Positions 1-32,000 of a DNA stretch of 32,000 nt are shown one piece after another. The first letter of the stretch is position 1; the number at the start of each line of letters is the position of its first letter. The notes under the pieces were generated by a model. The model was not told where the DNA came from. It searched no databases and saw nothing but the letters and a program-made list of their open reading frames with translations. The translations under genes were made by a program, and so were the position numbers. Source of the stretch: Geobacter metallireducens GS-15 (GTDB taxonomy: Bacteria > Desulfobacterota > Desulfuromonadia > Geobacterales > Geobacteraceae); NCBI RefSeq assembly GCF_000012925.1, contig NC_007517.1:240001-272000 (forward strand), read 5' to 3'.

Positions 1-609
1 GAGAACATGTACGTGCTCACCAAGGCGCCGGAGAAGGCCCCCAACAAGCCCCAGTTCGTGGAGATCGAGTTCAAGAACGGCAACGCCGTGGCCGTTGACG
101 GCGAGAAGATGAGCCCGGCCCAGCTTCTGGCCCACCTGAACTACATCGGCGGCGAGCACGGCATCGGCCGGGTGGACCTGCTGGAGAACCGTTCCGTGGG
201 GATGAAGTCACGGGGCGTGTACGAGACCCCCGGCGGCACCATCCTGCGCGAGGCCCACTCGGCGGTGGAGCAGATCACCATGGACCGCGAAGTCATGAGA
301 ATCCGCGACTCCCTTATCCCCGAGTACGCCCGCCAGGTCTATTCCGGCTACTGGTTCTCCCCGGAGCGGGAAATGCTCCAGACCCTGATTGACGACTCCC
401 AGAAGTGCGTGAACGGCGTGGCCCGGGTGAAGCTCTACAAGGGGCATTGCCGCACCGTAGGCCGCAAGTCCGAGACCAACTCCCTCTTCAACCTGGATTT
501 CGCCACCTTCGAGAAGGATCAGGTATTCAACCAGGCCGACGCCACCGGCTTCATCAAGATCAACTCCCTGCGGCTGCGGATCAGGGCGCTCATGCAGGGG
601 AAAAAGTAG
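1..609 (+). CDS. argG: argininosuccinate synthase, C-terminal part (5' end lies left of the window)
   Basis: Frame 1 is open from base 1. The translation contains typical ArgG C-terminal blocks (GRVDLLENRSVGMKSRGVYETPGGTIL, YSGYWFSPEREML). argH follows on the same strand. Confidence 0.9.
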   Translation, partial: ENMYVLTKAPEKAPNKPQFVEIEFKNGNAVAVDGEKMSPAQLLAHLNYIGGEHGIGRVDLLENRSVGMKSRGVYETPGGTILREAHSAVEQITMDREVMRIRDSLIPEYARQVYSGYWFSPEREMLQTLIDDSQKCVNGVARVKLYKGHCRTVGRKSETNSLFNLDFATFEKDQVFNQADATGFIKINSLRLRIRALMQGKK

Positions 610-648
610 GAAAACGCGCCTTTTCGCAATCTCTGAATCATGACATCA

Positions 649-670
649 GGGACACGGTTCGCCGTGTCCC
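649..670 (+). other. 9-bp perfect stem-loop with TTCG loop directly after argG (possible attenuator or mRNA-stabilising hairpin)
   Basis: GGGACACGG-TTCG-CCGTGTCCC read directly from the sequence. Only a weak T tract follows (TTCGTCTAT), so it is not a clear intrinsic terminator. Confidence 0.4.
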
Positions 671-682
671 TTCGTCTATCCC

Positions 683-1126
683 ATGACCAAGAAGACTTTC
701 AAGAAAGACCACATAGTCACCTCTGTCGTGGCGGTCATCGTGGACGATGACGGGCAGGTGCTCCTCACCAAGCGGAACGTGAGCCCCTTCAAGGGCGAAT
801 GGGTCATGCCGGGGGGGAAGATCGATCTGGGCGAGCCGATTATCAAGGCCCTCCAGCGGGAGGTTATGGAAGAGGTGGGGCTTCAGGTGGAGGTGGAGGA
901 CCTGGTCGACGTTTTCGAGCACGTGACGCCGGGTGAGGACAACTACCACTTCATCATCCTCTACTATCTCTGCCACCCCCTCTACTGTGACATCAACCAC
1001 AATCTGGACGAGGTGGAGGAGGCCCGCTGGGTTCCCCGCGGGGAATTGATAAACTACAAGATGCCCCAGGGGGCCAGATTCATCCTTGGGAAAATTTTCC
1101 CGGAACTCTGCAGCTGCGAGACGTGA
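683..1126 (+). CDS. NUDIX hydrolase
   Basis: The 147-aa ORF carries a complete Nudix box, GKIDLGEPIIKALQREVMEEVGL, fitting GX5EX7REUXEEXGU. Confidence 0.85.
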   Translation: MTKKTFKKDHIVTSVVAVIVDDDGQVLLTKRNVSPFKGEWVMPGGKIDLGEPIIKALQREVMEEVGLQVEVEDLVDVFEHVTPGEDNYHFIILYYLCHPLYCDINHNLDEVEEARWVPRGELINYKMPQGARFILGKIFPELCSCET

Positions 1127-1136
1127 CGAGGTCTCC

Positions 1137-2300
1137 ATGGTCCAGATCATCGACAAAAAGGTGAATCTTGAATATGCGCTGGGGCACCACCTCCACTGCA
1201 TGATCGCCCAGGTGCCGAACCGGATCCGCCGGGCAGAGAAGGGGTTTGCTGTCATGGAGCCCGACCGCCAGTGGGAAGCGGTCCGGTCGATCCTGGACCT
1301 GGTGGCGGGGGGGGAGGGGAACCTGAAAAAGCTCCACTTCCTCATGCTTCCCGAGACCCATGTCCCCGTTGTCCGCTTCGACGAGATGCTCAGGATCATC
1401 GACGGCACCTTTCGCCCCAATTCGGTGACCATGTTCGGGGTGGAGCACGTGAGCCTCAAGGCCTACCGGGAGATGCTGGAGCGGTTTCGGGAGGACAACG
1501 CCGAGGCCATCGAGCTGGTGGACCGGGACATTGACTCCGGCGACGTGCTGGAAATGCCGGTGAACTGGTGCTGCGTGGCGGTGAAGGAGGCGACGGGGAA
1601 ACTGCGCGTCTTCCTGGAGGCAAAGAGCCATCCCTTCCATGGGGAGGAGTTCCTGGACAAGTTCCACGATCTCTACCGGGGGCGCCACTTTTACCTGTTC
1701 CGGAGCCGCCCCTCATGCTTCAATTTCATGGTCCTGATCTGCCTCGACTATCTCTACCGCGATCTTTACAGCTCCAATATCCGGCAGATCATCGACCACG
1801 CGAACCAGCTCTATTTCTCCACCCGCCAGACCCTGGACACCATTTTCGTGGTCCAGTGCAACCCGAAGCCGGAACACCGGGCCTACCGGGACGTCCTTTC
1901 CGGCTTCTACGGCGAGTACCTGGAGGATACGCCGGGGGTGCGGGAGACGGTGACCGTCTTCGGCAATACCTCTGACGAAACGCGAATCGAGGATGCCCCT
2001 GAAGACCGGGGGTTCGGTTGCTCGTCCGTTGTTATCAACCGGCGGCATCGCCTGGCGCGGGTGCAGCTTTCGGAGTTTTCCACCGACGACTTCGGCGGCG
2101 CGCCGGTCTGCCGGCTCCGGTTCGGCACGGGGACGCGCCTCTACTACTTCAACCTGCCGCTTCACCACGAGCTTGACCCCCGCACCACGCGGGTTCCCCT
2201 CAAGGTGCACACCATCATGCGCCCGTCCCCGGACGGCGGCTGGGTTCGGGTGAGCGGGGACGAGATGGTGGCCGAGTTCGAGATCGGGCAGGAAGGATGA
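1137..2300 (+). CDS. hypothetical protein, divergent carbon-nitrogen hydrolase (nitrilase superfamily)-like with a C-terminal extension
   Basis: The track ORF 1086..2300 overlaps the NUDIX gene. The ATG at 1137 has GAGG 5 nt upstream and lies 10 nt after the NUDIX stop. Motifs occur in nitrilase order and spacing: LHFLMLPE (Glu), EAKSHPFHGEEF (Lys, compare KxHLF..E) and MVLICLDYLY (Cys, compare ICxDxxFPE). Confidence 0.6.
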   Translation: MVQIIDKKVNLEYALGHHLHCMIAQVPNRIRRAEKGFAVMEPDRQWEAVRSILDLVAGGEGNLKKLHFLMLPETHVPVVRFDEMLRIIDGTFRPNSVTMFGVEHVSLKAYREMLERFREDNAEAIELVDRDIDSGDVLEMPVNWCCVAVKEATGKLRVFLEAKSHPFHGEEFLDKFHDLYRGRHFYLFRSRPSCFNFMVLICLDYLYRDLYSSNIRQIIDHANQLYFSTRQTLDTIFVVQCNPKPEHRAYRDVLSGFYGEYLEDTPGVRETVTVFGNTSDETRIEDAPEDRGFGCSSVVINRRHRLARVQLSEFSTDDFGGAPVCRLRFGTGTRLYYFNLPLHHELDPRTTRVPLKVHTIMRPSPDGGWVRVSGDEMVAEFEIGQEG

Positions 2301-2363
2301 GGGAATTAAAAACCTCGTTCCTGAAAATATCAGCAAAAACGCTCTGAATTGAAGGAGATAACC

Positions 2364-3740
2364 ATGACACACGAAAAACTCTGGGGCGGCCGCTTTTCCG
2401 AACCCACCGACAAATTCGTCGAGGAGTTCACCGCTTCCATCGATTTCGACAAGCGGCTCTACCACCAGGATATCCGCGGCTCCATCGCCCACGCCCGCAT
2501 GCTCGGCAAGCAGGGTATTATCCCCATGGAGGATGTGGAGAAGATCACGGCCGGCCTCCAGGAGATTCTGCGCCAGATCCAGGGGGGGCAGTTCAAGTTC
2601 TCGGTGGCCCTGGAAGACATCCACATGAACATCGAGGCCCGTCTCTCCGAGAAAATCGGCGAGGCCGGCAAGCGCCTCCACACCGGCCGTTCCCGCAACG
2701 ACCAGGTGGCCCTCGACATCCGCCTCTATCTGCGGGACGAGATCGTGGAGGTTTCGGCCTACCTCGACCTGCTGGTGGATTCCCTCATTTCCCAGGCCGA
2801 AAAGAACTTGGGGGTCATCATGCCTGGGTATACCCACCTCCAGACCGCCCAGCCGATTCTCTTCTCCCACCACATGATGGCCTATGTGGAGATGTTCAGC
2901 CGGGACAAGGGGCGGATGGAGGACTGCCTGCGGCGTATGAACGTCCTTCCCCTGGGGGCCGGAGCCCTGGCGGGAACCACTTTCCCCATCGACCGGGAGC
3001 ATGTGGCCGAGATTCTGGACTTCCCCGAAGTGACCCGCAATTCCCTCGACTCGGTTTCGGACCGGGACTTCGCCCTGGAGTTTATGGCTGCCTCGTCGAT
3101 ACTGATGATGCACCTCTCCCGCTTCTCCGAGGAGTTGATTCTCTGGTCCACCAGCGAGTTTAAGTTCGTGGACCTTTCCGACTCCTTCTGCACCGGCTCC
3201 TCCATCATGCCCCAGAAGAAGAACCCGGACGTGCCGGAGCTGGTCCGCGGCAAGACCGGCCGGGTCTACGGCAACCTCATGGCGCTCCTCACGGTCATGA
3301 AGGCCCTTCCCCTTGCCTACAACAAGGATATGCAAGAGGACAAGGAGCCCCTCTTCGACACCATCGACACCGTGAAGGGGAGCCTGAAGATATTTGCCGA
3401 CATGGTTGGCGAGATGCGGATCAACACCGGGAATATGCGCGCCGCAGCGGCCAAGGGGTTTTCCACCGCCACTGATGTGGCCGATTACCTTGTCCGCAAG
3501 GGGATGCCGTTCCGCGATGCCCATGAGGTGGTGGGCAAGACCGTGGCTTACTGCCTCTCCAACGGCAAGGACCTGCCGGACCTGACTCTTGGGGAATGGC
3601 AAGGATTCTCCGATAAAATCGGGGAAGATATCTTCGGCTGCATCACCCTCGAGGCATCGGTAAATGCCCGGTCCGCCACCGGCGGTACTGCGTTGGAGCG
3701 GGTGAAGGCCGAGATCGCGCGGGTCAAGGCGGGCAGATAA
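2364..3740 (+). CDS. argH: argininosuccinate lyase
   Basis: The ATG at 2364 is preceded by GAAGGAG; the track start at 2349 is a TTG. The N-terminus is [11 protein letters not shown]. The fumarate-lyase signature [12 protein letters not shown] is present. Confidence 0.95.
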
Positions 3741-3799
3741 TCCCTTGGGATAACCATCAACGAGCGGGCGGGGCATCCCCCGCCCCCACGGACGGACAG

Positions 3800-4552
3800 A
3801 TGATAGCCAGATATCTTGTGATAGTAGGGTTGCTCCTCCTTGCGGCATGCGGCAAGAAGGGGCCGCTGGTTCCCCCCGAAAGCTTCGCGCCGGCGCCGGT
3901 GAGCGCCCTGTCGGTTGAGCAGAAGGAGGATGCGTTCTATGTTTCCTGGCCCGCTCCCTCCAAGGATGAGGCGGGACGCCCGCTGAAGGAGCTGGCCGGC
4001 TTCAGGGTCTTTCGCCGTCCGGTACTTCCCCCCGATCAGGATTGCGAGGAGTGCCCCACGGCCTATACCGTCGTGAAGACCGTGGACCTGGAATATCCGC
4101 AGGATGTGCGATTCTATAACAACCGTTACGTCTTTGCCGACCGCAATCTGACAGACGGCGTGACCTACCAGTACAAGGTGGTTTCCTTCCGCAGGGACGG
4201 CTCCGAGAGCGCCGCCTCCAACCGGGCGCGCCGCGCAAAGGTTACCGCCCCGCCCGCTCCGCACCTCTCTGCGGCTGCCGGACCCACCAGTGTGGTGCTG
4301 CAATGGGAGCCCCCCTCCGGGACCGTCGGCAAACCGGTGGGGGCCTATGTCTATCGCTGCCGCGGCGAAGCTGTTTCCACCCTGGTCCTCCTTACGCCGA
4401 CGCCGGTCGTAGAACGCCAGTATGAAGATCTTCGGCTGGAACGGGGTGTCACCTATGTTTACACGGTGCGGGAGGTCGTTGACATCGACGGCATGCCGGT
4501 TGAAAGCGCTGTTTCCAACGAAGTCAGGGGGATGCTGGCTGAACCGGAGTGA
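3800..4552 (+). CDS. lipoprotein with LptM/YifL-like N-terminal motif and two fibronectin-III-like repeats
   Basis: Signal peptide with lipobox LLAAC, followed by CGKKGPLVPP (compare E. coli LptM CGLKGPLYFPP). Two repeats end in Y.Y.V......G.ES..S patterns. Confidence 0.7.
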   Translation: MIARYLVIVGLLLLAACGKKGPLVPPESFAPAPVSALSVEQKEDAFYVSWPAPSKDEAGRPLKELAGFRVFRRPVLPPDQDCEECPTAYTVVKTVDLEYPQDVRFYNNRYVFADRNLTDGVTYQYKVVSFRRDGSESAASNRARRAKVTAPPAPHLSAAAGPTSVVLQWEPPSGTVGKPVGAYVYRCRGEAVSTLVLLTPTPVVERQYEDLRLERGVTYVYTVREVVDIDGMPVESAVSNEVRGMLAEPE

Positions 4553-4595
4553 AGGGAACGAGAGGAACTGCCATAGCCGGTAAGCTTCTAATCTT

Positions 4596-4626
4596 TTGAC
4601 TTTTTAACGGCTTCCATGGTAAAAAT
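4596..4626 (+). promoter_or_regulatory. candidate sigma70 promoter for dapA
   Basis: TTGACT (4596-4601), a spacer of 18-19 nt depending on register, then TAAAAAT (4620-4626), about 125 nt upstream of the dapA start. Confidence 0.35.
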
Positions 4627-4749
4627 ACCCACTTTTGTTTCGGTGTGGCAATGAAACACCTTTTTATACATTGGGCAAGCTGAGGATTACTGACAGATTT
4701 TTTGCAAAACGGGCTATCACAAAGATCGCCCCCACATAGGAGGTTTCAT

Positions 4750-5622
4750 ATGTTCAAGGGAAGCATCGTCGCCATCGTCACCCCGTTCAATAACGGCCAG
4801 GTGGATTTTGAGAAACTGCGGGAACTGGTCGAATTCCAGATCTCCAACGGTACCGACGCCATCGTCCCCTGCGGCACCACCGGCGAGGCTTCGACCCTGG
4901 ACTACGACGAGCACATGGATGTGGTGAAGACCGTCATCGAGCAGGTCAACAAGCGGGTTCCGGTCATTGCCGGCACCGGCTCCAACTCCACCGCCGAGGC
5001 CATCGAGCTTTCCCAGAAGGCCAAGGAGGTCGGGGCCGACGGCGTGCTGCTCGTCACCCCTTACTACAACAAGCCGACCCAGGAGGGGCTCGTTCGCCAC
5101 TACACCGCCATCGCCGATGCCGTGGCCATACCCCAGATCCTTTACAACGTGCCGGGACGCACCGGCGTCAACATGCTCCCCGAAACCGTGGCCCGGCTGG
5201 CGCCCCACAAAAACATCGTCGCCATCAAGGAGGCCACCGGCTCGCTCCAGCAGGCATCTGAGATTCTGGCGCTTTGCGGCGATAAGATCGACGTTCTCTG
5301 CGGCGACGACTTCATCACCTTTCCCATGATGGCCTGCGGCGCCAAGGGGGTCATCTCGGTGCTGGCCAACATCATGCCCAAGACCGTGGCCGAACTGACA
5401 GATGCCTTTTACGCCGGGGACATGGAGAAGGCCCGTCAGCTCCACCTGCAAACCCTCAAGATCGGCAATGCCATGTTCATCGAGTCGAACCCGATTCCGG
5501 TGAAAACCGCCCTCGGCCTTATGGGCAAGTGCTCCGACGAGGTGCGGCTCCCGCTTTGCCCCATGGGTGCGGCCAACAAAGAGAAGCTTGCGGCCATCAT
5601 GAAAGAGTACGAACTAATCTAA
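4750..5622 (+). CDS. dapA: 4-hydroxy-tetrahydrodipicolinate synthase
   Basis: The ATG at 4750 is preceded by AGGAGG; the track ORF starts at an upstream TTG. Motifs GTTGE, YNVPGRTG and AIKEATGS (Schiff-base Lys) are present. Confidence 0.95.
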   Translation: MFKGSIVAIVTPFNNGQVDFEKLRELVEFQISNGTDAIVPCGTTGEASTLDYDEHMDVVKTVIEQVNKRVPVIAGTGSNSTAEAIELSQKAKEVGADGVLLVTPYYNKPTQEGLVRHYTAIADAVAIPQILYNVPGRTGVNMLPETVARLAPHKNIVAIKEATGSLQQASEILALCGDKIDVLCGDDFITFPMMACGAKGVISVLANIMPKTVAELTDAFYAGDMEKARQLHLQTLKIGNAMFIESNPIPVKTALGLMGKCSDEVRLPLCPMGAANKEKLAAIMKEYELI

Positions 5623-5631
5623 ATTCAAAGT

Positions 5632-5722
5632 CCGCCACAGAGGCACAGAGAAACGGAGAAAGCTGTGTTTGCCAGGCATTGACGCTGAGGTTTTTCTCTG
5701 TGTCTCCGTGTCCCTGTGGCGG
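5632..5722. repeat. imperfect inverted repeat (REP-like element) in the dapA-dapB spacer
   Basis: Left arm CCGCCACAGAGGCACAGAGAAA (5632-5653). Right arm TTTCTCTGTGTCTCCGTGTCCCTGTGGCGG (5693-5722). The ends are complementary (TTTCTCTGTG and CTGTGGCGG), with an insertion in the right arm. Confidence 0.5.
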
Positions 5723-5736
5723 AAGTGAGGTTTTTT

Positions 5737-6537
5737 ATGGTGAAAATCGCTGTCTGCGGCGCCGCCGGGCGCATGGGCCAGAGGATTATCGTTGCTGCCA
5801 AAGAGGCGGGATGCACAGTTTCCGGCGCCCTGGAGCGGCCGGGCCACGAGCTGGTGGGACAGGATGCCGGGCTTATCGCCGGCTGCGGCGCCCTGGGCGT
5901 CGCCATTTCCGATGACCTGAATGCCGTTGTTGATGGGTGCGACGTCCTCATCGACTTCACCACCCCCAAGGTTTCCCTCAAGAACCTGGAGGCCTGCGCC
6001 CTCAAGAAAAAGGCCATCGTCATCGGTTCTACCGGCTTTACCCCCGAGGAGCGCGCCCTGGCCGCCGAACTGGCGAAAGATATCCCCGCGGTGCTGGCCC
6101 CCAACATGAGCGTCGGGGTCAACGTCTGCTTCAAGATCCTGAAGGACGTGGCCAAGACCCTGGGTGACGACTTCGACGTGGAGATCGTGGAGCTGCACCA
6201 CAACAAGAAGAAGGACGCCCCCTCCGGCACCGCCGTCCGCATGGGAGAGGTGGTGGCCGAGGCCCTGGGCCGCGACTACAACAAGGTGGCCAATTACCAC
6301 CGCGAGGGGATCTGCGGCGAGCGGACGAAGGAAGAGATCGGCATGCAGACCGTGCGCGGCGGCGACATTGTCGGCGAACACACCGTCTACTTCATCGGCA
6401 TGGGCGAGCGGATCGAGATCAGCCACCGGGCCATGACCCGTGACATGTTCTCCCGTGGCTCCGTTCGCGCCGCCCAGTGGGTGGTGGGGAAGGCGCCGGG
6501 GCTCTACGACATGCAGGATGTCCTGGGCCTTCGGTAG
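5737..6537 (+). CDS. dapB: 4-hydroxy-tetrahydrodipicolinate reductase
   Basis: The ATG at 5737 is preceded by GTGAGG. N-terminus MVKIAVCGAAGRMGQ. The motif ELHHNKKKDAPSGTA is present. Confidence 0.95.
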   Translation: MVKIAVCGAAGRMGQRIIVAAKEAGCTVSGALERPGHELVGQDAGLIAGCGALGVAISDDLNAVVDGCDVLIDFTTPKVSLKNLEACALKKKAIVIGSTGFTPEERALAAELAKDIPAVLAPNMSVGVNVCFKILKDVAKTLGDDFDVEIVELHHNKKKDAPSGTAVRMGEVVAEALGRDYNKVANYHREGICGERTKEEIGMQTVRGGDIVGEHTVYFIGMGERIEISHRAMTRDMFSRGSVRAAQWVVGKAPGLYDMQDVLGLR

Positions 6538-6679
6538 GAGGAATGCCGCTTTTTGCCAATCTCGGCGTTTTCTGCGTCATCGCGTGTGCGACGTAGCGCT
6601 GCTACGTCTCCGTGCTCTTCCTTGACGCCTTGACCTTGGCGAAAAATCGACATCCCGTAGGTTAAACCGAAAACCTTGA

Positions 6680-7975
<1,296 letters not shown>

Positions 7976-7984
7976 GATGAATCG

Positions 7985-8013
7985 AAAGGGCGCCCGTTGC
8001 GGCGCCCTTTTTA
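7985..8013 (+). terminator. intrinsic terminator after dapL
   Basis: AAAGGGCGCC-CGTTGC-GGCGCCCTTT followed by TTA. Confidence 0.7.
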
Positions 8014-8099
8014 TATTGTGGTCAGGAGCTGGGAAATTTTTCCCGTTGACGCAATGCTTGACTATGTTATTGTAGGACATATGTTCAGGAGGTAGTGTT

Positions 8100-8387
8100 G
8101 TGGGTGCGGTCCTTGTCTTTAGGGACAAGAAGGTCAAGGAGGGGCTGATCATCGAACTGGTGGTCTGGGAGCTTGACGCCCCCTTGAGTGGGTCAAGCCA
8201 TCCTTTCAAGTACCGGCTCTTTTGCGGCAGCCTGGAAACCGGCACATGCCTGGTCAGATATGACAACGAGCGGGGGAAGGGCGACCATCGACACGTTGCG
8301 GATGAGGAGCAGCCGTACCAGTTCACAAGCCTGGAAGTGTTGTTTGCCGATTTCGAAAAAGACGTCAGGGAGGCGATGAAAAAATGA
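8100..8387 (+). CDS. TumE-like (DUF6516-like) putative toxin
   Basis: GTG start 7 nt after AGGAGG. The 95-aa protein contains FKYRLF...RYDNERGKGDHRH, which I recall as the hallmark of DUF6516/TumE-family proteins. It overlaps the next gene by 4 nt (ATGA). Confidence 0.55.
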   Translation: MGAVLVFRDKKVKEGLIIELVVWELDAPLSGSSHPFKYRLFCGSLETGTCLVRYDNERGKGDHRHVADEEQPYQFTSLEVLFADFEKDVREAMKK

Positions 8388-8746
8388 AACGGGATATAAA
8401 GGTTGGAATCAAATCTGACGATGAATTCTTTGCCGAAGCGAGAGAATTCGCCCGCAAGCTGGATACAGGCTGGAGGCCGGAGCAGCCGGTCGAAAGTCTC
8501 TATTTCGAGGATCTGCCGACGCTTCTCAAGTATCTCACTCCGAAGCGGTTCGAGCTGCTCAACACCCTGCACTCCGTGGGGCATGTGAGTATCAACGCCC
8601 TGGCAAAGAAACTTCACCGGCAATACCGCAATGTCTTTGATGATGTGAAGACGCTGGAGCGGCTGGGACTGGTGGAGAAGGACGAGGAGAGCCGGTTCTT
8701 CGTCCCCTGGGACGAGATCGATGCGACCTTCCGCTTGGCGGCGTGA
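8384..8746 (+). CDS. HTH DNA-binding protein, putative cognate antitoxin (HVO_A0114/MarR-like)
   Basis: 120 aa, translationally coupled to the upstream gene. Winged-helix-like segment LTPKRFELLNTLHSVGHVSINALAKKLHRQYRNVFDDVKTLERLGLVEK. Confidence 0.55.
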   Translation: MKRDIKVGIKSDDEFFAEAREFARKLDTGWRPEQPVESLYFEDLPTLLKYLTPKRFELLNTLHSVGHVSINALAKKLHRQYRNVFDDVKTLERLGLVEKDEESRFFVPWDEIDATFRLAA

Positions 8747-8749
8747 GGG

Positions 8750-8777
8750 GAGTTAAACAAGCTGTGCCGGGAATTTC
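8750..8777 (+). repeat. island repeat copy 1 (GAGTTAAACAAGCTGTGCCGGGAATTTC)
   Basis: Starts 4 nt after the stop of the HTH gene. Matches copy 2 at 23 of 28 positions. Confidence 0.7.
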
Positions 8778-8788
8778 AGGAGATTCAT

Positions 8789-9100
8789 ATGGCTACTTCA
8801 GTTGATATTCAAAATATTTCCAATCAGATTCGCAGGGAGTTCGCACCCCGGAAAATTATCCTGTTCGGTTCCCATTCTTGGGGTACGCCGTCGGACGATT
8901 CGGATGTCGATCTTCTGGTAATTGCGGATTTCGAGGGGAAACCGTGGCGTTTTGCCGTTGAGATCAGGGAGCGCATCAGAGCCACTATCCCGCTTGATTT
9001 GATGGTGCGTACACCGGAGCAGCTCCGGGAACGTTTGGCCAAGCACGATATGCTGCTGACCGAAATTGTCGACCGCGGCACGGTGCTGTATGAAGCCTGA
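8789..9100 (+). CDS. nucleotidyltransferase-domain protein (MNT-type antitoxin)
   Basis: Motif GSHSWGTPSDDSDVDLLV (GSx..G..SDxDLLV). AGGAG RBS upstream. Overlaps the HEPN gene by 11 nt. Confidence 0.85.
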   Translation: MATSVDIQNISNQIRREFAPRKIILFGSHSWGTPSDDSDVDLLVIADFEGKPWRFAVEIRERIRATIPLDLMVRTPEQLRERLAKHDMLLTEIVDRGTVLYEA

Positions 9101-9491
9101 GACTGCCGAATTGACGAGCAAGGCTGATGCGGACCTTGCCACGGCGCAACGTGAGGCCTCGGTTGATGACGCGCCGAATTTCGATGAGGTCTGTTTTCAC
9201 GCCCAGCAGTGTGCCGAGAAATATCTGAAGGCCATTATGGTGGAGACGGGCGTGCGCGTACCACGCATCCATGATCTTGAGGCGCTGGTCAATTTGTTGT
9301 TCGGGGAATATCCAGGATTGGAGCGGATTCTGCGCTTCGCCAGAATACTGTCGGCAATGGCGGTTGAGGTCAGGTATCCGGGAATGACGGCTGATGAGGA
9401 TGATGCTACGGAGTCGCTCAAGGCTGCGACGTTGATTCGTGAGGCAGTGCAGGAGATTTTGTGCGGTTCTGGGGATGCTGGAGTTAAATAA
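9090..9491 (+). CDS. HEPN-domain protein (toxin partner of MNT)
   Basis: The ATG at 9090 is preferred over the TTG at 9066. Rx4H motif in RVPRIHDL. This is the typical MNT-HEPN gene order. Confidence 0.8.
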   Translation: MKPETAELTSKADADLATAQREASVDDAPNFDEVCFHAQQCAEKYLKAIMVETGVRVPRIHDLEALVNLLFGEYPGLERILRFARILSAMAVEVRYPGMTADEDDATESLKAATLIREAVQEILCGSGDAGVK

Positions 9492-9508
9492 ACTGTCCCC
9501 GGAATTCC
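9481..9508 (+). repeat. island repeat copy 2 (GAGTTAAATAAACTGTCCCCGGAATTCC)
   Basis: Overlaps the HEPN stop codon (TAA at 9489-9491). Contains the palindrome CGGAATTCCG. Confidence 0.7.
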
Positions 9509-9716
9509 GCCCCAAGCGGCTCGGGAGGTCCGGGTTGGGTGATTGAGGGAGTGCCCGAACCCTTCAGTCTTGAGGTGACCGGTGCCAGCGAGATAGCCCG
9601 GAGTGAGGAGGCCAATCAATCTGGGACGAGGTTGTGTTTGGCAGAGTGCGAGAGGGCGGGGATGAGATGTAACTTGGCATCTTGGAAGCCTGACCCCGGA
9701 CCCTGACCGGAGGGAA

Positions 9717-9740
9717 ATAAGTAAGGTGTCCCCGGAATCC
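9717..9740 (+). repeat. island repeat copy 3 (ATAAGTAAGGTGTCCCCGGAATCC)
   Basis: Shares TGTCCCCGGAAT with copies 1 and 2. Bases 9718-9733 are a perfect 16-nt inverted repeat of 10851-10866. Confidence 0.7.
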
Positions 9741-9806
9741 CCCCGGAATCCCCGTGCCGGAATCCCCGCCCCCGAATCCCCGGAATCCGGGATGTCCCCG
9801 GAATCA
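9732..9806 (+). repeat. irregular tandem array of six CCGGAATC(C) units
   Basis: Units start at 9732, 9743, 9757, 9771 (variant CCCGAATCC), 9780 and 9798. The spacings are 11, 14, 14, 9 and 18 nt. Confidence 0.75.
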
Positions 9807-9872
9807 TCGGGATCATGGGCAAGGAGGAAATTTGTGCTTCTATCAAGAAGCATCAGGGGAGGGTCGATTGAA

Positions 9873-10811
9873 ATGGTATGGATGCGCTTTAGATTTCGTT
9901 TTGCCATTCTTTTTCTTTCCATGTCGTTTTTATTGTCCCGAACAGTCCATGGGGCCGGTGGGCCCAGTGGTGGAGCGGCCCAGAATATGGAACCGCGCCT
10001 TGCCGTCACCCCGGCGGTCATGGATTATGCCGTCAATACGGTAAAGCCGGTCCTTGACGCCAGTCCGGACAAAGACCGTCTGTCGCAACTGCTGAAAGTG
10101 GTGGATGTGCTCAAGGACCCGAAAATGGGCGTGGACGTCAACCGGATAGCACCCGATGCCTACTTCATCTACAACCTTCTCGACAAGGTCAAGCTGGGAT
10201 TTCTCTACACCTGGAAGTTTTCTCCGGAGCAAAAAGAGATGCTGCAGCGCTGGCATGGAAAGTACATGAACGAACATCCTGCCGACGTCTTTTTTGCCCC
10301 CACGGCCGATGAAATTATCAAAACCAGGGCCGGTTTCGGCTGTACACACTATGCCCGGGCATTCATCGCCGTCGTCAAGGCCCTCGGGCTGGTGGAAAAG
10401 CCGGAAGACCTGCGCTATGTGGTGTCCAGCAAAGCCGATGACTATAATCGTGCCCTGGAAAAGCAGGACATGGAGAAGACCATAAACGGTCATCAATTCG
10501 TGCTGGTGAAGATCGACTCAAGATGGATCGCCATCAATACGTCCCAGAGGGAAGAAGCGGTGAACATGCCCGAGGGATTTTCGCCGGAATCCTGCAGCCC
10601 GCCCCAAAACATTCCCGTCAGGTTCGAGTCCTATCCTGCGGGGATCATTTTTCTGCTCAGGAAAATCGGCAAGGACTTCAACGATGATTGCGGCGACATT
10701 TCCCTGGCAAATCTCATGAACATCTCGCGGTCGGGCAATACGGAAAACGGAATGTTTTTGTGGGAGCCATATGGAACAGTGAATCAGTCGTTTCCGGGCC
10801 GTCGGACTTGA
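9873..10811 (+). CDS. secreted transglutaminase-like / papain-fold protein (hypothetical)
   Basis: The ATG at 9873 follows GGGGAGGG and gives a signal peptide MVWMRFRFRFAILFLSMSFLLSRTVHG. Candidate Cys and His blocks are GFGCTHYARAFIAVVKALGL and NGHQFVLVKIDSRWIAINTS. The track's upstream extension merely translates the repeats. Confidence 0.5.
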   Translation: MVWMRFRFRFAILFLSMSFLLSRTVHGAGGPSGGAAQNMEPRLAVTPAVMDYAVNTVKPVLDASPDKDRLSQLLKVVDVLKDPKMGVDVNRIAPDAYFIYNLLDKVKLGFLYTWKFSPEQKEMLQRWHGKYMNEHPADVFFAPTADEIIKTRAGFGCTHYARAFIAVVKALGLVEKPEDLRYVVSSKADDYNRALEKQDMEKTINGHQFVLVKIDSRWIAINTSQREEAVNMPEGFSPESCSPPQNIPVRFESYPAGIIFLLRKIGKDFNDDCGDISLANLMNISRSGNTENGMFLWEPYGTVNQSFPGRRT

Positions 10812-10842
10812 TGACCTAGTTCGAGCGCCGTGCTCCCGCACT

Positions 10843-10869
10843 CGAATTCGGGGGACACCTTACTTAATT
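10843..10869 (-). repeat. island repeat copy 4, inverted (minus strand reads AATTAAGTAAGGTGTCCCCCGAATTCG)
   Basis: Reverse complement read directly from the sequence. It is the inverted partner of copy 3. Confidence 0.7.
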
Positions 10870-10874
10870 GGCAG

Positions 10875-10901
10875 GGAATTCCGAGGACATTATGCATAAT
10901 T
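10875..10901 (-). repeat. island repeat copy 5, inverted (minus strand reads AATTATGCATAATGTCCTCGGAATTCC)
   Basis: Direct neighbour of copy 4 on the minus strand. Shares TGTCC.CGGAATTCC with the other copies. Confidence 0.6.
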
Positions 10902-10903
10902 CG

Positions 10904-10928
10904 AAAGGCGGCCAAATGGCCGCCTTTT
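10904..10928. terminator. bidirectional terminator between the island and the decarboxylase gene
   Basis: AAAGGCGGCC-AAAT-GGCCGCCTTT plus T, placed between two convergent genes. Confidence 0.7.
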
Positions 10929-10956
10929 CTGTTTCCTGAGCATATGTGACAATGAA

Positions 10957-12276
10957 TTACAGCGTCACGTCCAGTTCGTTCTGGGTCAGTTGCTCCCGTA
11001 CCTGCTTCTTCCGGATGAGCACCAGTTCGCCGGTTTTGGTCCTCATGACGGCTCCCGGCTTGCGGTGGGAGTTGTAGTTCTCCGGCGACATGCTCTCGGA
11101 GTAGGCGCCGGTGCCGCCGATGACGACGTAGTCGCCGATCTCCGGCTCAACGATCATGACCGGCACGATGTTCCCCTCCTTGTCCAGGCGGACCGAGTCG
11201 CCGCTTTCGCAGCAGCGGCCGACGATGCCGAAGGGCTTCAGCCCCGCCGTGGGGGTCTGGTCGTACTCGCTGGAGAGGAGCGTCCCGTCCTGGCGGACGA
11301 TGGCGATGGGATGCTCGGAGCCGTAGAGGAGCGGCCGGGTCAGTAGCTCCATGCCGCCGTCGACGATGAGGAAGTTCATCTCGTTGGTGAACTTCTTGTC
11401 GATGATGCGAGTGACGATGTGCCCCGAGTTGGCCACCACAAAGGTCCCCGGCTCGATCTCCATCATCAGTTCGCGGCCGGTGGCGGCCTTGAACTCTTCG
11501 ATCCGCTGCTTTGCATAGGCTCCCAGGGTGGCGATGTCGGCCTGCTTCTCGCCCGGCATGCGGGCCACCTTGAGGCCGCCGCCGAAGCTGACGGTGACTG
11601 CATCCGGGAAGTAGGTTTTGATGAAGCCGAGCTCCCGGTCGATGTTCTCTTGCCACTTCTCCGGGGCGCCGCCGGAGCCGATATGGACGTGGACCTGGGT
11701 GAAGCGGAGCCCTTTCTCGTCGGCCAGGGCCTTCACGGTCGGGACGTCGCGCAGGTGGACGCCGAAGCAGGAGTACTCGCTGCCGGTGTCGCGGGTGGCG
11801 CTCTCGCCGCCGCCGGCGGCGCCCGGATGGACCCTCATGGAAAGGTCGATCTTGTTCTGGGCGGCAAAGTCGGCGATGAGCTGGTACTGCAGCGTGGAGC
11901 AGACATTGTACTTGAGGCCGACCTTGATCATGGCTTCCAGTTCGGTCCGCTCCTCGCCGGTGGGGACCTCCTGGGTGGTGAGCATCATGCGGCTGTAGGG
12001 GATGCCGGCGGCATGGGCCCGGGCGGCCTCGTCCAGGGATGAGCAGTCCAGGTCCAGCCCCTTGCCGGTGACAATGCGCAGGACGGTGCGGTCAGAGTTG
12101 GCCTTGATGGCGTAGCGGACGTGCAGGCCGTAGGCATTGGGCATGGCAAGCAGCTGGTCGCAGCTGTTCTCGATGTACTGCTGATCGTGGAGGTAAATAG
12201 GGGTTCCCCATTCCCCGGCGATCTTCGGGATAAGCGTTGCGTCGAGTCCGGTCGGACCAAAAGAAGTCATTGTCAT
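10957..12276 (-). CDS. lysA: group IV PLP-dependent decarboxylase, diaminopimelate decarboxylase-like
   Basis: 439 aa with YAIKAN (PLP Lys), HVHIGSGG, FGGGL, EPGTFVV, GRCCESGD and GAYSESMSPENYNSHRKP, in LysA order. GAGG lies 8 nt upstream of the ATG. It lies 3 kb downstream of the dapA-dapB-dapL cluster, separated from it by the island. Confidence 0.65.
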   Translation of the reverse strand: MTMTSFGPTGLDATLIPKIAGEWGTPIYLHDQQYIENSCDQLLAMPNAYGLHVRYAIKANSDRTVLRIVTGKGLDLDCSSLDEAARAHAAGIPYSRMMLTTQEVPTGEERTELEAMIKVGLKYNVCSTLQYQLIADFAAQNKIDLSMRVHPGAAGGGESATRDTGSEYSCFGVHLRDVPTVKALADEKGLRFTQVHVHIGSGGAPEKWQENIDRELGFIKTYFPDAVTVSFGGGLKVARMPGEKQADIATLGAYAKQRIEEFKAATGRELMMEIEPGTFVVANSGHIVTRIIDKKFTNEMNFLIVDGGMELLTRPLLYGSEHPIAIVRQDGTLLSSEYDQTPTAGLKPFGIVGRCCESGDSVRLDKEGNIVPVMIVEPEIGDYVVIGGTGAYSESMSPENYNSHRKPGAVMRTKTGELVLIRKKQVREQLTQNELDVTL

Positions 12277-12557
12277 TCGATCAACCTCATGGATGTGATG
12301 GTGATGTTTGGTTCCAAGATGCCGTCACGGCGGCATGTAAATGTTAATTTACTTTTCTAGCATTTTCCATGGTTGCGGCGCAACAGCTCTTTCACAGGCG
12401 TTCAGAAAACGCCATGGGGCACGCGAGGATTACGGGCAGAACAAGTTCAAAAGGCGGCCAAACGGTGTCTTTGACGAATCTGGAGAAACTTCTTGCTGCC
12501 TGTTACAGGCTGTGGCACACTGTAAGTACTCAATAAGGTGCCGAAAGGAGTGCCAAT

Positions 12558-12827
12558 ATGAATACAATTCCCGCCCAAGAGCTGAAGCGCCGCGGCATTG
12601 CGGCGGTTGACGGCTTGATCGAATCGGGTGACGTCCACGTGATTCGCAACAACCGGCCCGAGTATGTAATTCTCTCCGAGGAGCGCTACCGTGAGCTGGT
12701 GGCCGAGGCCGAAGAGGCGTATCTGGCCAGGGTGAGGGCATCGCTTGAGGATGTGAAGGCGGGACGGGTGCGGCGGTTTGCCTCGGCCGACGAGCTGTTG
12801 CAGGCGCTCGACGCTGAGGGGGAGTAA
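12558..12827 (+). CDS. Phd/YefM-family antitoxin
   Basis: 89 aa with GGAG upstream. N-terminal block ELKRRGIAAVDGLIESGDVHVIRNNRPEYVILSEERY is typical of prevent-host-death antitoxins. The toxin gene starts 2 nt after its stop. Confidence 0.7.
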   Translation: MNTIPAQELKRRGIAAVDGLIESGDVHVIRNNRPEYVILSEERYRELVAEAEEAYLARVRASLEDVKAGRVRRFASADELLQALDAEGE

Positions 12828-12829
12828 CC

Positions 12830-13105
12830 GTGTACAGCGTCACCACATCGGAACAGTTCCTCCGTCAAGCGCGAAAATTCTTCAATAAACACCCCGACTT
12901 GAGACCCCGCTTCGCTGCCATCTTCGAGGCGCTCAAGCTGGATCCATTTCAGCCAGGCCTCGGGCTGCACCAGCTTTCCGGCAAGCTTGCCGGCTGTCAT
13001 GCCGTCAGGCTGACCTATTCCTACCGAATCACCCTGACCCTGCTGATCGCCGAAAAAGAAATCATTCTTCTCGACATTGGCAGCCATGACGAGGTGTACC
13101 GGTAG
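12830..13105 (+). CDS. RelE/ParE-superfamily toxin
   Basis: 91 aa with a GTG start. The pattern ...HQLSGKLAGCHAVRLTYSYRITLTLL...ILLDIGSHDEVYR matches the RelE/StbE C-terminal pattern. Confidence 0.7.
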   Translation: MYSVTTSEQFLRQARKFFNKHPDLRPRFAAIFEALKLDPFQPGLGLHQLSGKLAGCHAVRLTYSYRITLTLLIAEKEIILLDIGSHDEVYR

Positions 13106-13137
13106 TCAGTCCGTAATGACGTAATCGTACCTGCTCC

Positions 13138-14184
13138 CTACTCCCGTACCCAGTGGCAGGTATACCCTCCCGGGTTCTTCACCAGGTAATCCTGATGATA
13201 CTCCTCGGCCCGCCACCAGGGGCCGGCCGGGACGATCTCGGTGACGACAGGCCGCTTCCACTTGCCGCTGGCGTCCACCTCGGCCTTGACCTTTTCCGCG
13301 ATCCGCTTCTGCTCGGCGTCATGGTAGAAGATGGCGCTCCGGTAGCTGCTGCCGATGTCGTTCCCCTGGCGGTTCAAGGTGGTCGGGTCGTGCATCCGGA
13401 AGAAGAACCGCAACAGGGCCTCGTAGCTGGTCTTCGTCGGGTCGAATTCGATCCGCACCGCTTCGGCGTGCCCCTCGTGGTTTTCGTAGGTGGCGTTGGG
13501 CACGCTGCCGCCGGTGTAGCCCACCTCCGTGGCGATCACCCCCGGCTGCTTGCGCAGCAGGTCCTGCATTCCCCAGAAACAGCCTCCGGCCAGGGTCGCC
13601 ACCTGCTTTACTGCCGCTGCCGGCGCCTTCCGGCCGAAGAGGGGGAGATACGAGCCATACCCTTCCTTCTCCAGGTCGTCCACCGGGATGAAGCGGAGCG
13701 CCGCGGAGTTGACGCAGTAACGCAGCCCCCCCTTGTCCCGCGGCCCGTCGGTGAAGAGATGCCCCAGGTGGGAGTCGGCTTCTTTGGAGCGGACCTCGGT
13801 CCGGACCGTGCCGAAGCCGATGTCGGTCTCCTCCTTCACGCTGTTCGGGGCGACCGGCCGGGTGAAGCTGGGCCAGCCGGTGCCGGAATCGAACTTGTCC
13901 CTGGATGAGAAGAGCGGCTCACCGCTGACGATGTCCACATAGAGCCCTTCGCGGTGCTCGTTCCAGTAGGTATTGTCGAAGGGGGGCTCGGTCCCCGATT
14001 TCCTCGTCACGCGGTACTGCAGCGGAGTGAGGCGCTGCTTCAGCTCTTCGTCAGAGTATTTCCTCGCTGTCATCGTCGTCTCCTTTTCTGCTGTTCGGCC
14101 GCCGAAGCGGGGGGGCCTGGCAACAACTGCCAGTATCAGGCAGGCAACAACAAATACCAGAATCGTCAATGCTCGTGTTTTCAT
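13138..14184 (-). CDS. msrAB: bifunctional methionine sulfoxide reductase MsrB-MsrA with N-terminal signal/anchor
   Basis: MsrB blocks ([20 protein letters not shown]) are followed by the MsrA block [10 protein letters not shown]. Hydrophobic N-terminus [21 protein letters not shown]. Confidence 0.9.
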
Positions 14185-14395
14185 CTTTTTCCCCCGATGT
14201 TAAGATTATAGACAATTATCGAGGCATATCCCAGCTCCGTAGCGCCACTCTTTCCGGGATGGGCTTTGGAGACGTTGTCAATTTGATTGTCTACAGCAAG
14301 ACGGCAGCCTATCGGTGGGCAGCCTCCTGCATCGCATGATTCGCGGCCAGCGACCGAGCTGATGGAGAAATTCGAGAAATCCTGCCGTCTGAAAC

Positions 14396-15675
14396 CTACG
14401 CAACGGGTTTTCCTCTGCGCGACCTTGTCAGAAACGACAAGGCGAACCCGACCAGGAGAAACCCGCATCCCATGGCGAAGCTGTAGACGGATGCCCGGCC
14501 CGGATAGAGCTCCGCCGGGTACCGGTCCTTGATCAGGGCCACCAGTTGGGGGCCCGCGATGCCGGCGGCGGACCAGGCGGTGAGGATCGCGCCGTAGACG
14601 GCAGGCATGACCCGAGCGCCGAACATGTCGAGCACGAACGCGGGCATGGTTCCGAAACCGCCGCCGTCGCAGAGGAGCACGTAGCAGACCAGCAGGGCGA
14701 AGTGCCAGGGAGAGTCGGTGCGCATCAGAAGCACGAACGCCAGGAACTGCGAGCCGAGGATCAGCCTGAAGGTCTCGGGCCGGCCGATCCGGTCCGAGAG
14801 TCCCCCCCAGAAAAACCTGCCGACCCCGTTGAACAGTGAACTGGTCGCAATCAGGGTGGCGCCGTACCGCGCCAGGGCCTCTTTTCCCAGCCCCGGACTG
14901 GCCTCGCCGCAGATTTCCTGAAAGAGCGGCGACTGGAAGCCGATGAGAGCGAGCCCGCGGTGATGTTGCAGAAAAAGATCCCCCAGAGAAGCGCAAATTC
15001 CCCGGAGAGAATGCAGGCGCGGGCTCCCCTCCCACCGTCGTCCGGGCCGCTTCCGGCCTGATCCCGCGGCAGGGCATATTCCGGCGGCACCCACCCCGTT
15101 GGAGGGTACCTGACAAAGGTCGCGGCAGGAACGGTCACCAGCAGGAACAGCACCCCCATGACGGCAAACACCGTCACCATGTCCCCGCCCATTTGCGCCA
15201 GGAGCAGAGGTGCGATGACCTTGGACATCAGCAGGGCGCCAAACCCGAACCCCATGACCACCATGCCGGTGGCAAACCCCTTGCGGTCAGGAAACCATCG
15301 GGCCACCGTGGCGACAGGGGTGACGTAGCCGAGCCCGAGTCCGGTCCCTCCGACCACCCCGTAGCCGATATACAGCAGCGGAAGGGAATGCATGCCGAGC
15401 GCCAGGGCCGCCAGGAGATAGCCGGCCCCGAACAGCGCCCCGCCCGCCAGGGCGAGCTTCGTTGGTCCAATCCTCGGCAGCATCATCCCCCCGGCTGCGG
15501 CGGCAAGGCCCAGGAAGCAGATGGCGAGGCTGAAGACCCATGCCACCTGGCTGTTGGTCCAGTGGGTGTCGCAGAACGGCTTCTGGAAGAAGCTCCAGGC
15601 GTACACGGTCCCGAGGCAGACCATGAGCAGCGTGCAGATGATTGCGATCCCCCAGCGGTTGGGCGTCTTTTCCAC
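14396..15675 (-). pseudogene. oxalate/formate antiporter-type MFS transporter interrupted by a -1 frameshift
   Basis: Two overlapping minus-strand ORFs, 14851..15675 and 14396..15094, each carry half of an MFS protein. The sensible sequence switches frame at ...FFCNITAG / LALIGFQSPLFQE, at the run GCGGG-CTC (plus-strand CCC at 14954-14956). Confidence 0.7.
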
Positions 15676-15854
15676 CAGTCATCTGCTTGAGGGCTGCCCC
15701 ACGGAGTCAGGAGAGGTATGGGGCGTATATAGGGGGAGGATAGTTTGTCGAGTCATATTGACGCCCGGAGACTCGCTAGCGTATTTTTGTGCATGGGATT
15801 CTTTACTGATAAACGAAGTCGTCGAGAAGCTCGAGGGAGGATAGTGGTAGGGAA

Positions 15855-16379
15855 ATGAAAATACAGAGATTGACGACCGAAAATCGCCCAAAGGTCTACG
15901 CGCTCCTGCGCGGCGCCTTTCCCAGCAGTGACTATGAAGCCGCACTGGTGCAGAAACTCCATGATAACGGCAGAGTTATCCATGAATGGGTGTGCATCCA
16001 TACCGGGAAGGCCATCGCCTACATCGCCTTTACCAACGCCTACCATGGCCGCGACATCTGCGGGCTGCACCTGGCCCCCATGGCCGTGGCCCCGGAATTC
16101 CAAGGGCGGGGGGTGGGGTCGGAGCTGCTCAGGTTCGCTCTGCGACAGGAGGCGATCAGCAGCCAGCCCCTCTTCGTTCTGGGTGAGCCAGGCTATTACA
16201 GCCGGTTCGGCTTTGAGCCGTGCCGTGTGCCCATCTGCCCCTTCGACAAGAACAACGCGCATTTCCTGAGCATGCGCAACGCCACCGCCACCAGTTTCGT
16301 GGTGGGCTATGAGCCCGAGTTCACAACCGCTGCCGCACCGACTGGAACTACCCGGAGCAGGAAGCGTGGGAGACGGTGA
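15855..16379 (+). CDS. GNAT-family N-acetyltransferase (YhbS-like)
   Basis: 174 aa. Acetyl-CoA binding block VAPEFQGRGVGSELL. Confidence 0.8.
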   Translation: MKIQRLTTENRPKVYALLRGAFPSSDYEAALVQKLHDNGRVIHEWVCIHTGKAIAYIAFTNAYHGRDICGLHLAPMAVAPEFQGRGVGSELLRFALRQEAISSQPLFVLGEPGYYSRFGFEPCRVPICPFDKNNAHFLSMRNATATSFVVGYEPEFTTAAAPTGTTRSRKRGRR

Positions 16380-16423
16380 TCGTCGGGAAGGTCCGGATTC
16401 CGGGGACCGTCACGCATTAATTA

Positions 16424-16447
16424 AAAGGCGGCCAGTTTGCCGCCTTT
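16424..16447. terminator. bidirectional terminator between the GNAT gene and the MFS gene
   Basis: AAAGGCGGC-CAGTTT-GCCGCCTTT. It overlaps the stop codon of the minus-strand MFS gene. Confidence 0.6.
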
Positions 16448-17654
16448 ATGGATGGGAACCGACGCCGTGCCGCTGTCTCAAGAACAACCAGACCAGCGGG
16501 GGCAGCACCAGCAGGTAGGCGAAGAAGAGGAGCCGGAAGCTGTTCCCCACCCCGTGGGCATCGGCAAATCGGCCAAGGAGCGGGGCGGTGACGGCGAACA
16601 GCAGCCGGAAGCAGAGGGACTGGAGCGAGAGCATCCCTGCCCGGTTGGCCGACGGGATCTCGGCCTGAGCCACGTGCAGCAGGAACGGCCCCCGCATCCC
16701 CCGCATGGCCGTCAGCAGGTAGTAGAAGAGAAATCCCCACACTCCCGCCGCAAGCCCCAGCCCCAGGTATCCGCCCCAGACGAGGATTATCAGCAGGAAG
16801 ATCATGCCGCGATCGCGGAGCTGCTCCCGCAGCCGGTGGCTGAATACGGCAAAGATGGCCACGGTGAGGTTGGCCCCGGCCCAGATTGGGCCAAAGGAGG
16901 CGAGGGGAACCCCGGCGTTCCGCATGTAGGGCTGGATCAGCCAGACGGGGTAGAAGGAGGAGAGCCCGAGGGCGATGCTGAGGAGGACCGTCACCCGGAG
17001 GCGCCGGTTCTCGATGAAGACGTAACGCGCCGAGGCAAGGGACTCCTTCAGGTGGTTGACCTGGTGGTGCCGCTCGCGGGGCGGTTCGGCCATGCCGCGG
17101 GTGAGGAGGAGCGCCAGGACCCAGACCGCAACCTGGAGCACAAAGGGGAGGAGCGGATAACGGGCGTAGAGCACCCCGGCGAAGAGCGCCCCGGCGGCCT
17201 CGCCGGTCTGGCCGAAGAAGGTGGAGCGCCCCTCGAACCGGCCGTATGCCGCTTCATCCCCCGTCTCCTTGAGGGATTCGTAGAGGAGCGCGCTGTCCGT
17301 GCCGCTGATGAACGAGGTGGAGATGCCGAGGAGGGTCTCGGCGATGAGGACATCCCGGAACGACGAGGCGACCGTGTAGACCCCCCAGCCGGCTATGCCG
17401 AGAACCGACGCCAGGGTCAGGGCGGTGCGGTAGCCGACCCGGTCGCTGATGTAGCCGGAGGGGTACTCCATCACCACCATCGCCACGGCGAAGATGCTCT
17501 GGAGGAGCAGGATCTGGGACAGCGAGAGCCCGATGTGGTCCTTCCAGAAGAGGGTGATGACTGCCATGGGGAACAGGGTCATCTGGAGGAAGGAAAAGCC
17601 GTAGAGGAGGGGAATGTTGCGCCGGAGCGAAGTCATGGCGGCATTATGAAGCAT
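16446..17654 (-). CDS. MFS transporter
   Basis: 402 aa with hydrophobic segments spanning the whole length. Loop motif SGYISDRVGYR, typical of the MFS TM2-TM3 loop. Confidence 0.8.
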   Translation of the reverse strand: MLHNAAMTSLRRNIPLLYGFSFLQMTLFPMAVITLFWKDHIGLSLSQILLLQSIFAVAMVVMEYPSGYISDRVGYRTALTLASVLGIAGWGVYTVASSFRDVLIAETLLGISTSFISGTDSALLYESLKETGDEAAYGRFEGRSTFFGQTGEAAGALFAGVLYARYPLLPFVLQVAVWVLALLLTRGMAEPPRERHHQVNHLKESLASARYVFIENRRLRVTVLLSIALGLSSFYPVWLIQPYMRNAGVPLASFGPIWAGANLTVAIFAVFSHRLREQLRDRGMIFLLIILVWGGYLGLGLAAGVWGFLFYYLLTAMRGMRGPFLLHVAQAEIPSANRAGMLSLQSLCFRLLFAVTAPLLGRFADAHGVGNSFRLLFFAYLLVLPPLVWLFLRQRHGVGSHP

Positions 17655-17811
17655 TCCGGACCAATTATGAAGCGGGAACGTGAGGCAGCCGACGGGCTGC
17701 CGTTGTCGATTCCCCTCTTGCAGTTTTGCACGACTTTACACCACAATGGTTGGGACGGCTGAACGTGGAACGTACGTTTACCCATGGACGGAAGGCGAGG
17801 CGGGCACGAAG

Positions 17812-18468
17812 ATGTTTGAGGGGATTTTCTGGGACAACGACGGGGTGTTGATGGAGACCGAGCACCTCTACTATCAGGCCAATGCCGAGGCGTTGGCCCA
17901 GGCGGGGGTGACGCTTACCCTTGACGACTTTCGCCGGATCTCCCTGCGCCAGGGGGAGAGCGTGCTTGGCTTGGCCGCCGGCGCGGGGCTGGGTGACGAG
18001 GAGGCTACGGCGCTGCGCCGGGTGCGGGACGGGATCTATTACCGGCTTCTGGGGGAGGAGGCCCGGGTGATGTCCGGGGTGCGGGAAACCCTGGCGCGGC
18101 TCCACGGCCGGCTCCCCATGGCGATCGTCACCAGCTGCCGCCGGGAGAACTTCCTGCAGATGCACCGGCAGAGCGGACTCCTCGACTACTTCGATTTCAT
18201 CCTCACCCGCGAGGACTACGGCGCGTCCAAGCCCGATCCCGAGCCATACCGGACCGCCTGCTCCCGGGTCGGGCTCGACCCCGGTCGCTGTCTGGCAATT
18301 GAGGATTCGGAGCGGGGTGTAACCTCCGCCGCCCGGGCCGGGCTCGTCGTTGCCGCGATCCCCGGCGACATGAACCGGGGGGGCGATTTCGGGGCCGCCC
18401 GCTGGCTTCTGGACGGCGTCCGCGAACTGCCGGCGCTTCTGAAGCTCGACGAGGCGCAAGGATCGTAA
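17812..18468 (+). CDS. HAD-IA family hydrolase (phosphatase)
   Basis: A start at 17812 places motif I (FWDNDGVLMETE) at the N-terminus. Motif II is IVTS. Lys is in SKPDPEPY. Motif IV is EDSERGV. The exact start is uncertain; the track ORF begins at 17680. Confidence 0.75.
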   Translation: MFEGIFWDNDGVLMETEHLYYQANAEALAQAGVTLTLDDFRRISLRQGESVLGLAAGAGLGDEEATALRRVRDGIYYRLLGEEARVMSGVRETLARLHGRLPMAIVTSCRRENFLQMHRQSGLLDYFDFILTREDYGASKPDPEPYRTACSRVGLDPGRCLAIEDSERGVTSAARAGLVVAAIPGDMNRGGDFGAARWLLDGVRELPALLKLDEAQGS

Positions 18469-18543
18469 TACCACCGCGGCGCCGCCTCCACCAAGCGTTG
18501 ACAAAAACACCGCCGCCATGTCATAAATCAACTGCCTGACGGG

Positions 18544-18571
18544 AAGCCGCTTCCACCTCATGAAGCGGCTT
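18544..18571 (+). promoter_or_regulatory. perfect 10-bp hairpin enclosing the annotated start codon of the DUF445 gene
   Basis: AAGCCGCTTC (18544-18553), loop CACCTCAT, GAAGCGGCTT (18562-18571). The ATG at 18560 spans the loop-stem junction. Confidence 0.4.
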
Positions 18572-19876
18572 TCGTTCGTCATGGGCTGGCGCGAAAAAAT
18601 GATCCGGAGAACGTGTGTGGACACCAGAAAGCAAGCATTGATCAGAAACAAGACCATAGCAACGGGATTGATGATTGGCGCGGCGATCCTGTTTGTAATC
18701 GCCCGCCTGCAGAAGGGACATGGCGCCTGGGAGTGGGTGGCCGCGTTCGCGGAGGCGGCCATGGTGGGCGCCCTGGCAGACTGGTTTGCGGTGGTGGCCC
18801 TGTTTCGCCACCCGCTGGGGGTGCCGATTCCCCATACGGCGATCATCAAGAACAAGAAGGACGCCATTGCCGGGAACCTGGCCGGCTTCATCCGTGACAA
18901 GTTCCTTGCCACCGACACGCTGATCGCCAAAATGAGGGCCTACAACCCGGCCGAGCACCTGGCCGTCTACCTGATGGCGCGGGACAATGCCGCCGGCATG
19001 GCCAGGGGGGTGACCCGGCTCTGCGCCGACTCCCTGGATTTTATCGATGACGAGCGGGTGCAGCGATTGCTGAGAGCCGCGCTGAGTAACCGGATTGACA
19101 GCTTTGATGTCTCGACCTCCGCCGGAACGGTTCTCGATGCCCTGCGTAAGGACAATCGCCACCAGGTCGTGCTCGATGACCTGTTGCAACGCTGTGCCGG
19201 GTGGCTGGCCGGCGAGGAGGCCCAGGCGCGGCTGGCCACGGCCATCGACGACATGTGCGCCAAGGAATATCCGCTGCTGATGGCGTTTCTTCCCAACCGG
19301 GACAAGTTCGCCCGGGGGGCGGGGGAGAAGATCGTCAAGAGGATCAACGCCTTCATCCAGGAGGTCAATGCCGACCCCGGCCATGAGGTCCGGTACCGCT
19401 TTGACACCGCCGTGACCGGCTTCATCGCCCGGCTGAAGACCGACCCGGTGCTGCGCGACAAGATCGAGGCGATCAAGCGCGACGTTGTCCATAACCAGGC
19501 CATCAGCGATTACGCGCAGAGTATCGGCAGCGACCTCAAGAACTGGCTGAAGAACGATCTGCAGCAGCCCGAGTCGCAGGTGCGGGAGAAAGTTGCGGCG
19601 GCGGTTGCCGGCCTCGGTACGACCCTGGCGCACAACAAGGAACTGCAGGAGTCCCTGAACGCACACCTGGAAACGCTGGTGCTGCACTACGGGGATACGC
19701 TGCGCACGGCGATTGCCGGCCACATAACCGGCACCATGCAGCAGTGGGAACACGAAGACTATACCAACGAGATCGAGCTGAGCATCGGTTCCGATCTGCA
19801 GTTCATCCGGATGAACGGCACCCTGGTGGGAGGGGTGATCGGCCTGCTGCTGCACGCCATCTCGCTGCTGCTGTAA
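18560..19876 (+). CDS. DUF445 (YjiN-like) membrane protein
   Basis: The block FAEAAMVGALADWFAVVALFRHPLGVPIPHTAIIKNKKD closely resembles the conserved DUF445/YjiN core. Alternative starts exist at 18581 and 18599. Confidence 0.7.
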   Translation: MKRLSFVMGWREKMIRRTCVDTRKQALIRNKTIATGLMIGAAILFVIARLQKGHGAWEWVAAFAEAAMVGALADWFAVVALFRHPLGVPIPHTAIIKNKKDAIAGNLAGFIRDKFLATDTLIAKMRAYNPAEHLAVYLMARDNAAGMARGVTRLCADSLDFIDDERVQRLLRAALSNRIDSFDVSTSAGTVLDALRKDNRHQVVLDDLLQRCAGWLAGEEAQARLATAIDDMCAKEYPLLMAFLPNRDKFARGAGEKIVKRINAFIQEVNADPGHEVRYRFDTAVTGFIARLKTDPVLRDKIEAIKRDVVHNQAISDYAQSIGSDLKNWLKNDLQQPESQVREKVAAAVAGLGTTLAHNKELQESLNAHLETLVLHYGDTLRTAIAGHITGTMQQWEHEDYTNEIELSIGSDLQFIRMNGTLVGGVIGLLLHAISLLL

Positions 19877-19960
19877 GTGGCAGCTACGACGTTATGCTCA
19901 ATTGAACAGGTGCCAGACCGCCCACCGCATGTGCGCCATGCATGTCCGTTCTGCGAATAA

Positions 19961-20143
19961 TCAGATCGGCACGTCATCGACCACGTCGGCAGCGCTGTCG
20001 ATCCCGTCGTGGACCGCATTGCCCGCTACCGGAATGATTGAAATCACCGCACCGGTCACCCGCATGGGAACCGATACCAGCTTCGTCAGCACACACCCCT
20101 GCAGCATGAGAAGCATCCCCATAATTATCATCATTCGTATCAT
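19961..20143 (-). CDS. small lipoprotein (60 aa)
   Basis: AGGAGG lies upstream on the minus strand. Signal peptide with lipobox MLLMLQGC. Confidence 0.55.
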   Translation of the reverse strand: MIRMMIIMGMLLMLQGCVLTKLVSVPMRVTGAVISIIPVAGNAVHDGIDSAADVVDDVPI

Positions 20144-20208
20144 CGCGACTCCTCCTTGACGGTAGGGTCGGGAGTCTCCTCTCCCGACTGGATATATATG
20201 CGACTAGA

Positions 20209-20928
20209 TTATACCCCCATGAGCTGAATGCTCCAGAAGGTGAGAAAACCGGCGAAGAGGACGAGGGTGGAAATCGGCTTCTCCTGCACCACATGGGCTT
20301 CCATCAGCAACTCCTCGGTGACGAGGTAGAGAAGCGCGGCGGCGCTGAAGGCAAGGGCTGCGCCGATTGCCGTGTGCGAGGCACCCGCAAGAAGGATGTT
20401 CCCGAGAACCGCGCAGAGCAGTACCGTTACCCCGAGCCCCCCTGAGACAAGGACGATCTGCCGATCGCTGACCTGGTCGGAGGTGAGGGCCAATCCCAAA
20501 AAAAGCAGTTCCACCGACAGGCCGATGGCAAGTATCGGCCCGGTCTCCCCCCCGGCGGCGAACCCGGCGCCGATGATGAAACCATCCACCGCCACGTCGA
20601 TGAAGGTTGCCAGCAGGAGCCCCCGCCCGATGCCTGCCCGTATCCCGGCCAGCTGATCCTGATGTTCGAGGTGCTCGGTCCAGAACTTCAGGCCGTACAT
20701 GAAAAGGCTCCCCAGGGCGAAGGCCCCGATCAGCACCGGGCCGGGCGCGTGTTCCCGCCCGATCTCCGGCAGGAGTTCCACTGCCAGGGCCGCCAGAACC
20801 ACGCCGGCAGCGAAATGCTGAATGAGGCTCCGACTCTGATGGTTCGGTTTCCAGAATGCGGCAAGGAACCCCCCGCACAGGGCGACAACGGCCGGAATCG
20901 AGATGAGGAGAAGATTATGCAGGGTCAC
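20209..20928 (-). CDS. ZIP-family metal cation transporter
   Basis: Polytopic membrane protein with His- and Glu-containing helices (IQHFAAGVVLAALAVELLPE, LAIGLSVELLFLGLAL). A GTG at 20928 preceded by AGAGG is preferred. The open frame extends to 21030. Confidence 0.65.
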   Translation of the reverse strand: MTLHNLLLISIPAVVALCGGFLAAFWKPNHQSRSLIQHFAAGVVLAALAVELLPEIGREHAPGPVLIGAFALGSLFMYGLKFWTEHLEHQDQLAGIRAGIGRGLLLATFIDVAVDGFIIGAGFAAGGETGPILAIGLSVELLFLGLALTSDQVSDRQIVLVSGGLGVTVLLCAVLGNILLAGASHTAIGAALAFSAAALLYLVTEELLMEAHVVQEKPISTLVLFAGFLTFWSIQLMGV

Positions 20929-21065
20929 GGGGCACCTCTTTGAGGGGTGAGACATCATTGAACGCATGAAACCGATTGATACACGCATGTCACGCCGAAA
21001 ACAATAAGCATTCACGGAGCGTGCGTTCAAGGTTGTCGCATTGCGGGGAAAAGAATAGGAAGGAT

Positions 21066-21073
21066 TGTTTCTC
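21066..21073. repeat. target-site duplication TGTTTCTC (left)
   Basis: An identical 8-mer abuts the other IS end at 22447-22454. Confidence 0.85.
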
Positions 21074-22446
21074 GCCTCGTCCGCAGAATCTGTGGGTAGT
21101 TGGCTGAAAAAATAAGGGCATTGCCCCTCCGTGAAGGATAAGATTGTTTTTGCGAGAAACGATCAAGTCCGACACGGGAGAAGCAATGCTTATCAAGACT
21201 GTACTGAACAAGTTCGAGCGTTTCAAGTCCTTCATTTACGGAGATTGCCGACTGGCGAAAGTCGGCGGCTCAGAAGCACTGGTCATTGACATCAAGGCTC
21301 GTCGCAACAGCAAGCCCGAATGCCCGGAATGTGGCAAGCGAGGCAAGACATACGACACGCAACCGGCCCGACTGTTCGAGTATGTGCCGATCTGGGCGTT
21401 CAAGGTCTTCTTTCGCTACGCTCCCCGTCGGGTTCTGTGCCCAATCCATGGGGTAAAGGTTGAATCCCTCCCCTGGGGGTATGGCAAAGAGCAAATGACG
21501 ATCTCGTACCAGGTCTATCTTGCCCGGTGGGCTCGGCGACTCTCCTGGAAGGAAGTTGCCGAAATCTTTAAGACCAGTTGGGACAGCATCTTTCGGGCGG
21601 TGCAGTATGCTGTCGATTACGGCCTGGCAAACAGAAACCTTGATGGCGTTACGGAAATCGGTGTTGATGAAATTGCCGTCTTCAAGGGCCATCAGTATCT
21701 TACGATGGTCTATCAGCTCAATGCCGGCGTCAGGCGTCTTCTCTGGTGTGGTCCGCAACGTCGGATAAGAACGCTACTGCGCTTCTTTCGGGAATTCGGC
21801 AAAGAACGCAGCGCCAAGCTCAAGTATGTCTGCAGCGACATGTGGGCACCGTATCTCAAGGTTATCGCCAAGCGGGCACCCAATGCCGTGAACATCCTCG
21901 ACCGCTTCCACATCATGCGGAAGTTTAACGAAGCGATTGACGAGGTTCGGCGCACCGAAGCCAAGGAGTTCAAGGCCGCCAAGCAGGAGAACGTCCTGGA
22001 AAAGGGCCGTTGGTTGCTGCTGAAACGGCCGGAAAATCTGTCCGAGAAGCAGACGTCACGATTGGGAGATTTGCTCAAGCTCAACCTCTCATCAATCAAG
22101 GCATATCTGCTGCGCGAGGACTTTCAGCAGTTCTGGGACTACCAGCGGTCTGACTTTGCTGGCAAGTTCCTCGACGACTGGGTCATCAGGACAATGCAAA
22201 CTGACCTGGAACCGATGAAGAAGGTTGCCAGGATGTTACGCAACCACAAACCGATGATTCTCAACTGGTTCAAGGCAAAAGGCCGACTTTCCAGCGGCGC
22301 GGTAGAGGGTCTGAACCTCAAAGCAAAACTGACTATCAGAAAAGCGTACGGTTTCCGAACCATCAAGTGCCTGCAAGTGGCGCTATATCACACACTTGGC
22401 GACTTGCCAGAACCCCTGTGTCACCACAGATTCTGCTAAAGAGCCT
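21074..22446 (+). mobile_element. ISL3-family insertion sequence, apparently intact (1373 bp)
   Basis: Terminal inverted repeats are GCCTCGTCCGCAGAATCTGTGG (21074-21095) and CCACAGATTCTGCTAAAGAGCC (22425-22446), matching at 18 of 22 positions. It carries a single transposase ORF and is flanked by an 8-bp direct repeat, as expected for ISL3. Confidence 0.85.
21186..22439 (+). CDS. ISL3-family transposase
   Basis: N-terminal zinc-finger-like CPECG...CPIHG. The core GVDEIAVFKGHQYLTMVYQL...DMWAPY...DRFHIMRKFNEAIDEVRR is typical of ISL3 transposases. The stop lies inside the right IR. Confidence 0.9.
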   Translation: MLIKTVLNKFERFKSFIYGDCRLAKVGGSEALVIDIKARRNSKPECPECGKRGKTYDTQPARLFEYVPIWAFKVFFRYAPRRVLCPIHGVKVESLPWGYGKEQMTISYQVYLARWARRLSWKEVAEIFKTSWDSIFRAVQYAVDYGLANRNLDGVTEIGVDEIAVFKGHQYLTMVYQLNAGVRRLLWCGPQRRIRTLLRFFREFGKERSAKLKYVCSDMWAPYLKVIAKRAPNAVNILDRFHIMRKFNEAIDEVRRTEAKEFKAAKQENVLEKGRWLLLKRPENLSEKQTSRLGDLLKLNLSSIKAYLLREDFQQFWDYQRSDFAGKFLDDWVIRTMQTDLEPMKKVARMLRNHKPMILNWFKAKGRLSSGAVEGLNLKAKLTIRKAYGFRTIKCLQVALYHTLGDLPEPLCHHRFC

Positions 22447-22454
22447 GTTTCTCT
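22447..22454. repeat. target-site duplication TGTTTCTC (right)
   Basis: Matches 21066-21073 exactly. Confidence 0.85.
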
Positions 22455-22522
22455 GAAGAGTAGCCTCTCCCTGATTGCTCTCCTCTCAGAGGTGTGAACT
22501 GCGGAGCGTTCGCACTGCCGGC

Positions 22523-22933
22523 CTAGCGGCCGGGAGCCTTCCTTCTGGCACCGTGCATCGAGGAGTCAATGCTCCAGATGCCGCCCCCCTGCGAGGCGAT
22601 GAACAGGAACGCGAAGCAGTAGAGCACGGCAAGCTCCCCCTTGTTCTGGATCGGCAGGAGCGCCGTGGTCCCGTGCACCATCCAGTAGGCAACGGCCATC
22701 TCCCCGCTGGTTATGAAGGCTGCCCAGTGGGTGAACAGGCCGATCATCACGAGGAATCCCCCGATCAGTTCGATGGGGCCGGCAACGTAGGTGAGGAATG
22801 CGGGAACGTCACCCGGCATTCCGATTGGGAAGGCGAACAGCTTCTGGGAGCCGTGCCACAGGAACAGAAAACCGGTAACGATCCTCATCAGCGCGTAGCA
22901 GTAGGAACTGTATAGTGACATGAACGATTTCAT
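22523..22933 (-). CDS. DoxX-family membrane protein
   Basis: 136 aa with four hydrophobic helices. N-terminal pattern LMRIVTGFLFLWHGSQKLF is typical of DoxX. Confidence 0.8.
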   Translation of the reverse strand: MKSFMSLYSSYCYALMRIVTGFLFLWHGSQKLFAFPIGMPGDVPAFLTYVAGPIELIGGFLVMIGLFTHWAAFITSGEMAVAYWMVHGTTALLPIQNKGELAVLYCFAFLFIASQGGGIWSIDSSMHGARRKAPGR

Positions 22934-23105
22934 GGTGAGACCTCCTTATCGGCAGCGTGTGCTTTAAGACTATTTTAGTCTCTTTTGTGTCTGCCGCAAC
23001 CCTCGGAAATGCGGCTTGCTTACCAGCATCTCTGCCGGTCACTGCTGGCGGTGATATAATGGGAATCAAAAGGAGCCAAAAGAGATAAAGGAATCGGTGA
23101 TCATC

Positions 23106-24068
23106 ATGAAAGCTATTCGAGTGCGTGAATTTGGCGAACCGGAAGTGATGGGGCTAGAAGACGTGGCCCCCCTGACCCCGGGACCGGCAGAGGTCGTGGT
23201 CAGGCTGCACGCCGTGGGGGTGAACCCGGTTGATGCCTATATCCGCTCCGGCCAGTACCGCCCTGACCTGAAACTTCCCTACACGCCCGGCCTCGACGGG
23301 GCCGGCGTCATCAGTGCCGTCGGTTCGGAAGTCAAGCACCGGCACGTGGGACAGCGGGTCTATGTCGCCTGGTCCCTGAGCGGTACCTATGCGGAGGAGG
23401 TCCTCTGCAAGGAATTCCAGACCCATCCGCTTCCCGACGGGGTCAGCTTCGCCCAGGGCGCGGCCATCGGCGTCCCCTATGGCGCCGCATTCCGGGCGCT
23501 GTTCCAGCGTGCCCATGCGGTGGCAGGGGAAACGGTGCTGATCCATGGCGCGAGCGGCGGCGTGGGGATTGCGGCGGTGCAGCTCGCCCGGAGGGCCGGC
23601 ATGTGGGTGATCGGTACCGCCGGCACGGAGAAGGGCGAGGCGCTGGTGAGGGCCCAGGGTGCCCACCATGTCCTGAACCACCGTGTCGAGGGGTATCTGG
23701 ACAGGCTGCAGGAGTTCCCCTGCGGCAAGGGGGTGGACGTTATCGTGGAGATGCTCGCCAACGTGAACCTGGACCGTGACCTTGGGGTGCTGGCAAAGGG
23801 GGGCCGGGTGGTGGTGGTTGGCAGCCGCGGCCGGGTGGAGATCGATCCCCGCACCGCCATGGGAAAGGAAGCCGCGATCCTTGGCATGACCCTCTACAAC
23901 GCCAGCGACAAGGAACTGGCCGGCATGCATGCGGCATTTGTCGAGGGGCTGGCCAACGGCACCCTCAGGCCGGTGGTGAGCCGGGAGCTCCCCCTTGCCG
24001 CCGCGGCTGAGGCCCATCACGCGGTCATGGAGTCGAGCACCTTCGGCAAGATCGTGCTGCTTCCGTGA
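23106..24068 (+). CDS. NADPH:quinone oxidoreductase (zeta-crystallin-like MDR family)
   Basis: MKAIRV...GVNPVDAYIRSG...HGASGGVGIAAVQLA (nucleotide-binding GxSGGVG). An extended -10 (TGATATAAT) lies upstream at 23051-23059. It is divergent from the DoxX gene. Confidence 0.85.
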   Translation: MKAIRVREFGEPEVMGLEDVAPLTPGPAEVVVRLHAVGVNPVDAYIRSGQYRPDLKLPYTPGLDGAGVISAVGSEVKHRHVGQRVYVAWSLSGTYAEEVLCKEFQTHPLPDGVSFAQGAAIGVPYGAAFRALFQRAHAVAGETVLIHGASGGVGIAAVQLARRAGMWVIGTAGTEKGEALVRAQGAHHVLNHRVEGYLDRLQEFPCGKGVDVIVEMLANVNLDRDLGVLAKGGRVVVVGSRGRVEIDPRTAMGKEAAILGMTLYNASDKELAGMHAAFVEGLANGTLRPVVSRELPLAAAAEAHHAVMESSTFGKIVLLP

Positions 24069-24084
24069 GTGGGGCAGACGGCAC

Positions 24085-24930
24085 TCACGAGGCGATGGCA
24101 TACACCTCCGAGGAGATCGTGAGGTTCCCTTCGTCGAGCGCAAGGGGATGGGCACTATGCCCGATCAGTTCATAGAGCCGCTGATACCGCTCCACTTCCG
24201 CGTGCTGGGCTGTCTTGCGCCCGTAATATTTCCCTGGCTGGGCGAAGACATCGGTCACCACCTGGTCGTCGTAGATGGCAAAGTTGCAGGAGCCGGTGGT
24301 GTCCCGGCCGTTGATGTCGGTGGCGGCGGGGAGTTCGTCGCGGAAGGCGACCCGCACGTTGACGCCGTCACCATGCTGCGCGAGGAGCACCTTTTGCACT
24401 TCAGGGTCGGCAAGATCGTCGCGGTTGACGACGAAGATTCGGGTGATGGCCACTCCCTGCCCCAGGGCGCGGAGATTGGCCTGGTAGAAGTTGAGGAGGG
24501 TGCCGCGGTTTCCCCACCCGGGGGTCATGGGGTCCACCGCCTTGACGGAGTGGGTTGCCGCGTCGGAGAGTTTGGCCCCTTCCAGATAGAACTCGGTATC
24601 GTCCAGGGGGATGTACCCCTTTTCGAGCATGAGGAGCGTCCGCCGGGTCGAGGCCATCAACTCGGTGGCCCGGGCATGGCATTCGGCATCGCAAATCCGG
24701 GCGATGGCCGCAGGGATCTCGTGGGCCTCCCGGTACTGCTCGATGAGGGCGTCCCGTGATTTCTCCACATCTTCCCGCAGCAGCCAGGTGGCGAGGGAGA
24801 GGAGCACGCCCACGGCAAAGGTGACGTAGGCGACCTCCTCGTGGCGGAGTACCCAGTGGAAAAAGATCGCCAAGCCGGACCCGACGAGGAATTCGATAAA
24901 TACCGCCATGTTGTGGATTTTCTTGTTCAT
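24085..24930 (-). CDS. membrane-anchored protein of unknown function (2 TM helices plus a cytoplasmic or periplasmic domain)
   Basis: The ATG at 24930 is preceded by AGGAGG; the track ORF extends to 24996. TM segments are MAVFIEFLVGSGLAIFFHWVL and VAYVTFAVGVLLSLATWLL. I recognise no family signature in the C-terminal domain. Confidence 0.6.
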   Translation of the reverse strand: MNKKIHNMAVFIEFLVGSGLAIFFHWVLRHEEVAYVTFAVGVLLSLATWLLREDVEKSRDALIEQYREAHEIPAAIARICDAECHARATELMASTRRTLLMLEKGYIPLDDTEFYLEGAKLSDAATHSVKAVDPMTPGWGNRGTLLNFYQANLRALGQGVAITRIFVVNRDDLADPEVQKVLLAQHGDGVNVRVAFRDELPAATDINGRDTTGSCNFAIYDDQVVTDVFAQPGKYYGRKTAQHAEVERYQRLYELIGHSAHPLALDEGNLTISSEVYAIAS

Positions 24931-24955
24931 GATTTGTACCTCCTGCGTGGTTCCA

Positions 24956-25070
24956 GAAAACGAAAAAGCCGGGTCGCCGAAAAAATATTTCGGCAACCCG
25001 GCTGTCTCGGTGAGACCCTATGGGCTTTCCGCCCCATCCTCGCGGATGGTTTAGTATTGTCGTCTATTCT
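24956..25070 (-). promoter_or_regulatory. GEMM-I (cyclic-dinucleotide) riboswitch, aptamer plus intrinsic terminator, copy 1
   Basis: The minus strand reads ACGACAATACTAAACCATCCGCGAGGATGGGGCGGAAAGCCCATAGGGTCTCACCGAGACAGCCGGGTTGCCG. It has an AAACC junction, a hairpin capped by the GNRA loop GCGA, a GCGGAAAGCC junction, and a second hairpin. A terminator follows: AGCCGGGTTGCCGAAA/TTCGGCGACCCGGCT plus TTTTTCGTTTT. Confidence 0.75.
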
Positions 25071-25099
25071 GAAACCTGATTTGATTCGTTGAGCTATCC

Positions 25100-25128
25100 T
25101 TTTTACCCCCTCCCACTCGGCATGTCAA
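25100..25128 (-). promoter_or_regulatory. sigma70-type promoter for riboswitch copy 1
   Basis: The minus strand reads TTGACA, 17 nt, TAAAAA, about 40 nt upstream of the aptamer. Confidence 0.5.
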
Positions 25129-25342
25129 CCTGACAGGAGCAAACTTTTCCCCCTCCCGAGCATGCTGGATTTTGATTTTGCCGGTAGATCGGGAACATAC
25201 ACCCTCGCAGGGGGACCATGGTCGTTGTCATTTTTTGTCAACACGATAATCTGTCGAGCGTTTATAATAATAACGTCTTCGTGGAACCCTCGATGGGTAA
25301 TCGGAGGCGAGGCGTAAATCACGACGATGGAAGGAGGCTTGT

Positions 25343-25723
25343 ATGTACAGGATCGCGTGCGGTATCTTCGCGTTGACGGTTGCGCTCATGGTGAATGTCC
25401 TGCCTGCCCATGCGCGGGGCGGTTATTACGGGCATCATGGAGGAGGGGTGAGGTTCGGCGTGCATGTGGGGCCGGGGGCGTGGTGGCCGGGATGGTGGGG
25501 ACCGTACGGCTACGGCTATTATCCCTATTATCCGCCGCCGGTAATCGTGCAGCCCCCATCCGATCTCTACGTCGAACCGGCCCCCGCGCCCGAGGCGGAG
25601 GAACCCCGTTACTGGTATTATTGCAAGGAAGCGAAGGGATACTATCCCGATGTGAAAAAGTGCCCAAAGGGGTGGATGAAGGTTGTTCCTCCTGAAAATC
25701 CACCGGAGGAAGAGGAGGAGTGA
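25343..25723 (+). CDS. secreted Gly/Tyr/Trp/Pro-rich protein with a C-terminal two-Cys motif
   Basis: Signal peptide ends AHA-RGG. Low-complexity GGYYGHHGGG...WWPGWWGPYGYGYYPYYPPP. C-terminal YWYYCKEAKGYYPDVKKCPKGWMKVVP. GGAGG upstream. Confidence 0.6.
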   Translation: MYRIACGIFALTVALMVNVLPAHARGGYYGHHGGGVRFGVHVGPGAWWPGWWGPYGYGYYPYYPPPVIVQPPSDLYVEPAPAPEAEEPRYWYYCKEAKGYYPDVKKCPKGWMKVVPPENPPEEEEE

Positions 25724-25727
25724 TGCC

Positions 25728-26252
25728 ATGGTAGTCAATTGGTTGCAAAGATATGCGACAGTGGCGGCATTGATGGTGCTGGGGGGGTGTGCGACGGTGC
25801 CGTCCGGTCCGAGCGTACTGGTACTGCCGGCCCCGGGAAAACCCTTCGAGCAGTTCCAGGTGGAAGACGCGACCTGCCGGCAGTGGGCCGGGCAACAGAT
25901 CGGCCTCTCCGCCCAGGAGACGGTCAACCAGAATACCGCCCAAAGTGCCGCCGTGGGAACGGCGATAGGCGCCGGCGCCGGTGCGCTCCTCGGAGCCGCG
26001 GCCGGCCATCCGGCTGCGGGCGCGGCCATTGGCGCCGGCAGCGGGTTGCTCGTGGGGACGGCGTCTGGTTCCGGCGCTGGGGAGGCGTATGGATGGGAGG
26101 CGCAGCAGAAATATGATTACGCGTACGTGCAGTGCATGTATGCCAAGGGGAACCAGGTTCCCGGCCGGGTGCACCGGTACCGGCTGAAGAGGGTCGCCCC
26201 GTCGCCATCATCTCCCGACAGGTATTCCGTGCCGCCTGACTACGTTCCCTGA
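25728..26252 (+). CDS. glycine-zipper lipoprotein
   Basis: The ATG at 25728 follows GAGGAGGAG, 4 nt after the previous stop. Lipobox VLGGC. Gly-zipper AVGTAIGAGAGALLGAAAGHPAAGAAIGAGSGLLVGTASG. C-terminal block YDYAYVQCMYAKGNQVP. Confidence 0.7.
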   Translation: MVVNWLQRYATVAALMVLGGCATVPSGPSVLVLPAPGKPFEQFQVEDATCRQWAGQQIGLSAQETVNQNTAQSAAVGTAIGAGAGALLGAAAGHPAAGAAIGAGSGLLVGTASGSGAGEAYGWEAQQKYDYAYVQCMYAKGNQVPGRVHRYRLKRVAPSPSSPDRYSVPPDYVP

Positions 26253-26283
26253 TCTCCCGTTTTCCCCTGTCGGCATGCAGATG

Positions 26284-26320
26284 CAAAAGGCCAGACCCGT
26301 TTCAGGGTATGGCCTTTTGT
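26284..26320. terminator. bidirectional terminator
   Basis: CAAAAGGCCA...TGGCCTTTTG with an inner ACCC/GGGT pairing, placed between convergent genes. Confidence 0.6.
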
Positions 26321-26339
26321 GTCCGAACCATCTTCCTCC

Positions 26340-26516
26340 CTAGCTCAACATGTCAGCGTCACCGCTCACATGGACAAAACCGTCTCTCCTTACTTCATGG
26401 TCGAGCTTGGGAATCGTCTCACATGCTTCGCAGAGATACTTTTCTTCTTTGTCGCTGAAAGAGCCGTGTTCACAGGCACCGCTCCAAACCTTGATATCAC
26501 ATCTCTCGGTTCTCAT
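26340..26516 (-). CDS. small Cys-rich protein, 58 aa (below the ORF-track cutoff)
   Basis: The minus strand reads GGGAGGCGAAGGATC-ATG. My translation is MRTERCDIKVWSGACEHGSFSDKEEKYLCEACETIPKLDHEVRRDGFVHVSGDADMLS, with Cys at 6, 15, 29 and 32 (CxxC). It ends at the bidirectional terminator. Confidence 0.45.
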   Translation of the reverse strand: MRTERCDIKVWSGACEHGSFSDKEEKYLCEACETIPKLDHEVRRDGFVHVSGDADMLS

Positions 26517-26656
26517 GATCCTTCGCCTCCCTTCTTCTTGAATTTATTATACCACCGGGGAAGAGGTTTACCGAGGGGAAAGATTAGCCTTACAACGTCC
26601 CGGAGTCCCATGCTATCCTGCGTGGAACAAGCACTGAGACATCCGTGGAGGATAGC

Positions 26657-27544
26657 ATGGAATACACTGAACAGCCTGGACTCTGTCGTCTGCACACCCT
26701 GAAGGTCGTCCGCGTTGACAAGCAAGGCGTCTGGCTGGAGGCCGGCGGGCGCCTGGCGCACCTGCCCCGGCGGGAGGCGCCCCAATCGTCCCCCGGTGAC
26801 CCGGTGGACGTATTTCTCTATCAGGACGGGGTTGGAGAGTTGCAGGCCACGTGCCGTCTCCCGCTGGCCCAGGCCGGTGAGTTTGCGCTGCTGACGGTCA
26901 AGTCGGTCGGTTCCCACGGGGCGTTCCTCGACTGGGGCCTGGCAAAGGATCTGCTGGCGCCGTATCGCCTCCAGCCCGAGCGGATGCAGGTCGCCAGGAG
27001 CTACCTCGTGAAGGTCGATCTCGACCCGCAGGGGCGCCCTTTTGCCAATGCCCGTATCGACGACTGCCTTGACCGCGGGCGGCCCGACCTGCGTGAAGGG
27101 GATGCGGTGGACCTGCTCGTCTGGCAGTTCACCGACCTGGGCGCCAAGGTCATTGTCAATCACCGGTATCCCGCCCTCCTCTACCGGGACGAACTGCCGG
27201 CCGGGGCCATTGTCGGCATGCCGCTGTCCGGTTATGTGAAGCGACTGCGCGAAGACGGCAGGCTCGATGTCACCCTCCGCAAGGTGGGGGCCGAGGCGGT
27301 GTCGGACGCACGGGATGCCATCCTCGCGGCGTTGGCTGCCCATGGCGGCACCTTGCCCCTTCATGACCGGAGCTCACCGGCAGCCATCGAGAAGGCTCTG
27401 GGCATGAGCAAGAAGAGCTTCAAGAAGGCGGTGGGGGGTCTCTACAAGGACGGTCTGGTGACCTTGAACGATGAGGGAATTAGGCTGACGGGGAAAGGTA
27501 CGGCCAACAGCCAGTCCCCGGAAAGGGACCGTCCGTTGCCATGA
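26657..27544 (+). CDS. S1-domain RNA-binding protein (CvfB/YitL family)
   Basis: The ATG at 26657 lies 4 nt after GGAGGA. Blocks VDVFLYQDGVGELQAT, HGAFLDWGLAKDLLAPY and GYVKRLREDGRLDVTL are typical of YitL/CvfB. Confidence 0.7.
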   Translation: MEYTEQPGLCRLHTLKVVRVDKQGVWLEAGGRLAHLPRREAPQSSPGDPVDVFLYQDGVGELQATCRLPLAQAGEFALLTVKSVGSHGAFLDWGLAKDLLAPYRLQPERMQVARSYLVKVDLDPQGRPFANARIDDCLDRGRPDLREGDAVDLLVWQFTDLGAKVIVNHRYPALLYRDELPAGAIVGMPLSGYVKRLREDGRLDVTLRKVGAEAVSDARDAILAALAAHGGTLPLHDRSSPAAIEKALGMSKKSFKKAVGGLYKDGLVTLNDEGIRLTGKGTANSQSPERDRPLP

Positions 27545-28023
27545 CAAAAGAGCAGTTGCTGAACCAGATTACGGCGGCCCTCGATGCCGATCTTGCTGTC
27601 CTCGCCACCGCAGCCCGGTTCGCCCACGAGGCAGCGACCCACGAGGAGTGCATACCCGACAACAAGTACGACACCACGGCGCTGGAGGCATCATACGTTG
27701 CCCAGGGGCAGGCGAACCGTGCCCAGGAGATCCGGATGGCGCTGGAGAGCTATCGGGTGCTGGCACTGCGCGAATTCGACGACGAAACGCCGATCCGGTT
27801 GACGGCCCTGGTTATCCTGGAGGATGAGGATGGGGAAGCACGGCGTGTCTTTCTCGGTCCGGAAGCGGGTGGACTCAAAATCGCCGACGGCGAGGGGGAG
27901 ATCGTAGTCATAACCCCGCAGTCACCCTTGGGCCGCGTCCTGCTCGGCAAAGTAGTCGGGGATCAGTTGCAAGCGGGCATGGGGGGGACGCGAAAAACCT
28001 TCACGGTCGTCGAGGTCTGCTGA
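27541..28023 (+). CDS. GreA/GreB-family C-terminal-domain protein
   Basis: ATGA overlap with the upstream gene. N-terminal coiled segment with NKYDTTALEASYVAQGQANR. C-terminal ITPQSPLGRVLLGKVVGD resembles the Gre-factor C-terminal domain. Confidence 0.6.
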   Translation: MTKEQLLNQITAALDADLAVLATAARFAHEAATHEECIPDNKYDTTALEASYVAQGQANRAQEIRMALESYRVLALREFDDETPIRLTALVILEDEDGEARRVFLGPEAGGLKIADGEGEIVVITPQSPLGRVLLGKVVGDQLQAGMGGTRKTFTVVEVC

Positions 28024-28059
28024 GGATTGAAGTCCGGCCAATCAGTTGGCTGTCGTTCG

Positions 28060-28212
28060 TTATTTCGCCTCTTCCTCTTCGGTGGATTGTCCGGAGACTT
28101 CTTCAGGGAGGGAGTCTTTTCTTGCCAGTTTGCGCTGAAGCTTTTCGTCGTTCTTTTTCTTCCGCTCTAATTCCTTCTGCCGTTTCTGAAACTGAAAATT
28201 GGGTTTTGCCAT
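28060..28212 (-). CDS. small Lys/Glu-rich protein, 50 aa
   Basis: The internal ATG at 28212 of track ORF 28060..28302 is preceded by AGGAG. Sequence MAKPNFQFQKRQKELERKKKNDEKLQRKLARKDSLPEEVSGQSTEEEEAK. Confidence 0.45.
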   Translation of the reverse strand: MAKPNFQFQKRQKELERKKKNDEKLQRKLARKDSLPEEVSGQSTEEEEAK

Positions 28213-28300
28213 CGATTCACTCCTGCGCGCATGGGATAGGGGGCGTGAGGGACATGATCCCGAGGTGTCTATTCCTTGGGGTGCCGGCAATTGCCGAAAC

Positions 28301-28331
28301 AAAAAAGCCCCGAGGTTTTCCCGGGGCTTTT
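28301..28331 (-). terminator. intrinsic terminator after the cold-shock gene
   Basis: The minus strand reads AAAAGCCCCGGGAAAACCTCGGGGCTTTTTTGTTTC. Confidence 0.6.
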
Positions 28332-28350
28332 GAGGTCTGCTGGAGGGTTG

Positions 28351-28551
28351 TTATACTCTGGTTACGTTCGCGGCCTGGAGACCTTTCGGCCCCTTGGTTA
28401 CTTCAAACGTTACCCTATCGCCTTCAGTAAGGGATTTGAATCCGTCACCCGCGATGGCGGAGAAGTGACAGAACACATCCTCACCGTTATCCTGCTCGAG
28501 AAATCCAAAACCCTTGCTGTCGTTGAACCACTTTACTGTTCCGTTTACCAT
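28351..28551 (-). CDS. cspA: cold-shock protein (CspA family)
   Basis: The ATG at 28551 is preceded by AGGAGA. 66 aa: [33 protein letters not shown], with RNP1 and RNP2 motifs. Confidence 0.95.
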
Positions 28552-28969
28552 GTGCTTACTTTCTCCTGATACTTCCTGTTGTTTTTGTCCGGCATCATGC
28601 CGGATGTTTTTTCGACAGTAACAGCTTTGTTCTGATGAAGTCAATCTATTATATTTATCTGGACATGGGCCTCATTAATTTAATGCGCCAAGTCTGAGGT
28701 GCAATTTGTAATCATGCCTCTCATTAGCGAGTTGCCATAATCGTGCAACTGCGCAAATAGTGACTGTTGTCAGCGTTGTTCATGATCGTGTCAATATCAA
28801 AGTAATAAATTAACGTCAAGATTCCTTGCTAATTCAGAATCTTGTCGTATATTATAGAAACAAGTTATAGACTGTGTTGGTGATTTTTCGGGTTTTATTC
28901 GTAAGGGCAGGTTTGTGAGTTGAGAATTATGACTCATTCACCTCTACAAAAAGAAAGCGGTATGAGACA

Positions 28970-29215
28970 ATGACAATCAAAGTCGGAAACATTGTAAGTC
29001 ACCCGAGAGGCCAGGAATGGGGCGCCGGTAAGGTTCTGGAAATAACATCCACCTTGGCGATGATACAGTTCAGCGACGGTATAAAACGGAAAATTGCAGT
29101 ATCTCACTTCAGTACGTTGGAGCCTGCTGCTCCTGGCTCTTATTTGCCTCCTGTTGAAGTTCCTGTTGTGGCAAAACCTTCCCGGGCACCCAGGGCAAGC
29201 AAAAAGAAGATATAA
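28970..29215 (+). CDS. small hypothetical protein, DUF3553-like N-terminal domain
   Basis: 81 aa. The pattern VGNIVSHPRGQEWGAGKVLEI...IQF resembles the G..V.H....WG.G.V pattern I associate with DUF3553. A terminator follows. Confidence 0.45.
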   Translation: MTIKVGNIVSHPRGQEWGAGKVLEITSTLAMIQFSDGIKRKIAVSHFSTLEPAAPGSYLPPVEVPVVAKPSRAPRASKKKI

Positions 29216-29255
29216 TTACGAGAGTTTATTCTAGGAATAGATATATACTTAATTC

Positions 29256-29287
29256 AAAAAGGCGACCAATAGGTCGCCTTTTCTGTC
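29256..29287 (+). terminator. intrinsic terminator
   Basis: AAAAAGGCGACC-AATA-GGTCGCCTTTTC followed by TGTC. Confidence 0.7.
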
Positions 29288-29343
29288 TCTGTGCAGATCG
29301 TTGATATGGACCGAAAGCCCTTTGGGGTGAAGGGGGTAACCTG

Positions 29344-29904
29344 ATGCTGCATCTGTCGATGCCGTTGCCCGAATGGGCCCGGACGTCCGTGGGGAATTCG
29401 GGCATTTTTGCAGGGGATGCCGAGAAAATGGCCTTTGCCATCAGTCTTGCTCGGAGCAATGTGGAAGAGGGGACCGGAGGCCCGTTCGGTGCGGCCATAT
29501 TCAACCGGGAAAGCGGCGAGCTGGTGAGTGTGGGGGTGAACCTCGTGGTTGCAGGCATGAACTCCGTACTCCATGCCGAGATGGTGGCCATCATGGCGGC
29601 CGAAGCGGTGTTGGGGACCTATACCCTGGCAGTCAGGGGACGTTTCGAGCTGTTCTCCTCCTGTGAACCGTGCGCCATGTGCCTCGGGGGGATCCTCTGG
29701 AGTGGGGTGGAGAGACTGGTGTGTGCCGCTGCGGCCGACGACGCCCGGGCAATCGGCTTCGATGAGGGGCCGGTGTATCCTGAGTCGTACTGCTACCTGA
29801 AGGAGCGTGGAATCGAGATTGAAAGGGGTTTCATGCGTGAAGAAGGGAAGAGGGTGCTGGAACTCTACCGGGAGCGGGGGGGTATCCTCTACAACCGGCG
29901 GTAG
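29344..29904 (+). CDS. CDA-fold nucleoside/nucleotide deaminase (guanine/tRNA deaminase-like)
   Basis: Zinc motifs HAEMVAI and CEPCAMCLGGI (HxE...PCxxC). Confidence 0.8.
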   Translation: MLHLSMPLPEWARTSVGNSGIFAGDAEKMAFAISLARSNVEEGTGGPFGAAIFNRESGELVSVGVNLVVAGMNSVLHAEMVAIMAAEAVLGTYTLAVRGRFELFSSCEPCAMCLGGILWSGVERLVCAAAADDARAIGFDEGPVYPESYCYLKERGIEIERGFMREEGKRVLELYRERGGILYNRR

Positions 29905-29974
29905 CCATTGCCCGCGAGTTGCTTCGGATTGTCGGATCAGCTCGGATAGGATCCTGAAGAATCAGGAGGTATTC

Positions 29975-30322
29975 TCACTCCTGGCCGTGCCCCTGTCGCT
30001 GGCGGATGGCGAAGAGCGGTTCGAAGATGAACTCGTCGCGGCAGACGGGGCATTTGCCGGGGGAGGTGAGGCGGTCGCGTTTGGCGAATACGAAGCCGCA
30101 GGCGCGGCATTCGGCAGGGGTGACCTCCAGGTATCCTCCACTGGCGTGGATGCTGAGACGGATATGCTCCAGGTGGCTATAGACCTCCTTTTCCGCCAAA
30201 TGTGCCTGGCTCGAAATCTCTCTGGCGGAGAGGGGGTGATCGCGAATCAGCTCCATGACGGCGTGGCGGGCCGTTTCCTGGGCAGGGCGCGGTACGGCTG
30301 GTTTCCGCGGTATCTGTTTCAT
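29975..30322 (-). CDS. HTH domain fused to a Zn-ribbon, predicted transcriptional regulator (COG3357-like)
   Basis: The ATG at 30322 is preceded by GGGAGG. HTH-like LSAREISSQAHLAEKEVYSHLEHI. Zn-ribbon CRACG...CPVC. Confidence 0.6.
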   Translation of the reverse strand: MKQIPRKPAVPRPAQETARHAVMELIRDHPLSAREISSQAHLAEKEVYSHLEHIRLSIHASGGYLEVTPAECRACGFVFAKRDRLTSPGKCPVCRDEFIFEPLFAIRQRQGHGQE

Positions 30323-30360
30323 GGGGCCTCCCACGGGAACCTCCTCTGATGGGGGAAAGA

Positions 30361-30389
30361 ACGGGGGAGGCTTTCATGGCCTCCCCCGT
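30361..30389 (-). terminator. 11-bp hairpin after the DUF4382-like gene (weak U tract)
   Basis: ACGGGGGAGGC-TTTCATG-GCCTCCCCCGT. On the minus strand it is followed by TCTTTCCCCC. Confidence 0.45.
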
Positions 30390-30397
30390 ATCGGGCG

Positions 30398-31348
30398 TCA
30401 GGGTGTCGGGGTCAGATGAATGGCGCCGAGGTCGGTGGTTGCCTTGGATGCGACGGAAACGGCGGCGGACGAATAGAGCTGGAAACCGTTGGCGGCGACG
30501 AATGCCTTGTAGGCGACTGTCGCGGTGCTGGGCGGAACAAATACCGCAAAGGGGGCCTGCCACGTGCCGCTCGTGTAGTTGCTGAAGATCGTGCCGGCGG
30601 CGATGGGATTCACGTCGTTGATGGCGCCGCGGCGTTTCACCGACACCGTGGCGCTCGACCAGTCTGCGAACGGGGAAACGACCGTGCCGGAAATTGACCC
30701 ATAGGCTGGAATCACATCCTCCATCTGGATTATCCGTATTCCCGTAGGTTTCAGGATATATTTTTCGTTTTGCGGGGTGTTGCCGCGTTCAACAATGGCG
30801 GTGTTGGGATCGAAGTCGATGGCGATGGCGTTGATCACCCCCGGTTCAACCACAAACCTGCCAAGCACCTTGAGTCCCGATTGTTGTGCGCTGGGCGTCT
30901 TGAGGGGAATCTTTGTGTTCGGGTCGGATTTGAGGGTAACGTAATTGACCGGGTTCTGCCCATTGACGTTTGGTTCAAGGATCAGGCGGACCTGGCTGTA
31001 GGTTCCCACGGGAAGGGTTACCGTGCCGAGCAGTTCCTGGACATAGGCAAGGTCGAGAACGTTGAAGCTGGGGGATGGTTCAGCAAGCGGAATGGTGATT
31101 AGCAGGGGGTCGTCGTCGGATGCATTCTGGTCATATTCGACCGGTACGATTTTGACAGCTTTGATTTTTATCCTCACTTCAGCAAAATCGTCACTCAGTT
31201 TGTCGGTCAAGGCAACCTTCAGTGTACCGGTTGAGGCTGTCCCTCCTCCGCCTCCCCCGCCACTGCACCCCTGGAACTGGACCAGAGCCAGCGTCGCGAC
31301 AGCAAAGAACACCATTGTTTTCAGAGCGGATCTCATCTGTACCATCAT
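30398..31348 (-). CDS. secreted lipoprotein, DUF4382-like beta-sandwich protein
   Basis: AAGGAG RBS. Signal peptide with lipobox FQGC, followed by a Gly7 linker. The N-terminal LKVALTDKLSDDFAEVRIKIKAVKIV pattern resembles DUF4382. Confidence 0.6.
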   Translation of the reverse strand: MMVQMRSALKTMVFFAVATLALVQFQGCSGGGGGGGTASTGTLKVALTDKLSDDFAEVRIKIKAVKIVPVEYDQNASDDDPLLITIPLAEPSPSFNVLDLAYVQELLGTVTLPVGTYSQVRLILEPNVNGQNPVNYVTLKSDPNTKIPLKTPSAQQSGLKVLGRFVVEPGVINAIAIDFDPNTAIVERGNTPQNEKYILKPTGIRIIQMEDVIPAYGSISGTVVSPFADWSSATVSVKRRGAINDVNPIAAGTIFSNYTSGTWQAPFAVFVPPSTATVAYKAFVAANGFQLYSSAAVSVASKATTDLGAIHLTPTP

Positions 31349-31383
31349 GAATCTCCTTTCCCCGATTTTTCAGTGCCATAGCA

Positions 31384-31499
31384 CAAAAAAACCGGGCTGT
31401 CGAAAATGTGGTGACATTTCGGCAACCCGGCTGTCTCGGTGAGACCCTGTGGGCTTTCCGCCCCATCCTCGCGGATGGTTTAGTATTGTCGTGTATCAC
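31384..31499 (-). promoter_or_regulatory. GEMM-I (cyclic-dinucleotide) riboswitch, aptamer plus intrinsic terminator, copy 2
   Basis: Bases 31416-31492 match 24987-25063 at 76 of 77 positions. The terminator uses the same 5' arm but a different 3' arm (ACATTTTCGACAGCCCGGT plus TTTTTTTG on the minus strand). Confidence 0.75.
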
Positions 31500-31516
31500 G
31501 TTGATTTGTAATGGAA

Positions 31517-31544
31517 AGTATACCGGCCGTCCGGGTGAAGTCAA
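31517..31544 (-). promoter_or_regulatory. sigma70-type promoter for riboswitch copy 2
   Basis: The minus strand reads TTGACT, 16 nt, TATACT. Confidence 0.5.
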
Positions 31545-31595
31545 GCTGCGTTCGCGGGATATAGGGGGAGGAGGATACGATGATGAAATGATTAG

Positions 31596-32000
31596 TTATG
31601 TTTTGCCGGGGATGTCTCCATAGCCTCCGGTAAGGTTGGTGAACCGTATCCGCAGCACTTCGCCGAGCATCCGGAAGGAATCCCGTACCAGGCGAACCTT
31701 TGTCCCCTCCACATCAGACCAGTTTACCGGCACCTCAACGACCACATACCCCAAACGCCGGGCCAAGAAGAGGAGTTCCACGTCAAACCCGAAACCGGTA
31801 ATCCTTTGCCGCGGGAAAATGTCTTCGGCGGCAGAGGCCGTGAAGAGCTTGAAGCCGCACTGGGAATCGTGAATGCCCCGTACTGCAAGGGCTCGTATGA
31901 GCCCGTTGAAAACCGTTCCCATGATTTTGCGGTGTACCCTTCCCTGTACGATGCACTCGTCGGACCTCATGGCCCGTGAGCCGATGGCAATGTCGGCCCC
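31596..32000 (-). CDS. family-2 glycosyltransferase (polyprenyl-phosphate sugar transferase-like), C-terminal part; 5' end lies right of the window
   Basis: The frame stays open to base 32000 (GADIAIGSRAMRSDE...). The blocks DSQCGFKLF and GFGFDVELLFLARRLGY are typical of the GT2 DPM1-like group. Confidence 0.8.
   Translation of the reverse strand, partial: GADIAIGSRAMRSDECIVQGRVHRKIMGTVFNGLIRALAVRGIHDSQCGFKLFTASAAEDIFPRQRITGFGFDVELLFLARRLGYVVVEVPVNWSDVEGTKVRLVRDSFRMLGEVLRIRFTNLTGGYGDIPGKT

Follow-up and report, generated by a model that had tools for sequence, protein, structure and literature searches.

In Geobacter metallireducens, dapL (Gmet_0213) and the lysA-like Gmet_0219 flank an island in which small gene modules are separated by copies of one short repeat. 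An earlier note on this DNA had compared the arrangement with an integron cassette array, and had also offered a different, repeat-mediated arrangement as a guess. The locus thus raises the question of what the repeat is and how the modules came to lie between its copies. Our analysis of the island, of the whole 32,000-nucleotide stretch that contains it (the window) and of related loci in other genomes indicates that the second guess points the right way. The motif is probably the terminal sequence of an IS-like element of the Y1/RAYT type, and the island probably holds orphan ends of this element at a hot spot of gene turnover.

Repeat copies and gene modules in the window

The window holds four strong copies of the repeat (c2–c5), a degenerate copy (c1), iterations of CCCCGGAAT and a further degenerate copy at 16.4 kb (c6), as listed in Table 1. 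The five copies that had been claimed before were all recovered at their positions, c1–c3 on the plus and c4–c5 on the minus strand, and their distances to the neighboring starts and stops agreed with those given earlier. The reading of the repeat as a real boundary marker is borne out. c1 begins 4 nt past the stop codon of the winged-helix gene (8744–8746) and lies 12 nt ahead of the start codon of MNT. Inside its head, c2 contains the stop codon of HEPN (TAA, 9489–9491). The c3 and c4 copies form an inverted pair around the transglutaminase-like gene, with 132 nt between the end of c3 (9740) and the ATG (9873), and with c4 beginning 32 nt past the stop codon (10809–10811). The identity of 23 of 28 positions between c1 and c2 was confirmed, as was the perfect 16-nt inverted repeat of c3 and c4, which can be lengthened to 24 nt at 92%.

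Table 1 Features of the dapL–lysA island and the outlying repeat copy, in window positions.
Feature	Position	Strand	Remarks
dapL intrinsic terminator	7984–8011	+	left limit of variable region
Module 1, TumE toxin	8100–8387	+	Pfam
Module 1, HVO_A0114-type winged-helix (wHTH) protein	8384–8746	+	Gmet_0215 = GSU0164; Pfam
c1	8750–8777	+	degenerate, right-end type, GAGTTAAACAAGCTGTGCCGGGAATTTC
Module 2, MNT	8789–9100	+	Pfam
Module 2, HEPN	9090–9491	+	Pfam
c2	9481–9508 (widest 9480–9510)	+	strong, right-end type, 29.4 bits
Non-coding spacer, c2 to c3	9511–9712		~200 nt
c3	9717–9740 (widest 9713–9742)	+	strong, right-end type, 29.3 bits
Tandem iterations of CCCCGGAAT(C)	9730–9809	+	~six, running on from c3 core
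Cargo, secreted protein, weakly transglutaminase-like	9873–10811	+	Pfam 17.8 bits, cut-off 23
c4	10843–10869	-	strong, left-end type, 26.8 bits
c5	10875–10901 (widest 10874–10902)	-	left-end type, 23.0 bits
Bidirectional terminator hairpin	10903–10928		common to lysA-like gene
lysA-like decarboxylase (Gmet_0219)	10957–12276	-	Pfam
c6	16394–16421	-	degenerate, outside island; kept in G. grbiciae

The bit scores of c2–c5 in Table 1 come from a profile built from 66 copies, four of which are the window's own c2–c5 and the remainder from other genomes. This profile does not pick up c1, yet an equivalent copy occupies the same position in both G. grbiciae and Geobacter sp. When the 15-mer core was allowed up to three mismatches, it gave 10 matches in the window as compared to 1.8 expected, a number reached by none of 100 shuffles. 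The palindrome at 8031–8044, earlier suggested to be a degenerate left-end copy, does exist, but it was not counted as a copy, as it yields no match to the profile and is closely followed by promoter-like hexamers of the TumE operon. The earlier note had missed the CCCCGGAAT iterations, a partial core copy within them (9792–9804) and c6, which has an acetyltransferase stop codon on one side and an MFS-gene terminator on the other. Comparable iterations follow 24 of the 66 copies in other genomes. The motif is not evenly spread: strong copies are lacking both from the remaining 29 kb of the window and from a G. grbiciae locus of 21 kb with two PIN toxin–antitoxin pairs, and in about 120 kb of sampled Geobacter DNA, copies were found at two loci only.

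As for the genes, Pfam backs the previous assignments of TumE, the HVO_A0114-type winged-helix protein, MNT and HEPN, although the transglutaminase assignment is weak and falls below the cut-off. The best non-self homologue of the transglutaminase-like protein is 68% identical, and among the homologues found, none comes from another named Geobacter. The spacer between c2 and c3 has no homologue in any locus fetched for comparison. The window also contains an ISL3 element with inverted repeats at 21076–21095 and 22424–22443; a MITE or cargo moved by this element was considered and rejected, as these inverted repeats are unrelated to the motif.

The motif in other genomes

The consensus of the motif is gAATTAAGTAnnGTGTCCCCGGAATTCC, about 27 nt in length, and conservation falls sharply on either side of these 27 nt. 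Scanning genome representatives with the 15-mer yielded 120 loci, with 85 viral loci matched by the same 15-mer serving as a control. Head and core together scored at least 20 bits at 54 of the 120 genome loci, as compared to five of the 85 viral loci. Going by record titles, with ranks unchecked against taxonomy, the 54 loci come from lineages in about twelve named phyla, candidate phyla included. These include Planctomycetota, classes of Pseudomonadota, Desulfobacterota and Omnitrophota, as well as Thermotogae, Armatimonadota, Elusimicrobia and Chloroflexota. Plasmids, by comparison, are nearly devoid of the motif (1 match in 72,556 records). At the level of sequence comparison, it can be considered established that the copies belong to one motif family.

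A general link of the motif to toxin–antitoxin genes, as raised earlier, does not hold, since only about 6 of 100 genes adjoining copies in other phyla are of toxin type. Individual loci nonetheless include such genes. At one locus (L238), MNT-HepT, MNT-HEPN, a 120-aa protein, a transposase and a Macro protein are encoded in turn with a copy at each junction; at another (L137), a RelB-PIN pair sits between inverted copies. A third locus (L234) has eight copies within 1.75 kb, around a transposase and two small genes.

Full palindromes account for only two of the 66 copies, and the folding z-scores of single copies, from -1.0 to +2.0 relative to shuffles, indicate no stable hairpin. The substrates of characterized Y1 transposases, in contrast, do form hairpins. 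Here, hairpins arise solely at places where two inverted copies adjoin, as at L234 (z = -4.5). REP repeats are imperfect palindromes of 20–40 nt, with a conserved GTAG/GTGG tag at the 5' foot of the hairpin and tens to hundreds of extragenic copies in a genome. The consensus of the motif contains AAGTAnnGTGT, which is similar to, although not the same as, the tags listed in PMC2817692. No Rfam family match was found in the island.

The transposase element carrying the motif

A RAYT-type open reading frame is present at 15 of the 120 genome-scan loci and at none of the 85 viral loci. Ten loci have a full-length gene, and eight of them show a copy oriented like the gene and overlapping its stop codon, together with a second, inverted copy upstream; the association of motif and transposase in other genomes is thus well founded in the sequences compared. 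The proteins are 56–75% identical across phyla, with the HUH motif and catalytic tyrosine kept. Their only family match is NCBIfam REP_Tyr_transpos, at 61.6 bits and therefore below the curated cut-off of 80, and the distantly related proteins found in the PDB were ISDra2 TnpA and E. coli TnpA-REP, both equally weak matches, with chains of ~140–155 aa as compared to ~225 aa for the transposase. In each of two genomes, paralogues could be aligned, at 97% and 90% identity, with homology ending at ...TGTCCCCGGAA; such alignments delimit a mobile unit of ~750 bp that is present in several copies in some genomes. As judged from these alignments, the motif is the conserved end of a small mobile element, namely, a tyrosine-transposase gene with flanking inverted copies.

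The arrangement that defines RAYTs is a gene bracketed by two inverted repeats, with the repeat also being extragenic (Nunvar et al. 2010, PMC2817692), and RAYTs are almost absent from plasmids (Bertels et al. 2017, PMC5581495). The system described here shares with REP/BIME-RAYT systems a Y1/HUH transposase gene between inverted short repeats (the eight loci above, in other genomes), the occurrence of solo or clustered repeats in extragenic DNA, mostly just past genes and in alternating or direct order, near absence from plasmids and REP_Tyr_transpos as sole family match. It differs in that single copies of the motif are not palindromes and have z-scores near 0, in that the motif has no exact GTAG tag, its AAGTAnnGTGT being similar only, and in that the same sequence recurs across phyla, whereas REPs are species-specific. 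Moreover, the identity of 90–97% between within-genome paralogues suggests IS-like copying, and the transposase score does not reach the family cut-off.

Elements of the IS200/IS605 family have no terminal inverted repeats and carry subterminal hairpins on one strand. The motif elements resemble them in being minimal, with only a Y1/HUH transposase that matches ISDra2 TnpA in the PDB, and in their unit length and multiplicity in some genomes, yet they end in 27-nt inverted repeats without significant hairpins and encode a longer transposase than the PDB chains. The earlier note had not recognized the motif as the terminal repeat of a Y1/RAYT-type element widespread across phyla.

Variation among relatives

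Comparison of the dapL–lysA interval in relatives revealed module-by-module differences, in agreement with the earlier view of the island as a variable accessory region that differs in gene content. An even spread of the motif or an identical block in relatives would, by the earlier note's own terms, have refuted its view; neither was observed. At the left edge, homology with both relatives stops at 8010–8012. In G. grbiciae, only the last ~78 nt of module 1 are retained; at the same position, Geobacter sp. L218 carries another gene. The MNT-HEPN pair is found directly 3' of dapL in five lineages. The slot of the transglutaminase-like gene is occupied in G. grbiciae by a Gly-zipper gene and is empty in Geobacter sp. 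L218, where the facing ends abut as GGTCCCCGGAATTCCGCGATACA. Past c2, homology stops at 9506 for G. grbiciae and at 9508 for Geobacter sp., and for G. grbiciae it restarts at 10876, inside the GGAATTCC of c5. All four internal breakpoints lie no more than 13 nt from a copy, two of them inside the 8-bp GGAATTCC, so that variation at the level of modules, with breakpoints in the copies, is evident from the alignments. Still, rearrangements at the locus do not all use the motif. The replacement of TumE-wHTH in G. grbiciae has its break inside the wHTH gene, and the lysA-like gene, inserted by comparison with Geobacter sp. L218, is edged by an 18/20 direct repeat of a half-terminator (10900–10919 and 12446–12465), with no motif copy at its boundary. 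The RAYT gene that adjoins dapL in G. grbiciae is of another subfamily (31–34% identity) and has a different flanking repeat of its own.

As the motif bounds a transposase unit in other genomes, the copies in the island are probably best regarded as orphan element ends, and as only orphan ends are present, and lie where relatives differ, the island is probably a hot spot of gene turnover marked by the repeat, and not an integron. The ~27-nt end of the element reads gAATTAAGTAnnG-TGTCCCCGGAATTCC. A complete element consists of two inverted copies bracketing its sole gene, which encodes a RAYT-type tyrosine transposase of the Y1/HUH class, with the AATTAAGTA head pointing inward and providing the transposase stop codon, and with TGTCCCCGGAA as the outer tip, frequently followed by short tandem GGAAT-type iterations. 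In G. metallireducens, only orphan ends would be left, namely, right ends c1–c3 (+) and left ends c4 and c5 (-). The region 3' of dapL would be an old hot spot, with a conserved frame made up, on one side, of MNT-HEPN, whose stop codon is fused to an element end, and, on the other, of a facing end beside the lysA terminator; DNA between the facing ends would have been gained, lost or swapped in different lineages. We infer that the element ends mediate this exchange of modules. The ends would be bound and cleaved by a transposase that is supplied in trans or was active in the past, and turnover may be driven by breakage and rejoining or by microhomology recombination at the palindromic GGAATTCC tip.

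A comparable slot is known from Neisseria, where dRS3/NIME repeats and 'minimal mobile elements', together with conserved flanks, frame a slot for varying whole genes, much as dapL/MNT-HEPN and the lysA terminator do here. The Neisseria repeat is, however, unrelated in sequence to the motif, exchange there is ascribed to transformation, with homologous recombination taking place in the flanking genes, and we know of no Y1 transposase linked to dRS3/NIME.

The absence of a transposase of this kind or a remnant thereof from the 32-kb window (tblastn), and the absence of a transposase within 8 kb at 42 of the 54 motif-bearing loci, can also be explained if the copies are passive scars, that is, debris of repeated insertions of the element into a permissive intergenic region, with the gene lost and with no role in turnover. 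Relatives would then differ through unrelated illegitimate recombination, and the differences would look motif-bounded because copies and breakpoints are both confined to gene ends. The two motif-independent events at the locus favor this explanation. So does the conservation of copy positions between Geobacter and Trichlorobacter, seen both at the HEPN stop codon and beside the lysA terminator, where Trichlorobacter has an equivalent of c5. Conservation of this kind between genera is no less compatible with ancient relics or a host function than with active sites. We nevertheless consider passive scars possible but somewhat unlikely, given the proximity of all internal breakpoints to a copy, the finding of two different cargo genes in exactly one slot whose empty state is a precise abutment of ends, and the similar bracketing of small genes in unrelated phyla.

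Other explanations

Beyond the preferred reading of the copies as orphan element ends, the 27-nt ends and the Y1/HUH transposase may form a platform for gene capture across phyla, with DNA between any two compatible ends being excised and re-inserted by the transposase in trans. This would cover both the direct series of right ends after successive toxin–antitoxin pairs and the inverted facing ends around single genes, and would amount, in function, to a cassette system like that of integrons, driven by an HUH enzyme acting on single strands rather than by a tyrosine recombinase. We regard this as an unlikely proposal.

It is quite improbable that the motif is a host element acting in cis, be it the site of a nucleoid or regulatory protein or a 3'-end stabilizer or terminator of the MNT-HEPN and lysA transcripts. 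In six lineages, conservation of the motif exceeds that of the HEPN coding sequence next to it, the copies are always at 3' ends and co-oriented with the upstream gene, and IHF/HU binding was proposed for other tandem-repeat elements of the G. metallireducens genome (Aklujkar et al., PMC2700814), all of which would suit such a function. Against it stand the recurrence of the same 27 nt in about a dozen phyla by unrelated genes, their specific bracketing of a transposase, and the lack of a stable hairpin in single copies and of an Rfam match in the island. A 3'-end stabilizing or terminating role has been proposed for REP sequences.

Exchange at Xer/dif-like sites is very improbable. In the pdif modules of Acinetobacter plasmids, ~28-nt sites for XerC/XerD bound discrete modules, including toxin–antitoxin pairs, and often occur as inverted pairs, and here too, copies of similar length bound discrete modules with toxin–antitoxin pairs among them, some bracketed by inverted copies. 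The GCATAATGT of c5 and the GTTAAAT of c2 resemble parts of the E. coli dif arms. A dif-type site of 28 bp consists of two partly symmetric 11-bp arms and a 6-bp spacer between them. The fragments in c5 and c2 are, however, not conserved between copies, the 66-copy consensus has no 11-6-11 dyad with ATAA...TTAT arms, and the motif is chromosomal, essentially missing from plasmids and brackets a Y1 transposase gene rather than Xer-dependent elements.

The integron analogy, with attC-like sites and an IntI integrase encoded elsewhere, is hardly credible, even though the modules are compact, lie on one strand, include toxin–antitoxin pairs, vary in content and are separated by one conserved short site, with c1 and c2 opening with GTTAAAY, compatible with GTTRRRY: none of the island's GTTRRRY heptamers has an inverse core RYYYAAC at 40–150 nt upstream, regions around the copies fold no better than shuffles, GTTRRRY is missing from equivalent copies in relatives (ATTAAAT, GTCAAGT), conservation and breakpoints fall downstream of the heptamer, the breakpoints ~20 nt away in GGAATTCC rather than at G|TT, and the enzyme tied to the motif elsewhere is of another class, a Y1/HUH transposase. 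An attC site is an imperfect inverted structure in which R'' (RYYYAAC) and R' (GTTRRRY) are 50–150 nt apart. The island has no IntI, attI or attC architecture, in line with the negatives of the earlier note, and no integrase was found by Pfam on 19 of the larger open reading frames of the window or among Pfam matches for the called genes of 1–17975.

Repeat copies and genes of the island

The window matches Geobacter metallireducens RCH3 contig AGJM01000010.1 at 100% identity, as it does several sequencing-run assemblies. The island lies between dapL (Gmet_0213) and an acquired lysA isoenzyme gene (Gmet_0219; Aklujkar et al., PMC2700814), here called lysA(-). The earlier note had described five copies (c1-c5) of a repeat of about 25-28 bp, together with their distances to the stop and start codons, and all of these are correct. 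When the 15-mer core of the repeat (the other part is referred to as the head) was searched with up to 3 mismatches, 10 matches were found in the window, where 1.8 were expected; no shuffle out of 100 reached that number. Copies c1, c2 and c3, of which c1 is degenerate, form one family of direct repeats, and c3 and c4 form an inverted repeat of 24 nt (92%). Two features had been overlooked, namely about six tandem iterations of CCCCGGAAT that run on from c3, and a further degenerate copy (c6), which adjoins a terminator, as c5 does. A palindrome at 8031-8044, proposed as a degenerate left-end copy, was not counted as a copy of the motif. The spacer between c2 and c3 (about 200 nt) has no homologue among the fetched loci and contains no transposase remnant, and an Rfam search yielded no match in the island.

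Features of the island and of the remaining window
Feature	Position	Strand	Remark
GTAG-tagged palindrome	6589-6609		in Gmet_R1005
dapL terminator	7984-8011		left limit of island
TumE	8100-8387		island gene
HVO_A0114-type winged-helix gene (wHTH)	8384-8746		island gene
c1	8750-8777	+	repeat copy
MNT	8789-9100		island gene
HEPN	9090-9491		island gene
c2	9481-9508	+	repeat copy
c3	9717-9740	+	repeat copy
Tandem iterations	9730-9809		run on from c3
Secreted protein (transglutaminase-like gene)	9873-10811		island gene; transglutaminase match weak
c4	10843-10869	-	repeat copy
c5	10875-10901	-	repeat copy
Terminator common to lysA-like gene	10903-10928		right limit of island
Direct repeat flanking lysA(-)	10900-10919, 12446-12465		18/20
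Phd-YafQ pair	12558-13105		Gmet_0220/0221
MFS transporter gene	14181-15675	-	apparently split
c6	16394-16421	-	degenerate copy
ISL3-family insertion sequence	21076-22443		transposase 21186-22439; inverted repeats 21076-21095, 22424-22443
c-di-GMP-I riboswitch aptamer	24989-25065	-	44.7 bits
c-di-GMP-I riboswitch aptamer	31418-31494	-	45.4 bits

Module differences among relatives

The same locus was reached in other genomes via HEPN homologues, and homology blocks were determined by blastn.

Order of genes and repeat copies in three Geobacter loci, after dapL, and in a further locus, L238
Locus	Order
G. metallireducens (window)	TumE-wHTH, c1, MNT-HEPN, c2, spacer, c3, transglutaminase-like gene, c4, c5, terminator, lysA(-), Phd-YafQ
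G. grbiciae (L217)	99-aa MNT-like gene, last ~78 nt of wHTH with c1, MNT-HEPN, copy, Gly-zipper gene, inverted copy, terminator, lysA(-), Phd-YafQ
Geobacter sp. (L218)	108-aa MNT-like gene, c1-like copy, MNT-HEPN, copies and terminator, directly Phd-YafQ; no cargo gene, no lysA(-)
L238	NicX, copy(+), MNT-HepT, copy(+), MNT-HEPN, copy(+), 120-aa gene, copy(-), transposase, copy(+), Macro

The blocks that G. metallireducens shares with G. grbiciae cover 8669-9506 and 10876-13120, and the block shared with Geobacter sp. covers 8737-9508. By these limits, all four internal homology breakpoints lie within 13 nt of a copy, two of them inside the palindromic GGAATTCC. In Geobacter sp., facing ends abut as GGTCCCCGGAATTCCGCGATACA, which reads as an unoccupied slot, the one filled by the transglutaminase-like gene in G. 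metallireducens and by the Gly-zipper gene in G. grbiciae.

Two differences did not make use of the motif. In the TumE-wHTH replacement of G. grbiciae the break is inside the wHTH gene, and lysA(-) is an insertion relative to Geobacter sp. that is flanked by the direct repeat TTCRAAAGGCGGCCAAAYGG, itself half of the terminator hairpin; this looks like an insertion into the terminator or a terminator duplication.

Trichlorobacter (L239-L241) and a genome of 48% G+C (L242) likewise have MNT-HEPN immediately after dapL and the motif at the stop codon of HEPN, and in Trichlorobacter an inverted copy beside the lysA(-) terminator is present as well. The frame is therefore old, and its filling alone varies.

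In Geobacter sp., a 41-bp tandem duplication (L218:10385-10466) consists of the last five HEPN codons and the motif (AATGCTGGAGTCAAGTAAACTGTCCCCGGAATTCC...). The window also carries a Phd-like antitoxin and YafQ/RelE-like toxin pair. In a metagenome contig of 48% G+C, the perfect palindromic form of the motif (L228:4755-4774) is flanked by a terminator and by the 3' end of a toxin that finishes with the same LLDIGSHDEVYR.

The motif across phyla

A metagenome scan with the perfect palindrome GTCCCCGGAATTCCGGGGAC yielded eight loci. One organism (60% G+C; L230, L234 and L236) holds at least eight copies within 1.75 kb, with a conserved head AATTAAGTAYTG; these are interspersed with small genes and flank a Y1_Tnp gene on either side. 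The 15-mer scan of genome contigs gave at least 120 matches, and none of the 120 listed is at a Geobacter locus; head and core together reached 20 bits or more in 54 of these 120, as opposed to 5 of 85 viral loci matching the same 15-mer. The hosts of the motif-bearing loci listed belong, by record titles and with ranks unchecked against taxonomy, to roughly a dozen phyla or candidate phyla, and include the cultured isolates Kordiimonas sediminis and Marinobacterium sedimentorum as well as a Thiodictyon megaplasmid. From 66 distinct copies the consensus gAATTAAGTAt.gTGTCCCCGGAATTCC was obtained, and conservation does not extend beyond it.

The 20-nt palindrome GTCCCCGGAATTCCGGGGAC is also the tip of longer perfect hairpins in three metagenome contigs (L226:328-377, L231:3640-3691 and L232:892-935). 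Their outer stems vary by locus, some resemble bidirectional terminators, and they may belong to the same motif family or be convergent.

The motif string was not found described in the literature searched. The supplementary tables of Aklujkar et al. (PMC2700814) hold no multicopy element adjoining Gmet_0214-0219, and the RAYT (REP-associated tyrosine transposase) literature searched has no relevant mention of Geobacter.

The transposase and its mobile unit

An HMM built on homologues of the L234 protein detected a transposase gene in 15 of the 120 genome-scan matches listed and in none of the viral loci. Where the gene is full-length (10 loci among the matches listed), 8 have a copy overlapping the stop codon in the orientation of the gene and an inverted copy 0-120 nt upstream. 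L237 (67% G+C) and L238 are independent examples of such a bracketed transposase. The encoded proteins show 56-75% identity across phyla, with retention of the HUH motif (HVH) and of the tyrosine motif RYVELNPVRA. Their sole family match is NCBIfam REP_Tyr_transpos, at 61.6 bits and thus below the cut-off of 80, and the proteins of solved structure closest to them in sequence are ISDra2 TnpA and E. coli TnpA-REP (E ~0.002-0.005 for each).

Two metagenome-assembled genomes contain two copies of the element each. The homology between L104 and L142 (97% identity) begins within GGAATT iterations just beyond the upstream copy, and L188 and L215 are 90% identical over 745 nt, with exact ends ...TGTCCCCGGAA on one side and CGGGGACA... 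on the other. From these limits of homology between paralogues, the unit therefore reads core<-head, transposase, head->core; the core forms its outer tip, and the head lies inside. On this view, c2 and c3 are orphan ends of the right-end type and c4 and c5 ends of the left-end type, and the transglutaminase-like gene is outside the unit, between two facing ends.

Just beyond the TGTCCCCGGAA tip, an 8-14-nt unit that starts with the terminal GGAA(T) often occurs 2-6 times in tandem, as seen after c3 in the window, at L200:6416-6470, L215:~1660-1690 and L237:6740-6790, and in L164. The remainder of the unit varies by locus (GGAATTCGC, GGAAGCAC, CCCCGGAATC). These iterations might have been left by cleavage and rejoining that happened repeatedly, or they might be stuttered duplications of the target.

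A RAYT gene beside dapL in G. grbiciae (L217:3700-4710; 84.3 bits, above the NCBIfam cut-off) is of another subfamily and has analogous inverted flanks of its own, ATAATTCAAGAC-CTGACCCCATGGAT, after which come five tandem 17-mers (CTGACCCCATGGATGCT). This gene sits as an insertion within dapB, just upstream of dapL, and adjoins a DDE-transposase fragment and two reverse-transcriptase genes; the left side of this locus is rearranged as well.

Genes bracketed by or adjoining copies

A RelB-PIN pair lies between inverted copies in a Magnetococcales genome, and further bracketed genes encode a glycosyltransferase, a PQ-loop protein and proteins of unknown function. Among 100 genes adjoining copies, about 6 are of toxin type (Fic, PIN, ParE, HEPN_Apea) and the rest are ordinary. 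As this share is small and as the 21-kb G. grbiciae locus L220, with its two PIN pairs, contains no copy, we rejected the view that the motif flanks toxin-antitoxin modules in general; the association is with the transposase element and not with toxin-antitoxin genes as such.

In L238, a 52-nt duplication (4965-5016 and 5971-6022, 96% identity) spans the 3' end of MNT and the 5' start of HEPN. It directly follows a motif copy, provides the start codon of the neighbouring MNT(108)-HepT pair, and is a recombination scar within the array.

Proposed mechanism and alternative readings

The most likely account is that the copies are ends that would be recognized by a Y1/HUH enzyme. These ends would be broken and rejoined, or microhomology recombination would take place at the palindromic GGAATTCC tip, so that DNA between facing ends could be inserted, deleted or swapped. 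This mechanism should be considered with caution, as single copies of the motif, unlike known Y1 substrates, form no hairpins, as no transposase or remnant of one was found in the window, and as the G. grbiciae RAYT is of another subfamily. That the copies are passive scars is a serious rival. The repeat-mediated arrangement of modules suggested in the earlier note is supported in part, and a candidate enzyme family can now be attached to it.

That the motif travels with the transglutaminase-like gene was rejected, as the contexts of its 66-68% homologues (L092-L096) lack it; L095 resembled a same-strand array of small genes, and no common repeat was found between those genes. A phage or plasmid origin was rejected, since the extended patterns have no match in viral contigs, and since both the motif, with one plasmid match, and the transposase subfamily are practically absent from plasmids. 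The integron reading of the earlier note does not hold: no GTTRRRY in the island has a RYYYAAC inverse core 40-150 nt upstream, folding of the sequence around the copies is no better than that of shuffled sequence, orthologous copies in the relatives have ATTAAAT or GTCAAGT in place of the GTTAAAY of c1 and c2, and no integrase was found in the scanned ORFs or among the genes called in the window. An Xer/dif reading was dismissed, as the motif consensus has no dyad.

Relation to known systems

IS200/IS605 elements are not known to have inverted ends, unlike the element presented here, the ends of which are inverted. The closest known kind is the REP/BIME-RAYT system, with which it shares inverted repeats bracketing a Y1 transposase, the defining trait of that system (PMC2817692), and a chromosomal, non-plasmid habit (PMC5581495). 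However, the present repeat is non-palindromic, shows no exact GTAG tag, although the AAGTAnnGTGT of its consensus resembles such tags, and is conserved across phyla, and the paralogues behave as IS copies. The element is a Y1/HUH element unlike both textbook relatives, with inverted, non-palindromic ends that are nearly invariant across phyla while the protein has diverged to about 60% identity. RAYT groups 1, 4 and 5 have low-copy flanking 16-mers and a wide taxonomic spread (Bertels et al., PMC5581495), and the present transposase family may be a member of one of these groups.

The element offers a concrete substrate for asking how RAYT-like enzymes recognize DNA and whether passenger genes can be moved. 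If the link is true, hot spots at which accessory genes and toxin-antitoxin genes turn over would be located, in genomes of many phyla, by a single 27-nt tag. For Geobacter, the reading is offered to explain species differences in the lysine-biosynthesis neighbourhood, including the acquired lysA isoenzyme (PMC2700814).

Other features of the window

The dapB-dapL intergenic element Gmet_R1005, of which there are 24 copies per genome (PMC2700814), holds GACGTAGCGCTGCTACGTC, a GTAG-tagged palindrome of classical REP form. The ISL3 element is the sole transposon in the window. Its inverted repeats bear no relation to the motif, and a polysaccharide-synthesis locus of G. grbiciae (L220) encodes an identical transposase; sampling by way of the ISL3 transposase reached a single long locus. 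The apparently split MFS transporter gene, for which gene callers gave two fragments of 109-182 aa and 274 aa, is probably a pseudogene and sits between msrAB and the acetyltransferase gene preceding c6. Both c-di-GMP-I riboswitch aptamers score above the Rfam gathering threshold.

Follow-up and report, generated by a model that had tools for sequence, protein, structure and literature searches.

The two near-identical elements found in the 32,000-nucleotide stretch of Geobacter metallireducens GS-15 that we analysed (the window) are very probably two of the 16 GEMM-Ib (3′,3′-cGAMP) aptamers of this strain, which act as ligand-ON switches and resemble each other mainly through constraint. The literature already covers the two RNAs with their ligand class and mechanism, through an annotation from 2009, a ligand assignment from 2015, and a table from 2025. 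The published elements Gmet_R3002 (minus strand, 264958..265068) and Gmet_R3003 (minus strand, 271381..271497) coincide with the two window elements at a constant offset of 240000 and also match them in sequence, so that the window spans chromosome positions 240001-272000. They belong to a 16-copy alignment of a "predicted regulatory short RNA", Gmet_R3001-R3016 (Aklujkar et al. 2009, PMC2700814, Additional file 16), in which R3002 is placed 5′ of Gmet_0232 and R3003 is placed 5′ of Gmet_0241 and Gmet_0240. The proteins encoded downstream of the two copies are exact matches to ABB30477.1 and ABB30486.1, respectively (both GS-15), and these accessions are separated by 9, as are the numbers of Gmet_0232 and Gmet_0241. 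In Table S2 of a 2025 study (PMC12285248), the secondary source from which the cGAMP scoring used here is taken, Gm0232 and Gm0241 are given as cGAMP under both Nelson 2015 and Kellenberger 2015; other entries are promiscuous (e.g., Gm0749), undetermined, or not tested. Thirteen cGAMP-controlled loci have been counted in G. metallireducens in the literature, which agrees with 16 aptamers given that three loci are tandem pairs.

Searching the window with the Rfam covariance models gave exactly two matches, both to RF01051 (c-di-GMP-I / GEMM-I), on the minus strand, and full length (model positions 1-87 of 87); the gathering score of this family is 35 bits. The aptamer features are as follows.

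24989..25065, minus strand: aptamer copy 1 (Gm0232 / Gmet_R3002), GEMM-Ib type; RF01051 44.7 bits, no non-canonical pair flagged
25055, 25028, and 24993, minus strand: copy 1 equivalents of A20, the intercalating A47, and C92, respectively, from the model alignment
25049..25034, minus strand: copy 1 P1b hairpin with GCGA loop, from the model alignment
31418..31494, minus strand: aptamer copy 2 (Gm0241 / Gmet_R3003), GEMM-Ib type; RF01051 45.4 bits
31484, 31457, and 31422, minus strand: copy 2 equivalents of A20, A47, and C92, respectively, from the model alignment

In the RF01051 alignment both copies contain P1 (with a 2-bp inner part), P1b with the GNRA-type tetraloop GCGA, P2, and the AAA and AAAG junctions, and P1b and the distal part of P2 also formed in free-energy folds. 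Covariation was seen in P1b, where the 114 distinct clade members among the matches listed from the pattern scan described below have U-A, C-G, and U-G pairs.

The original prediction had noted A-C-U ahead of AAACC and reasoned that the base equivalent to G20 of the Vc2 aptamer is not G, and both observations held when the copies were aligned to the family. The consensus 5′ junction of RF01051 is G-GC-AAA, and both window copies read A-CU-AAA in the model alignment. The register follows from the consensus GC, which pairs with a later GC, and from the A after that later GC, which is the intercalating A47 of Vc2; because this pairing and the position of A47 fix the register, the unpaired consensus G is Vc2 G20. 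Both copies have A at the equivalent position (model position 11), with high posterior probability, and the inner P1 pairs of both are C-G and U-G. The 3′ junction is GCCGAA in both copies and fits the consensus gCCgaa, so the C92 equivalent is retained; its assignment to the first C of GCCGAA comes from the literature numbering together with our own count, and both candidate positions are C. When the window RNA is numbered from A14, the published contacts A11, A12, A14, and A41 all land on adenines, which at the level of sequence provides an independent check of the register.

In cGAMP riboswitches G20 of Vc2 is replaced by an adenine (A14 of Gs1761) that pairs with the adenine of cGAMP, while a cytosine pairs with the guanine; in the Gmet_0970 riboswitch, the substitution A20G shifts selectivity to c-di-GMP. 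Judged by their sequence, both window copies carry the combination of A20 and C92 that is the cGAMP (GEMM-Ib) signature. The alignment of these two positions supports the further suggestion that the copies belong to the cGAMP-type subclass, an assignment that had already been published for Gm0232 and Gm0241. Aptamers of the G type (G20) that share the unusual C-G and U-G inner P1 pairs and the GGC junction with the window copies are present in Gemmataceae, other Planctomycetota, Methylomonas, and Gallionellaceae MAGs among the matches listed (loci L006, L018, L020, L024, L063, L064, L069, L079, L086, L092, L094, L107, and others). Because these G-type aptamers carry the same inner P1 pairs, the CU...GG context is not specific to the cGAMP subclass. 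Within G. metallireducens, 5 of the 16 aptamers (Gmet_R3004, R3012, R3013, R3014, and R3015) have ACUCAACC or ACUUAACC in place of ACUAAACC, variants that alter the first A of the conserved AAA junction beside the ligand pocket; two loci with these variants, Gm0292 and Gm2168, are marked "undetermined" in Table S2 of PMC12285248.

Each aptamer overlaps an intrinsic terminator. The expression platforms, putative promoters, and adjoining genes are listed below.

24958..25003, minus strand: intrinsic terminator of copy 1 (16-bp stem at 25003..24967, then a U tract); terminator scan, 16 pairs, 10 G-C, loop of 5
31385..31432, minus strand: intrinsic terminator of copy 2 (imperfect stem at 31432..31390, U7 tract), from the fold
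25100..25128, minus strand: candidate promoter of copy 1, TTGACA (25128..25123), 17-nt spacer, TAAAAA (25105..25100), read by eye
31517..31544, minus strand: putative sigma-70-type promoter of copy 2, TTGACT, 16-nt spacer, TATACT; promoter scan, 10/12 consensus matches
24085..24930, minus strand: Gmet_0232, the gene controlled by copy 1, 281 aa, with N-terminal membrane segments and a CDAECH motif; ABB30477.1
30398..31348, minus strand: Gmet_0241, DUF4382 lipoprotein, 316 aa, first gene under copy 2; Pfam DUF4382 E = 2e-30; ABB30486.1
29975..30334, minus strand: Gmet_0240, HTH and zinc-ribbon regulator (PF0610-like); Pfam PF21476 and PF23470
23097-24068, plus strand: Gmet_0231, PIG3-type NAD(P)H quinone oxidoreductase, from a family search

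The terminator hairpin of copy 1 (-31.9 kcal/mol, z = -7.4) dominates the minimum-energy fold of the full leader. That of copy 2 (-24.3 kcal/mol, z = -4.2) was not called by the simple terminator scan owing to an internal bulge, and is present in the minimum-energy fold of its full leader; without ligand, the fold of each leader thus includes the terminator. In both copies the 5′ arm of the terminator consists of the 3′ strand of P2, the junction with the C92 equivalent, and the 3′ strand of P1, which together make up the 3′ third of the aptamer. Because the terminator uses the 3′ strand of the aptamer as its own 5′ arm, the two structures are mutually exclusive. Terminators called on the plus strand at the P1b hairpin were discarded as artefacts of a palindromic stem.

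The promoters of both copies are putative. That of copy 1 probably lies at 25128..25100, and G. grbiciae has retained it; TTGACA-17-TAAAAA escaped the promoter scan because its -10 hexamer lacks the final T. A scan of the 63-nt gap between Gmet_0241 and Gmet_0240 found no promoter and no terminator, so Gmet_0240 is probably co-transcribed with Gmet_0241 and copy 2 would control both genes. Sequence comparison, the promoter and terminator scans, and the folds agree with the initial observation that the two copies differ in their promoters, 5′ leaders, and terminator 3′ arms.

Taken together, these features point to a ligand-ON transcriptional switch at each locus, because each aptamer overlaps an intrinsic terminator. 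A separate promoter would drive minus-strand transcription of each aptamer, and the nascent RNA would fold into the three-helix GEMM-I aptamer, where the adenine in place of Vc2 G20 would read the adenine of cGAMP and the C92-equivalent C would pair with its guanine. The last ~18 nt of the aptamer would double as the 5′ arm of the strong intrinsic terminator, such that bound ligand would block terminator formation and transcription would continue, into Gmet_0232 for copy 1 and into Gmet_0241 (DUF4382 lipoprotein) and Gmet_0240 (regulator) for copy 2. This logic, with the terminator competing with the aptamer 3′ strand, has been described for pilM and pgcA/GSU1761, and the pilM terminator ties up C75, which is the cGAMP-pairing cytosine and, in Gs1761 and pilM numbering, the equivalent of C92. 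Selectivity for cGAMP and the ON response are predicted for both window copies by analogy with this literature.

The ligand in the cell must be considered with some caution, as A at position 20 is no guarantee of selectivity: a protonated adenine lets Vc2 G20A, like several natural A-type RNAs, accept either ligand, and Gs1761 bound c-di-GMP only ~3-fold more weakly than cGAMP under one set of conditions. One may therefore postulate that both switches answer to c-di-GMP, or to both dinucleotides, in the cell, a scenario raised by the authors of the biofilm study themselves (PMC12285248). In their anode-biofilm transcriptomes the log2 fold changes at high cGAMP were +0.41 for Gmet0232 and -0.27 for Gmet0241; at low cGAMP they were +0.07 and +1.04, the latter in a strain with high c-di-GMP, and none of these changes was significant. 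We consider a c-di-GMP or dual response quite improbable, however. Both loci are given as cGAMP in the Kellenberger column of Table S2, which marks the promiscuous Gm0749 separately; all genes behind GEMM-Ib aptamers in G. sulfurreducens have been reported to drop upon deletion of the cGAMP synthase; and the Gm0232 and Gm0241 aptamers are the nearest to the consensus of the selective class. Gmet_1914, encoded outside the window, is described in the literature as an enzyme of the Hypr GGDEF type, and measurements of cellular cGAMP have been published for G. metallireducens.

The same small and non-significant transcript changes, from the one available G. metallireducens dataset, could be taken to mean that one or both copies are decayed relics that have lost any regulatory role. 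This is scarcely credible given that both aptamers are full length with no broken pair and that the terminator, Shine-Dalgarno sequence, and start codon are intact in each. The aptamers of G. metallireducens and G. grbiciae are identical at 77/77 positions for copy 1 and 76/77 for copy 2, and the conservation of the copy 2 aptamer contrasts with the 73% identity of its leader and the 68% identity of the DUF4382 coding sequence; Gmet_0232, furthermore, is strongly regulated, as it is 18-20-fold up on benzene (PMC4033198). The preferred reading remains that of two functional cGAMP-type ON switches.

We then considered why the two aptamers are so alike. Direct comparison of 24987-25063 with 31416-31492 gave the same base at 76/77 positions, as originally reported, the sole mismatch being A at 25020 versus G at 31449 on the plus strand (U versus C in the minus-strand RNA); a match this close between two 77-mers in 32 kb cannot have arisen by chance. 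The flanks had been said to diverge immediately, which is accurate for the first outward base on the RNA 5′ side (25064 versus 31493) and for the sequence farther out, where resemblance is at chance level on both sides, but three bases beyond that first mismatch, the AUA of helix P1, still match in register.

From this near-identity a recent modular duplication or gene conversion of the aptamer had been proposed, on the premise that independent copies of a riboswitch class share just the conserved core. This premise does not apply to Geobacterales. The 16 copies in the genome differ at a median of 7.5 of 76 aptamer bases (mean identity 90%), counts that are approximate given that the text of the Additional file 16 alignment of PMC2700814 loses 1-2 bases per row. 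The lost bases (GGGGCGG reduced to GGGCGG) were recognised from row lengths versus the coordinates given there and from the window sequence; the G of GGGGCGG was restored, which the window verifies for R3002 and R3003, and one G was restored in each of R3004 and R3009. The closest pairs within the genome are the tandem copies R3006/R3007 with 0 mismatches and R3002/R3003 with 1, followed by the next closest pairs with 3; R3002 is 2 substitutions from the genome consensus and R3003 is 1.

To place these numbers in a broader context we used a junction-pattern scan of 185,579 species genomes (pattern RCUAAACC-N10-16-GGGGCGGAAAGCC), which gave at least 120 loci. The pattern requires G at aptamer position 32 and does not cover the ACUCAACC and ACUUAACC variants, which biases the clade statistics, and G. 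metallireducens and G. sulfurreducens are not among the matches listed. The listed matches include at least 118 A-type aptamers, almost only from Geobacterales, and at least 20 G-type aptamers, mostly from other phyla. The closest of the 115 A-type aptamers listed from other genomes is 2 bases from the window copies, and those from other genera are 2-9 bases away. Among the matches listed, aptamers from different genomes have a median of 9 mismatches, with ~0.3% of pairs at 1 mismatch or fewer; in at least 7 pairs from different genera that show 0-1 mismatches, the downstream genes are not homologous. Only 17/77 columns are variable in these matches, with compensatory changes in P1b, and the column at which the window copies differ is the most variable of the "paired" columns (U-G in 37, C-G in 35, and A/G in 14 of 88 matches listed). 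Aptamers also accompany homologs of both controlled genes, being found upstream of DUF4382 homologs in six other genomes (41-61% amino acid identity) and with Gmet_0232 homologs (62-68% identity) in G. sulfurreducens, Geotalea uraniireducens, Geobacter sp. AOG1, Geomobilimonas luticola, and a MAG (H2geo).

Genome-wide concerted evolution was rejected as an explanation, since among the matches listed distant loci of one genome are no closer to each other than loci of different genomes (median 9 in both cases, P = 0.35). With copies ~90% identical throughout the genome and the same-genome and between-genome medians alike, extreme sequence constraint on the aptamer across Geobacterales appears to be the main cause of the near-identity of the pair. 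Because near-identical aptamers ahead of unrelated genes are normal in this clade, near-identity alone is no pointer to a recent event, and this serves as a caution for sequence scans: among GEMM-Ib aptamers in Geobacterales it is the rule and not evidence of recent duplication. Two loci of other genomes serve as analogues of the alternatives, one being a plain segmental duplication that is 91% identical over 446 nt with the gene included (L008), the other having identity confined to the aptamer ahead of diverged paralogous genes (L082).

Constraint alone does not fully explain, however, why this pair is both the most similar and the nearest of the 117 non-tandem pairs in the genome. Although all 16 copies are ~90% identical, the pair remains the closest non-tandem one, with 1 mismatch versus 3 for the next. 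The copies are also the closest in position, at 6.4 kb, and the next pair, 9.7 kb apart, has 9-10 mismatches. Among the matches listed, copies separated by no more than 8 kb show fewer mismatches than the background (median 5 versus 9, P = 7e-5), although these are mostly tandem pairs, and between genomes pairs this similar are rare, as noted above. One explanation is a specific and recent event: either a duplicate of the Gm0241 aptamer alone was placed ahead of Gmet_0232, 6.4 kb away, or a short gene-conversion tract with Gm0241 as its source replaced the older aptamer there; we regard this as possible, at somewhat less than even odds.

The bases at aptamer positions 32 and 69 bear on this possibility. 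All five orthologous Gmet_0232-linked aptamers (G. sulfurreducens, G. uraniireducens, AOG1, G. luticola, and H2geo) have A32 and C69, unlike Gm0232, which carries G32 and U69, the states of Gm0241. The Gm0232 terminator still has a 3′ arm, CGGCGACCCGGC, that is fully complementary to the C69 form, with the result that U69 leaves a G-U wobble; in G. grbiciae the compensating A is present. Because Gmet_0232 and Gmet_0241 are not homologous, no segmental gene duplication is involved. Against these points, G32 and U69 are the majority states, found in 13 of the 16 genome copies, and two ordinary substitutions would suffice: the inferred ancestral Gmet_0232-linked aptamer is just 2 bases from Gm0241, and the G. 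sulfurreducens ortholog is 3 bases away. Equally similar aptamers ahead of unrelated genes in different genera, which share no genome, and the lack of general concerted evolution, both among the matches listed, likewise weigh against a specific event, and the DUF4382-linked comparison set is biased given that the scan pattern pre-selected G32.

The timing of any such event is constrained by two relatives. Because both G. grbiciae copies already show the same C/U difference, any copying would predate the split from that species, and the neighbourhood is older than the split from G. hydrogenophilus; the event would thus not be recent on the species scale, contrary to that part of the proposal. 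G. grbiciae was rejected as a dating outgroup given that it is too close (97-98% identity). A recent insertion of a cassette comprising promoter, riboswitch, and Gmet_0232 was also rejected. In G. hydrogenophilus (L122 ~15179-15258 versus window 24147-25166) a deletion of ~1.0 kb has removed the promoter, the riboswitch, and most of Gmet_0232, and the last ~45 bases of the Gmet_0232 coding sequence are retained; because this 3′ coding remnant remains, the gene was deleted in G. hydrogenophilus rather than inserted in G. metallireducens. Overall, a short local conversion or an aptamer-only copy is plausible, if unproven, to a degree that falls a little short of balance, and the two neighbouring aptamers likely have a shared local history that cannot be dated, superimposed on the constraint that we favour as the chief cause of their similarity. 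The pair offers a compact example on which gene conversion confined to an aptamer, if it took place, can be tested, with a potential fossil built into the terminator.

The gene behind copy 1 has a documented role. Gmet_0232 (281 aa) is genetically required for anaerobic benzene oxidation and not for phenol oxidation, as is its convergent neighbour Gmet_0231, and the 18-20-fold increase of Gmet_0232 on benzene is relative to acetate or benzoate (PMC4033198). That study makes no mention of a cGAMP riboswitch ahead of Gmet_0232, nor does the benzene literature examined connect cGAMP control with the pathway. The position of Gmet_0232 behind a cGAMP riboswitch suggests that surface-sensing cGAMP signalling may gate anaerobic benzene oxidation. 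The Gmet_0232 protein matched no Pfam or NCBIfam family; it contains CDAECH, a CX3CH motif, and one paper lists it as a monoheme cytochrome. Its family comprises 857 relatives at E <= 1e-10, almost all unnamed. Homologs in three genera (L124-L127, ~9830-10850) are found directly after htpG (HSP90) and always behind a GEMM-I aptamer, and in AOG1 and G. luticola the gene that follows the homolog has its own aptamer as well; a Gmet_0232 homolog beside Gmet_0231 occurs only in the G. metallireducens clade. A broader scenario can be drawn up in which a conversion tract from Gm0241 overwrote the Gmet_0232-linked aptamer and left the terminator arm as a fossil, copying of aptamers between neighbouring leaders helps to maintain and extend the cGAMP regulon, and benzene oxidation came under cGAMP control; we view this combination as unlikely.

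Between G. metallireducens and G. grbiciae (30398-31415 versus L123 8935-9925), the DUF4382 coding sequence has 68% nucleotide and 62% amino acid identity, while the leader is 73%, the flanking genes 97-98%, and the aptamer 76/77 identical. Upstream of the aptamer the region is rearranged, with an MscS-type gene that is present in G. grbiciae and G. hydrogenophilus and absent in G. metallireducens. From these alignments the copy 2 aptamer and terminator would form a conserved block whose flanks on both sides have been replaced or are hypervariable, possibly through exchange of alleles or through diversifying selection acting on a surface lipoprotein. Elsewhere in the window, an intact ISL3-family transposase ORF (431 aa, 21144-22439, plus strand) lies between a DoxX gene and a membrane-protein gene, and the alignment to G. 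grbiciae is broken between 21073 and 22446, which suggests that the element is strain- or species-specific.

The closest known systems are Gs1761/pgcA of G. sulfurreducens (PDB 4YAZ) and Gm0970/pilM, which share with the window copies the Rfam family, the A at the G20 position, the C for Watson-Crick pairing to the guanine of cGAMP, the 16-nt P1b hairpin, and, as predicted for the window copies, an ON logic in which the aptamer 3′ strand pairs either within the aptamer or in the terminator. Gm0970 (Gmet_R3005) belongs to the same 16-member set in the same genome and differs from the window copies at 6-7/76 positions; the window copies have a GGC junction and an A-U pair in P1b where Gm0970 has a GAC junction and a G-U pair, and they also differ from it in other loop bases, promoters, terminator 3′ arms, and downstream genes. 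None of this amounts to a categorical difference from the Geobacter GEMM-Ib class, of which Gm0232 and Gm0241 are listed members. The Gmet_R3001-R3016 family contains the same elements at the same coordinates; it was found in 2009 by nucleotide-level BLAST through the high similarity of its copies, and the paper (PMC2700814) drew only a loose link to predicted cyclic-diguanylate riboswitches, the ligand being assigned in 2015. Vc2 of Vibrio cholerae, the archetype of RF01051, has in common with the window copies the fold of P1, P1b with its GNRA-type loop, and P2, as well as the AAAC junction, the intercalating A after P1, and the C at the C92 position. In the window copies, however, G20 of Vc2 is replaced by A, the P1 pairs G-C and C-G are replaced by C-G and U-G, and a GGC junction and a shorter P2 are present where Vc2 has a GAC junction; the predicted ligand of the window copies is cGAMP, and that of Vc2 is c-di-GMP.
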